Source: Marsupella aquatica (Eukaryota > Plantae > Marchantiophyta). Taken from it: a stretch of DNA of 64,000 nt. The translations under genes were made by a program, and so were the position numbers. Shown piece by piece: positions 1 to 64,000 of the stretch. Location: the NCBI GenBank assembly GCA_973895155.1, contig OZ316893.1, forward strand, positions 16,150,645 through 16,214,644, in the 5' to 3' direction. How positions within the stretch are numbered: the stretch's first letter is position 1; every line of letters begins with the position of its first letter. Under the pieces are notes generated by a model that saw only the letters and a list, made by a program, of their open reading frames with translations, made no database searches and was not told where the DNA came from.

Positions 1-867
1 CCTGGATCAGAACATGCCTTGTGCCCCGTGCTCCGACGGTGGAGTGGGTGGGTGAACAGAAGACCTCAAGACCGTTGCAATTTACAGGAACCGTTAGCGC
101 TGCATTGCCGCATCTTTCAGCTGATTTTAACCGCTAGTTCCCTTGCTTTTCCTTGTTTTCGCTAAGATCCCTCCCCACTAATCACCTGCATCCTTTTCTT
201 TACTCGGGGGGGGACCACAGCCTCCAGCCATACCGGGTGGCGGGCCTGGTCAAGACGGTGGTCGGTAACAGATGAGGCTCGTTTGCTTTTTTCTCTTTTG
301 TTTCCCAAGCTGGGCAGGGCAGCGGGCAGCCACCTTGACCAAAGTTGGCCGAATGCTTGCTGGATGCCCTGCCCGACACTCGCCCCGGTGATACCGCTTA
401 TCAGTTACCGTATCGGTTTCTCAACACATTACCTGTTGGCCCGTCCGTGATGGAAGGGCGTGGATGTCCCTCTCATCAGGGACTCTTTTACTAATAATCT
501 ACTTAATATCTATCATGAGTGATGAGCTCTGCAGTGAACTTGTCCGACAGTGTAAACTACTGTTAAAATCTACCCCTCGACACCTTTTCCAAATGAAGAA
601 ATTGTTACCATGGCTATCATTCTTTCGATTCGATCGTAATAAAGACTACCGACTATCAATACCAGACCGTATACTGCCCAAGCATTGTTGGACTACCGCA
701 ACAGGAAATACGGAGGCACAAATCCTGTTAACCGTACATAAGTGAGGTACTTACAGTCTACGTGATCAACAAGGACCTTTATGGTGGCGAGGGGACAGTG
801 CTACGTCTATGCTTGGGAAGCTCGATGCCCGTTCCTCAGTTCGAAGTCGCGCGCGTCACTACGTTGT

Positions 868-913
868 GTGTAAGGTAGCAGAGCTCCTAAGTGTAAGGTA
901 GCAGAGCTCCTAA
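868..913. repeat. Perfect 23-bp tandem duplication
   Basis: gtgtaaggtagcagagctcctaa x2. Confidence 0.9.
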
Positions 914-2553
914 GTGGGACTCGGTCCGAATTAATGCTCGAGTGCCTTTCATTTTGAACAACTCCAAAAACACAAGGACTTTAGGTAGCTTTGATGGTGT
1001 AACTTTAGTGTCAACAAGTGCATTCTGCTATCTGCACTATTCTCTCGACAGTTTCTCCTCGTAAGCACTTTCCAAGTACAAACAATTTGTTTGGGTAAGG
1101 CTTAGAGTCTGCTCAACACAACACTGATGAACTTTATTAGTGAGCCACCGCAATCAACACTACTTGCAGTTACATAAGTTCATACATAAGTTCACACCCA
1201 GTTCTTGCTTGGAATTTGTTTAAAGAGCCTCATGCCCAATGGTGTTTGATTTTAAAGGTTGAATAGAGGGAACCAAACCAAAGCACCAAACCCCACACCA
1301 TCAGGGTAAGTGGTTGTAGAGTTTTAAAATGTTTCAGTTGATGGAGCAGGACCAAAACGAATGTTTCCATATATGCAAACGGGACATGCACTATTTCCAC
1401 ATATGGAAGGGGCCTGAGTTACTAAAAGTGCACAACTTGAGAGACAATCTGTTTCAAGAAAAACTGAACAAAGAGAATGTGTGTTGTGTTTTTTTACTAG
1501 ATTAAGTTGAAGGGTGCATCATGAACTCAAAACAGATGATTACAAAACAAGTGCTACCACATTTTGAGTAGTAAGAGCAATGAAGAGAAGAAGTACACTT
1601 GACACCTGGACTAAAGGTAGAATTGCTATTGGCATTGATTGGATTTGAAATAGTGGATAATGTAGTTGACAGAACGTGCCAAACCCTGAGTAGTATGCAG
1701 ACATTGAAAGCAGCTGCAGTAGGTTGTTTTAGGAACGCTCTCAGGAACATTAGACTGTTATTTCAAGAAAGCTGAATCTTAGAATCTGAAGGAATGCTGA
1801 TTGGAGACTCAATTGCTACACAGAAATAGACCTGGTAAGTGAAAGAACTCAAAGCTCAATTGATGATGCGGAGGTTTGTATTTCCCCGTTTCAGGCGTCC
1901 AACACCTTTTCTGTGTGTAAATGGAAGTCTCAAGGCTGCACGTTTGGGATGTTTGTTTCTTGGATTTGTTAAATTGCAATTTATTCCACATGAACCTTGT
2001 GGATGGGGAAAACCAGCAGTCCATCAAAGCGTGTTAGAGTAAACGACCAAAAAGCCACAAAGAGAGAACAAGTAAACCCCTGATGAGCATAGTAGCCCTG
2101 CCACACATACATATCATGCCAAACCACATCACACTGTGCTGACTCTTAAATCATAAATCCTCACTAATCGGGTCACTAATCAACAAAGTGCTAACACTAT
2201 ATAGGAGCCTGCAGTGCCTTAATTATACAGAGCAATCTAACTAGCATCAACTGCATAGTCTATTTGTGGGTCAACAAAGGGCTGCTATATCACTGGACAG
2301 TAATCCTGGCCTGTGGAATATAGAAAATTATCATGAAGCTGCTATATCGTGAATCCACCTTTCAGATTTTGTGTCCAGTATTTTGATTTTAATGTGTCTT
2401 AACAAGGTGAATCATTTGTTTTAAGTTGATTTTGAATTAACTTTTGGAGCCCTTTAATTTTAGTGAACTTAGAGTACTTTGAATGTATTTGGCTCCCCTC
2501 ATAAGTATTTGATCTTTCATTTTGAATCACTCCTTAGTGAATTCTCTTTTTTT

Positions 2554-3380
2554 CACGAGAGTGAGAGAAATGAATTTGAACAATGTGCACATCTAGTGTA
2601 CTAAGTTCCCCTTGTGGTTTACTTTACAAAATATATGGTTTTAATTGAGTTGGACTGTCAGTACCTAGAAGCAAGTGAAATCTGTACAATCTACTGTGTC
2701 TAAGTGCAGCTTGTATAACTGCAGGGTGGTCGTGTCATCCCTCAATATTACAGCAAATTCCTTTGTTAAATGCACCAAAAAATGAACCTTTTGTAAGTGC
2801 AGGTTCTCTGTCACTAAACAACAAATACATAAGGGCATTTTCTGTCTATAAGAGTACAGATGCATTAATCAATGACAGCAACACATATGTTAGAAGCATT
2901 TATTGATAAGTGCAACAAACAACTACACATTGTAGTTTCATGCACTTATTCAGTTCAATTGTGCACTATGAGTATTTTGGGTATGAGAAGTCTATGTATA
3001 TGACCTGAGAAGACATTTGTGAAAGTGCATTAGTGATTTCATAGGCACTTATTGGAAAATGCAACAGACACATATGGAGAAGTGCAACACGCACTTATGA
3101 TGAAGTGCATAACGTGGATAACTGCAGGCTTGGGGTGTCTTCCCAGGAGCCTGCACTTGGACACCATAGACAGTATTGTATGTGCACTATTTAATTATAC
3201 CTTTGTACTTTCTTGGTCACAATGTGCTTTTCTTTGCATGTGTACTTATGATTTTGTGTGTTATATCACTCACTATTAATTAACATGTATCTACTTCTTT
3301 TATCATAAAGTTAATTAAATGAATTACATATTACTACAAGACAAAAAAAGAGGCATGTTCCGGGATGAAGATGCTATATA
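2554..3380. repeat. Dispersed repeat, homologous to 63204-63640
   Basis: Shared blocks gagagtgagagaaatga.tttgaacaatgtgcacatcta.tgtactaagttccccttgtggttt and ctttgtactttcttggtca...aggcatgttcc.ggatgaa. Confidence 0.8.
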
Positions 3381-6300
3381 CTGTCACTAGCCAGTAATCC
3401 TGGCCTGTGGAGTGTATAAAATGGAAACAATAATTCTCCTAGTTATATTGTTTAGTGTTTAGGGTATTGGACCTCGTCCATACTACAGTAGAAGATTCAA
3501 GCCCGCCTGTGCGAGGAGATCAAATGGGTCATCCCTGCATATATGATTGGCCTTCTGAGTTCCATTGTACTAGCCTTACCATCAAATTAATGAGTTCAAT
3601 GTATGATCTCAGTCAAGTCTAGCATGGTCTCAATATGTCTAATGCTATAGGAGACTCCCAGGAAAACTACTGAAAGTACTGTTGTTAGTGGACACTTTGG
3701 GGGAAGGTGCAAATTATCATTCGGCTCTCTCCCATGTGTCATATCTTTTCCACCAGGCAAGGTTTGTGCCAAATATTAGACATTTCTCCATTGACTATGG
3801 TACAGAACAAATTTGCATGTGGCCAATAAATTTGGTAGCATTGGAAAACAACATCCTTTACACCCATAGTGCTGATGCATTCATTCATTCATTTAGCCAG
3901 CCCGTCTGTATTTTCCAGTCACAGTAATTATAGTCTATTTCAATCCCGGTGACTCTTTTTTATTGCCTACAGTAGTCATAATAGCAAGTGCCTCTAAATC
4001 ACTTTAAAAAACCTGCAGCTCTAGCACACTATTAGGCCAACACTCTGGGTTTGACCACCAAGTTGCCGTGACCATTAAGGAAAGTTCTTGTAGTGGCTCA
4101 TATAAGGGACTGAACAACTCTTACAAAACTATAATCGGGTCTCTTCCTTCAGGTTAATGCAAGAGCATATTCGAAGGAGACATCCCCTACAGTAAGTCCA
4201 AAATCCACTACAAAGATTGTGTGACTGGCCTTTTGATTGTAGTTCTAGGTCCCTTGACTTTGGGTTCTCAGAATTGGCCCTAAATTTTCACCTCCCCTAG
4301 AGATTCTAAACCAACTCCAAAATGTTCAGTTAGCTCTTGGATTCTAGTTCCCATAGAATTTGGCTTCTGAGACTTGGCCCTCAATTCCCAGCTCCTCTAC
4401 AAATTATAAACCAACTCCAAGACTTGGCCCTCAATTCCCAGCTCCCCTAGAGATCATAAACAGAGTCCATAAAGTGTGGGTTGGCTCTTGAACTCTATTG
4501 TAGATTCTGGCTCTTCAATTATAGTTCCCAAGATTTTAGAACTCCCTGAGCCTCCTAACTCATCCTTTAAGAATTATTGCTCCCTAATCTGTGGGATTAC
4601 TGAATTGACCCTCGATTACCAACTTTCTTACTTTCTCTGTAGACCAAATTCCATCTCAATCACAACCGAAGCTTAAATTTTCTGAACTGATCCTATTATA
4701 ATGCTTGCTATCTAATCTGTGGATTTCTAAATTGGCCCTCGATTCGGCTATTTTCTTGGTAGACTGAATTTCACCACAGACCACAAAGCAGTAAAACCGG
4801 CAACTGGCCTCCATTGCTCAAACAGATTCCTTCTCATGAAAAACTTGACCGATCTCCACAAACAGACTATAAACTAAAACTAAAGCCAAAGCCAATCATC
4901 TTTATCCAATGATGTAACTCACTGTAGGAAATCACAAAACAGCTGCGAAGCTTTGGGGAATCTGGCCTCTCATCTTGCCAATCGGTGCAGAAAAGTGTCA
5001 ACTGGATCACGTCGCACATCTGATTGCTTGACCAATTGATTGAAGATAGCAACGTTTAGGAAGAGGAGTAGAGCAAGTTCAAGCTCACAACTCTCTCTCG
5101 TGAGCAATAGTAAGTCTAGAGAAACAAGGACAAAGGAGTGACGCGGGGACTAGAGATGACATTTGGGTAGTTGTTTAACTACCATTCTTTTTTACGTAAT
5201 TACAATTTCATTGTTACACATTTTACTTTAATGAAAATTAATTATTTTACTTTCCTGAAAATAGCAAAAGTAACAAAAGCGGTCATGTGTTAAAAAATAT
5301 TCATCTTGCTCTTGGTGTTTTTGTTATCTATGCCCTGTTTTTACAGTGTGACGACCAGGAATTTTGTCTAAAATTTGACGCAAACAAGAAGGTGACAATT
5401 GTTTTGATTCCCAACAGAGAGTAATTATGTTTGTTGCGTGCCAGATGATGTGGCATGCTGTGATGCGTGGAATTTTGGCAAGGACCCCTTCTGGGGTACG
5501 TAAATAGTGCCATGGATAATCACCGGGGGTGACCTTGCTTTCTCTATGGCAAACTACTCGTTGCTCACATTTTACAAACCCTCCATAAGGTGCATCCTGA
5601 AAAGTTCTGAGATTAATAATGTTTTGCTATTGCAATACAAGCCTATGTTTCGCACGAGGAAGGGCTGTGCCGGTACCTTTGGTTTCCCTATTTTCAAATT
5701 TCAAATTTAGTCAACACTGAGGAATCATTGGATGGGAATGGCCTTGCAACCAGGAGGTAAACCAAAAGCCCCACAAATGGAAAGATTGGGGTAAAGACTA
5801 AAGCTTAAATCACCGAAAGTTAAAAGTGAATGGAGACGGAGAGAAGACAGACTTCATAATAATAGAGCATGGAAAAGTGAAGCATCAGTCCAAAATTGAC
5901 CAAAAGGAACAGCACTATGTCAGGTCCCATAAGATTTCGTCTATAGGTCAAAAAGTAGAAAGAATGGGAATTTAACCGGCGCTAATCCAGTTGATTACTG
6001 CTAGGAGGATCTCTGAATCTGCATCTATCCTCATCCTTCATTCCCACAACATCGGGCACGTCAAGTGGCTCCGTTGATGTTGGCAAAGTACAGTAGTGCA
6101 GGCGTTGTTCTTGTCTCACCGTTAAAAACATCTAGAAAGTTAATTGAGGACACTAAATAGATCTTGTCATGTGGAACCAGTTGAGAGAACCCGGAGAGTC
6201 CGCCTGTTAGCACACGACTTAGATATTTTGTTTTAGATGACGAGAAAGCTGGTACACGTCTCCCAATGATAGCATTCTATGCTTGTAAGCTTGCGGTCAG

Positions 6301-6450
6301 GGATCCAAGTTGCATAGCTCCCATAACTTGGTGTTGTCTCCAAAACCAAAAATAATAATTTTCATTTTCTAATAACCAAATCCCCTTTGATCATGGACCT
6401 AATTTTTAGAAAGTAAAGCCCATATCCACCATGTTTGACAGAGTCTCCAT

Positions 6451-6909
6451 TAGGGCGTCTCAAAGCTTGGCTTTAACAAGATAAAGTCCTCAGATAACTC
6501 AAGTATTATGAGAACCCTCACAAAAGTTATGGGAGCAGATATTCGGCTACCATAAGGAAAGCCCACGAGCTCAACACTTAACCCGTAACTTCCCCGCAAC
6601 TTTAGGCGCAAATCCGGAAATCCAGAAAATCCAAGACTCAAAAACTCCGGAAAACTGCAACTGAAGGCACGTGGGATTTGCTCCTGCCCTGGTGATCGCT
6701 GTTGCGTTTGAGGCGGTGGCTGATCAGGAATGGAGGAAAAAAGAATATGTGCTATGAGACAGGTGAGGCTGTAACTCCTGCCTTATGAGGTGGGTCAATG
6801 CTACCTCCCCCCATTTAAAAAAAAATTATAACAGGGTCCCATAACCAGAGTTATGGGATATACCACAAATTCGTAAATTTCACTAATGACCCAGCTTTGA
6901 GACGCCCTA
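6451..6909. mobile_element. MITE with 17-bp terminal inverted repeats
   Basis: tagggcgtctcaaagct (6451-6467) / agctttgagacgcccta (6893-6909); no 8-bp TSD, possibly a TA duplication; superfamily unresolved. Confidence 0.75.
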
Positions 6910-9900
6910 GTGTATCACATTTTGATGGTCCATGGGAGTTTTGGGCTTTTACAACTTGATGAGTATGAGTCTTAGAACAACTTTTAGTTTTCCAAAGAAA
7001 GACATAAAAAACACAAGCACTGGTATTTCATATTAACACAATGTAAATTAAGCTAATATAACTTGCCCCTCCGCATTCCATGATGAATAACTCAACCAAA
7101 ATGGCTAGAAATTCACTATCACTTTGATGGAAGTGTAGCTTACCTCCTCTAGCACATCTTCAAAACTTACAAATATTGGATTTACAAGCATAAAGTTATT
7201 ACATGTAAATTCAAATTTTGGGACATGTGGTCCACTGGGGTTTCAGGGTTTAGGGTAATTTTTAGAGAGGGTTTAGAGTAATTTTCTACTATATTAATGT
7301 GACATAGATCATACACTAGAATTACCCTATCCGGCCAAAAACATACACCTTTTGTTTACAAAATCACAAAAAAATGGGAGCCAATCTTGGCCCTTCGTAA
7401 AAAAAACTTTGGCACAGTCAGATCCATCCTTACACCTCTTCTCCTGCCCAAGATTAAAAAATATCCTTGGGCAGGCTTAGGGGTGTAAGGATATCTTGGG
7501 CAGGCAAGATGAACAATGAGTCACAACATTTGAACCCAAGAACTACAAGTCACTACTCAATTGAGCTACCACAGAGCTCAGCACACTTTTCTAAATAACA
7601 CTGAACTCAGCCCAAGTGGAGAGCTATTTACACTAAATAAATAAATATTCCAGGTACCCATAACTGTAAGTGAGTGTCAAGCACATGTACACACTGCAGT
7701 TTTCCAGGTTTCTATGGAAAAAGGAACTCAGTGTGTTGGGATAATTTGTGTGACATTCAGTTTCATAGTGTCACCTATCTCTGCCCTTGCTTGTCTATTC
7801 TCTCGCAGACATTTTGTAAGTGCTTGAATCAATCCAATTTGCTGTTCACACCCCCACTTGTCTTGCCCCTGAAAAAACTGCTTGGTGGAAACTCTACAAT
7901 GATGCTCTCAAAACTATGCATGAGTAAACCACTCTCAAAATCCAGTTCTCTCAAGCAATGTCAACACTTGATGCTTAGCAAATGTGAGCCAACAGCACAG
8001 GAATCTAGACTTGAGTTCTTCCAATCCAATGCCCGTGGTCTTGTGAGCAAATTAAACATGTATAAGGAGAGATTGTCCATTTTGAGATAGCCTATAAATG
8101 AATTTGAAATGGGAATGGTGATTGCACAAGACCTATCTATAAATGCCATGAAGTTTTTGAATGTGCAACTTTAGCAAAAACTATCAAATGGAAAGCTATT
8201 TGTAAACTTTGACCAGACAGGACTGGAGCCTCTTATTAATTTACACTACAGGAAACAATTGAGCAAGAAATGTATTTCTGAAATAACAACTTCTAGTGAA
8301 TTATTTTTCCACCTCTAAATAGTAAATTGCTCTAATTTAGAGAGGGGCAACCTATGACCTAAGTCAATGGAGCCCCTCAACTAGTAGTGCGGCTGGTCTG
8401 CTTGGGTGGGGTTTCCGTTCTTTCTGAAAGATAATTGAATTAAGAAAATATCAAGCTTTAAATCAAACTTTCTTTCAAAAATAAAGACCAAATACGCACC
8501 TCTTGGTCTATGGTTCATATATTAACTATGGTATTCTGTGAATTGTTCCATAGATGAAATTCTTGTGTCTAGATTTGTGGCGCAAAATCTTGCTGGAGAG
8601 TTTGTGGTTGAAAGGATCAATAGTCCAGGTGCCCAAACTGGTCCACAAGAGCATTAAGTCTGGTGATCTGGTCTGTAAACCCCTCATGTGCTGCAGTTTT
8701 CTCTTTTTATTTATATGGATGGATAGTTATGAGCCTGGGGGTTATGAGATTTGAGCCTCTTGCTACCTGACCTGGAGGGGATTGTCCAAATATTAGACGC
8801 TATTGCAAAAATAAATAAAGCAAAACAACACTTGGGGTACACTTTAATTCATGGTCATTCCCATCCCACCGCCCCTTGGACCATATGCCCCTAAGCATAA
8901 ACTTGAGCAATTAGCGCAGTTGAGCACTCTCGAGTTCTACAGTACAGAGGATACCGTTTACAAGGCGAAACGGATTTAGTTGGATTGAGTGATGAGTGAG
9001 AATCCGTAATCGGGACGGTGAAAGCTATGTTTGCCCAACAGCCAACTTTGACCTACGGCAGCTTTAGGAGGGAAATCACCCCGCTACGGCGTAGATCTGG
9101 GAACTAAGATCAAGCGACAAGCTCCGATGTCCCTTATTCTAAAACATAGCATACAAGTACGGCGCCGTCAAACTGTCCGTGACAAGCTCCAAATGAATGC
9201 AAGGAGAAAGATAGCTTTGTGACCGAGTCCCTTCATACAGAGCAAGTTCTCCAGTAGGTTTCGTTTATATGCTTCATAGATAGTTTAGAGTTTGAAAGGA
9301 ATTCCAACGCATAAAGGACTGCGTCCAATCCGGGAAGTTGAGCAGTGCTCTAACTTACGTAAAGCTTCACCGCTTCTTCCGGTACAAGTGAAAGTTATTT
9401 CCTACATTTTCATGTCTAGAATGTGCCATCTGGAGATGGTGTGTAGATAACTGAGAAGATGGGACGGTTCTTTAATGATAGAAGAAATTCAACAAAACGC
9501 CTGAACGCCGGAGATCCCAAGGAATGACGAATTTACACAGAGATTGGCAGCCAACTTGTGCTGGAAATGTGATCTTCCAGACACATCAATAACTATCTGG
9601 CCAGAGAACAAGCTCTACCGGTAATCACATATCAATATGTTCTAACATACAGTGTGCACTCATTGATTTAAAGAAAGTAATGAAATTTATCATAATATGG
9701 AATGATGTCGTACACTACATATGTCATATTTTGTGTGAGCCGCGAGAAGCACCATGACAGACTGAGAGATCAAGATGTACTGCACTTGATGACTTGTGAT
9801 CTTGGTAGCAGATTAGACCCAGGAATTAGAACATCCGGGAACAAGAAATATCCTTCACCCTTTGATCAAATTCAAGTGTACTGTAGCGGAAATTGTGAAG

Positions 9901-10875
9901 CATTGGTCGGTTCTGCTCATGTGATCTTTTCGGTGCAGAGTTGGGCAAGAGATTGGAGACCATTTTGGAACCTGTGCTCGGATTGAATTTGATTGGACTG
10001 TAGTGTTTAAGAGATTGCTCTATTATTCAAGTGATTCCCGAACTGGAGGCCAGAGGACACTTGACCAAACGCCAGAGGACACTTGACCAAACTAGGTGTG
10101 AAGGAGAGGTAAGAAAATTTACTGTCCTGTTGACCCGATCACACAGGGATATAGTTTCTCTGATTCGGCCCAATCTGATGGGCTGTGTACTTGTGTTCCG
10201 TCCCTCATTGGGGTTTCTTAAGGGCCAACTCGCATGTGATCATGGGGCCCTTTGTGCCCCAAATACTTTCCAAAAAATGTAGCATTTCTATGATCAGACA
10301 ATCAACTAATCCCCCCACCCCCCCCCCCCCAAAAAAAAATTTTAATTAATTCCTAAGTTGACCCCTTTTCTTGAATATTGGTTACTCTAACTCCTCTACT
10401 TAACCCGAGGTCGTTCCACATTGGTTGCCTGCTACATGGCAAGGTGCTATTTGCACGCAGAACCCTGGTTGGTATTACCCTAACCTGGGCTGACTCATTC
10501 CTATTTTTACAATTGAGGGAATACCAGGCTGACTCCCTCTCATTGTGCTAAGGCAGCCCAACCCAGCTTCCTCCCCCCCTGACTTACCCGCAAAGGCAGG
10601 CCTGACGACAGGACTACCCCTGCCTTCCCTTTGCCATGTACTCCCTAAATTAGTAAATTGTCATCAAGGGAGTGAGTCGGCCTGGTTTACGGTAGAATCA
10701 GGCTTCCATGAATGGAGGTAAATGAATATTTTACATTACATATATACATGTGTCTTTAATGTCAATGTGATTTACATCCAATATTTTAGGTAAACATTAT
10801 TGATGAGGTGTCATAAAAAGGACATCAAAGTGATATAAACATTTGCACTAATTTGTCCTACATTAAATAAATATC

Positions 10876-11072
10876 TGTTGTAATAGACAACTAAAGGAAC
10901 GCTCAAAGATACTCCAACAAGATAGATCCATTACTATTGATGAGGGGATATATATATCCCCTTGGTTACATGGTAGGCAAATGCCCTTATACTGGTCCTA
11001 TGGTTAGGAGTTCTCATACTATGGTTAAGGGTTCTCGCCCTATGGTTAAGGGGTAAACTAGGGTTTACAACA
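10876..11072 (-). repeat. 3' LTR of copy A (197 bp)
   Basis: tgttgtaatag...tttacaaca; identical to 16550-16746. Confidence 0.97.
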
Positions 11073-11082
11073 CTCCCCCTTG
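11073..11082 (-). promoter_or_regulatory. Polypurine tract (AAGGGGGAG) of copy A
   Basis: ctcccccttg directly inside the 3' LTR. Confidence 0.9.
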
Positions 11083-11576
11083 GTTAGTTTATGGAGGAGC
11101 ATAAAGTAACCACATCTCTTGAACCTAGGGTATAATCCGGTTTAGGGGTCCACCTGTGTGATGTAGCCTCATTAAAACCTCGCCGCTTTCTTCTCGAGGA
11201 AAGAGTGCTACCATCACTTATATAGGTGGTTTCCCATATCTAATGTCCTGGTTAAGCCTTTTTGCCATGTCTTAGTTAGTGTTAATCGTATGTGCTAAGT
11301 GGGGTTATGTGAATGTTCCTAATGGGTGTCTAGTCTCCCCCTCAGCTCGTTGCCTGGTGTGCGCCTCGTGTTGTTCTTCATGTCGTTTTGCGTATTGCGC
11401 TTCGCTTCGTGTTGTGCTTTGGGTTAGTGAGGCCAAGTCGGGCGTTTTTGCGTTGGTTTGCGTTGTTTCACGTCGGGGATGTGGTGTGGCGCTCGCCGAG
11501 TGTGGTGGTCGGGCATCTGGAGGCGGCTTCATCGGGCGACAGCTTCGTCGTTGGGTAATCCTTTCGAGCTTCAGTG

Positions 11577-14500
11577 TTATGAGGTGGGCTTGATCGTGGA
11601 CAATCTGCTCATGCCTATGCCTTCGAGGTGCGCTCTGTGCAATCCGGCTGGTAGTGGTTTCGTAAACATGTCTGCTCGATTGTCCTGAGATTTGATCCAT
11701 GCAACATTGATACTTTTCCCTTGTTGTTCTTGCGTGAAGAAATACTTGGGGTCAATATGCTTGGTCCTCTCGGTCTTCAGGATTCCGTTGGTTATCTGGT
11801 CGATACACGCCTTATTGTCTTCGTAGATTGTGGTTGGCTCTGTTATCTGTGGTTTACCGGTGCTGGACCTAATATGATTGATAATGCTTCATAGCCATAC
11901 AGCTTCTCTGCACGCCTCGTATAACGCTATGATTTCCGAGTGGTTGGATGACGTTGTGGTCATTGTTTGCTTTGAACTTCGCCAAGATATTGCTGTCGTC
12001 CCCTGTAAGAACACGTACCCAGTCTGTGATTTGGAGTCCTGGGGGTCCGACAGGTAGCCGGCATCAGTGTAACCGGTAAGCGTATCGGGGCTATTCTTAG
12101 GAAAGAATAGTCCAAGGTCGATCGTCCCTTGTAGGTATCTCATGATCCTCTTGATGCCGTTCCAATGCCTGATGGTGGGCTGTGCGCTGTGTCTCGCTAA
12201 GAGACTGACGGCGAACGATATGTCAGGTCTCGTCTGGTTCGCTAGATACATAAGGGCGCCCACCGCTGATAGGTACGGTTTTTCTGATCCCAGTATGGGT
12301 TCGTCTTCTTGGCGCTTCCGAAACATATCTTTGATCGGGTCTAGAGATCTGAGTTCCATCGGGGTGGAGACAGGGTAGGATTTCTGCATGTTGAATTGAT
12401 GAAGTATCTTCTGCGTGTATGTCGATTGGTAAAGGAATATGCCTGTTTCTAAGTGTTCGATCTGCAGGCCTAGGCAGTGGTTGGGTCTTCCAAGGTCCTT
12501 CATCTCGAAGACTCCTTTCAGTGTATGTATTGTGTCTTTCATCATCTGTTTAGTCCCGAATAAGTTCACATCGTCCACGTACAGTGCTAGTATCAGGACT
12601 TCGTCCATATGCTTTTTGATGAAGATGCAGGGGGCCAGTCCGCTATTTGTAAATCCGAGGGCGAGCATCTCTGTCTGGAATTTCTGATACCAGATTCTGC
12701 CGCTCTGTTTAAGTCCGTTGATGGAACGTAACACTTGGACTGTAAGTTTTGTTGTTAATTTCTTTCCTCTGGTATGCATTGCCTGTGTATTTCCACTTTG
12801 CATCAAGAGGGCCTTTGTATCCCCATCAGGTATTATTTGGCTGATGCCCTTTTTAATCTCTGTATTCAGGTTCTGGGACGTCTCCCCCTGAATGTGCTGC
12901 TTGACCCTCTCTATCAGTTCCGGGGGGGCAGTCATGTATATCTCAGTATCGAGTGTGCCGTAAAGGTACGCGGTTACCACGTCCATAAGGTTATTAACCA
13001 GTTTATGGTGGACTGAATGTGCTGTGAGATAGCGATATGTAGTAGCGTCCATTACTGGTGAGTATGTTAAATCGTAGTCCCTGCCCGGGATTTGTGTGTA
13101 GCCTTTGGCTACTAGCCGGGCTCGATATCTTACTACTATGCCTTTCTCATTTCGTTTTTTCAAGAATGTAAATCGAGAGTCGGTGTAATGTGTACCTGGT
13201 AATGCCATTTTAAATGGTCCGAATACTTGTCGCTTGATGAGGGCGTCCATCTCGGTATGTATTGCTGCTTGCCACTTTGGCCAATCTGGTTGTTTCTTTG
13301 CCTCGTTTATAGTGAGCGGATCAGGAATATCGTTGGTGATTTCCTGTATTACGTTATAGGCAAATTGTTCATCAATTTGGGTTGTCGGTCGTTTATATAT
13401 GTTACCTGTTTGCATGTATGTGATTGACATTTCCTCGTTTTCTTCGCTCAGTGGGTCGTTTTGATTTATCGCTGTCACGTTAAGTGTGATCGCTGGTTCC
13501 AGCGCGGGTGTACCCAAGTTTGCTGCTGGAGTTTTACGTTGGCGAGGCTGGGAGTCCTTGATCCCTGGTGGTCTGCCTCGCTTTGCTCTGGGGGCTGTTA
13601 CATTGGCCGGTGTCGAGGAGGTTTGTACTCGCGATGGCGCATTAGCTGCTAAGTTGTGGGATCTTGTGACATTTGCAGCGTCGTTAAATGAGTCTGGAAT
13701 CTTTTCGAGCATTTCATGTAGGTGGAGAAGTCTTCTGACTTCTTCGTCTGCCTGCTTGGTTCTGGGGTCATTTCTGTTTTGGTCTGCTTTCCAATTTATG
13801 GGCATTTTCGTTGTGTCCTTGGATTGTGTTGATGCTGTATTCGTGAGCTGTGGGAATTGATCTTCATAAAAATGGCAGTCCTGATGTCTTGCCTTGAACA
13901 GGTCTGCCGTAGTCGGTTCAAGGTATCTAATGATCGAAGTAGAGTCAAACCCAACATAGATACCTGCATTCCGTTGGGGTCCGAGTTTTGTTCTCTTTGG
14001 TCCTAAGATAGGCACCATTACCTGGCATCCGAAAATGCGTAGGTGGGACAGGTCCGGTGGTATGCCGAACGCCAGGTGGTATGGTGTCTTAGAGTTATAT
14101 GCTGACGGTCTATATTGGATTAGTGCAGCTGCGTGAAGGATGGCATGTCCCCATGCTGATGTGGGTAAGTTTGACTTCATTAACAGTGGTCTTGCCACCA
14201 TTTGAAGTCTCTTAATAACCGACTCAGCTATACCGTTCTGAAAATGAACGTGGGGAACTGGATATTGAGTATCGATGCCCGCTGCCCAGCAAAAGTCGTC
14301 GAATGTTCTTGATGTGAACTCGCCAGCTCCATCTACTCTTAATCTTCTTGTAGGATACTCTGGGAACTGTGCTCTTAATTTAAGAATATGTGCTAAGATC
14401 CGCGCAAATGCCAAGTTGCGGGTAGATAGCAATGAAATCTGCAGCCATTTAGTTGATGAGTCGATGATTACCAGGAAATATTTGAAAGGGCCGCTCGGGG

Positions 14501-16190
14501 GGTCTATAGGTCCGCAGATATCTGCATTGATCTGCTCTAGGAACTGTGGTATTGAAAATATTGTTTTTGGTATTGATGGTCGTATGGTCATTTTTCCTTG
14601 TGAGCACGCTATGCAGGCTGTTTTTACCTTTGGCTTGACTGTCTTGGGGATTCCTTTGGAGTCCCTTATAATCCTGTTGTACATAGTGGTACCCGGGTGG
14701 CCCAGTCGACAGTGCCAGATGTATGTCATATCCTCTGATTCTTGGTGTATATGGAATGTTTGGATACTGGTTGCGTATAGGCCTGGGGGGATCAATGCAA
14801 ATGTTTCTTTAATGGATGGCTTACCCTGTATGTCTTGTATGATCTGTAATGTCTCTGTTTTGCCCTGAGTATTCGTGCGCAGTTGGAGGTTATTGGATCT
14901 GATATCCTGGAAGCTGATGAGGTTTCGGGTTGCTTTCGGGGCATAAATTGCTGACTTCACGGTGATTTTAGTTCCTCCTGGTAGTATAAATGTGGCTCGT
15001 CCTTTGCCTTCTTCTATATGATTAAGTCCTGCTATGGTGGTGATAGCGCGGGATGATGGGGTGATGGCCTCGAAATACTTGCTGTGTTTTAAGATAGTAT
15101 GTGAGGTTCCGCTGTCGATGATGCCCGTATCGGGGTCGTCTAATGTCGGGTATTTCCAGTCAGTAAGAGAGGTATGTACTTCTATCTGTTCTTGTGTTTC
15201 TTCTCTCTGAGAGGCAATCAATTCTTCTTCTATCTCCATATAATGTCCTTGGGGGTTTTGTCTGGACTTATTTCTGTCGTTTATGTATCTGTGGGCCTCT
15301 TGTTCTGTGGCTGCACATGCGTTTCTAATGTGGCCAATTTTGCCACATCGGTAACACATTTTCTGGGAATTGTTTGCAGTGTCGTATTGGTTGCTTCGTC
15401 CTCTTCCTCTATTATTCATGGTGCCTTTGCGCCACGTGTTATTGGATCCGGAGGGTCGGTTATAAGGTTTGCCTTGTCCTCTGAATTGATTTCTCCCGCC
15501 CCTGAATTGGTTTCTTCCGCCTCTGAATTGAGTTCGTCCGCCCCGGTAATTTCCTCGTTGTTTGTCTTCATAATTGGTGTAGTGGGTTTCAGGTCGATGT
15601 GGTGGGGGGTCTGATCCTGCTGGGCGCTTTCTGGCGTTTTGCAAGGCCACGATCTGTTGCTTCTCTTCCACAAGTAAGTGAGCAATCAGATCTGAGTACT
15701 TAGTGAAACGCATGTTCCTATATTGTGTACCTAATGTGATATTAGATTCAGGGAATGTCGATAGTGTCTTATCGATTCTATCTATGTCATTTATTGGATG
15801 TCCACACATTTCTAATTGAGATGTAATTCTGCACAGTGCGCTATTGTAATTGGCAATTGTGGTGTGGTCCATGACGCGCAGGTTATGCCAATCCCTTCTT
15901 GCCTCTGGGAGCCATATCTCCCTCATATGATCAAATCGGGCTTTGAGGAGATCCCATAGTTTTCTTGGATTAATTTCGTTCATATACTCATTCTTTAGTT
16001 GAGGGGTTAGATGTTGCCTGAGTAGAAACGCTGCCTTAGCCTTTTGTTTGAGCGTGACATCGATGTCGGTATCTAAGGTGTCTTCAAGGTCTTGTGATGT
16101 AAAGTAAGTTTCGACATCTGTGATCCACGTCAAATAGTTGGATCCGTCGACTTTAAGTGCTGGCCATAATAATTTTTCGACTGTATTCAT
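11577..16190 (-). pseudogene. Gag-Pol polyprotein of copy A with one premature stop in RNase H
   Basis: Likely ATG at 16190 (MNTVEKLL; the ORF-track start at 16304 is TTG); CCHC knuckle CYRCGKIGH, protease IIDSGTSH, integrase HHCC/DDE, RT YVDD. TGA at 11889-11891 where copy B has CGA; natural stop at 11577. Confidence 0.93.
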
Positions 16191-16535
16191 TATTCGGGAT
16201 GTCAGTTGATTTAAGAACTTTGGTGAAGATTGAATCGAGTGAAGTATCTCGATTGTACAATTGACCGGTTGGAAGCTTGTATATGGAGCTGAGGGAGCTT
16301 TCAATCATGCCAATAAAGTATTAGTCCTTTGGACTCTCGATATGCTGGTCCCGAATTGATGCTCTATGTGAAATTTCGTGTTTTGTAAAAAAATTCAACT
16401 CTGAGGCAAAAGAATGGAGACCAAGAAAAAAAAACGGTTATGGCAGTTTCTAAAAAAAAATGCCACTTTACGAGCATTCTCCTCGTGTAAAACTCGATTG
16501 CATCTGCTTGAAAAAAAATGATTTTAGAGACTGGC

Positions 16536-16549
16536 TCGTGCTGATAACG
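16536..16549 (-). promoter_or_regulatory. Primer binding site CGTTATCAGCACGA, half-tRNA-Ile type
   Basis: Abuts the 5' LTR; complementary to the anticodon arm of plant tRNA-Ile(AAU/IAU) as recalled, not to a CCA 3' end. Confidence 0.8.
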
Positions 16550-16746
16550 TGTTGTAATAGACAACTAAAGGAACGCTCAAAGATACTCCAACAAGATAGA
16601 TCCATTACTATTGATGAGGGGATATATATATCCCCTTGGTTACATGGTAGGCAAATGCCCTTATACTGGTCCTATGGTTAGGAGTTCTCATACTATGGTT
16701 AAGGGTTCTCGCCCTATGGTTAAGGGGTAAACTAGGGTTTACAACA
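16550..16746 (-). repeat. 5' LTR of copy A (197 bp)
   Basis: Identical to 10876-11072; followed on the minus strand by the PBS. Confidence 0.97.
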
Positions 16747-19543
16747 ATATCAAAATGACTCAAATTGATTTTCGTGATGACCCTGACCAAAACACACCTT
16801 TGGGGCACACTCAACCCACAGGGTTTTTGGAAGGGATCACAATACCAGCCAGCGTCCCCTCTGTTTTTGGTGAGTGAGCTGACCACAGTATTCCAGTCAT
16901 GGAACTTTGGGTTGAAGATGCCCTAGTAGTATGTTGCTTCTGCTGGGAGAGTGAAATTTTTATTGGGGGAACACTAATAAATTTTGGACCTCAAGGAAAC
17001 CCTGGAGGCTTTCTGTAAAACTAATAGTGGGTTGATTTGAATCCAATTGTGTTTCTAGGGTCTTGAATCTGACATAGTCTAGCAAAAGGAACTGTATTTT
17101 GTCACTTTCTAGGTTAGTTGTAACTAAGGAGCAAAAATTCAGTTAGCACATTCAAGATTTGTGTTTGCTATATCCTGAGTGTTGAGATACCTGTGCACAT
17201 CTAATTTTACCAACCTATGTCCAATGCCCTAAGTGGTGCTCATCAGGTTAGTATGAGTTTCAGTTTGCTGGTTGAGTTATAGGAGACTAGCCCGATGCTT
17301 ATGCGTTGCACAAAAGATGTTGATCTAGGTGAGAAAAGGTGTTGAGGTGAAGAAAAGATGTCAAGTCAACTGAGAAAAGAACTCAAGCAGAGAAAAAGAT
17401 ATCGAGGGTGAAAAAAACAATGTCGAGGTGAGATAAAGTCGTGAAATGTCAGAAAAAATGTCAAGGCAAGGTAAAAATGTTAAAGAGAGATAAGCAGATA
17501 CAGATTATAAATATATGTCAAGGCAAGGCAAAAATCACAAACCTAGTGATACAGTTGTTGAGACATTATGTGTGATCCCAGCCATATAGTTGTTGTGGTC
17601 GTGTTCAATTACCTGTGCATTACACATCTATTTAAATTGGAGATGCGAGATAGCAGCCACTGCATCATAGAATCCAACACAACTGAGTGACAGGAACTTA
17701 TTTTTTTAACTGTTACTTTTTTAGAGAAATAAATATTTTCTGTAATTTATTTATATTCAAAAGTTATTTTACAAAAAAATTAATTTAAGATTAATAATTT
17801 CAATGTAAAAAATATACCTATTTGTTAATTAAGTTTTTTTTATCTTGGATAGGCAAGGGTAGACTAAAAGGGCAGCTTGACCCAGACATTTATTTTAGAT
17901 AATCTAAACAATATTTTGATGAAGGGTCATGATTGGTTGCTTTTTCTTCTTGCTAGGAAAACAATACACACCAAATATAATTCACTTTTAGTTTATTCCT
18001 TCCACTTCCTCAAGTTTTTCATTTTTTCCATACAAAATAGCACACCGACTTTGAATGACTATCACTGTATTTTTGGGTGCAAGAGTGTATTATAGTTTTT
18101 GATTATTTGTGTATTACAGTTTTTGATTCGTTGTGGCTGACGGCCAGGATCCATTTTGACTTAGTTGGCCCCTTGACCAATCATTTCTTTGTCGGGCCAA
18201 AATCGGTTTTTGAGATCCAATTCGGTTTGTTGAGAGACCTCCATTAACAAGTAAAGTGGCCAATAGAACCAAAAACAGAAGAAGGACGGTTTCTCCCTAC
18301 TGAAGAAGAACATTTGTATTAAGCAAGAGAAGGGTTGTAACAGAGGTGGCAAATGGTTCAGGTTTCCTTCCAGCTATTAATGTGGCTTTATCAAGATCTT
18401 GCGGGCCCTTGTGACTTTTGGCCACACAAAACTTGAGTTCCAATTCGTGCTCCGAAGATAATCTCCAGACCTGAAATTCTCTTAGAATCAAGTACAATAA
18501 ATTTCACTTGAATGAAGGAGCCAAAGTTTAGAAGTGTTTGGGCATGCTCGAAAGTTCTAGACACTTTTCACTACTTGCCATGTAAACTATGGTAGACATT
18601 GAATGCCCCCCTAATTTGGCAAAAATCAATTGCGGTCATTTCCGCTCATCATAGGGTGATATTTCTCTCAACAAAAAACCGAATTGGCCCGACTTCTTGT
18701 AAAGCCACTCTCATATACACTTGTCAGCATGATGTTAAGTATCCAACCGCCCACCGCCCTCTTCCCCCGCCCCGCCTCCCCTCGCACACACAAGAACAAG
18801 TATTCTACTGTACCTGCTAAAGTGTTAGTTAAGATTTGCCAAAAAAACGGCGCTTGTACAATTTGCAAAGTCAAACAAGCATTGGACCACTCCTACATTA
18901 TTAAAAGTTTGTTCCAGCTAAGATCATTGTTAGGTAAACAACGTACGACTGGGAGGCTAAGAAGCATTCGTAACGTATATAGTAATCAAAATTTGACAAG
19001 GAAGTCTATCTGTACTTGAGATACCCACTAACAAAGTCACGGCGTCGTGTCATGACATCAAAACTCGAGACAGGGCAGTGCCGAGCAATCCTATCCATCG
19101 TTCTAAATTTGATGTACACGATTCGTCGGTGCACAAAGGATGTCACCTTGTGGTGAAGGAGAACAAGCTATGAATATTAGTAATCTATTTGTCTTAGATT
19201 TATTATGATCGTAACATTTCGTTGAATTTAACGATAGCCATTAGATTGTGGCTAATGGAGTCTGGAACCAGGTGGTGAATGGAGGACACAAAAATCTCCC
19301 AATTTTTCATCAAAAGTGGCAAAGAATTTTAAGGGAGATGGAACCTTGCAAATTTTGCCACTGAAAAAATGGTTTCTTGTAAACATGCAATCCAGGTATA
19401 GGGGGTACTTAAGATGCAACCAGGCAGGAAATTTTGCCTGCAAAGAAAAGGTATTGCTAGCAACGTAAATCATTGATAAGGGGTCACAACCATCCATTAC
19501 AAGTTTACGCAGTCTCTCATACACCCTCTTCGTCAGCAAGGTT

Positions 19544-19686
19544 GCTATCCTCCGCTTCTACTCTAAGAACATATAGATATGTTCACACTGGTAGATTCTA
19601 GTGCATTTGTAGGATGCTAGCCTCCGCTTCTACTCTAAGAACATATAGATGTTAACACTGGTAGATTCTAGTACATTTGTAGGATT
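19544..19686. repeat. ~70-bp tandem duplication
   Basis: gcta.cctccgcttctactctaagaacatatagat...catttgtaggat occurs twice. Confidence 0.85.
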
Positions 19687-21005
19687 CCAGATGGTCAGCG
19701 CTAAAAAGCAGTCAAAAAATTAGGTTTCTAAAGAAAGTGGCACCAAAATCAAGGTATTAAACCAAGTAACCGAAATTTGCTAACGGAGTGGTGGACGTCT
19801 AGGGTTTTTTCCTCATCTGAGGGGAAAAAAACGGAATTACCACGCATGATAATCTACCTCCAGGCACATATAACAAATCCATTCACTGTTTTTGAGGGTT
19901 GCCCTCCTTTATTGGATTTGTTTAAAAGTTCCTTCAGGGGTTTTAATACAATAAGGGGTCTCAAATCTCAAAATTTGAGGAACCTGAACCTAGTAGTTAA
20001 GGTAAAGTGAAAGTTATGGACTACTAAGTTCATAATCCATGAGATTTTACCATAAACATTGGTCATATGCCATGACCATAAATTACTGTAGAGGCAGGGA
20101 AGAAAAAACCAACAACTCTTGTACACAACCCTGTCAAGTCAAGGGCCATAAGCGAACTCCACATAATTACTTAAGCTTTGAGATGCCCTAATAGTTACCT
20201 CCGTAAAACTGTCATGCCGAAAGATTAGTCCTTACATGGATTTTGGCTTTGGCTGACATAAATTTCATTAGTATTGAGGGTTCGGGCAAGAAGGGATGTG
20301 CAATTTGTATTATTCCCATAAACTAGCACTAAGAGCACCCGACTATACATACACATTGTCTTACCACAGGTATACTTTGTGTTCCGCCGCCGGAACGTAT
20401 CTTAAGTCGATAGCTGGATCGACTCCGGCTTCAGGACTTCTAAGCCTTCATGTTGTCCGCCTCCAATCCGGATCTGCTGATACGGCTCTCAACCTGGGCT
20501 CGCAACCACTATCCGCTGTTGGCACCCCGTGCGCAGCCCGCACAACGCATTCGGCCAAGCGTCTCTGCACGTATACGGGATTGACGACTGTGATCTTCAC
20601 AACATACATACAATCCCGATTTACATGAAGGAAATGGTGGGGTAAAGACTCTACTTCAAAATCCTGCATACACATACACACGGTTGACTCAACTTCTTCT
20701 GAACTAACAGGCCCAATGGCGATGCGATGTACACTACAATGGAGCCCGGCTTTGCTCTCGCCTGACAAGATTAGTCATACGCTCACCCCTTGGTGCCCTA
20801 TAGTTCTAAAGGCCAGGACTCCCCGCACATCCTGCGGCTGCCCGGTTTTGAACCTAAAGTCCCCCTGCCTCTACCGCGGGGTGCACTAAATACTGTCTAG
20901 GGTTGTGGCCAGGAACGGCCACGACGGCGACGCCAAATCTAACCTATCCTAAGTTCCTCTAATTGTCAGACCATAAAACGGCGCGTCCTATCCTAAGATT
21001 CTGTG

Positions 21006-23762
21006 CTAAGTGGGGTTGGCCGAATAAGGCAGTGCCACCAGGCCGGGAATTGGGTCCCCCAAAGCATATTCAACCATCTCCAATTGAGTCAACATTGTAT
21101 TCAACTTTGAGAATAAACTTTTAACATTCCCAACCATCCTGGCATCTTGAAGACAAAGTTCAAAAAGGCTTGGGCCACGGCCCTTCCTCCCGTGGGTCGT
21201 GTAGTTGACAAGGGCACCAATTTGATTTGATGCATGGGTTGCATCCGTTATACAAGATTGCACTATTCCAATCTTTGTTGTGGAAGACCATCGGTGCATT
21301 GCGGCATGCACGGATTCTGCCCCGCTATGGTTCAACATCAATGCAGACTTAGTTCTGTTCATGTCCTACACAAAAATCAAAAATAAAAGTATCATAAAAA
21401 ATATGTACATGGATCATCCGGTACATCTACAACATGTCCAACGTGGTCCATCCCTGAGAGGCTCTCCAAGATAACCCATGTGTTTACAAAAGTCGGAGAG
21501 GCTCTCTAACATGTCTAGTTTCTTGTTGGATATCTTTGAGATGACCAACATGTTTCATCTTGGAGAGGCTCTATGAGATGAACCATGTGTTTACAAAACA
21601 AGAGTTGACTTTCTAACATGTCTACCTTCTTGCCCATTTATTTCATCTTGGAGAGGCTCTCCGAGACGACCCATATATTCCATCTTGGAGAGGCTCTCCG
21701 AGATGGCCCACGTGTTCCATCTCGAAGAGGCTCTCTAACATGTCCAAGATGAATCATCTCGGAGGGCCTCTCTGAGATGTAATATTACTAAGAATTAATA
21801 GACTTACCAGCCGAATGTTTCCCCACTAGAAGAACCGCACAATCCACCACAAAAGCCATGTCTCCAGTGACTTGGTTTTTACTTTGATTGCATTCCCATT
21901 TTTCCACCAATCCTTCATCTTCTCAAAAGTCCAAAATGCAAGAACCACATTGACAGCGTCCCTCAATGAATCTAGAAGCTCCTTATGCTCAACTGCTTTG
22001 CCTGGAAGAATGCATTTCTTTGTCATCTTCTCCGCTGATTGCGCCCAGTGAAATGCATCAGATCGCTCCTTTTGAGAATTAACTCTTCCATCCCAGAATG
22101 TGTTTCAAATTGCATTCCACCCAATTGCAGCATTATCAACATAAACCCGCAAAATGTAATATTGTCAAGCCCATTTGCCTTACACACTCGCTTCATGACC
22201 TTCCATGCAGTTTGTAGTGCAGTAGTATCTTCCAAAACTAGCTCACATACAAAAATTGTGCACACACCTCTGTATAGGTGGTCGTATACATGAGTTGACA
22301 TTGTGCACCATTGCTTCTCAGTCATCCGATGCATAACATTAAACATCACCCATGAGTCTTGTAGATCTCCACCAGGCTGCATGCTTCAATTGAGATCAAC
22401 TCCAGACCCTGGACCCTTTACAGTCATCTTGAAAATGTGTGGGCGTTCATCTATATCTAGCTTCTGGTTTGGAAATAGAGTGCTTTGGACAAATGAAACC
22501 ACTGTTTTTTTTAAGATCAAGGATAACTTGGAGGTTGGACGAGGCATGGGTATACTTGCATATGCTCTATATCATAGATCTTACAACTGAACGATCTGAT
22601 AGTATTGCCAATATTTCATTCAGATCTTGCGCTTCCTCAAATCTGACAATCCCAGAACCTTGTCATCAATTACATCCCTTAGAGCTTTAATTGTGTCACT
22701 CTTGATCACAGACGGCATTGCATGAGAATTCTTCTTCAATTTCTCCTCCATCAAGTTATGTAAGAAAGCTTTTTGATCTTTCTTGAGAACAAATTTGGCC
22801 AGATGTGAGTGACTCCCAAGTTGCATAGCAACACATGTCATGTGCTTGTAAATATAATGGTCATGAGAGGTCGGAGTGACGTAGAACATTTTGGTTGGAT
22901 ACTTTGCTATGCACTTAGGAGGCCGATCACAAAAGGCGCAAATGACACTCTTTGTTGGAACTAGTTGTCCAACAGGAAATGAAACCTCATTTCTCCCACC
23001 CCTATCTTGCTGCCATTCTATGGAATTGCGCTCATTCTTGCTTGTAAAATCCGGACAATCTTAATGTGGACATTGCAAAGAGCCCATGCATCTCACATTC
23101 CCAATCTTATACTTGAAGCCTCCCTTGTTCAGCTTGGGTCCAATTTGGGCCCTTGACTCGATGAGCTTGCTTCACAGATAGCAGTCGTTTCTCCGCTCCA
23201 TACCCAAGAAGAAGGCAGCCTTTGTGTGGATACCTGTGAATGGGGGGAGCTCAAAAATGCAATCCCCATCATACCATTTGGGCAGATTCATGACTCGTCG
23301 GGGATAATGCACTTTGAGAATGGAATGGGAAGCCTTTACACATCGCGATGCGCCTTTCCCTTTCAGCATTGCGACAACAACACTTTCAAGAAATTTGGCT
23401 TGCTCTACCTCTGCCGGCCATTCTGAAATCTTCTCTCCAGTTTGAGATTGCAAACCAACTTCAGTAAGAGGAATAGAGCATAGCCTCTGCTGAAGAACGT
23501 ACAAAACTTCACTTTTCAGATGCCACATCCTTTCCTCTCCACTCTCCTCTGAGTTTGCCTCAATCAATGGTAAGACATTGCTGGCCTCAAAGAGTGCCCA
23601 CTCCCCAAACTCAACATCAAACCGATGAGCTAATTCGTTGTTTGGTGTATGCCGAACAACACGATCAGTCACAAGCACAACAACGTCTCCATTGTTTGGA
23701 AACGTGATCCTCACACGACCGCCATGATAACCACTTGGAGAAAGACTAATGTTGAGCACCAT
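21006..23762 (-). pseudogene. MULE-type DDE transposase with N-terminal GCM/WRKY-like zinc finger (decayed, one intron)
   Basis: Fragments CIFELPP; VRCMGSLQCPH.DCP; CAFCDRPPKC...VAMQLGSHSH; WVMFN(D)VMHR..W.TM..HVYD; GFM-DNAAIGWNA (frameshifted); AESVH give a DDE triad. Phase-0 GT-AG intron 21366-21807 joins RL|DM in frame. May extend to ~20360. Confidence 0.72.
21450..21779. repeat. Palindrome array 1 (~7 copies, inside the transposase intron)
   Basis: Repeated catcttggagaggctctccgagatg-type cores, ~37-bp spacing at the end. Confidence 0.9.
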
Positions 23763-24275
23763 GAGAGTTCAAGTGGCATCTACCGAGAGATTCCCCGTTC
23801 ATGTAAGGGATTTTATTGCCTTTCCACGAGTGTCAATTCAGTTTTGTTTCTCAAGAGCATAACTTAATCAGCAAACAATATGTGAAAATTGTTATTGATT
23901 CTTATGACTTTGTTTTGTCAGAGTACCTTATCTTCCAAACAAAGCATAAAAACCGTTATTGCCGCTTCTTTCTTTGTTGAATATGTGAAGATTGTTTTGT
24001 CATTGTACCTTATCGCCCAAACCAAGCGTAAAAACTATTATTGACGCTTCTTTCTTTGTTGAATATGTGAAGATTGTTTTGTCAGAGTACCTTACCGCCC
24101 AGACCAAGCGTAAAAATTGTTACAAATATTCTTCCCCCATTGAATATGTAACAATCCTTCTTGACAATGTACCCTTGTGAGCGTGAAAATTGTTATTGAC
24201 TATTCTTTATCCAGTGACTAAGTTTATTGGACCAACATCCAAGAACCTTTGACAACAAGTTTAGGGTGTCCATTA

Positions 24276-24612
24276 GGCTCTCTGAGATGCCATCTTGCGC
24301 AGGTATGAAGCCTCGACCCATGTTAGAGAGGCTCTCCAAGATGTCATCTTGCGCACGTATGAAGCCTCAACCCATGTTAGAGAGGCTCTCCGAGATGCCA
24401 TCTTGTGCAGGTATGAAGCCTTGACCCATGTTAGAGAGGCTCTCTGAGATGCCATGTTGCGCAAGTATGAAGCCTCGACCCATGTTAGAGAGGCTCTCCG
24501 AGATGCAATCTTGTGCAAGTATGAAGCCTTGACCCATGTTAGAGAGGCTCTCCAAGATGCCATCTTGCACCAAATCTAAGTGAGGACCATGTTAGAGAAG
24601 CTCTTTGAGATG
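24276..24612. repeat. Palindrome array 2 (54-bp tandem unit, ~6 copies)
   Basis: gaagcc...cccatgttagagaggctctccaagatg units start at 24307, 24361, 24415, 24469, 24523. Confidence 0.93.
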
Positions 24613-24654
24613 CCATTTTCAGGTGTGTAGCAAGGATCAGGCCCAATATTTGTC

Positions 24655-25610
24655 AAAGAGCCTCTCCAAAGTTATCACCAACACCTCCTATCCTGAGTTG
24701 TCATCTTAGAGATCCTCTTTGAGGTCTGACCTTGTGTAATATGCCTATGAGAGGCTCTATGAGGCATGGTCGGGATGATTTGTCATCTTGGAGAGGCTCT
24801 CTAACATGGGTCTCGTCATGACATGTCATCTTGGAGAGCCTCTCCAACTTAAGTCCCAACCTTACATGTCATCTCGGAGACGCTCTTTGACATTGGTCTT
24901 GTCATTACATGTCATCTTGGAGAGCCTCTTTGAGGTCTGACCTTGTGTAATATGCCATTTTGGAGAGGCTCTATGAGGCATGACTGGGCTGATTTGTCAT
25001 CTCGGAGAGCCTCTCTAACATGGGTCTTGTCATGACATGTCATCTCGGAGAGCCTCTCCAACTTAAGTCCCGACCTTACATGTCATCTCGGAGAGCCTCT
25101 CTAACATGGGTCTCGTCATGACATGTCATCTCGGAGAGCCTGGCTCTGACTTAATTCCCAACCTTACATGTCATCTCGAAGACGCTCTCTGACATGGGTC
25201 TCGTCATTACTTGTCATCTTGGAGAGCCTCTCCGACTTAAGTCCCGACCTTGCATGTCATCTCAAAGAGCCTCTCTCACATGGGTCCTGACCTGACATGT
25301 CATCTTGGAGATGCCCTTTGACATCGGTCTCGTCATTACATGTCATCTTGGAGAGCCTCTCTAACATGGGTCCTGACTTGACATGTCATCTTGGAGACGC
25401 TCTTTGACATGGGTCTCATCATTACATGTCATCTCGGAGAGCCTCTCTGACATGGGTCCTGACTTGACATGTCATCTTGGAGACGCTCTTTGACATGGGT
25501 CTCATCATTACATGTCATCTTGGAGAGCCTCTTTGACATGGGTCCTAACCTGACATGTCATCTCGGAGACAATCAGGAACATGTCCCAACTTAAGACTGG
25601 CCTAACATGT
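24655..25610. repeat. Palindrome array 3 (~43-bp period, variable spacers, ~20 copies)
   Basis: acatgtcatct(c/t)ggagagcctctc... at 24821, 24864, 24907 and onward, with several alternating spacer types. Confidence 0.93.
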
Positions 25611-27265
25611 CATGTGAGTACTGTATATTTTTGGGAATTAAATCCGATCGTTGAATGATTGTACTCATTAATACCAAGTAATGATAGGAAATCTTATCTG
25701 GTCTGGAATCAATCGTACTAAGGACATTATGGCGTGAAGGGGTAATAATGATGAAAGCATCTGTAGAGGTACTTCAGTGTTGCAACTCTGACATGAGTCA
25801 AATCCAGGCATTCATCAGTTAGGGAGTAGTACGACTACATATAACCCAATAAACTACTAACATGTAAACTTCCTCCCGTGGCCCCTACCACCTGTAATCA
25901 ATGAGTGGCCCCATAGATCTCCCGTTGCTTGGATGGGACTTGACCTGCGTGACGGCGGTAGTGAATATAGTTGTGATGCCCTTACATCTTCCATTGCCTA
26001 ATGATGATGATGACTACATCCAGCCTTGTCCCCTCCGTCTCTCGCCTTTGCTTCTTACATCTACCCTGAACTTATTGCAGCTATCATTTCATTATCTTTT
26101 CCTCATTTGAATTACAATCGAGGCAGAGCAAGTTCAAGTGCGGATGCAATTGTGGATTGAGTGTGCCTTACTTGTTGTGTAATCTTTTTCTCTCCGCACG
26201 TTGTAGATTGAGCTCAGGTGCAATGCGAGTGCGAGTGTGCTGTAGATTTTGCTGAGTTGTGGGCTGTGGGCAGAACTCCTGAATTGCAAATGAGGTTGTG
26301 CGGGTGTAAGTACGGGTGCATTTGTGGATTGAGTTCTCGGTGTGATTGACTGCTGTGAGCTATGGCGGTGTGAGTGCAAGTGCTGTGCAAGTGGTGGAAG
26401 TGATGCAATTGAGTGTTGTGAGCTGTGGGCGGTGCAAGTGCAAGTGTTGTGCGATTGCCAGTGATTGAGTTGTTGGCGGTGCAAGTGCTGTGCAATTGAA
26501 GTTGTGCTCGTGCAATTGAGTAGTTGGTGAGAGCAAAACATTCTGAAAATGATAGGGAAGAGGAAGCAACCCGCTCCCTCTCCTTCATTTTCTGGTTGGC
26601 AGAGAGCACCGCCAGTGGTCGGGAAACTCACACAATGAAGAAGCTAGAGCCGAAGGTTCTGAACTTCAAAAATTTGTCTGCTGAACGTTTGAACAAGGGT
26701 GCTTTTAAAGGGATTGTTGGGGAGTACTTGGTTTCATTTGGAGTTGAACCAAGCGGGAAGCCCAAAGAGCCACCTTGAATTCCACTATGTCGTTTGATGA
26801 CAATGGAGGCAGTTCGGACTCTCCAACAGAGCTCCATCCTCAAGATGAAGAAGGACTTTGTAAAGAAGTTCATGGGTATGTGGACAAGTTTTTGGAATTC
26901 CACATATCAGAGACCAATGTACATAACGCCACCCACTCCATGTCTAAATTTTTTGCGGATTGGGACCCTCTATGGGAACAAGCTAACGCAAAATTTGAGA
27001 TGGAGTGTGATGGCTACAAGGAGTTTCAAGTTTTGAAGGCTAAGATGTTTTGGGTGTTTGATGGAAATCATCGCCTCAATGCATGGAGACAAGTGGTTGG
27101 AGACTATCCTAACGAGCAGAAGTACCACCCTTGCGTGAGATTCTCTCTTCTACAACCTGGAAAACAAGGATTCAGGAAGATTGAGCAGGCAATGCATGGC
27201 CTGAATGCGTAAGTTTTTGCCCCCTTGGTTTTTGGTTGTTCTTGCATTTGTTGTTCTTTTGCACC

Positions 27266-27875
27266 TAGAGAGGCAATGCTATCTCGGAGAGGCTCTCTGA
27301 GATAGAAATAACCTTCCCTTCTTGGAGAGCCTCTTCAAGATATCCATGCCTTCTTGAAGAGCGATGCCTTCTCGGAGAGCCTCTCCAAGATAGAAAGAAC
27401 CTTCCCTTCTTGAAGAGCCTCTCCGAGATATCCATACCTTCTTGAAGAGCGATGCCTTCTTGGAGAGCCTCTTTGAGATAGAAAGAACCTTCCCTTCTTG
27501 GAGAGCCTCTCTGAGATAACCATGCCTTCTTAGAGAGCCTCTCCAAGATAGAAAGAACCTTCCCTTCTCGAAGAGCCTCTCCGAGATATCCATACCTTCT
27601 TGAAGAGCGATGCCTTCTTGGAGAGCCTCTTTGAGATAGAAAGAACCTTCCCTTCTCGGAGAGCTTCTCTGAGATATCCATGCCTTCTTGAAGAGCAATG
27701 CTTTCTCGGAGAGCCTCTCCAAGATAGAAAGAACTTTCCCTTCTCGGAGAGCCTCTCCAAGATATCACTGCCTCCTTGAAGAGCGATGCCTTCTCGGAGA
27801 GCCTCTCCAAGATAGGGAGACCCTCCCCTTCTTGGAGAGCCTCTCCAAGATAGGAAGCTTCTCCAAGATGTCATG
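27266..27875. repeat. Palindrome array 4 (38+50-bp higher-order repeat, inside an intron)
   Basis: Alternating gatagaaagaaccttccc and gatatccatgccttcttgaagagc spacers around ggagagcctctcc cores. Confidence 0.93.
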
Positions 27876-30047
27876 AAGATGTTAGTTCATCTTGTAGAGA
27901 TATGTCCAACCTGAAATTTTTTGTACATAGCCTTTGACGCTAATATTTGTCGCTTCTTTTACGTAGGATAAGCGCAAACGTTGTGCAAACATCTTGGTTG
28001 ACCGATGCAGACAGGGTGAAGAAGTTGTTGATGACACCATTGGAGGAGTATCAGACATTGCTTCATCCGGATGATTATGCTAGATTCTTAGCAGCGAGAA
28101 ACCATGGGCATGGAAAGACATGGTACAACAAGTGCATGACAAAGGATGTTGCTATGTACATCATGTCGTGGAATAATATTGAAGACGGGAGGATTTGTCT
28201 TGCGAAGGAGATGGCAGCCAATGCAGCAATTGGCCACACCTGGAGTTCGGAGAAGTTCCAGAAGGAAACTGCACTCATGACGAGTGAAGCTTGTAGGTCT
28301 TGGGAGGGCAAAATGCAAAAGTTTGCTCAGATTGTCAATCCAGCAAATGGAGAGGAATTTTTGGAGATAGTCGAGGAGCTGCACCAATTGCAGAGTCAAC
28401 AAAAAGATCGGCCACAAGTGCAAGTGGGGTTGGATAGAGTTAAATTATTTGCAAGTGTGGTCATGCCTGCTGATTGTTGAAACAGGTTACTCCGGGTTCA
28501 TTTCTCAATTGCGGAGGAGAAGAAGTGACACCACCATCCAGATGTATATGGTGATTCAGTAGTGAGAGCTTGGTTGCTAGTGTGGTCAATGTGGTGTTAC
28601 ATTGCCCATGTTGGCAATTTGATTATGTCAGAGTTTGCCGAGAGTGCATATGATTCTGGTGAGTGGCAGAATATCAATGGAAGCAAAGACAAGTTTGTTG
28701 AGTTCCACACCAAAATGTACAAGCAATTTGTACAGACTTGGTCCTATGAGGAGGGCAAGGAGATGTGGAATCCAGCAAAGCAAAGCAAAGATCTGTGGAG
28801 GAAGTGTGCAAAGAGGTGTGTGGTCCGATATTTACCTCATCAAGAGAGCATTGGAGCCTCTACTTTCAAAGTGTTATCAAGTGCTCTGACTGCATGGATG
28901 ACGGAGAAAGGCTCTCTATCAATGTATCCAACAGATGGGCTGAAGCCAGCAGCATGAGTCTTTTCATACTGGGAGAGACAAAATTGTCCATGGTTCATGG
29001 AGTTCATTGATTGGAATGAGTTCATTACGCCCAAAGAGAAGGATGCCACCAACCTCCTAAAGGAGAGGAAACTACCAGACAACCTTTTTGCGCCTTCAGA
29101 GTTGGCAGATCTTGCGCATTCGGCTAAGGCTGCATTGGAGTTGGAAGCCATTTTGCCTCTTGGAGAGCCAGAGTATGATGGAAAGGATGGTTCAGGGGAA
29201 GAAAGATAAGGAATCAAAAGACACCACCTCAGAACAAGGCACTCTTGGTAAGGATACACCCTGGCTTTCATTTTGCATTGTGCATCTGACCTATGTTGGA
29301 GAGCCTCTCCAAGATAGTATCATTGTAAAATGTATACTAAAGTCCTTAGTTTGTTCTGCAGAAAAAAGTAAAGAAAAGTTTGGAACCCCAGAGTCTACCT
29401 CAAGCAAACGTCGTCCAATGGATGAGAAGATGGAGGAGCAGAAGGAGACCAGGGACAATGGAGAGGAGGATGAGAAAGCAAGTGGGGACAATGGAGAGGA
29501 GGATGAGATGGCCACCCAGGGACAATGTAGAGGGGCATGAGGAGGAGGAGGAGGAGGCTAACCTTTCAACCCCAAGCGGGACCCCGAGCAAACCACAAAT
29601 CTTTGGGTAAGCCAACTAGTTGGCCAAAGAAGAAAGCTGAGAAGAGAATAGAAGAGCCTACAAATAAGCCAGTTTCAACAGAAGCCCCGCTTCTTTCGGA
29701 GGATGATCTTTGCAAAATTCTTGGAGTACCTCGGCCCTCTCATGCTATTACATTTGCCCTCCAATTTTGCCATCAAAAGAGCATATGACCTTACTAGAGT
29801 GTTCTTCTTGGCTGAAGGACAAATATCAGCCAACCACAGGAAAGTTGCCTCTCCCTCCATTCATGAGAAAATTCCAGGACTGGTGTAAAAAATTGAAGTT
29901 GGTTGGCTTGCAAAAACAAGGTTGGATAGTTGATGGTGTACCTAAGGGCCATGGTTTTGATATGATCTTTGTTCAGCTAGGGACAAATTATTGCCTAGCA
30001 CACGCTGAAAAGAATGTTCCGGTGTGGAATAGATTTTGGCTCAGTGA

Positions 30048-30450
30048 TGTTGGGTATTTACTCTTACGTCTAGGTTAGGTATGACGTGGTTGGTACAACT
30101 ACGTGGTTAGGTACTACTACATGATTAGGTACAACTATGTGGTTAGGTACAACTACGTGATTAGGTACAACTATGTGGTTAGATACAACTAAGTTGCACA
30201 CTATATCATAAGAGGCATGTGTGCTTGGAGAGGTAGAACCAAGGCTCATTGTTATGGAGCCACTTGAGAGATAGGGAGAGCTTACACCGTGGAGACTCGG
30301 TATAGCCGACGGGCTTAGAGTTCAGTAAAGCTCTCTTGTGTGTTCCCGTGGACGTAGCCTCAAGGAGGTGAACCACGTATCTCTTGTGTCGACTATTGTG
30401 CGTTGGATGGTTCATGGGCTTGCCGTTGCGATCGTCGTCTATGCTCAACA
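30048..30450 (+). repeat. 5' LTR of copy C with 18-bp tandem repeats
   Basis: Units resembling ggttaggtacaactacgt; homologous to 36123-36543. Confidence 0.95.
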
Positions 30451-30452
30451 AT

Positions 30453-30464
30453 TGGTATCAAAGC
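30453..30464 (+). promoter_or_regulatory. PBS for initiator tRNA-Met (one mismatch)
   Basis: tggtatcaaagc versus canonical TGGTATCAGAGC, 2 nt after the 5' LTR. Confidence 0.9.
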
Positions 30465-31605
30465 ATGCTTGGGAGGTGACGTGTGTTCGTGACGGGATTT
30501 CATGACGGTTTTTCCAGCGTTGAGTGTTGGTGGATTTTCCAGAGTTCCATCGCATAGAACTTGGAGTTTATGGGCTCAACGGATAGATCAGGGCAAGAGC
30601 TTTCTAACGGTGTGAAGAAATCGTTGAACGGAGCTCGTGGTGCAAAGAGATCTAAGTTTTTGTCGTTCTGGATTTTGTGAAGAAAGTTGGCAATCGACTC
30701 GGAGGGAGAAGCGTCAAGTGTTTTGACTCAACGGAGAGATTGAGGCAAGACGATTGTTTTTGAGTCCGGGATTGGCTCTTTGATGCAAAGAGGAAGGCCA
30801 AGCAAAATCAATTACCTTGTTGGACTTGGTGACGGCACCAAGTGCAATTGATCAACATTCGTTGTTGACAAGGTACCGTTTTTTTCTCTTTGAAAAACTG
30901 ATTCGAAATTGGCTATGGCAATTGAGAGAAATCTGTCATCTTTACCAATTTTTTTCTCCCTCGTTCTTTCCTCGTTTTGGGTGCTTCTTATATCGATCTT
31001 CATCGCCTCGGAGTCTAGTTTCCAAATCTGAAATCAGATCTTGATTTCGTCAAAACCCGAGTGAGATATCTTGCGTTTGGTGTCGAGGGGTACATTCTGC
31101 CGTGTGTATTTTCTGCGCGCGCGACCAGATTTCGACGACGAAGGGTGGTAGGGGGGTTTTGGGGGTTCGAGGACACATGTCAACCCCTCGATTGTTCTTC
31201 CAAAATTCCCACAGGGCCTGTACAAGGGTCATAGAATATTCCAAAAAACCAGAGAGCTATTTTTTGACCGTCCGACAAAGATTTCATCCGCCGAACGGTA
31301 ACTTTTTTGGTTATTTTTCGGCAAGGTCGTAGCCATTGAAATTGGCAACGCAGTGCACCAATCACATCGCAATTCCGACAACGGGTTGTACTTGGTATTT
31401 CGGTTATTCCCTGAGGTGGTCAAAACGGGGGAGTTTCCCAAGGTTTTACCCACCTCGACCGAAATTTGAATAACTTTTCCGTCAAATTTCGATTTTGATT
31501 TCGGTTTTCAGTATTGGACTCCTAGCTTTGTGGGCTACACGGCGGTGTTGAGTTTTGAGTTTTTTGAGAAGTTGTGAAAAACAACATTTTTTGTGATTTT
31601 CTCAT

Positions 31606-34600
31606 ATGAGTGATTCGGAGGAGTTTTTTGAAGACGTGGAACTTGAAGCACGAGGATCACCGCGGAGGTTTCAGGGGCAGAGAGAGGAGCAGGAGGAAGA
31701 GCACGTGACACCGATACCATCACCGGTGCGGCGTGTGGTGGAGGAAGCAGTACTACTACCGGAGCTCACGGTAGTGCCAAAGAAGAAGATAGGGACTTTC
31801 AAGCTTGGGGGACCCAAGTATGAAGTGACAAAGTATGATGGGCGCTCTGACTACTTGCTATGGGAGAAGCAGGTGAAGGGAGTGCTTTATGCGTCAGGGA
31901 TGGGCCAACTGCTGAGCCCTCGTGAAGACGATGTTGATGAGAAACAATGGGACCGCATGCAGGAGCAGGGAGTGTGGTGTGTTACACTCTATCTCATGCC
32001 TCCCATCATCAAGTAGTTGGGTGCACATAAGGATTGCATGTCCTTGTTTGCGGAATTGCAGAGCAAGTATCACCGCAAGGAGTTGTCGAACCGGCTCTAC
32101 ACTTCCTACAAACTGATGAGTTTCAGGATGAAGGAATCCGGTACGAAGTTGCAAGACCATGTGGATGCTTTCAACGACATGGTCGTTGACTTGGAAAACC
32201 TTGGGGAGACTTTGAATGATGAGACGAAGGCTCTACAGCTTCTTAGTTCATTGCCTCCATCTTACCAGTCTCTATCACGAGTGTTGTTGCATCGTGATAG
32301 GGATACCATTTCATACAATGACGTGGTAAGTTCTCTGCTTAGTGATGATCTTCAGCAGAAGATGCACATCACGTCACAACCTTCATCATCTGGTGCTGCC
32401 CTCAATGTTAACCGTGGGAGGAGTATGCAGCGACCAACTGGGGACCGTAGAACCCAGTTTAGATCTAAATCCAGATCTAAGTCCAAGGGTAAATCCCCTC
32501 AGAGGAGGCAGGTGACATGTTGGAAGTGCAACCAAGTTGGACACTTCAAGCGAGACTGTAAGGGAAAGGCAGCGGAAACTTCATCGGCAAATGTGGCTAG
32601 GGCTGATGGAGAAGTTGATTTACTCAATGATGAGTATGTTTTATGAAGCCGGGGGTATGCCCTGTGCACGTCATCTAGGAGAGCAGATGATGTGTGGATT
32701 CTTGATTGTGCTTGCTCTTTTCATATTTGTTACATTCGTGAGTTTTTCAGTTCTTACTCTGTTTCAAACGGTTCATTCTGATGGGAAATGATCACTCCTG
32801 TCAAATTGAGGGAATTGGGTCTGTGAAGATTCAAATGTTTGATGGCGCTGTGCGCACAGTGTCCGGAGTCAGGTATGTACCTGGCATGCGTAAAAATCTG
32901 ATTTCACTCGGTGTGTTGGATTCAAATGGTCATCAATGGAGCGTTATTGATGGTGAACTTCAAGTCAGGTTGGGAGAGACAATGATTTTGAAGGGGAGTA
33001 GACAAAAGAATTTGTATGTGTTATAGGGCAATACTGTATGTGGAGAGGCCAATGTAACCAAGTCTCACGAGGAGATGACTCAACTCTGGCATTCACGGCT
33101 AGGCCACATGAGTGAGAAGGGTTTGGCTATCTTACGGAAGAATGGACTCATTTCTGATTTGCAATTTTGTAAATTAGAGTTTTATGAGCATTGCATTCTT
33201 GGAAAGCAGCATCGTCGTGCTTTTGGTGTTGGAACTCATCGTTCCAAAGCGGTTCTTGAGTACATACATAATGACGTGTGGGGTCCATCCCCGACTCCCT
33301 CACACTCTGGAAAGTTGTACTATGTATCATTTATTGATGATTACTCAAGATTTGTGTGGATTTATTTCATGATGCATAAGTCTGATGTCTTGTCCATTTT
33401 TAAGAAGTGGAAGGCCCAGGTGGAGAATCAGACTGGAAACACGATCAAGTGTTTGGATACAAGGGTGAAGAGTCTGAGGTCAGACAACGGCAGGGAGTAC
33501 ACTTCAATGGAATTTGAAGAGTACTGTTCAGAACAGGGGATAACTCGCCATCTCACCACAGTTTATACTCCGCAGCAGAAGGGTGTTGCTGAGAGGCTCA
33601 ATCGGACACTGTTGGAGCGGTCACGGAGTATGTTGAGCCAATCAGGTTTACCACAAGAATTTTGGGCAGAAACTGTCAATACCGCAGCTTATTTGGTAAA
33701 TCTTTCTCCTTCTAGTGCTATCAATTTCAAAACGCCGTTTGAGATGCGCTATAAGCGGCAAGCAGACTATCATGGCTTGGTAGTTTTTGGAAGTGATGCA
33801 TATGCTCTCACACCGAAGCAGAATAGGACCAAGTTGGATCCTACCTCCAGGAAATGTGTTTTTCTTGGGTACCAGAGTGGTGTGAAAGCCTATAGGCTAT
33901 GGGATCCTATTGCCTGTAAGCTCGTTGTCAGTAGGGATGTTTCCTTCAATGAATCCAGATTATTAAAGGAGGGGGAGCATACTCAGGTCTCCCGTACTGA
34001 CAAAGGAAAATCTCCTATCCCGGATCTCGTTGAGGGGGAGATTGGTTATGAGGTGCATGACCGGAAAGAAGGAGTTGCTCCAATTATGGAGCTGGTTCCT
34101 GTGCCAGAGGAACCAGAGGAGTTTGTTGATGCTGGTGAGCAGCAAGTGGATGCTGTTGAGCTTCAAATTGTACCAGCACACGCAGATCAATCGGAGTCAT
34201 CGGCTAGAAGAACATCTGGTCACACTGTACGCGCTCCACCAAGGTATGGACAGTGGGTTGATTCATCTCAACTGCAAGAGGATGATTTTACAGCTGATGA
34301 TGAGGGTGATGCGTTAATTTTGGAAGAAGGGGAACCTTCTTCATTTCATGAGGCAAGTGCTTCAAAGGAGAAGCAGAAGTGGACTGCATCAATGCAAACG
34401 GAGATGCAGTCACTAAAGGACAATAAAACTTGGGAGCTTGTTAAGCTGCCTAAGGGTCAGCAAGTGGTGGACAGCAAGTGGTGGACAGCAAGTGGATTTA
34501 CAAGCTGAAGGATAATTCCATAGGAGGTGGATCGAAGGTCTACAAGGCTAGATTGGTAGCAAAGGGATTCACACAAGAGAAAGGTGTGGATTACAATGAG

Positions 34601-35932
34601 GTCTTCTCACCAGTTGCTAAGTACTCTACAATACGACTATTGTGTGTACTTGTTGTAATGTTTGGTCTGTTGCTAGATCAGATGGATGTTGTCACAGCTT
34701 TCCTCTATGGCACATTGGAAGAGGTGATCTTCATGAGACAACCGCTAGGTTTTGTGAAGAGAGGACAGGAGGAATTGGTTTGCAGATTGCTGAAATCCTT
34801 GTATGGGTTGAAGCAGTCATCAAGACAGTGGAACAAGTGGTTTGACGATTGGATTCGGTCACAAGGTTTTCACAGAAGTGTATTTGACCCTTGTGTGTAT
34901 TTGAAACCGGTAAAGAATGTTGTCTTTGGGTTCATTGTTTTAGTACTTTATGTGGATAATATGCTAATTGCAGCCAAGGATAGGTCTGAGATTGTTAAGC
35001 TCAAGGCACTGCTTAGTGCAGAGTTTAAGATGAAAGACTTAGGGCCAGCTAAGAGGATTTTGGGTATGGAGATCACTAGGAACTTGGAGGCTGGCAAGCT
35101 ATGGTTGACGCAGAGCAGTTATGCGAGGAAGGTAATTGCAAGGTTCAACATGGGGAATAGCAAGCCAGTAAGTACCCCGTTGGCTCCACACTTCAAGTTA
35201 TCATCAGCGTTCTGTCCTATGGATGACATAGAGAAGGGGTTGATGTCAAAGGTTCCGTATGACAAGGCAGTGGGGAGTCTCATGTATTTGATGACTTGCA
35301 CTAGACCTGATCTTGCCATGGCTATGGGCAAGGTGAGCAGGTACATGTCAAATCCAGGGAAGGTACACTGGGAAGCAATGAAGTGGATTATCAGGTACTT
35401 GAAGGGTACCGTGGATCATGGTCTTTTATTTGATGCGAATGCAAAGAATGCTAAATCATTGATTGGCTATGTTGATTCTGACTATGGACAAGATTTGGAC
35501 TGAAGGAGATCAACAACAGGATACGTGTTCACACTTGGCGGTGGATGCATAAGTTGGAGGTCTACTTTGCAGAAGTGTATTGCTCAGTCTACTATAGAAG
35601 CGGAGTATGTTGCAGCTGCGGAAGCAGCAAAGGAAGCGATTTGGTTGAATAGACTTATCACTGAAATGGGATTGCCACAGGGGAATGTGAAGCTCCATTG
35701 TGATAGTCAAAGTGCGCTCCACCTTGCTGTGAACCAAGTGATGGACAGCAGAGTGAAGCACATTGACGTTAGGCACCATTTTATCAGGCAGGCTGTGTCT
35801 GATAATTTGTTTGAGCTAGTCAAGATTGATGGTAAACTCAACCCGGTTGACGTATTTACCAAAGTGATTCCTTTGGAGAGTTTCTCTAGACACCGTGACG
35901 TATTGCAGGTTTTGCAATTGCATCACAAGTAG
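31606..35932 (+). pseudogene. Gag-Pol of copia C with multiple stops and frameshifts
   Basis: Gag (KYDGRSDYLLW, CWKCNQVGH), protease WILDCACSFH, integrase (LWHSRLGH, DVWGP, LRSDNG), RT (YGLKQ; YVDN instead of YVDD), RNase H. Stops at 32014, 32644, 33024, 35501; frameshifts near 32780 and 34470. Confidence 0.93.
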
Positions 35933-36122
35933 AGTTTTCTTAACATTCATTGTAATTACTGATATATGCTCTTCCTCATTCCTATGTATTAGGCTACGGC
36001 TTAGTTCTGGTTTGCTCTAGTTAGAGAGGGAAACCGGTTTGGTTTTTGTCCAGAACTTCCCGCTGAGGGATCATATACATTGGCAGTATTACTCTCCCCT
36101 AGACCAGAGTCAAGGGGAAGAT

Positions 36123-36543
36123 TGTTGGGTATTTACTCTTACGTCTAGGTTAGGTATGACGTGGTTGGTACAACAACGTGGGTTGGTACAACTACGTGGT
36201 TAGGTACAATTACGTGATTAGGTACAACTATGTGGTTAGGTACAACTACGTGATTAGGTACAACTATGTGGTTAGGTACAACTAAGTTGCACACTATATC
36301 ATAAGAGGCATGTGTGCTTGGAGAGGTAGAACCAAGGCTCATTGTTATGGAGCCACTTGAGAGATAGGGAGAGCTTACACTGTGGAGACTCGGTATAGCC
36401 GACGGGCTTAGAGTTCAGTAAAGCTCTCTTGTGTGTTCCCGTGGACGTAGCCTCAAGGAGGTGAACCACGTATCTCTTGTGTCGACTATTGTGCGTTGGA
36501 TGGTTCATGGGCTTGCCGTTGCGATCGTCATCTATGCTCAACA
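36123..36543 (+). repeat. 3' LTR of copy C
   Basis: One 18-bp unit longer than the 5' LTR, plus several substitutions. Confidence 0.95.
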
Positions 36544-36785
36544 AGTGACCTAGAAATGGCAACGACATTGGTAGACTCTCTACTCACAAACGACGGTTTC
36601 TTGTGCATCGTGCACAGTGGTTCATTTGCCCACACAGGCTCAATCTTTGAGTACCTTCACATTGACTGGGCTGAGAAATGGATCACATTGACTCATTCAC
36701 CATTTGAAATGATATGCCTTGCTACATGGCGTCAAGCAAAAAAGCTATAAGTTCACAAATATTTTGGCATTTATCAGTAGAAGTC

Positions 36786-37192
36786 ATTTTGAAGAGGCTC
36801 TCCAAGATAGTTCAAAAATGTGTCCGCAATTACCATCTCAGAGACGCGCTCCTAGATAGGTAAGATTGATCATGGAGAGGATCTTTGAGATAGGTAGGAT
36901 CAATCTCAAAGAGCCTATCCCAAATCCTACATATCTCGGAGAGCCTCTCCGAGATAGGGAAGATCCATCTTGGAGAACCTCTCTAAGATAGGTAGCATGG
37001 ATCTTGGAGAGCCTCTATGAGATAGGTACCTTGGATCTTGGAGAATTTATCTGAGATAGGTAGGATCCATCTTGAAGAGCCTCTCTGAAATAGGGAAGAT
37101 CCATCTTGGAGAGCCTCTCTAAGATAGGTAGCATGAATCTTGGAGAACTTCTTTGACATAGGTAGGATCCATCTCGGAGAGCCTCTCCAACA
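36786..37192. repeat. Palindrome array 5 (~38-bp period, inside a probable intron)
   Basis: gatagg...gatccatct(c/t)ggagagcctctc units. Confidence 0.9.
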
Positions 37193-38364
37193 TAAGTAGG
37201 ACCGATGTTAGATAAGTAGAGCAATTAGTGTTGCTAACAAGTGCAAATCTATTTTGCATGATGTGTCAGGCTCAATATCTGCATTTGGATATACAACAGG
37301 GGTGACCCTCCCAAAGGTACATATGAAGCCAATTGTTGGTGACCTGTGCCCAACAACGAGCAATGCTCTATCCAATTTTACAAAGGAAGATGATGCAGTG
37401 AGAGACAAATTGGCGGGTACCTTATCGCTTGCAATATTGCAATGCATCATAGAGCACATCACCAGTCCTGGCGATATAATATTTTCTTGGAATGTCCACT
37501 TTGGTGCTATCTACAAACCTACCAATAATTGTGGGCGACTAGTATTTGGGATGGAAGCGCATGACTACTTTGGTGACTCAGCAGCTTCAGTGGTGTGAAA
37601 ACTCCTTTCAACGCAGCAGGGCAATGAGACCAAGGCGAAGGCCAAGGAGGAGACTAAGAAGGAGGAGGCCAAGGAGACTACAAAGCCTAACTTAGGGTAG
37701 AAGAAGCTAGTCCTTGAGTCTGATTCAGAGGAGGATGTCGCAAAAGGCAAGGGTGGGGATGCTTAGGATTGTGAGTAAACATTGAATCCAAGAACCCATT
37801 TGTTGTAGGTAGTTTGCAATTTATATTGTGCCATGGTGAGGATCAATAAAAATGTGTAAGTTCCACATTATTATGGCATTACCCTAAATTGTCTACTTAA
37901 CCAATAGGCAGTTCACTACAGGAACATTGAGTTTGAACAATGGCCAGCACACATCGGACAAGAACAAAGTCCATGAAGCATGGGAGGAAGCATCAAAAAC
38001 TTTCTCTCCAGAAAGATTTTGCCTTCCAACCTATGCAGAAGGGAGTGTTGATTCACGTCCCTTCAAACGGCTCAAGGGTGTAGCTGAGAAGTACACAAAG
38101 AGGCAAAAATCTAGATTTGTAGATGATAGAGCAGTAGAGGTAGACTACAATGAAAGTGAGTGTCAGCAGTGGTAGTGACGAGGTAGCTCACCCTTCTTTT
38201 GTGATACATAGCTCAGATGAAGATGATGCCTAATGCCATGTTGTTCAATCCTATGTAGCACGTGGTGGGAATACCCGGATACTTGGGTCATTTATTGAAG
38301 TAGTCTACTTTCAGGAATTTTCCAACATAGTATCCACATGTCTATCCATAGAGCTCCCAGGTGA

Positions 38365-38630
38365 GGAAGTAATGTCCAACTTTGTAGAGTACAAGTTGAC
38401 CAGGGCGTCAATGAGATGCTTGTCTCAAGGAAGAACATCAGCTCAATGGCTACATTCAGATATCATCGATGCATACTTGGCCTTGTTGTAGTTTAGGGGG
38501 AGATCAAGAGACTATCCAAAGTGTGCATTTTTCATCATAGCATTCTACACGTTGCTTTCATCGCCTGTATACTGTTTTGCCAATTGCTCGATGGACCAAA
38601 ACATAAAACATATTTTGACATGGAGGTTAA
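38365..38630 (+). pseudogene. Ulp1/SENP (peptidase C48) N-terminal fragment, truncated
   Basis: Manual translation: KLTRASMRCLSQGRTSAQWLHSDIIDAYLALL*FRGRSRDYPKCAFFIIAFYTLL, matching the C48 WLNDEIIN.Y..LL...KC.FF..FY pattern. Confidence 0.75.
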
Positions 38631-39309
38631 CACTGTGATGCCTAGCCAGGAATCACTAGGCCAGTTAAAGTGGTAAAATCGGGAGTGTACCCTCAAAACA
38701 CATTAGTATAGTAACAAAACAAGGAAAATATAAACAATTAAGGGTGACTATGGAACCCAAGCCGAGGCCGGAAGTAAGGGCGCCACGGCAAGGAACGCAA
38801 TTAGGGTTAGGGCACGCTAAGTGCCGACAGCAATAGGTAATCAATGGGAAGATCGACCATGGAGGGGGGGTAAGGCAGGGCAACCCAGGAGTAACGGCTC
38901 ACATTCGCACCTCAAGCAAGCAGAGTGCAAGTAGAAGCCAACGACTGTGAGCTGCGGAGGAGAAGGCGGGAGGGGCATAAGCAGCTACCGAGCAACGCCA
39001 GAGAAGGGAATGAGCAACATCAATCAAGCAACACATTTTTGGGGATGCCTGTTTGAACGGGCAAGTGAGTATGTCAGGACTTACAAAGAGGAAGAATCAG
39101 AAAGAGCAGCCCACGAGCGATAGGAACTTGCTTGGCTGTGGGAACTGCAGAAGACAACCTTCTTAGGAGGAGAACTCATCAAGGCTGAATTCTTGTGGAC
39201 ACCTACTGGCGACAAGCTTGACGACCTTCTAATTTGAGACAACAAAATCGTCGGCATCCGGCAAGCCATCAACAATTGCAACGACGAACATTGGGACCGG
39301 AAAGGTTGC

Positions 39310-42301
39310 ATGGCGTCGTGGACAAAAGCCACAGTGTTGGGAGAATCTTCAGGTGCGGCTGAAATGAAGAGGAAGATGGCCAACAATGAAGAAAACACAC
39401 TGGCCAAGAGGATGAGGTCGGCAGTATCAAGGAGGCCGGCCGAACAGGGGAGGCAAAGAGAGGAGGAACCCAAGGAACAAGAAGTCGACCCAGTCAATGC
39501 CATCCCTACCCGAGACGACACCTGGAAGGGATGGGCGGCAATGATACCACTGGCGGTACAAGTACAACTTTTATGAGAAGAGGATGCATGCTTTACAGCC
39601 ATGCAGACCAAGAAGTACCAAGGCTTCATGACCGGATCAGGCTTGGGGACCTTTGTAAGACTACCGTGGCTGAAGAGGGAGGTGCCAAAGTTGGACTTAC
39701 TGGAATTCGTGGGATCATGGGACCACAAGACCAGCTCCACAAAGATCTATGGGAGGGACTTCTATCTCACCTCCAACGTGATTGCCAAAGTGTTTGGCTT
39801 GTCGATGGGCAGCAAAGCTAAGGTAGAAACCCGGAAGAACTTGTCGGACAAGGAGTTTAGATCATTCCCCGGGCCGTCAACAAAGAATGGCTTCCTTCGG
39901 AGCACCTGCACCAACCCGCATATTGGAGAAATGATTGATTTCTTGCGGGTAACAATGCATTGCAACTGGCCAAGGCCAGAGATCGGCAAGGCACAGGTTT
40001 ACTTGGCAGAGAGGCCAGACCCAAGCCGGGATAACAATGGGTACCTCCTCAACCAACTCAGAAAGATATTGAAGGAGGAACAGCAAGTGATTAGCCAAGG
40101 GAGCGTATCCCGGCTTGGTTATCACATGTTGTTGTTATGCCGGTATGCCCAAAGTCAAATCTTTGCCCCGATCCTTCCCCTCCAGGCTAGAGCGCCAAAA
40201 GAGGGATCAGACCCGAGGCCGACAGAAAAGCAGCCCAATCCGCCCGGCAGCCCCACGATAGCTCAGGTCTTCCAACAGGTACCAGAAGCCGGGCCAATGC
40301 AACAACCGGCCATGCACAGCCTCCTGCACATACTTAACAAGGAGAAGGCGGCTCTAGCACCAGAGGCAGCAGCAGCGGGCACCAGAAGAACCGCTAGAGG
40401 AGAACCCATGGCCGGGGCCGTAAAAAGAAGCAGGCCAAAAACAAGCCAGGGGTGCGGATGTATGTAGAAGCCTCTAGTTCTGAAAAAAAGTGCGGAAATC
40501 AGGTGCGGGAGCCGGAGGGGCAAGCCGCACGCATATATAATCCTCGGCAGGAGGCCGGGTTTACGGCTAGTCCTAGAGAGGACAAGCAGGCACCAAGACA
40601 ACCGGAGGGCGGGAAATACGTGGAGGAATACCACAAGGACTTGGGTTACGGGTCGGATCGCTCAATACCAGGGTGTGGACCTACGGCCGTTTTATCCCCA
40701 GACTACCAAGAGTGGTGCGTGGGGATCCACAACAGTAGGGGAGCCCGGAGTCTCCCCCACCGGACGTACCTCCACCAATTTTTGATGGAAGACAACAGGC
40801 TGATCACAAGTTGCAGCAGCAATTTAGTGACCTGGAGGAAGCCACCCTGGCCAAGGAAAAGGACTTGCCTGGCGGTGGACGGCCGGAGGACATTCAGCAA
40901 CTGGTAGGGACTCAAGCCGCGCCTTTGCCCATGTTTGAGGAGATACGGAGGGCGGCTTGGGAAGGAAGGCCATGTTGGGAGATGTCGACATCTCCTAACC
41001 ACTCCACCTATGCACGTTCCAGAGCCCTGGAGTATGAGAGGATGTGCGGGCTACCCGCCCTTGACATCTTTGGGTTAGAATTGGAGACAGGGCCTTTCGT
41101 CCAAAAAGAGATGTTGGAGAAAAGCCGATTGGAGGACGCACTGGCCCTGGAGAGGATGAAGGAGGAAGTCATCCGACGGCTAAGAGAGAAGGAAGCATGA
41201 AATAAATATCATGTAGGGGCAACTAGCCCAGACTCAGGAAGACTTGGCCGAAGCCCTCAAGGAGAAGGAGAAGTGGAAGCAGGAGGTGAAGAAGGCAGAG
41301 GCAGCTCACATAATGGCCTACAACAGAGCCATGACCGAGGCCCAGAGGAAGGAGCGGGCACTGAAGGATGAGATCAAAGAATGCCGCAAGGCCCTTCATC
41401 AAAAACAGGCCGAACTTGATGAGACCTACGGGGGCATCAACAAGTTGAAAGGAGACCTGGAGGACCTGTCGGCCAACTTTCAAGCCGAGCTGCGGAAGAA
41501 GGATGATATGCTCGATCAAACCTACGACAATATGAATAAGATTGAGTTTGATGTCGTCCATGAGCTCAATGCAGAGCTGAAGGCAACCCAGGAGGAGAGG
41601 GCGGCCTTATGGAAGGAGTTGGATGAGAACCTAGCAGAGTTGGAGCAAGCCCGTGGGATTTAGACCAAACCCTGGTGGAGTTGGAGGAAGCCACCCAGAA
41701 GATGGAGAATCTGCAGAGACGGGCGGACAACCAAACCGAGCGGTTGAGGAAGCAGTCTGAGGAGCTAAATCAGCTGACCGCAACAAATGGACCCTTGATA
41801 GCGGCAACAGGGTTGCAGGGCATGGTATTAACCAAGCAACAAGCCGTGGTACCCTTACCCTTGCCAGAAGTAAGCCACAAGGGGAAGGCCGTTTGGGTGG
41901 GGAAGGACAAAAAGCGGAAGCCTTCTGGGTTAGGAAGCCACACCGTTCGCCACTGTGGCTGAGGTAGAGAGCATGGCACCAGCCTTATGAGAGGTTGTGC
42001 CGTCAAGGAAGCATTCCGGGAGGTAGGCCAAGAAGACCGATTGGGGGAGGCCATGACTAGCACCAACCCAAGGGTGCCAACCATGGATCAACATCAACCG
42101 CAACCTTGGGAGGACGAGAGAACCCAACTCATAGAACAAGCCTATGAGGAGGACCACTACGGCAAGGTAGTCGATGTCGGGATGGAGAGAACAGAAGCTG
42201 CAAGGGTGGGACCCCCACAGATAGGTCGGGGTAATGGAAGCCGGACAAGTAGAAGCCGATGTAGCCAAGGCCAAAGTAGTGGTGGGGCCTGGACATACTG
42301 A
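39310..42301 (+). pseudogene. Decayed retroelement accessory ORF (plant-transposon-protein-like N-terminus + coiled coil)
   Basis: Colinear fragments with stops; LGTFVRLPW...EFVGSW...LTSNVIAKVFGL resembles Athila/Tat accessory proteins; long E/K-rich heptad region. Confidence 0.5.
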
Positions 42302-44024
42302 GGATGGGTTGACCAGGTCAGGAGCGGGTAACTTGTCAGAGAATAGGAGGTCTACATTGGCCGCCGAGGAAGGATTGAGGGCGTCCACTGAGGACCAGCC
42401 ACCGATGTCGTGACGGTGTAAGGGCGTTGTCCCTTTTAGGGAGGGCGGACGTGGAGGGAGGAGATGTGAGTGGGCAATGCGGGCGCAAATCTCCAAGTTT
42501 AGATTTAGGATCAGGACCAAGAGGCGGCCCTGACACTTAGATTAGTGGGATTGCGGATCCACTGGTAAGAGCAACACTTGTGCTCTTGCCTCGCTGTATA
42601 TAGGTAGATTATAGTTAGGATAGATTAGGCTTACACTACAAGGAATTAGGTGGATCCACTACAAGGATAAGTACCTGGGCAGCGGGGAGTTTAGGGCCTT
42701 CTTCTTTAGCAAGTTTTTAGTGCACCAGTAGGGCTAGGATCAAGTAGTAAAAGAAGCTCTTGGTTAGTTATACAGTGACCCTTGTGTATATTCATGTTTT
42801 CTCATGCCTAAGAGCTAAATAGAGTTGGCCTCACGGCTTAGTTCGCAGATCTTGTGTATGAGAAGTACTGTTTGTATGGCAAGTGCAGGGTATAACTCAA
42901 TCAGAAGGAGTCATTTTGCTATTTGTGTGTTGCATTAACTTGTTTGAAGATTGCCCACATCAACCAAGAAAGAAGGGAAGTCAGCAAGGTAGTAAGAGTT
43001 GGATGTGTCGAGCTGAGAGAGGTCTTAGTGACTAACCCAAGCCAATTGGGGATCATTCCGGCGGCGGGATCCAAACATACCTAAAGGGAGACTAGGAGAG
43101 GAAGACAAGGGAAGGCATAGAATAGGCCGGCTACTTATCTCATGACCCGATGAAGGATCTGTCCAGTGTATGTGTGTAAAATGTTAGTAGAGAGGATTAG
43201 CAGCGTCCCATGCCGATAAGCCGCGGAACCGGCCTCGCCAAGAGCAAAACCTGCAGGAATCGTCTTGTGCAGGGGGGTTTCTTGGGTTTAGGGAGCCATG
43301 GGACGCACCACAAACACCTTGGAAAAAAACTATTACTTGTGTAGGGAATCAAAAAGAACTTGGAAGAAGAGAATCTCCATGGCACTACTCAGTAGGGTGC
43401 ATAAACATAGACAGGGCAGAAATCCCATTTTGTACATTTTTATTACATGTCAGTAGAATAGATGTTGCCAAAGTATATTTCAGTGAAATCTTAAAAAGGA
43501 AGCCAGGTAAAGGAAAACATTGGAGATATCCTAAGAACTTAATGATAATAGGTTATTGGTTAGATAGTGAGACTATTTTCCTAGAAAAAAGAATCCCTAG
43601 ACTTAGATCAGTAATTCCATGTGTTAGGAATGAAGATACCAGAGAGTTAGGGGTGTTAATGGGTATTGAAAAAAATGAGAGAGAAAAAGATAATTGGGAA
43701 CCAACCAACCTGTTAGAGTTAAGTAAAAAATACTCAGGTGTACATATCAAATATGGTCACAAGATACACCACAACCAGTTATGGAAGGAATTAGAAGAAC
43801 AAGCTTTTGACAAACTAAGTAATGGATTAGGGTGAACCAATTGGAAGAGACAAGAAGAAACCGTTAGAAGACAGGGTATACTAGTTGATGCAGTGTGCGT
43901 GCTAGAGAAACCCGCAAGTAAATCAAGACGTTGGAACCAGAAAAGAAGACCGAGGCACGAACAGCAATCAGGGCAACAAGTAGTCGATCCCGTTCCAGCA
44001 ACCAGTGAGAAGTAAAAAGCAAGT

Positions 44025-46820
44025 ATGACATCTGAAGGAAACATGGAGGAAAGGAAGAAACAGAGACATGACCCCATCAACGATTGTATCAGCGATGGAG
44101 AGGAAGACAAAGCGCAATCAGAGGAGGAATCACAACTAGAGAAGATGTCCATCACAATTGTGGGGTTTATCAGATCGAAACCGCATCAAGAGTTTGTGAG
44201 GACACAATGTCTAACATAGTTCATAAACTTGGGCTGGGAGATCACTCGGTATAAGGATTGTGACCTTGAAGACTTCATTTTAAGCTGGAATGAACAGAAG
44301 AACAAAGGCAGATTTCTGAATCGGATTGTGAGTACTAGTTACAAGACAGTAATGGATGCCTTTGGATTGGATGAAGGGGGAGCAAAAATCACTTGAAGGG
44401 TTGGAGCCACTTACAAGTCAAAGCACTTTCATGAGAGCTTTTGTAAGCCAAAGGGATCAAGATTCATGATTAGTCAATGTACCTCAAGTGTCGTCAAACA
44501 GAGGGCGGAATTCATCAGCCATGCAATGATGTGGAAGAAACCAAGAAACAAATGTTCCAGGTACATTATCAACCTAGTAGAGGACTGCAATGATGGTCGG
44601 AAGAACGTACTGGAGTGCATTCTTTTACGAAAGTCTACGGAAAGCTTTGGTGAGGGCTAAGGATCATCTGCAAAGTTCATAAGACAACATTACATTAGAG
44701 GTAGGGACACATATTTGATTACTAGTACACCATTGTTTGAATGCTCAAGAGAAAATTGAGAAGACCCCTGAGCCATCAAAACGCTATCGGTTAAGAGGAA
44801 AGATAATCTTGGGGAAATCAAGAACTGAGAAGGAACCAGTCAACTTGAAGACTCAGACACAACAGCTTAGCATGCAACCAGGAAAGCAGGAGGGGATAGC
44901 AAAGGAAATACCAAAGATTGCTACAAGACAAGGCGGAGCAAGAGAAGCCTGATGGAAACCAAAATCAAGAGCAAAACAACCAAATCCCAAGAACGTGGGA
45001 CAGAAGTGGAAGAAGAAGAGATTTATCTGATGGACATCAAGCAAGAGATTGGCTCATTGGACTTGGAAAAGGAAGAGCATCCAGAGGGCAAAACCAATGG
45101 ATAACTATAGACCAAGGGGAACCGAAACAAATTTGAGAACCAGCGCAGGAGGAAGAGCACAAAGAGGAAATCCATCGAGGAGCTACCGTAGGGATAACGA
45201 CAATGGATACCGATTCCACAAGAGACCGACCAGAAGGTGGGCACAAATGTAAGTCGAGAAGAAGTCAAGAAATGATTGACCCAAATCATCACAGAGAAGG
45301 GGCGTACATCCAGCAGAGGAAAAGAGAGAGCAGATTCAACACCAAAGCTAACTGAGACAACGACTCAAGAAACAGCGGTAATAGCCAGAAGTTGCGAAGG
45401 TACCTCAGATACCGTGCCAATTTCTAAGAAGAGAGGTGTGGATCAAATTATGTTATTGAATGAAATTCTTGGACCAATCATGAAGTTCCATAATGTCAGC
45501 GGTCTATCAAAACAAGAGATGGCAATGAGATTTCAGTGTTGAAAGGACAACTCCAAGAAGCTGAATTGAAAATTGCAAGCAAGCCAGGAAGAAACTGAAT
45601 TGAGGAAGCAACAACAAGAGGCAGATAAGCCAGAGCAACAACAATAAATCAAAAAATTAGTGGGAGAGTTAGCTAAGATGACAGGAACACAATCAATTGA
45701 ATTAAGTACTTTGGTGGAAGCATTACAAATGTTGGGAATTGTGAAGCAGAGGATGAATGAACTTGAGATGCAAGTACAGATCGTGACAGTGGACAAGAGG
45801 GGTATAGCGACGGAGACAGGAAACAAGTAAACAAGATTTTTTTCCTATTTTTAAAATGCTGTTACCAGGAAAAAATCACTGTTACCAGGAAAAATGACAA
45901 TTTAAAAATGTCTCCTAAAACATGTTATTTCCAAAAAAAATTAACAATGCAACATTTTTGGCTAGCTTTGAGCGCTACTATTAGCAGCGCCGGGCACTAG
46001 CAAAAAAAACTGGTCGACCGGAAAAAAAAACTTTTTTTTCTCAAAAAAAAAATTTTCCAAAAAAAATTTCCAAAAAAAATAAAAAAAAAATTCCACCCAT
46101 TTTTCTGTTACCAGTTTTTTTCCTATTACCAGGTTCTGTTATTAAATCCTGTTTCCTGTTTGCTGTCTTTTGTAAACACCTCGGACAAGAGCAAAGTTGA
46201 AAGAGCAATTGAAGAATTGCGAGTGGCACAAGCTATACTAGAGAGGAAACTGGAGACCAATAGAGACCAACTGAGAGAATTACAATAGCAGAGTGACAAA
46301 ACTGGGAAGAAGCTGAACTACAAGCAGGATGAATTTTAAAAGATGGCAACCAGAGAAACAACATTATCTTAGGAGAAAGAAAAGTGGGAAGCAGACATCC
46401 AGAGGCTGCAAGCAAAGAACAAGGAACAGTTACAGGAGTTGAATGAGGTGCTGAAGGATAATGAAGACTTGGAGACCAAGCAAGAGCTCATGGAGGAGAA
46501 GATCCGGGATCTAAAAACTATGGTGTTAAATTACAGGGCGAAACAGCTCAAAGCAATCATAAAGAAGGCCACAGGAAAAGAACCAAAGAAGAGATTTCTT
46601 ACAGGCACAATTGAGGTGATCACTAAGGAGCAGGTTACAGAAGCTATGAAGGAAGCACTCAAGGAGACCATGGAAATTGCCAAAGAACGGACACATTAGG
46701 ACAAAAATCAGGAGGAAGTTGTAACAGCTGAAGAAGCAGTGTCTCATCGGATCACAGATGAGGCAACCTTAGATGGAATGGAAATTGATGGGACATTGGG
46801 GACGAGTCCCAAAGGTAAGT
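44025..46820 (+). pseudogene. Second, more decayed accessory/coiled-coil ORF of similar type, interrupted by a MITE
   Basis: FINLGW...EDFILSWN...VMDAFGL motif parallels 39601-40000; E/K-rich fragments continue across the MITE. Confidence 0.4.
45800..46182. mobile_element. Non-autonomous Mutator-like MITE (copy 1)
   Basis: Starts gggtatagcgac, ends gtaaacacctc; imperfect terminal inverted repeats; 9-bp TSD ggacaagag; second copy at 55774-56098. Confidence 0.82.
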
Positions 46821-47304
46821 AAAGGAGCAATGAAATGGCAGAAATTTAGCAAGGTAGATTAGTGAAATTTTTAAGTTAAGTATCGAGTTACAGTTAAGCA
46901 GAGGTTGAGTCATTAGGGCATTTACTATTTAAACCATGTAAAATTTTACCAGAGCTTCATTTTGTCTAGTTGGGGCTCAATTTTGGTCAGGCGACAATTC
47001 TATAGAGATGGATCAGTCTGGAGGTATCCGCTTGGAGTAACGATTGCAACGATTTGGGGCATGCACGGCAACGAGTTAGTTTATGAAGGCTGCAATATTA
47101 TGTTGGAAGATGCAAAGCGGTGTGCCTTGGGGCCGAATGCCCACAGAGCTGGACTGAGTAGAGAAGAACAGAATGTAGGGTTGCCAGTGCAAAATTGGGT
47201 GAATCATTTTTGTCAACCAGTAGGCTCAGGCCAATATATGTACAATTTTTTTGTGAAAATCAATGATGGTGCATGTTTATCAAGTGTGGGAAGAAGTTGA
47301 TTGT

Positions 47305-47501
47305 TGTTGTAATAGACAACTAAAGGAACACTCAAAGATACTCCAACAAGATAGATCCATTACTATTGATGAGGGGATATATATATCCCCTTGGTTACAT
47401 GGTAGGCAAATGCCCTTATACTGGTCCTATGGTTAGGAGTTCTCATACTATGGTTAAGGGTTCTCGCCCTATGGTTAAGGGGTAAACTAGGGTTTACAAC
47501 A
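47305..47501 (-). repeat. 3' LTR of copy B
   Basis: Identical to 52980-53176; carries ggaacActc where copy A has ggaacGctc. Confidence 0.97.
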
Positions 47502-48005
47502 CTCCCCCTTGGTTAGTTTATGGAGGAGCATAAAGTAACCACATCTCTTGAACCTAGGGTATAATCCGGTTTAGGGGTCCACCTGTGTGATGTAGCCTCA
47601 TTAAAACCTCGCCGCTTTCTTCTCGAGGAAAGAGTGCTACCATCACTTATATAGGTGGTTTCCCATATCTAATGTCCTGGTTAAGCCTTTTTGCCATGTC
47701 TTAGTTAGTGTTAATCGTATGTGCTAAGTGGGGTTATGTGAATGTTCCTAATGGGTGTCTAGTCTCCCCCTCAGCTCGTTGCCTGGTGTGCGCCTCGTGT
47801 TGTTCTTCATGTCGTTTTGCGTATTGCGCTTCGCTTCGTGTTGTGCTTTGGGTTAGTGAGGCCAAGTCGGGCGTTTTTGCGTTGGTTTGCGTTGTTTCAC
47901 GTTGGGGATGTGGTGTGGCGCTCGCCGAGTGTGGTGGTCGGGCATCTGGAGGCGGCTTCATCGGGCGACAGCTTCGTCGTTGGGTAATCCTTTCGAGCTT
48001 CAGTG

Positions 48006-51000
48006 TTATGAGGTGGGCTTGATCGTGGACAATCTGCTCATGCCTATGCCTTCGAGGTGCGCTCTGTGCAATCCGGCTGGTAGTGGTTTCGTAAACATGT
48101 CTGCTCGATTGTCCTGAGATTTGATCCATGCAACATTGATACTTTTCCCTTGTTGTTCTTGCGTGAAGAAATACTTGGGGTCAATATGCTTGGTCCTCTC
48201 GGTCTTCAGGATTCCGTTGGTTATCTGGTCGATACACGCCTTATTGTCTTCGTAGATTGTGGTTGGCTCTGTTATCTGTGGTTTACCGGTGCTGGACCTA
48301 ATATGATTGATAATGCTTCGTAGCCATACAGCTTCTCTGCACGCCTCGTATAACGCTATGATTTCCGAGTGGTTGGATGACGTTGTGGTCATTGTTTGCT
48401 TTGAACTTCGCCAAGATATTGCTGTCGTCCCCTGTAAGAACACGTACCCAGTCTGTGATTTGGAGTCCTGGGGGTCCGACAGGTAGCCGGCATCAGTGTA
48501 ACCGGTAAGCGTATCGGGGCTATTCTTAGGAAAGAATAGTCCAAGGTCGATCGTCCCTTGTAGGTATCTCATGATCCTCTTGATGCCGTTCCAATGCCTG
48601 ATGGTGGGCTGTGCGCTGTGTCTCGCTAAGAGACTGACGGCGAACGATATGTCAGGTCTCGTCTGGTTCGCTAGATACATAAGGGCGCCCACCGCTGATA
48701 GGTACGGTTTTTCTGATCCCAGTATGGGTTCGTCTTCTTGGCGCTTCCGAAACATATCTTTGATCGGGTCTAGAGATCTGAGTTCCATCGGGGTGGAGAC
48801 AGGGTAGGATTTCTGCATGTTGAATTGATGAAGTATCTTCTGCGTGTATGTCGATTGGTAAAGGAATATGCCTGTTTCTAAGTGTTCGATCTGCAGGCCT
48901 AGGCAGTGGTTGGGTCTTCCAAGGTCCTTCATCTCGAAGACTCCTTTCAGTGTATGTATTGTGTCTTTCATCATCTGTTTAGTCCCGAATAAGTTCACAT
49001 CGTCCACGTACAGTGCTAGTATCAGGACTTCGTCCATATGCTTTTTGATGAAGATGCAGGGGGCCAGTCCGCTATTTGTAAATCCGAGGGCGAGCATCTC
49101 TGTCTGGAATTTCTGATACCAGATTCTGCCGCTCTGTTTAAGTCCGTTGATGGAACGTAACACTTGGACTGTAAGTTTTGTTGTTAATTTCTTTCCTCTG
49201 GTATGCATTGCCTGTGTATTTCCACTTTGCATCAAGAGGGCCTTTGTATCCCCATCAGGTATTATTTGGCTGATGCCCTTTTTAATCTCTGTATTCAGGT
49301 TCTGGGACGTCTCCCCCTGAATGTGCTGCTTGACCCTCTCTATCAGTTCCGGGGGGGCAGTCATGTATATCTCAGTATCGAGTGTGCCGTAAAGGTACGC
49401 GGTTACCACGTCCATAAGGTTATTAACCAGTTTATGGTGGACTGAATGTGCTGTGAGATAGCGATATGTAGTAGCGTCCATTACTGGTGAGTATGTTAAA
49501 TCGTAGTCCCTGCCCGGGATTTGTGTGTAGCCTTTGGCTACTAGCCGGGCTCGATATCTTACTACTATGCCTTTCTCATTTCGTTTTTTTCAAGAATGTA
49601 AATCGAGAGTCGGTGTAATGTGTACCTGGTAATGCCATTTTAAATGGTCCGAATACTTGTCGCTTGATGAGGGCGTCCATCTCGGTATGTATTGCTGCTT
49701 GCCACTTTGGCCAATCTGGTTGTTTCTTTGCCTCGTTTATAGTGAGCGGATCAGGAATATCGTTGGTGATTTCCTGTATTACGTTATAGGCAAATTGTTC
49801 ATCAATTTGGGTTGTCGGTCGTTTATATATGTTACCTGTTTGCATGTATGTGATTGACATTTCCTCGTTTTCTTCACTCAGTGGGTCGTTTTGATTTATC
49901 GCTGTCACGTTAAGTGTGATCGCTGGTTCCAGCGCGGGTGTACCCAAGTTTGCTGCTGGAGTTTTACGTTGGCGAGGCTGGGAGTCCTTGATCCCTGGTG
50001 GTCTGCCTCGCTTTGCTCTGGGGGCTGTTACATTGGCCGGTGTCGAGGAGGTTTGTACTCGCGATGGCGCATTAGCTGCTAAGTTGTGGGATCTTGTGAC
50101 ATTTGCAGCGTCGTTAAATGAGTCTGGAATCTTTTCGAGCATTTCATGTAGGTGGAGAAGTCTTCTGACTTCTTCGTCTGCCTGCTTGGTTCTGGGGTCA
50201 TTTCTGTTTTGGTCTGCTTTCCAATTTATGGGCATTTTCGTTGTGTCCTTGGATTGTGTTGATGCTGTATTCGTGAGCTGTGGGAATTGATCTTCATAAA
50301 AATGGCAGTCCTGATGTCTTGCCTTGAACAGGTCTGCCGTAGTCGGTTCAAGGTATCTAATGATCGAAGTAGAGTCAAACCCAACATAGATACCTGCATT
50401 CCGTTGGGGTCCGAGTTTTGTTCTCTTTGGTCCTAAGATAGGCACCATTACCTGGCATCCGAAAATGCGTAGGTGGGACAGGTCCGGTGGTATGCCGAAC
50501 GCCAGGTGGTATGGTGTCTTAGAGTTATATGCTGACGGTCTATATTGGATTAGTGCAGCTGCGTGAAGGATGGCATGTCCCCATGCTGATGTGGGTAAGT
50601 TTGACTTCATTAACAGTGGTCTTGCCACCATTTGAAGTCTCTTAATAACCGACTCAGCTATACCGTTCTGAAAATGAACGTGGGGAACTGGATATTGAGT
50701 ATCGATGCCCGCTGCCCAACAAAAGTCGTCGAATGTTCTTGATGTGAACTCGCCAGCTCCATCTACTCTTAATCTTCTTGTAGGATACTCTGGGAACTGT
50801 GCTCTTAATTTAAGAATATGTGCTAAGATCCGCGCAAATGCCAAGTTGCGGGTAGATAGCAATGAAATCTGCAGCCATTTAGTTGATGAGTCGATGATTA
50901 CCAGGAAATATTTGAAAGGGCCGCTCGGGGGGTCTATAGGTCCGCAGATATCTGCATTGATCTGCTCTAGGAACTGTGGTATTGAAAATATTGTTTTTGG

Positions 51001-52620
51001 TATTGATGGTCGTATGGTCATTTTTCCTTGTGAGCACGCTATGCAGGCTGTTTTTACCTTTGGCTTGACTGTCTTGGGGATTCCTTTGGAGTCCCTTATA
51101 ATCCTGTTGTACATAGTGGTACCCGGGTGGCCCAGTCGACAGTGCCAGATGTATGTCATATCCTCTGATTCTTGGTGTATATGGAATGTTTGGATACTGG
51201 TTGCGTATAGGCCTGGGGGGATCAATGCAAATGTTTCTTTAATGGATGGCTTACCCTGTATGTCTTGTATGATCTGTAATGTCTCTGTTTTGCCCTGAGT
51301 ATTCGTGCGCAGTTGGAGGTTATTGGATCTGATATCCTGGAAGCTGATGAGGTTTCGGGTTGCTTTCGGGGCATAAATTGCTGACTTCACGGTGATTTTA
51401 GTTCCTCCTGGTAGTATAAATGTGGCTCGTCCTTTGCCTTCTTCTATATGATTAAGTCCTGCTATGGTGGTGATAGCGCGGGATGATGGGGTGATGGCCT
51501 CGAAATACTTGCTGTGTTTTAAGATAGTATGTGAGGTTCCGCTGTCGATGATGCCCGTATCGGGGTCGTCTAATGTCGGGTATTTCCAGTCAGTAAGAGA
51601 GGTATGTACTTCTATCTGTTCTTGTGTTTCTTCTCTCTGAGAGGCAATCAATTCTTCTTCTATCTCCATATAATGTCCTTGGGGGTTTTGTCTGGACTTA
51701 TTTCTGTCGTTTATGTATCTGTGGGCCTCTTGTTCTGTGGCTGCACATGCGTTTCTAATGTGGCCAATTTTGCCACATCGGTAACACATTTTCTGGGAAT
51801 TGTTTGCAGTGTCGTATTGGTTGCTTCGTCCTCTTCCTCTATTATTCATGGTGCCTCTGCGCCACGTGTTATTGGATCCGGAGGGTCGGTTATAAGGTTT
51901 GCCTTGTCCTCTGAATTGATTTCTCCCGCCCCTGAATTGGTTTCTTCCGCCTCTGAATTGAGTTCGTCCGCCCCGGTAATTTCCTCGTTGTTTGTCTTCA
52001 TAATTGGTGTAGTGGGTTTCAGGTCGATGTGGTGGGGGGTCTGATCCTGCTGGGCGCTTTCTGGCGTTTTGCAAGGCCACGATCTGTTGCTTCTCTTCCA
52101 CAAGTAAGTGAGCAATCAGATCTGAGTACTTAGTGAAACGCATGTTCCTATATTGTGTACCTAATGTGATATTAGATTCAGGGAATGTCGATAGTGTCTT
52201 ATCGATTCTATCTATGTCATTTATTGGATGTCCACACATTTCTAATTGAGATGTAATTCTGCACAGTGCGCTATTGTAATTGGCAATTGTGGTGTGGTCC
52301 ATGACGCGCAGGTTATGCCAATCCCTTCTTGCCTCTGGGAGCCATATCTCCCTCATATGATCAAATCGGGCTTTGAGGAGATCCCATAGTTTTCTTGGAT
52401 TAATTTCGTTCATATACTCATTCTTTAGTTGAGGGGTTAGATGTTGCCTGAGTAGAAACGCTGCCTTAGCCTTTTGTTTGAGCGTGACATCGATGTCGGT
52501 ATCTAAGGTGTCTTCAAGGTCTTGTGATGTAAAGTAAGTTTCGACATCTGTGATCCACGTCAAATAGTTGGATCCGTCGACTTTAAGTGCTGGCCATAAT
52601 AATTTTTCGACTGTATTCAT
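48006..52620 (-). pseudogene. Gag-Pol polyprotein of copy B, split by a +1 homopolymer frameshift
   Basis: ORFs 49576-52734 and 48006-49481; T7 run at 49584-49590 versus T6 in copy A (13155-13160); RNase H intact (EDNKAC...TKHID...ADMFTKPL). Confidence 0.92.
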
Positions 52621-52979
52621 TATTCGGGATGTCAGTTGATTTAAGAACTTTGGTGAAGATTGAATCGAGTGAAGTATCTCGATTGTACAATTGACCGGTT
52701 GGAAGCTTGTATATGGAGCTGAGGGAGCTTTCAATCATGCCAATAAAGTATTAGTCCTTTGGACTCTCGATATGCTGGTCCCGAATTGATGCTCTATGTG
52801 AAATTTCGTGTTTTGTAAAAAAAATTCAACTCTGAGGCAAAAGAATGGAGACCAAGAAAAAAAACGGTTATGGCAGTTTCTAAAAAAAATGCCACTTTAC
52901 GAGCATTCTCCTCGTGTAAAACTCGATTGCATCTGCTTGAAAAAAAATGATTTTTAGAGACTGGCTCGTGCTGATAACG

Positions 52980-53176
52980 TGTTGTAATAGACAACTAAAG
53001 GAACACTCAAAGATACTCCAACAAGATAGATCCATTACTATTGATGAGGGGATATATATATCCCCTTGGTTACATGGTAGGCAAATGCCCTTATACTGGT
53101 CCTATGGTTAGGAGTTCTCATACTATGGTTAAGGGTTCTCGCCCTATGGTTAAGGGGTAAACTAGGGTTTACAACA
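52980..53176 (-). repeat. 5' LTR of copy B
   Basis: Identical to 47305-47501; PBS at 52966-52979. Confidence 0.97.
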
Positions 53177-55773
53177 ATTGTCAATTATTTGGAATTACTG
53201 GGCATGAGTTTCATAACCAAGTTAGCACACAGGAAAGAAATTGTTTCTGTGTCATGAATGAGTGTTGGGCAGTGAGAAATGTGGAGAACAAGCGTAAGAA
53301 AACTAAACAGATATTAGGGTTTTAGAAGATGAGAACCAACCCAACATACAGACAAACAAGAGAAGGAGCTAGGGAAACACGGGGGAAACAAGAGTGGAAC
53401 AAGTGGAGGTCACAATACAAGCACTTAACCTTGGAGCAACGGAAATAGAAGACAAAATCAAGAACGATCGCTCAGGAGAACGATTAACTGAAGAACAACC
53501 AGCAAGGAGATGCACTATCCAATAGCAAGTAACAGTTAAGAGTTACTTGTTTTATTAGACAAGCAAAATAGGTAACAATTAACAAGTAGCCTTAGTGGAA
53601 TAAAACGGTTACAGAAACCGAATAAGCAGTTTGGCAGTTACAACTGCTGATAGTTAGGAGAAGTTACGAAAACCCTGTTTGTATGAAGGATATAGGGTAG
53701 TAGAGTAGGAGTGAGAAGGGTCTTTTGTTGTGGAAACTTTCAGGATCAGGAAGCTAGAGAGGCAGCCCTCAGGAAGCTAGAGAGGCAGCCCAGGAATAGG
53801 TAATGCCGAATTGCTAGACTTGGAGGTAGAGAGATGGGAGCCCATGGAAGACAAACCATGTAAAGAAATTGATGTGTTCATGGAATGAAAGATGCAATCA
53901 AGACCTATTGGCAAAACTACAAGGATCATTTGATTACATAGCTTGTATTTGTTGTATGTCAATAGAATTAAAGTTAAGAAGTTGATTGTAAAGAAAAGAT
54001 GGCTAGAAATATTAACATTTGATAATGGAAAATTTATTTGGATCTGGTTGGAACCTTTTAAAGGAAGAATAAGAATGTATGGCATGTGGAAATTGAAGTT
54101 GCAAACTATTAAAAAAATCCCTACAAGATTAGAATAAAGAGTAATTGACAAGAAATGTTGTAAAAGGGAGGCCCAAAGTAGTGTGATATGGAATTAACTA
54201 CCTTTGATTGGTCATTTAAATATGAACACATTCAATTTGGGCTACAGATTGCACCAAATGAATGCAAACACCTAATTGAAAGTTGGATGAGAATTATTGA
54301 AGAAGAAGAATCAGTATTTAATGAATCTACCACAATGGGTCTAGAGATTCTCTTTGAAGAAACATTAGTTGAAGGGTAAATGGAACTTAACCTTCAATTC
54401 AAGTGACATACGGGGTTTGCGGCTAGGGAAACTCGGATCAATGTCTCGAGTAATCGCACAAGTAGTCACTATCTAATTGTCGAGAAGGCTGGATAGCAAG
54501 CAAAGAGTGCACAAGAAATCAAGTATATTGAGGCCGTAAAATGTTTGATTGATACAAGAAGGGACATTACTGAAGTGAAGAGTTATGTTGGATAGTTAAT
54601 TCAAGGATTTGGCAACTAGTCAACTCCAGCGGTTAACAGTCCTCTAAGCTCAGGTTGACCGCGTTTACCACAGATTGCACCCAAGTAGACAGTGCAACTG
54701 GTGGTGGAGAGCTACTTGAGCGGGCCTGGGGTGGCGTCTGCGGCTGGCCTTGCCCGAGAAGGTTGGCTGCTGGTGCTGCCGGAGGGGGGCATCGGAGCGG
54801 ATGTCAAGCCGTAGACCGAGGCTGTGCTAAATCTAGGTTGGCCGAGTGACCGTGCTTTGGCAAATATGATGTCAAAATGGTATCGTAAGTCTATGGTCCT
54901 GGGGTTCCTGAAGACCTTGTTGGGGAGGCAAAGGATGGCTTCTCCAAAGCCAATATACTTTTCTCCTTAGAGGAAGAAATTGGTGATCTCCTTGTCCCTA
55001 CAATACTTGCTTTCAAACGGGAGCCCAAAATTGGTGATCCAGGTGGTAATGGCCTAGCAGATGAGTGCGTTGTTCAAAATGCTTCTCAACTTTGTACCTT
55101 TGTGGGTTGGTCTTAGCTAGCAAAGCGGCAAGATGGCCTCCTATCAAAAGAAATTGGTACCAAAACCGGACAGCTAAACTGGATAGAATAGGACCAGACA
55201 TATGGCAATGTTTGTAAGGCAAGCTGGATCACTAAGCGCGAAACGAAGGAGATGGGCTCAAAGCTAGCGCGAGGAGTGAACTGGCGAAGCAAAGGCAAGG
55301 AAAGCTCATCTTTTATACCCCCATAGTGCATCAAATGATTGGCTCCTCATGCTCGTGATAGGCCAAGCTTATCACACCCAAAGCATACCGGTCACTCCTC
55401 TGGTCCAGGTTGGAGCATACGAGAGAGCTGCTACCGGATTAGTTATACGGACCTGAGGTTGACAGCCATAATGAGCTCCTAATCCGGCGATACGTCGGGT
55501 GTCGCGCCGCCAGCCCGAGCGTGAACCTCCATCATTACTGGCCTAATCATCATGACTAACTAATTTTGTGTCATTGAGTTAATAACTACGGATTCCTATC
55601 TCTACTTTGTACGTACTAAATACAGATTAAGCCATATTATTGATTACAACCATGCTGGCGGTGTCACAAAAACTTACCGATGCAAGAAATGGGCAAAGGA
55701 GTGAGAAAGCCATCATTTCCCACAATTGTCTCCAAGAACACCATCTGTGAGATGCAAAGTGATGACAATCAAT

Positions 55774-56098
55774 GGGTATAGCGACGAAGACTGGAAACAG
55801 GTAAACAGGAATTTTTTTCTTGTTTTTAATATGCTGTTACCAGGAAAAAATCACTGTTACCAGGAAAAATGACAATTTAAAAATGTCTCCTATAACATGT
55901 AATTTTCAAAAAAATTAACAATGCAACATTTTTAGCTAGCAAAAAAAACTGGTCGACCGAGAAGAAAAAAATGCAAAAAAAAATTCAAAAAAAATTCAAA
56001 AAAATTTCCACCCATTTTCCTGTTTCCAGTTTTTTTCCAGTTACTAGTTTCTGTTATTAACTCCTGTTTCCCGTTTTGCTATCTTTTGTAAACACCTC
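55774..56098. mobile_element. Non-autonomous Mutator-like MITE (copy 2)
   Basis: Same termini as copy 1; 8-bp TSD caatcaat; internal deletions. Confidence 0.82.
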
Positions 56099-57044
56099 CA
56101 ATCAATCAACTCACCACAATGGTAGAGAGTATGTTTCAATACAAAACACACAACTTCAGAATCCAAAAATTCAAATCTTTGCTGCCTCATGTTTCAATTC
56201 CCTTCGCTTGTTTCTTTGTTCACTCACTCAACAGTGTAATGATCCTGACCTACATTGTTAACTATGGATTAAGAGATCGTGAATAGCACTTTTACGTACA
56301 TTTACCTTGGAGCCCCTTTGATTGGGGGTTTTAACAAGATAATGCACACACTCACTACTCTTCTATCCTTTGCATTGGTATGTTTGGATTCCGCCACCAA
56401 AATATACCCGATCGGCTTGATAACTCAAAATTGTCTAAGGGATTCTTCAGAACACTCAACCCGAGAAGGGATCCTTGCCTTACAAGTGAATTGAATGGGC
56501 AACTTAAAATCACAACTTTGATGCAACACACAACAAGAACTCAGATAATCTATATATTGATTGAACACGATTCCATTAAGGCACTTAACCACATACACTA
56601 TACTTCAAGCACACATTCTGCAAGCTAAGCTTTGCAACCAACTCAATTCAGACAATATACATGGGTATTTACATAGCCAACCAGCCAAGAACTTATCTAA
56701 TCTCTAGTGCTTCGACTTGGGTGATCTAACTTGACTAAGAACAAGCCCCAAGAGCCACGTTGCGAAGGTTTTTATCCTTGCAGCGTGCTCGCAGAATCCT
56801 ACCTACAATGTCTACAATCTTGAATCATGGGTAAACAACACCTCTCTAGACTTAGAGGACACTTACCCATGCAATCCTACTATCTACATTCCCCAGAGTC
56901 ATTGCATGTTGCAATATTCATCAATCTCTTTCCCTACTCCTGGCGGGATAGCATAACCCCCGTCTGGACTCATGGCATTGATGACCTCCTTGTCTTCAAG
57001 AACATCAGCATCCACTTATTGTTGTCATTGTCACGTGTGAGACA

Positions 57045-57399
57045 TGTTGAGCATAGACAACAATCACAACGACAAGCCCTGGATGAACCATCCAACGCAC
57101 AAGAGTTGACACAGAGAGATACGTGTTTAACCTCCATATGAGGCTATGTCCATGGGAACACACAAGAGCTTTGCTACACTCAGATAGGCCGACCGACCAT
57201 CCCAAGCATCCATAACACAAGCTCTTCCTATCTCTCCACTAGCTCCGTAACAATGAGCCTAATTAAGTTCCCTCTCTCCAAGCAAACACTACTTGGGTAT
57301 AGAGTGTGCACAGCATGACTAACCTAACCAAGTTTGCGACTAAGGTTAGCCTTAACTATGGTACAATCATTACTCTAGACCTAAGAGTAAATCCTAACA
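57045..57399 (-). mobile_element. Solo LTR related to the copia C family
   Basis: Reverse complement reads tgttaggatttactcttaggtctag...gtctatgctcaaca and shares long blocks with LTR C; flanks agaca/ggaca form a near-perfect 5-bp TSD. Confidence 0.88.
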
Positions 57400-57599
57400 G
57401 GACACACCTCCCAGAATAATTGATTCTAAACCTATCTCTTCAGCTTCTCTGTCGAGGTTATTGTCTCCAATAGACAAATTATTTGTATTGGTCTGATGGC
57501 CGATGTCGAGCCTAATCTCTAAATTGGGCACATCCCCAATGGTATTTACATTCTCAATTTGGGTATATTTCCAATATTGGTAATGGCTCCCACAGGTCC

Positions 57600-59350
57600 T
57601 TTACTGGCCAGCTTCATTTTCTCCCCTCTAGTGCCGGTGTGGTCCCGCCCCTCTAGCTCCTATGGTACATCCCCATCTTTTGTAGTTTCTAAGTCAAACA
57701 CAAAGTTGGGGACCATATCATGAGGTGGCGATGGTGATATAGGCATAGCAGCTTTTCCCTTATTTCCTCCTCTAACCTGGTGTAGTTGTAGAGCAAGATC
57801 TCGCAAAGTTATTGCTTGCTCATCCATCTGTTCTTGGAGTTGATCGGCTTGAGCCCTTTAAGACTCGGCCTCATCGGCCACTATATCCCTCTGTCCAATT
57901 ACCACTTCATAATCCTTGAGTACTTGATCAGACTTGATCTTGTACTTCTCCAGCTCAGACTTCAGCGCAACTTCCTCCACTTCCCACTGGTCTTGCTCCT
58001 TTGTCAACTTGGCACGCTCAACGTCCAGGTTGCCCCAATTAAGCTACCCTCGCTTCTTCCTTCAGGGCAAAAATGCACTCTTCATTCTTTTTCAAGGCAT
58101 CCACCAACGGTTTGATCCCTGCCTCGTTTTCCTTGGCCAAGTCCTTGGTCAAGCTTGCTTTTGTTGCTGCAATCTGCTGTGCATGTGCATCCTTTAGCTC
58201 ATTGATTGTCTTATGCAATTGCAATATCTTCCCGGAATATCTTAAACTTCTCAAGGGCTAAAAGCTCCTTTTTCTTCTAGACCGCCTTCTCATTGTCTTT
58301 CTCCTGTCGGCCAGCTGCTTTTGTAAGTCCACGATCTCCTTATTGGCCACTCTTAACTTTTCTGCATAGGATTGAGCATTTGCAAACCATAGCTTTACAT
58401 CATCACAAAGGGAATTGGTAGTCCCTCATAAATTAGCTAGGCTTGCCTTCTCAGTTTGCAGCTCCTCTAGCACATCCTTCATCTTTCGTTTATCAGACTG
58501 GCCATCGGCCATCTCCCTAAGTTTCCAAATTGCCTCCAACTTCTTTGCTTGTTTTGCCTCAACTAGGATTAATTAGAAGCAGATGGTGTTCTTCTTGTCA
58601 TCTAAGCTTTAGAGGCAAAGAATCTAACTTGTTAGGAACGGTGTCTAGTAAAGTCTTGACCAAAGCATTCCCCGCATTTAGTGCCATTTTGATTGCATAA
58701 GCCAATGCCGCACCCTTGTAGTTGATGTTCAAATACGGTTTCCTTGCCACCCCCTTGGTTGGAATTAGTCGAGGTTGGGGATGTGTCCCCTTCCTATAAG
58801 CTTGTGCTTCAAGATCTTTGCTGATCATGGTCCTCTAGGCAAGTCTCGCTCAGCCTCCACATTGGGTCCAACAGCGGGAACCTCTGGTTGCCTCAACTTG
58901 CCCATTTCTTACTTCTGGCATCCCTGAGAGCCGCCTTTCATGCCATCTCTGCCTTGGCTGCAATTTGCTTCTTAGGTCTCTCCAAGTCCTCTCCTCGTAA
59001 GATCTTCTCTGGCGCGCACTCTTCTATAGTCCTAGGTAAATTCCAATGCTCTATTGAGCACCAATAGACTACCTATCGGATCAACTATAGATTCCCATCC
59101 TAGAAACAAAGAACGTTCAAATCCTCAACACTGGGTTCCCACTTGAACCTTGCATTGATGTAATCCCTAGTGATAAACACAATGGACATTGCATCCCACA
59201 ATTGTGCAATGTCCGCCTGCTCTCATTATGCTCTTGCAAGATTGGTCTCCTCATATGTCTCTACCTGTTGTTGTGCATAGTTGAGCAATGTTTGCCAGAA
59301 ATACCTTGCCTGATTGACGTTGGCCATCAATACTTAGACAAAGAGATTAT
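57600..59350 (-). pseudogene. Decayed coiled-coil ORF, probably retroelement accessory
   Basis: Short colinear E/K/L-rich fragments (58039-58254, 58598-58828) with many stops. Confidence 0.35.
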
Positions 59351-60009
59351 AATGCTAAACCCTGAACCCTATGGCTGACAGTCCTGAGAGTTTTGTCCGA
59401 TAAGTAATATTTTTCTAGGGTGCAATGAGAGGAATAAATAGTGATTTCCCCATCTTCCCTCCTTACCCCCTACTGTAGATGGTGGTGCAGTACATACCGT
59501 CGTTGGAATACCACCATTGTGTAATATTGTATATCCCCAAGTAGCCATTTTTGTAATCAACAATTACCAAGCTCCTAACTCTAAGCCTTATTCTAGACTA
59601 GTTCCTACACTATTTGCTTAAAAAAATCATAACCTATGCTAATAATGTACACAAAGCTTTGTGTTTATCCACCTTTTTTTATATAGTGATCCCAATAAGG
59701 GCATCACACTACACAACATACATCGTTTGTCACACACATCCAATAACACAAACACAAAAGAATGAAACACAAGTGGAACTCATGTCCACACATATCCAAA
59801 ACCCACAATTGCACCCCTAGTTGGGAGTCAAGTCCCCTAACTCTAGCTAGAAATGAGTTCTACAATGTTGATATACACCTTTTTAGGTGTGAAGATAAGG
59901 ATTGAGGCTAGATGCAAGTGAGTCCCATCGATCACCTACTTGCAATCCATATCTTTCCAAGAGAACACAAATGATAACTAGTCGGCTTCACCAACATGAA
60001 GAGCACAAC

Positions 60010-63000
60010 CATGATTCTGGCACTAGGAATCACCTGCAATATATGGTGGTATCAAACACAACATGTGTCATCCTCTAGAACATTTATCGCAAATCAACAT
60101 AGTAGCTATTCCCTGAGCAGATTGACACAACATACACTTCAAGATAACACATACATGTGCCAAACTTGAATTTACTATACCATCAATGTTTGGAAAGTGA
60201 CATGGTGCACAGTTACGCACATGATCGGACTTCCAAACCATATCATCATGTCCTTCCAATATCAACACACTAGAAGGCAACACTTCACGCATACTCAAAA
60301 TGGTCCAACCTATGGTCACATCAAGTGCCAATGGTATTGTCTGCTACAAATAAACATAGTCACTAGGATGAAATTGTTAAATCCTTGCACAATAACTTGG
60401 CATATCACAAAGTATCACGATATCACAAAGTTGGGCAATGGCAAGCTTGGGGGTCTCACTATATGAAGACCTCCCTATCATCTGCAACGTTTTTAGGCCT
60501 TGGACCCCTTAAAATGTAAGAAAAAAATATTTTTCCAACCCCTATGAAGTTGAGATATTCTTGGAATATTCCAAAAATTTGGTTAGAAGGACCTCAATGT
60601 TCTTATAAGTCTCAAAATTGGATTTTAAAAGACCCTATTGTTCTTCTGAAAAAATTCTTAAGTCTTCTCTTTGAACAAATAAAATGGCCCTATCCTTCGT
60701 TGCACATGATGTGCCATTTTTATGAAAGTGAAACCCCCGAGATGGCAAGGTTGTCAAAAGCAATGGGCATCACTCTCCCAAATACCCGTGCTCTCTCTAA
60801 ACACACCTTCATCCAAACATTGCGATCATCCAAATCCACAACTCATGCGGTATCAATGGATAGCCGATGGCAATCTGGCTCTCTACCATAAAGCAACTAA
60901 AGAAATAACGTGATGCAAGTGATGCTTGCCGACTAGAATGGTAGCCCATAGCTAACCAAGGTAGTTGGAGATCATAATCTCCCAAATGACCAACTTGCAG
61001 ACCATACTTGTGCAATCCTCTCTTCACAATTTGTACAACTCTATCAGCCAATCCATTTGCCTCAAGATGATTGCAAGAAGTGGTACGATCATCAATCAAA
61101 GCTTTCTCTCAAAAGATCTCCACAAAACTCCATGCCTTGATCAGTTAACACCTCAACTGGTGCTCCAGACTGAGGACACAATTAATCCAAAAATGTGGCA
61201 GCAACTCCTCCACTAGCTTTATCTAGCAACGACAACCACTAGTTCAATCCACTTGGAGAAGTGCTCCACCATGACCAAAACATACCAATGATGTTGTTGG
61301 ATAAGGGGTAATGGACCAGCAAAGTCCAAAATCCATTGGTATCCCAAACCCATGTTCGACAATGGATGCAACTGGCATGGGGAGTGGGAGCATTGAATGA
61401 TTGAGGCTCTCACTTGATCACATACCTTACACTTAGGTATCAATTGCTGGACATGAGTGTGTATACCAGGCCATCAATATTGTGTGTGCAACAAGCTATA
61501 AGTGCGCTTCACACCAAAGTGACCTAACTCCTTGTGTGCATGTCACACCAAATGTATTCATTGCATGGGAGGGTCTTGGTACCACCAATGCCTTAACTTC
61601 ATGCAGTACCCTCAAAAGATGGTTTCCTTCCCATTGAAACCTCTTGGCTCTTTGGAAAACCCTATCACGCTTCTTGGCATCAAGATTGTCACCAATAGAA
61701 CCACTACACGGGTATTCCAACACTCTCTCATCGTTGTGAATATCATGTTGTCTAGCAATAACCTCACCAACATCCATATCAATAGACTCATCATCTACTC
61801 CATCCAATGAGGTAGAGTCTATAGATCCACTGCATGCTGGCACCCAACAATCAAAGGCAAATGCATGTTCTCCTAGCACCATCTCCTTATCTAAATCATC
61901 ATGCCATCTGTCTCCAGTATCATCCTCCTGATTGGTACATGGATTGCGGCTCAACCCATCCGTATCCAAGTTCACCTTTCCAGGCCAATGTACAATCTGG
62001 AAATCATATTCTTGTAACAACAATGCCCATCGTGCAAGCTTTCAAGTAAGCTTGTCAAACTCCATTAACCACTTGAGAGGCTGATGATCAATGATCAAAG
62101 TGAATGGATTACCAAACAAGTAGCAACAAGTGTGCAACAGCCCACACTGTTGCCAAACACTCTTCCTCATAAGAGCTATACTTAGCCTCCATTGAATTGT
62201 TTGATCTACTTGCATTTGTCACAACAACCTCATCATCCCTTTTGAGTTAGTACTGCTCCAAGTCCTACTCCATACCAATCAATGTGCAGCTAAAATAGTC
62301 TTCCTGGAATGGGTCTTCTGAAAATAGGGGATGACGCCAATCTTTCCTTCAACTCATGAAAGGCATGCTCCTGGTCATCACCCCAAATCCACTCCTGGTC
62401 CAACTTAGAGAGTATGGTTAAAGGCTTAACAAGCTGGCTAAATCCTTTAACATACCTCCTATAGTAGCTTGCCAATCCCAAGAATGCACAAACTCTACTC
62501 ACATTAGTAGGACAAGGAATCTTTGTAATGGCCTCCACCTTAGTCTACTAGCACACACCAAATCGCCCTAGGTAGATAGTGTGGCCCAAGTACTCAATCT
62601 GGTCTTGAAAGGACTTACACTTGCAAGGATGGAGTTTCAACCCATGTTCTCTCGATCTCTCCAACACAATTTGTAAGTGTTGTAGATGTCTTCCATAGTA
62701 GATGAATAGACCAGAATATCATTAATATAGCATCTAACAAAGTCCAAACTTGCAAGAATTTGATACATAACTCTATGGAATTTAGCTTGTGCATTCTTTA
62801 ACCCAAATGGTAAGAACAATCACTAATACAAATGATCCTTGCCATACATATCAATTCCCCAGAAGGCTATATTGGACCTGTTTGAATGCCTAATTGGCAA
62901 CTGATGATACCCCGCTCTGAGGTCCAATGAACTAAAAACCTTTGCATGCCCCATAACATCAAAGATCTCCTCTAGTGTGGGCATGGCATATTAATCAGAT

Positions 63001-63203
63001 TTTTTCTGACGATTAATAGATCGGTAATCACCACACATTTGCCTATCCGTGTAATTGCCATGCACATCCTTCTTGGCTGGAATAACTCTGACAGATGCAT
63101 ACTCCCCGTATGAGATCTCCACAAAACTAGCCTCCAATAAATCCTGAGTTCTGCTCCGGATCAAGGACCTCTCCATGTCACTATACCGATATGGTCTATG
63201 AAA
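60010..63203 (-). pseudogene. Decayed Ty3/gypsy pol (RT-RH-INT) with C-terminal PHD finger
   Basis: RT (PFGLKNA, YIND), FLGLASYYRRYVKGFS, RNase H/LQEYDF, integrase (LDFAGPLP, ANGLADR), then CAPCH...CMLC..ML.CDKCSRG*H..CLIPP. Confidence 0.88.
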
Positions 63204-63640
63204 CATGAGAGTGAGAGAAATGAGTTTGAACAATGTGCACATCTACTGTACTAAGTTCCCCTTGTGGTTTAATTTTTCCCCTTGTGGTTTAATTGAGTTG
63301 ATTGTCATATAGCATGTTCATCCTACTACATGCCTATTTCGACTTATCTGAAAATTGATTGTCATTACCTATAAGCAATGAAAATTTGTACTGTATGTGC
63401 ACAACTCTTATTGTATGTGCACAACTCTTTAGTAACTTTGTACTTTCTTGGTCATAATGTGCTTTCCTTTGCATATGTACTTATGGTTTCGTGTGTTATA
63501 TCACTCACGCTTAATTAACAGATATTAATTTTTTTGTATACACTTCACATGTATCTACTTCTTTTATCATAAAATTAATTAAATGATTTACATATCATTA
63601 CAAAAAATAGGCATGTTCCAGGATGAACATGCTATATATA
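63204..63640. repeat. Dispersed repeat, internally deleted copy; truncates the gypsy RT
   Basis: Homology to 2554-3380 begins where gypsy coding similarity ends. Confidence 0.8.
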
Positions 63641-64000
63641 GTAGTAGGAATAGAGAGCATATGTAGCATCATTTAATTTCAGTTTTCAAAATCTTAATTC
63701 ATCAATACATCTTCAAGCCGGGGACACATATTGCCTCCCCAAAAAAGGTGCAACTAGTGCACAATTTCTGGCACTACAATGACTGTGCTCAAACATGAAA
63801 GGAAAGAAGTCAAAAGTTACTTGTGAAAGCAATTTTATTCATTAGGCTCACTTCGTCACAACATGGAGAAGACAGATTGTCTACAATAGTTCATGCTCTC
63901 AGACAATAAGATCATCTCATGTGATGGAAAACCTAGAGGAAAATGGCTTGTGGCTAGGAGTGAAAGCAGGATGCAATATGTTCATTCCATCTGCAACTTT

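What the first reader, a model, noticed from the sequence alone, without database searches (positions are those of the whole stretch)
21006..38630. Candidate new transposon system: MULE with ParB/Srx-methyltransferase-like and Ulp1 cargo plus cognate palindrome arrays
Seen: a GCM-finger DDE transposase (minus strand) sits head-to-head with a gene carrying a DGNHR ParB/Srx motif and a beta-class amino-MTase-like C-terminus, followed by a Ulp1 fragment. One 23-bp palindrome, ATCTCGGAGAG(C/G)CTCTCCGAGAT, occurs in dozens of copies in non-coding parts of this unit and I saw it nowhere else in the window. Known: Arabidopsis VANDAL MULEs encode a transposase, a Ulp1-like protein and VANC, which binds motifs amplified as tandem repeats in the element's non-coding DNA to counter silencing; bacterial ParB proteins load at palindromic parS sites. 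Inference: the ParB-MTase-like protein may bind, spread from or mark these palindromes as an element-specific anti-silencing or self-recognition system. This copy is decayed.
Basis: partly seen in the sequence, partly recalled or inferred. Interest (0 to 1): 0.9.

Follow-up and report, generated by a model that had tools for sequence, protein, structure and literature searches.

The report
Plant transposon with ParB-matched palindromes
A decayed DNA transposon, likely from a liverwort, carries a gene predicted to fuse the fold of the bacterial DNA clamp ParB to a likely inactive DNA methyltransferase, surrounded by 59 copies of one palindrome; distant relatives carry the same gene with different palindromes of their own, so the protein likely reads these sites to control its own element.

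Summary
Observation confirmed and extended. The window holds 59 degenerate copies of one 23-bp palindrome, all in introns or intergenic DNA of the unit and none elsewhere. They lie in five arrays that share the palindrome but not the spacers. A MULE-like transposase lies head-to-head with a spliced cargo gene split by a copia insertion. The cargo's first exon folds as ParB/Srx and keeps the nucleotide-binding residues. An intact Riccia homolog ends in a beta-class amino-methyltransferase-like domain without the catalytic DPPY/SPPY motif. The middle helical domain matches no known fold. Named homologs are from liverworts and ferns. Of 58 non-redundant related loci, 17 carry five or more copies of their own palindrome, against at most 3 in 24 control stretches. 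The motifs follow the protein tree and cluster around the cargo gene. Best reading (0.48): an element-encoded, parS-like self-recognition system that counters host silencing. Binding is not shown; linkage alone also yields co-variation; no termini were found; Ulp1 is weak and seen only here. Ten literature searches found no description.

The parts
21006..23768 (-). Decayed MULE-like DDE transposase gene: Cys/His zinc-finger region, RNase-H-like core, one intron at about 21807-21366; 3' end cut off near 21006
   Evidence: 6 in-frame stops in 22140-23768
21450..21778 (.). Palindrome array A (7 copies, period about 37) in the transposase intron
24275..24616 (.). Palindrome array B (period 54, 6 copies counted) between the two genes
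24703..25569 (.). Palindrome array C (period 43/86, 19 copies counted) between the two genes
26549..27208 (+). Cargo gene exon 1: basic disordered N-terminus and ParB/Srx-fold domain (IPLCRL, VR, GY, DGNHR, MHxLN); broken by stops and a frameshift
27279..27852 (.). Palindrome array D (periods 38/50/88, 14 copies) in cargo intron 1 (about 27209-27966)
27967..29247 (+). Cargo exon 2: conserved all-helical middle domain of about 350 aa, no fold match; in-frame stops
29293..29315 (.). Single palindrome in cargo intron 2 (29248-29361)
29362..30047 (+). Cargo exon 3, first part: acidic/basic linker and start of the methyltransferase-like domain (motif IV position reads DMIFVQLGT)
   Evidence: motif position assigned by eye against P0178/P0179
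30048..36543 (+). Later Ty1/copia LTR retrotransposon insertion (LTRs about 30048-30450 and 36123-36543, 98% alike, 5-bp target duplication AGTGA); holds no palindrome; not part of the system
36544..36747 (+). Cargo exon 3, second part (methyltransferase-like core)
36786..37201 (.). Palindrome array E (period 34, 12 copies, holds the one exact copy at 36933) in cargo intron 3
37270..37766 (+). Cargo exon 4: methyltransferase-like C-terminal half (motif I position degenerate) and tail
   Evidence: tblastn of Riccia P0178 residues 1072-1177 to 37308-37625, E 1.3e-5
37888..38632 (+). Third reading frame: short F.LP.Y / ..DD.A.E peptide weakly shared with relatives, acidic linker, then the N-terminal part of a Ulp1-like protease domain, cut at about 38632
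   Evidence: Pfam Peptidase_C48 E 0.07, profile 1-55 of 217; weak pairwise matches to relatives

Best explanation
This is a decayed copy of a MULE-like transposon family whose cargo protein, predicted to join a ParB/Srx nucleotide-binding domain, a helical domain and a likely inactive amino-methyltransferase domain, likely binds its own element's palindromes as a dimer and likely counters host silencing of that element. Shown: the gene layout, the palindrome arrays, their non-coding placement, and clade-specific palindromes beside homologous genes. Predicted: the ParB fold and a homodimer through it. Inferred: (1) the palindrome is the loading site, like parS, OB or virS; (2) nucleotide binding closes the dimer, so a few sites let it spread over the element; (3) the helical and/or pseudo-methyltransferase domain reads the half-sites, many of which hold a CpG, and shields or reactivates the DNA without adding a mark; (4) tandem amplification of short units copies the site into promoter and introns, and each subfamily drifts to its own site, as in VANDAL/VANC.
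For: Arrays amplified separately share the palindrome (0.74-0.82 identity) but not its flanks (0.30-0.50). 17 of 58 non-redundant related loci carry >=5 copies of a palindrome; 15 of the 31 loci of >=2 kb exceed their shuffles, while 0 of 24 control stretches exceed 3. The motif-by-locus table is near diagonal and follows clades of the ParB-exon tree. L001, the closest locus in the tree, keeps the outer arms and spacing ATCTCGG-N9-CCGAGAT with a different core. In 14 relatives the motif density is 1.4-3.2 per kb in the 2 kb before the ParB exon and 2-3 kb after it, 0 in the exon and near 0 beyond -4 kb and +3 kb; several sets are dispersed with unrelated flanks (0.34-0.39). ParB fold: AlphaFold2 pLDDT 83, Foldseek probability 0.99 to Srx and CDP-bound ParB (E 0.02-0.05), top 8 VIA rows all ParB/Srx family, KorB Z 7.0, rmsd 2.9 over 93 residues. 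Conserved R42 68 of 76, GNHR arginine 73 of 80, N175 78 of 80. Homodimer model of Riccia P0180 12-410: score 0.34 against best control 0.00, mark 0.32; runs agree in at least 52% of contacts, pLDDT about 51; the mark was reached by 21 of 30 solved pairs and 0 of 23 single chains (17 of 29 and 0 of 30 in eukaryotes); the pass may reflect likeness to solved ParB dimers; the interface lies in the ParB domain. Precedents: VANC (PMC5735166, passages) and the ParB-type antisilencer VirB (PMC10770331, abstract).
Against: No binding data. All parts of an element are inherited together, so co-variation does not say which protein reads the motif. The helical domain gave no HTH or other fold match (best Z 5.9, model pLDDT 70, last 84 residues under 50), so the DNA-reading part is unidentified. 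41 of 58 loci show fewer than five copies; most are short contigs, but the long loci L018, L025, L042, L055 and L080 show none. Best motifs of L071/L074 are units of an AT-rich satellite, though both also hold the clade motif. In this copy the arrays are as CpG-depleted (o/e 0.18-0.43) as the coding exons (0.34-0.44), so no lasting protection is visible. Divergent ParB folds can be ATP-using enzymes and not clamps (PMC12704722, passages). The controls are few and are not other transposon families with arrays. The direction of the effect (activation or repression) is not tested.
Confidence: 0.48

Rival explanations
1. The transposase reads the palindromes through its zinc finger (internal enhancer-like or activating sites); the ParB-methyltransferase-like gene is linked cargo with another job.
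For: Motif and transposase are linked as tightly as motif and cargo. Seven copies lie in the transposase intron. A 2026 preprint reports that the AtMu1 transposase alone activates cognate copies (10.64898/2026.08.24.746577, abstract only). No DNA-binding fold was identified in the cargo.
Against: In relatives the motifs bracket the cargo gene and are nearly absent from -4 to -10 kb, where the transposase remains lie; coverage there is thinner (3-9 kb per bin). Long two-fold sites beside a ParB fold fit a dimeric ParB-type reader.
Confidence: 0.17
2. The cargo protein reads the palindromes but acts as a KorB-like repressor or copy-number brake (autoregulation), not as an antisilencer.
For: Best structural match is KorB, a clamp that silences at a distance (PMC11790492, passages). 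Sites crowd the shared promoter region and the cargo's own introns.
Against: Amplified motif arrays in non-coding DNA of a MULE are tied to anti-silencing in VANDAL. The best Z values are close (7.0, 6.0, 6.0), so KorB is not singled out.
Confidence: 0.15
3. The cargo is an active, atypical 4mC or 6mA methyltransferase that marks the palindromes or the DNA around them as self.
For: Beta-class order of motifs, PF01555 E 5e-5 to 9e-6 in Riccia proteins (below cut-off), PHROG DNA methyltransferase hits to E 2e-7; domain remains found in 14 of 15 non-redundant loci with >=3.5 kb downstream. Many half-sites hold a CpG. Marchantia has an active 4mC enzyme acting on CG (10.1101/2021.02.12.428880, passages).
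Against: Motif IV reads DLPTG, DMPSG, DMPTG, DVPFG, DFPIG, DYPEN, DIPEN or DVPSN, never (D/N/S)PP(Y/F); motif I reads DFAGGWG, DCHAMTG, DWNASTG. MpDN4MT1 has TSPPY. The canonical motif is partly recalled knowledge.
Confidence: 0.12
4. The palindromes have no protein reader: hairpin-prone units seed tandem expansions, or act as RNA hairpins in introns and leaders.
For: Many copies are in tandem arrays that gain and lose units between copies (joints). Several long loci lack any.
Against: The same palindrome recurs with unrelated spacers in five arrays and as dispersed single sites in relatives. Other tandem repeats of the window do not hold it. About a dozen different motifs all keep two-fold symmetry and a size of 16-24 bp.
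Confidence: 0.08

Closest known systems
VANDAL MULEs and VANC anti-silencing proteins of Arabidopsis (PMC5735166, passages read)
   Same: MULE with an accessory gene; motifs amplified as tandem repeats in introns and intergenic DNA; motif differs between subfamilies.
   Different: VANC motifs are 8-9 bp and arrayed in one orientation; here 16-24 bp palindromes. The cargo has a ParB fold and a methyltransferase-like domain; no Pfam family other than weak PF01555 was hit. Anti-silencing is shown for VANC, inferred here.
ParB/parS-type clamps used as regulators: KorB/OB (PMC11790492, passages), VirB/virS (PMC10770331, abstract)
   Same: ParB-CTPase fold with conserved Arg, GxxR and Asn positions; palindromic sites near the gene; predicted dimer through this domain.
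   Different: Eukaryotic, intron-containing, transposon-borne. About 50 residues inserted in the fold; no recognised HTH; no ParA partner seen; nucleotide unknown.
Phage ParB_N + N6_N4_Mtase fusion proteins (PMC12704722, section 7 read)
   Same: Same domain order. They are the nearest named clusters in the ESM Atlas (0.83, a lead only); weak PHROG ParB-like hits (13 of 36 members, best E 0.014).
   Different: Plant proteins are about 1200 aa with a large helical insert and degenerate catalytic motifs. Descent from phage genes is plausible but not shown.
MpDN4MT1 4mC methyltransferases of Marchantia (10.1101/2021.02.12.428880, passages)
   Same: Liverwort, beta-class amino-methyltransferase type, CG context.
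   Different: MpDN4MT1 has TSPPY and is active; no ParB fusion or transposon link was seen in the passages read. Sequences were not compared.
DIRS1 retrotransposon methyltransferase domain and ParB-HTH-fused chlorophyte-type Dam (PMC4738411, passages)
   Same: A likely inactive methyltransferase domain carried by a transposon; eukaryotic methyltransferases traced to phage ParB loci.
   Different: Different methyltransferase clades and elements; those fusions are to a ParB-type HTH, not the ParB/Srx nucleotide-binding domain; this family is not named in the passages.

Membership tests
MULE (Mutator) transposon | DDE transposase of the MULE type | tested here: met
   ESM Atlas best hits for relative P0183 are MULE clusters at 0.95 (179 of 256 features; PF10551 on 49-78% of members). 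Intact relatives show WVMSD, FIADN and FHW; in the window the first Asp reads Asn. No direct Pfam hit.
MULE (Mutator) transposon | Terminal inverted repeats (or non-TIR ends) with 8-11 bp target duplication (PMC6446971, passages) | tested here: inconclusive
   No terminal repeat between 18000-22000 and 37001-43000; both reading frames are cut at the ends; no whole genome.
MULE (Mutator) transposon | Multi-copy, with both genes travelling together | tested here: met
   Collapsed contigs in run X3 at depth 131 on the transposase and 153 on the cargo, against 9-11 for exact-match contigs (the tool warns depth is no copy number, and no contig spans both genes). Head-to-head pair in L026, L047, L059, L072, L075.
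VANDAL/VANC system | Accessory protein homologous to VANC | tested here: inconclusive
   No plant Pfam family hit by the cargo pieces or homologs; VANC itself was not compared.
VANDAL/VANC system | Short non-palindromic motifs arrayed in one orientation | tested here: not met
   Motifs are 16-24 bp palindromes against YAGTATTAY and AGTTGT(C/A)C.
VANDAL/VANC system | Motif amplified by tandem repeats in non-coding DNA, subfamily-specific | tested here: met
VANDAL/VANC system | Protein binds motif and removes DNA methylation in trans | not testable with these tools
   needs binding and methylome experiments
ParB/Srx (ParB-CTPase) fold | Fold with Box I arginine, GxxR and Box III asparagine | tested here: met
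   matching R42 and N175 to Boxes I and III is by position and recall, not from a residue-level superposition
Canonical ParB DNA clamp | [quoted passage not shown] | tested here: inconclusive
   Middle domain is all-helical with no match above background.
Canonical ParB DNA clamp | N-terminal domain self-engagement | tested here: inconclusive
   Marginal pass, 0.34 against control 0.00, pLDDT about 51, 52% contact agreement; may be from likeness to solved dimers.
Canonical ParB DNA clamp | CTP binding, site-stimulated hydrolysis and sliding | not testable with these tools
   PMC12704722 reports that nucleotide choice cannot be predicted from sequence.
Beta-class N4C/N6A DNA methyltransferase | Motif IV before motif I in a PF01555-like domain | tested here: met
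   Riccia P0178/P0179/P0176, L015 and L021, window by tblastn; all scores below Pfam's cut-off; domain not folded.
Beta-class N4C/N6A DNA methyltransferase | Catalytic (D/N/S)PP(Y/F/W) motif | tested here: not met
   Absent in every member read.
Ulp1/C48 protease | His-Asp-Cys catalytic domain | tested here: inconclusive
   Only profile positions 1-55 present, E 0.07; frame cut before the catalytic residues; not found in 80 relatives.
GCM zinc finger | Match to the GCM domain | tested here: inconclusive
   No Pfam or PDB hit; the Cys/His pattern resemblance is recalled.

The most novel reading that the evidence does not exclude
Liverworts, ferns and their relatives harbour a transposon lineage that took over a phage-type ParB-methyltransferase gene and turned it into a nucleotide-switched sliding clamp: it loads at element-specific parS-like palindromes, spreads over the element in eukaryotic chromatin, and blocks host CpG silencing, with site and protein co-evolving into about a dozen orthogonal pairs. 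It would be the first ParB/parS-type system in a eukaryotic nucleus and a second, independent invention of VANC-like anti-silencing.
Probability: 0.3. Interest if true: 0.95.

Novelty: categorically new. Interest (0 to 1): 0.85.

Why it matters
A 2025 survey names sulfiredoxin as the most common eukaryotic ParB-fold protein and, in the passages read, names no plant or transposon family (PMC12704722). A ParB-fold protein paired with palindromes in plant transposons would bring the load-and-slide principle into eukaryotic chromatin. It also makes a standing question testable: how a protein that recognises a short motif can affect a whole element many kilobases long, which the VANC paper calls enigmatic. 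The family supplies natural matched and mismatched protein-site pairs, and a full-length annotated homolog exists in Riccia sorocarpa.

Tried and rejected
No whole genome is held, so genome-wide spread, termini and target duplications were not tested. Pfam on window pieces gave nothing but weak C48; Pfam on ParB exons gave only weak DUF1015, DndB and DUF6551 hits in 4, 3 and 1 of 36 members. Sequence searches of PDB gave nothing useful for the ParB exon, transposase or methyltransferase-like domain. No relative in viral contigs. Phage tblastn gave only weak methyltransferase hits, best E 0.01. No fold match for the middle domain; absence is not evidence of a new fold. First methyltransferase HMM found nothing; a split, iterated one did (its E-values are inflated by iteration, and it did not pick up the window's own motif IV piece). 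No RNA holder listed. No tRNA. Depth over the Ulp1 region was not obtained, so its linkage to the element is open. The Fisher test used 22 controls where 24 were scored and treats related loci as independent; it is not used. In one search, L004 (1931 nt) was included after its array had been seen while four loci of like size were not, so counts are given without it (15 of 31) and for all 58. Literature searches found no description; subscription journals are mostly missing, and supplements of PMC12704722 and PMC4738411 were not read and could list these proteins.

Full report
1. Observation. The palindrome is real. One exact copy and 12 copies at up to 2 mismatches were found, with none in 100 shuffles. 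At up to 6 mismatches there are 59, all within 21450-37193, against a shuffle mean of 0.05. All 59 lie in non-coding DNA: 25 between the genes, 27 in three cargo introns and 7 in the transposase intron. They form five arrays with periods of about 37, 54, 43/86, 38/50/88 and 34. Between arrays the palindrome is 0.74-0.82 identical and the 10 bases either side only 0.30-0.50, so the palindrome is the kept unit. Decay is mainly C>T and G>A at its CpG sites, as expected of host-methylated DNA (inference).

2. Anatomy. A minus-strand transposase (21006-23768) has relatives at 50-55% identity (4 hits). One of them falls with MULE clusters in the ESM Atlas at 0.95; Pfam and PDB sequence searches gave nothing. 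The plus-strand cargo gene (26549-37766) has four exons and is split by a copia element at 30048-36543 with a 5-bp target duplication. Its first intron position is shared across the family, and a Calypogeia fissa protein confirms the exon 1-2 junction. That protein is the closest named homolog, so the host is likely a liverwort (inference). A third frame ends in a weak Ulp1-like fragment (E 0.07). Both ends of the unit are cut and no termini were found. Public contigs show the unit at many times the depth of exact-match contigs, alike over both genes (depth is no copy number).

3. The cargo protein. The exon-1 family has 827 representatives at E <= 0.001. The 10 long ones looked up are from Riccia sorocarpa (6) and two Adiantum ferns (4), all named hypothetical. 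A model from 36 sequences (pLDDT 83) matches Srx and CDP-bound ParB in Foldseek (probability 0.99, E 0.02-0.05). The top 8 of 48,161 VIA rows are all ParB/Srx-family structures (KorB Z 7.0, rmsd 2.9, 93 residues; next unrelated row 3.7). The VR arginine (68 of 76), the GNHR arginine (73 of 80) and the terminal asparagine (78 of 80) are conserved. The intact Riccia protein P0178 (1207 aa) adds a helical domain and a PF01555-like domain (E 5e-5, below cut-off) and matches window exons 1, 2 and 4. Motif IV is D-x-P-x, never DPPY or SPPY, and motif I is degenerate in all members read, so I read the domain as likely inactive. The middle domain is all-helical (pLDDT 70, high over about the first 200 residues) with no fold match. 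A homodimer model passed narrowly through the ParB domain: 0.34 against best control 0.00, 52% contact agreement, pLDDT about 51; 21 of 30 solved pairs and 0 of 23 single chains reach the mark, and the pass may come from likeness to solved ParB dimers. After two plant clusters, the nearest Atlas clusters are phage N6_N4_Mtase and ParB_N + N6_N4_Mtase proteins (0.83-0.84, a lead).

4. Related loci. A metagenome scan confirmed 185 stretches, of which the best 80 were returned; they form 58 clusters at 97% identity. Their introns and decay suggest plant genomic copies (inference). A blind search for repeated palindromes found five or more copies in 17 of 58. In the gene-proximal zone, 15 of the 31 loci of at least 2 kb beat 20 shuffles by more than one, while 16 far-flank and 8 window control stretches gave at most 3; the 26 shorter clusters and L004 are left out of that count. 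The motifs differ: GAAGCCC-N2-GGGCTTC (L004), TTGGGTCG-N2-CGACCCAA (L005), TGTCTCGG-N2-CCGAGACA (L006 clade), GAGGTGCC-N6-GGCACCTC (L008 clade), CAACTTT-N8-AAAGTTG (L037 clade), GTACTTT-N8-AAAGTAC (L047 and L058 clades), ATTGGCGG-N2-CCGCCAAT (L053), TGTGAAGAA-N6-TTCTTCACA (L062), CATTCGGCGCCGAATG (L063), CCATATGC-N6-GCATATGG (L072). The motif-by-locus table is near diagonal and follows tree clades. L001, the nearest locus to the window, has two copies of ATCTCGG-N9-CCGAGAT just after exon 1. Nine of 13 motif sets show a CpG or a decaying CpG column. In 14 motif-bearing loci the sites peak 0.3-2 kb before and 1-3 kb after the ParB exon and nearly vanish beyond. Methyltransferase-like remains follow the ParB exon in 14 of 15 non-redundant loci with at least 3.5 kb downstream. 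A transposase homolog lies upstream on the opposite strand in 4 of 9 loci with at least 8.9 kb upstream, and in the L059 group; none was found in another arrangement. Against: L018, L025, L042, L055 and L080 are long but show no repeated palindrome; Ulp1 was found in none of the 80.

5. Mechanism. Best reading (0.48): the cargo dimer loads at its clade's palindrome, uses the ParB nucleotide switch to spread, and counters silencing without writing a mark. Layout and co-variation are shown; fold and dimer are predicted; binding, sliding and anti-silencing are inferred from ParB, KorB (PMC11790492, passages), VirB (PMC10770331, abstract) and VANC (PMC5735166, passages). The transposase as reader gets 0.17, since linkage gives the same co-variation and a preprint shows a Mutator transposase activating its own copies (abstract). 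No reader gets 0.08. This copy shows no spared CpGs in its arrays, which neither helps the anti-silencing reading nor excludes it in a dead copy.

6. Known systems and novelty. It is a MULE-like element by its transposase, with ends untested. It works like VANDAL/VANC but fails that family's motif type. It has the ParB fold but no recognised HTH. It has the beta-class methyltransferase layout but fails the catalytic motif. Ten searches of the open literature found no description. Passages of the eukaryotic amino-methyltransferase review (PMC4738411), the ParB-fold survey (PMC12704722) and the MULE phylogeny (PMC6446971) do not name it; their supplements were not read. Earlier AI notes of this scan report phage ParB-methyltransferases paired with palindromes; they are unchecked leads that fit a phage origin.

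7. Verdict. A real, family-wide and apparently undescribed pairing of a ParB-fold cargo gene with clade-specific palindromes on a plant MULE. Interest 0.85; mechanism untested.

Noticed in passing
window 10876-16748 and 47305-53178: Two minus-strand copia elements 99.8% identical over 5876 bp, with near-identical 197-bp LTRs: a very young family.
   Followed up: no
window 24275-24616: Other genomic copies carry telomere-type letters (GGTTTAGGG, ACCCTAAACCCTAA) at joints in this array; L076/L079/L080 hold 16 AACCCTAAAT 10-mers.
   Followed up: no
P0181 and P0183, C-terminal read-through into the transposase intron: The peptides SGRGSPR and NLGALRRDG are what the window-type palindrome, or an ATCTCGG-N9-CCGAGAT variant, would give when translated; hints that relatives have the site in the same intron. 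Inferred from protein only.
   Followed up: partly
L071:2119-5158, L050:4829-6197, L071:9117-9903: Long AT-rich satellites (periods 25 and 15/30) inside or beside the element copies.
   Followed up: no
window 38633-42620 and 43191-47300: Unclassified elements with long frames and no Pfam hit; the first begins where the Ulp1-like frame stops.
   Followed up: partly
window 57042-57260: Minus-strand stretch 80% alike to the LTR of the inserted copia.
   Followed up: no
window 45800-46182 and 55774-56098: Two copies (88-92%) of a short A/T-tract-rich repeat with internal inverted ends, possibly a MITE.
   Followed up: no
window 20113-21225: A much higher-depth repeat abuts the cut end of the transposase.
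   Followed up: no
P0148 (Adiantum capillus-veneris): Gene model joins the ParB-like protein to an NIF/FCP1 phosphatase domain (E 2e-12); fusion or annotation artefact.
   Followed up: no
L015:306-4483 and L021:26-3753: Near-intact multi-exon cargo genes of distant clades, useful for experiments; neither contig shows a repeated palindrome in the little non-coding DNA it holds.
   Followed up: partly

Follow-up and report, generated by a model that had tools for sequence, protein, structure and literature searches.

Palindrome arrays in the non-coding DNA of a decayed Mutator-like transposon as candidate sites for an element-encoded ParB-like protein

Introduction

What reads a palindrome that recurs, in array after array, within a single locus of a plant genome? 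The locus lies in a 64 kb stretch of Marsupella aquatica DNA, referred to here as the window. A preliminary description held that the palindrome sits in introns and avoids exons, that its orientation is tied to each transcription unit, and that it could act as DNA sites or as pre-mRNA hairpins and small-RNA sources.

Results and Discussion

The exact core GAGAG-N-CTCTC occurs 29 times in the 64 kb, always within 21456-37177 and always with G or C at its centre. The full unit is an odd-length, 23-bp palindrome, ATCTYRGAGAG-S-CTCTCYRAGAT, with 58 copies between 21450 and 37193 when up to 4 mismatches are allowed; at the same threshold, sequences simulated from the window with a first-order Markov model (ten runs) averaged 0.1 matches. 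Even though the scan left the centre free, 56 of 57 copies carry G or C there. The copies are arranged as follows.

Array 1, in the transposase intron 21366-21807 (-): 7 copies
Array 2, 24266..24616 (-): 6 copies in 54-bp tandem units, between the two genes
Array 3, 24781..25570 (+): 17 copies in 43-bp units (86-bp higher order)
Array 4, in the accessory-gene intron 27209-27966 (+): 14 copies at 38/50-bp spacing
Single copy, 29293-29315, in the intron 29248-29361 (+)
Array 5, in the probable intron 36747-37269 (+): 12 copies in 34-bp units

Intergenic DNA (24261-25600) holds 24 copies, and the remainder lie in four introns, one of them probable. At up to 4 mismatches there are no copies in exons (6808 bp), in a nested copia element (6501 bp) or in the rest of the window (45795 bp). 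The preliminary placement therefore stands for exon avoidance and for 34 of the 58 copies, and does not extend to the 24 (arrays 2 and 3 and a junction copy) that are intergenic. One half-site was seen in coding DNA, at 29157.

Every array arose by tandem amplification in place, around a conserved core, and has a spacer length of its own (34, 37, 38/50, 43 or 54 bp). Array 3 is an inverted relative of array 2, with arms of 40-47 nt that are 80-90% complementary. Helical phasing of the sites was considered and rejected, as copy spacing keeps no helical phase. Copies decay first in CG and then in CHG context, with no signal of repair. A neutral origin, in which a palindrome-prone seed is spread by template switching and slippage into the tolerant non-coding DNA of the element, would fit this mode of amplification and decay; flips of the centre between G and C fit template switching, and a 60-bp perfect hairpin in a relative (both described below) is a sign of fold-back copying. 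However, the 45.8 kb of flanking DNA and the nested copia are both free of copies, the core persists although the spacers wholly differ, and unrelated palindromes recur in one intron across families; we regard a neutral origin as unlikely. Confinement to the non-coding DNA of one element, with a core that outlasts its spacers, fits the earlier reading of the palindromes as DNA sites.

The carrier of the palindromes is a decayed Mutator-like transposon with two head-to-head genes. The transposase is encoded on the minus strand.

21808..23725 (-): transposase exon 1, start approximate; 53-60% to the intact homolog P0003 by tblastn
21366..21807 (-): transposase intron, GT..AG, phase 0; donor and acceptor identical in sequence to those of the relative L001
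20366..21365 (-): transposase exon 2, which carries the E (of GAES) that completes the catalytic triad; matched by P0024

In an alignment of 21 sequences, exon 1 contains a Cys/His-rich region, the first two catalytic D positions and a DxxH motif. It is decayed by stops and frameshifts; the first D reads N, and a frameshift lies near the second. The triad D..D..(C/D)xxH is conserved in homologs, and splicing restores the E in register. CxxH is described as a trait of MULE and hAT transposases (PMC5225508). The top three Atlas clusters are all MULE (PF10551, scores 0.92-0.94), and direct Pfam scans gave no MULE match. At the donor, 16 of 20 homologs read on with V (GTN) and then lose similarity. 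The WG-to-ES spacing is 20 in the window, where one codon is lost, 21 in L001, and 19 and 21 in the uninterrupted homologs P0061 and P0065, respectively. Further transposase exon(s) and the left terminus of the element were not located, and comparison of 16.75-20.5 kb with 37.6-64 kb revealed no convincing inverted repeat, the right side being cut by other DNA. Mutator elements characteristically end in such repeats and are flanked by a target-site duplication of 8-10 bp. The transposase alignment found no relatives in viral or prokaryote contigs and one among 94 candidate stretches in metagenomes.

The second gene, which we term the accessory gene, is encoded on the plus strand.

26637..27208 (+): exon with a DGNHR motif; homolog P0158, 47%; start approximate, somewhat upstream
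27209..27966 (+): intron, GT..AG, phase 2 on both sides, frame restored across the junction; P0158 ends at the donor
27967..29247 (+): exon, helical region of no known family; P0001 71%, P0002 48%
29248..29361 (+): intron of 114 nt, GT..AG, phase 1 on both sides
29362..30047 (+): exon, acidic linker and start of the weakly methyltransferase-like region
30048..36543 (+): nested Ty1/copia LTR retrotransposon; LTRs 30048-30450 and 36123-36543, 94% alike
36549..36746 (+): exon after the copia element
36747..37269 (+): probable intron outside homolog coverage; donor reads AT, acceptor and phase approximate
37270..37770 (+): exon, degenerate region weakly resembling the SAM-binding part of beta-class amino-methyltransferases, then a charged tail
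38300..38570 (+): remnant truncated by other DNA; taken to resemble the first part of a Ulp1 (SUMO protease) domain

The copia insertion splits the gene with a 5-bp target duplication (AGTGA), and the host gene frame continues across it. At the intron 29248-29361, P0001 stops two codons past the matching donor and P0002 diverges there. That the introns are genuine features of the genes, as first proposed, is supported by the identical splice sites of L001 and by homologs that stop or diverge at matching donors (three introns).

The N-terminus of the accessory product is weakly ParB-like. The DGNHR exon resembles ParB/Srx proteins of the DGQHR-like type, with a TIGR03187 match at E=0.0047 (below the cut-off, covering ~50 residues), a DGQHR profile score of 14.2 bits (0 of 500 shuffles) and an Atlas lead of ParB_N at 0.89 in 11% of members. 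The C-terminus is weakly methyltransferase-like, aligning collinearly to a profile built from 28 bacterial PF01555 proteins at a weak 1.4 bits (3 of 500 shuffles), with one phage methylase match at E=9; its catalytic and SAM signature motifs are degenerate in this decayed copy. Single ORF pieces gave no significant match to the methyltransferase profile, Pfam, NCBIfam, PHROGs and PADLOC gave no match to the region, and its fold model (pLDDT 43) was uninformative. The helical exon likewise had no Pfam match, and its AlphaFold model (pLDDT 47) no fold match. No Pfam or PDB match was seen for the remnant at 38300..38570, and across the element sequence searches of Pfam, NCBIfam, PHROGs, PADLOC and PDB put a name on none of its proteins. 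Promoter prediction between the two genes with a bacterial model, which is not apt for a eukaryote, gave hits at chance level.

Mapping all palindromes with strand bears out the earlier tally of G and C centres and the switch between strands, which falls near 24.6-24.8 kb. On the plus strand, the centres are 6 G and 1 C in array 1, 6 G in array 2, C in the junction copy, 10 C and 7 G in array 3, 13 C and 1 G in array 4, C in the single copy, and 8 C, 3 G and 1 T in array 5. Read on the sense strand, this amounts to 44 C, 12 G and 1 T, with a C majority in all six clusters; the C fraction of array 3 (10/17) becomes 10/12 when both centre-flanking bases are intact. The first copy is G-type in arrays 1, 3, 4 and 5. 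The idea that G-centre copies are inverted units was rejected. Since the best C-centre partner of each G-centre copy (12/12) lies in the same, not the inverted, orientation, the centre flips without flipping of the unit. Because the copies are tandem amplifications, we count four intronic clusters and one inverted intergenic pair as independent. By hand calculation, agreement of polarity by chance would then be expected about 1 time in 8 with four clusters and about 1 in 32 with the intergenic pair, the switch point in that pair having been picked post hoc. In all, the polarity depends on 4-6 independent clusters. The polarity is thus real as a count and weak as evidence, and is the weakest part of the original claim. 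An orientation tied to the transcription unit is at best weakly supported, given the few independent clusters, the centre flips within arrays and the lack of polarity in the palindrome of L001.

Polarity that follows transcription would be expected if the palindromes act through the sense-strand RNA, as hairpins that alter splicing or give rise to small RNAs. In keeping with this, C predominates on the inferred sense strand in all six clusters, a 10-bp stem of -14.2 kcal/mol can form in each unit, and G-U-type departures exceed A-C ones (66 vs 35), mostly from array 3. The arms themselves argue otherwise: 423 Watson-Crick pairs are seen between them against a shuffle mean of 436, and three variable pairs have no compensatory link (Fisher p 0.06-0.18, with the trend opposite). 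Arms without co-variation are therefore evidence against hairpin selection. Moreover, the sense strand folds better in 4 of 7 regions and the antisense strand in 3 of 7, C and G centres are equal in energy, Rfam returned no matches, 24 copies are intergenic, and the L001 palindrome has no polarity. With no arm co-variation, no consistent folding advantage of the sense strand and a centre base that is neutral to energy, the suggestion of pre-mRNA hairpins or small-RNA sources is disfavoured, and we judge an RNA-level role very unlikely.

The relative L001, ~50% identical, is the sole one represented by DNA (2 kb, ending short of the accessory gene). Its transposase intron is orthologous to that of the window and holds three copies of a different, even-length palindrome, TATTGCTAGCGCC|GGCGCTAGCAATA, which has no centre and no polarity; one copy is the centre of the 60-bp perfect hairpin. 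The L001 palindrome is also encoded twice, with 0 mismatches, in the intron read-through of P0070 (0 matches in shuffled proteins), and read-through of the transposase intron in P0003/P0007 encodes the palindrome of the window with 1 mismatch. Because a distant relative carries a different palindrome in the orthologous intron, family-specific docking sites are likely, and the pattern suggests a VANDAL-like turnover of motifs between families. The palindrome of the window has no match in viral contigs and one in prokaryote genomes, and that of L001 has none in viral contigs. The prokaryote match, a lone copy in a Lachnospiraceae MAG, was set aside as chance, there being no transposase homology there.

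Docking sites might instead be read by the transposase, which would then activate transcription of its own family and leave the accessory gene no role as reader. There is precedent in the AtMu1 transposase of Arabidopsis, which by itself binds its family and activates it (bioRxiv 10.64898/2026.08.24.746577). The transposase of the present element has a Cys/His-rich N-terminal region, and L001 ties the change of motif to transposase divergence only. On the other hand, AtMu1 binding is at termini, whereas the palindromes here are internal, with 0 copies at the candidate ends. The element also has a ParB-like gene, and ParB proteins bind palindromes. We consider the transposase quite unlikely to be the reader.

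The reading we favour, and hold to be probable, is that the arrays are double-stranded DNA sites for an element-encoded protein, most likely the ParB-like, weakly methyltransferase-like accessory product, with own-family recognition and anti-silencing as the predicted roles. A dimer would read the two half-sites, and for this reason the central G:C pair could work either way round. Tolerance of arrays in non-coding DNA may explain why the sites gather there, and density would raise occupancy, as for VANC. The binding protein and its motif likely change together from family to family, and the accessory protein would keep recognised family copies active against host silencing. Most of the strand bias at the centre was probably handed down from a small number of founder units; a symmetric DNA site leaves the sense-strand C bias and the G-type first copies unaccounted for.

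A bolder version of this proposal, which we put forward as possible though doubtful, is that Mutator elements of land plants recognise themselves by a bacterial-style ParB/parS system. A ParB-like clamp would load on family-specific palindromes in the introns of both genes and in their shared promoter, spread over the element, and bring in a domain of methyltransferase fold, which would either write 4mC/6mA or block 5mC by the host. Such anti-silencing would have an origin independent from that of VANC; palindrome and protein would co-evolve by family, and the direction of transcription might bias loading.

Comparison with Known Systems

Bacterial ParB-parS and DndB/DGQHR proteins have a GxxR-type nucleotide-binding motif and several palindromic sites near the gene, and both features are seen here. 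The present element differs from ParB-parS in that no ParA and no helix-turn-helix were identified and the accessory gene is eukaryotic and spliced.

In VANDALs, which are Mutator-like, VANC proteins bind family-specific motifs arranged as tandem arrays in introns and between genes (PMC5735166). The likeness extends to the Mutator-like carrier, to dense arrays of one orientation in introns and intergenic DNA, and to motif turnover between families. The VANC motifs are described as 9-nt and non-palindromic, with binding and demethylation shown in Arabidopsis (PMC5735166, PMC10398659), whereas the motif here is a 23-bp palindrome and its role is predicted from sequence. VANC carries DUF1985/DUF287 (PMC5735166); these domains had no Pfam match in the ORFs of the window or in P0001, P0002 or P0158, and homology to VANC was rejected.

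Sola1-1_Ec32 of Ectocarpus is described as having a gene of ~1100 aa, ParB-like plus N4C/N6A methyltransferase, opposite the transposase (PMC12477816). The element studied here likewise has a weakly ParB-like accessory gene on the strand opposite the transposase, and the methyltransferase likeness of its C-terminus is weak; the differences are that the carrier there is Sola, not Mutator, and that the methyltransferase motifs here are degenerate. The main text of the Sola1-1 paper does not mention palindromes (PMC12477816).

In red algae, Plavaka/EnSpm elements are described with PAG3 (ParB-like plus 2OG oxygenase) and PAG2 (N6A methylase plus SET) genes, and homologs are noted in Mutator elements of Chondrus (Petroll et al., bioRxiv 10.1101/2025.02.11.637652). 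The ParB-like PAG3 adjoins inverted-repeat arrays, and its protein is proposed to bind and modify its own element; the same source names VANDALs as the only transposons for which binding and modification of their own sequence have been shown (bioRxiv 10.1101/2025.02.11.637652). PAG3 elements thus share with ours a DNA transposon, a ParB-like accessory gene and tandem inverted-repeat arrays. Here, however, the carrier is Mutator-like and in a plant, the C-terminus looks weakly methyltransferase-like rather than like a 2OG oxygenase, and the arrays are spread across four introns of both genes and intergenic DNA, not only beside the gene. The likeness to PAG3 and Sola1-1 elements is one of domain and array features, as set by their descriptions.

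The pairing of ParB and palindromes has, by these descriptions, already been proposed for red- and brown-algal transposons. In a search of openly accessible literature records, no land-plant Mutator was reported to combine a ParB-like gene with palindromes in introns. What the locus contributes to the known systems is a carrier of Mutator-like type, a plant as host, and a pair of unrelated palindromes that occupy one orthologous intron and allow a direct cross-specificity comparison of proteins and motifs. If the favoured reading is true, such elements would constitute a set of natural sequence-specific epigenetic editors.

Palindromes and the Introns That Hold Them

The palindrome is of odd length and spans 23 bp, ATCTYRGAGAG-S-CTCTCYRAGAT. 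At ≤4 mismatches the window has 58 copies, where ten Markov simulations averaged 0.1. The exact 11-mer GAGAG-N-CTCTC is found 29 times in the window and is confined to 21456–37177.

Palindrome copies by location
21366–21807, intron of the minus-strand transposase gene (array 1): 7
Intergenic region between both genes: 24 (6 in the 54-bp array 2, 24266..24616; 1 at the junction; 17 in the 43-bp array 3, 24781..25570)
27209–27966, intron of the plus-strand accessory gene (array 4): 14
29248–29361, intron, plus strand: 1
36747–37269, probable intron, plus strand (array 5): 12

The preliminary description had placed the palindromes in introns and not in exons. At ≤4 mismatches, no copies are seen in exons (6808 bp), in the nested copia (6.5 kb) or in the 45.8 kb outside the element; the restriction to introns does not hold, as 24 of the 58 lie outside coding-region introns. 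Decay affects the CG context first, then CHG, and half-site positions are retained in 54, 71 and 92 of 116, compared with 101–116 of 116 for the inner core.

The donor and acceptor of the transposase intron align with those of L001, a metagenome DNA locus with a related transposase. Counted by eye, 16 of the 20 homologs that reach this donor continue with V and then lose similarity, and splicing places the catalytic E 20–21 residues past WG, versus 19 and 21 in the uninterrupted homologs P0061 and P0065. The introns at 27209 and 29248 each have the same phase at both ends, and in the homolog alignment P0158 and P0001 end at their donors. The fourth, probable intron (36747) has an AT donor and an uncertain acceptor, and no homolog covers it. 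The palindrome is absent from the candidate introns 25616–26208 and 37856–37922.

The transposase itself is decayed and Mutator-like, with 53–60% identity to the intact protein P0003. Its best Atlas clusters are MULE (scores 0.92–0.94), with Streptophyta commonest; D..D..(C/D)xxH is kept across homologs, and 413 relatives are found at E ≤ 0.001. Together with the CG-then-CHG decay of the palindromes, the prominence of Streptophyta in the Atlas cluster points to a plant host. Pfam gave no direct MULE call, and a search of the window located no element termini. The palindrome feature is real, and the anatomy of the element is solid.

The window is eukaryotic DNA, rich in repeats that include copia elements. 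One young copia is present twice (10876–16748 and 47305–53178), the copies being 99.8% identical and sharing identical 197-bp LTRs; the former retains a 1471-codon open frame, and the latter is frameshift-split. A relative of the nested copia's LTR, 76% identical, lies at 57042–57310 (minus). The right side of the Mutator-like element is truncated by decayed ORFs at 38570–47300, which are rich in coiled coils and belong to one or more other elements. Upstream of the transposase start, an 82-bp tandem repeat (23910–24116, 2.5 copies) lacks the palindrome and includes a GT donor-like site.

A Different Palindrome in the Orthologous Intron

L001, one of 94 candidates, spans 2 kb and shows no accessory gene within that length; at the amino-acid level it is ∼50% identical to the alignment used as query. 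Its orthologous intron carries three copies of another, even-length palindrome, TATTGCTAGCGCC|GGCGCTAGCAATA, spaced 84 and 90 bp apart. Among 158 proteins scanned, an intron read-through in P0070 encodes the L001 motif twice with 0 mismatches, and the window motif is encoded in the read-throughs of P0003 and P0007; shuffling the proteins three times yielded 0 matches. Intronic palindromes thus characterize the lineage, with the sequence differing by family. This motif swap is a more useful result than polarity.

The middle L001 copy is the center of a 60-bp perfect hairpin with 29-nt arms (L001:1172–1231), a possible trace of fold-back copying. In P0010, P0103, P0110 and P0120, repeated transposase-linker peptides are compatible with variants of the window motif of the form GAGAC-S-NTCTC. 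Relatives may therefore not keep the motif out of exons entirely, and the sites may lie in coding DNA or an unspliced intron; we treat this as a lead. Within the window, intron-like segments of another element (45800–46182 and 55774–56098) are 76% identical. The former is longer by ∼36 bases, which contain an imperfect GCTAGC/GCGCCGG palindrome with a faint resemblance to the L001 motif; no ungapped match occurs at ≤7 mismatches.

Polarity of the Center Base

A recount of the window copies bears out the earlier tally of center bases: on the inferred sense strand, the 57 copies other than the junction copy comprise 44 C, 12 G and 1 T. C is the majority in six of six clusters, though in array 3 it accounts for 10 of 17. 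The independent units are clusters, with arrays 2 and 3 forming one inverted unit; by hand calculation on the inferred sense strand, the four intronic clusters would agree by chance in ∼1 of 8 cases, and in ∼1 of 32 once the intergenic pair is added. For all 12 G-center copies, the best C-center partner by flanks is same-oriented; therefore, the center changes independently of its unit, and both states are retained. In arrays 1, 3, 4 and 5, the 5′-most sense-strand copy (21756, 24785, 27281 and 36786) is of the G type, and most later copies are C-centered; the first copy in P0003 is probably of the G type too. Orientation tied to each transcription unit, as first proposed, is supported by the C majority and weakened by the few independent clusters, the independently flipping center and the L001 motif, which has no center base. 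The link between polarity and transcription is no more than suggestive.

The same description had offered pre-mRNA hairpins as a role, and the data speak against it. An RNA-level function could draw on G-U departures outnumbering A-C (66 vs 35), an excess mostly due to array 3, but arm pairing is lower than expected (423 Watson–Crick pairs vs a within-array shuffle mean of 436), and the three variable arm pairs show no compensatory change. Predicted folds favor the sense strand in four of seven regions and the antisense in three, hairpin energy is equal for C and G centers, and an Rfam search gave 0 matches. We rank this explanation lowest of those considered.

A Candidate Reader

The plus-strand accessory gene lies head to head with the transposase gene, and its DGNHR motif matches DGQHR/ParB-type proteins (E = 0.0047 against TIGR03187, below the family cut-off; 14.2 bits, 0 of 500 shuffles, against a local five-protein profile). 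The helical region that follows matches no known family. The C-terminus bears a weak, collinear resemblance to beta-class amino-methyltransferases (1.4 bits; 3 of 500 shuffles), with degenerate signature motifs, and its single pieces are not significant against these enzymes. A copia insertion splits the gene in frame, with target duplication AGTGA. A putative Ulp1-like remnant, assigned by its motif, lies 3′ of the gene and has 0 database matches.

On the sequence evidence, we consider it reasonably probable that the palindromes are bound as DNA by a dimer that the element encodes, most probably its ParB-like accessory protein; the sites would have been amplified in non-coding DNA, would turn over between families and would probably serve to counter silencing. 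Neutral, palindrome-driven amplification is an unlikely alternative source of the arrays, and it is slightly more doubtful still that the transposase is their reader.

Comparison with Known Systems

DUF3723, the Atlas neighbor of the ParB-like exon, is reported as Starship cargo (bioRxiv 10.1101/2021.12.13.472469). In VANDAL elements, VANC recognizes and binds motifs particular to each family, which form tandem arrays of one orientation in introns and intergenic DNA (PMC5735166, PMC10398659). Our arrays likewise occupy introns and intergenic DNA; however, VANC domains as described there were not found at this locus. The AtMu1 transposase is described as activating its own family from the termini (bioRxiv 10.64898/2026.08.24.746577). 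The available sections of PMC4738411, bioRxiv 10.1101/2021.02.12.428880 and PMC5225508 have no direct bearing on the locus, and our literature search found no report of a ParB-like gene together with intronic palindromes in a land-plant Mutator. Two further reports describe a ParB-like PAG3 adjoining inverted-repeat arrays in red-algal Plavaka elements (bioRxiv 10.1101/2025.02.11.637652) and a ParB-methyltransferase gene opposite the transposase in Ectocarpus Sola1-1 (PMC12477816); self-binding is an untested proposal in both. We read the present locus as a variant of an arrangement already proposed for other transposons, new in form.
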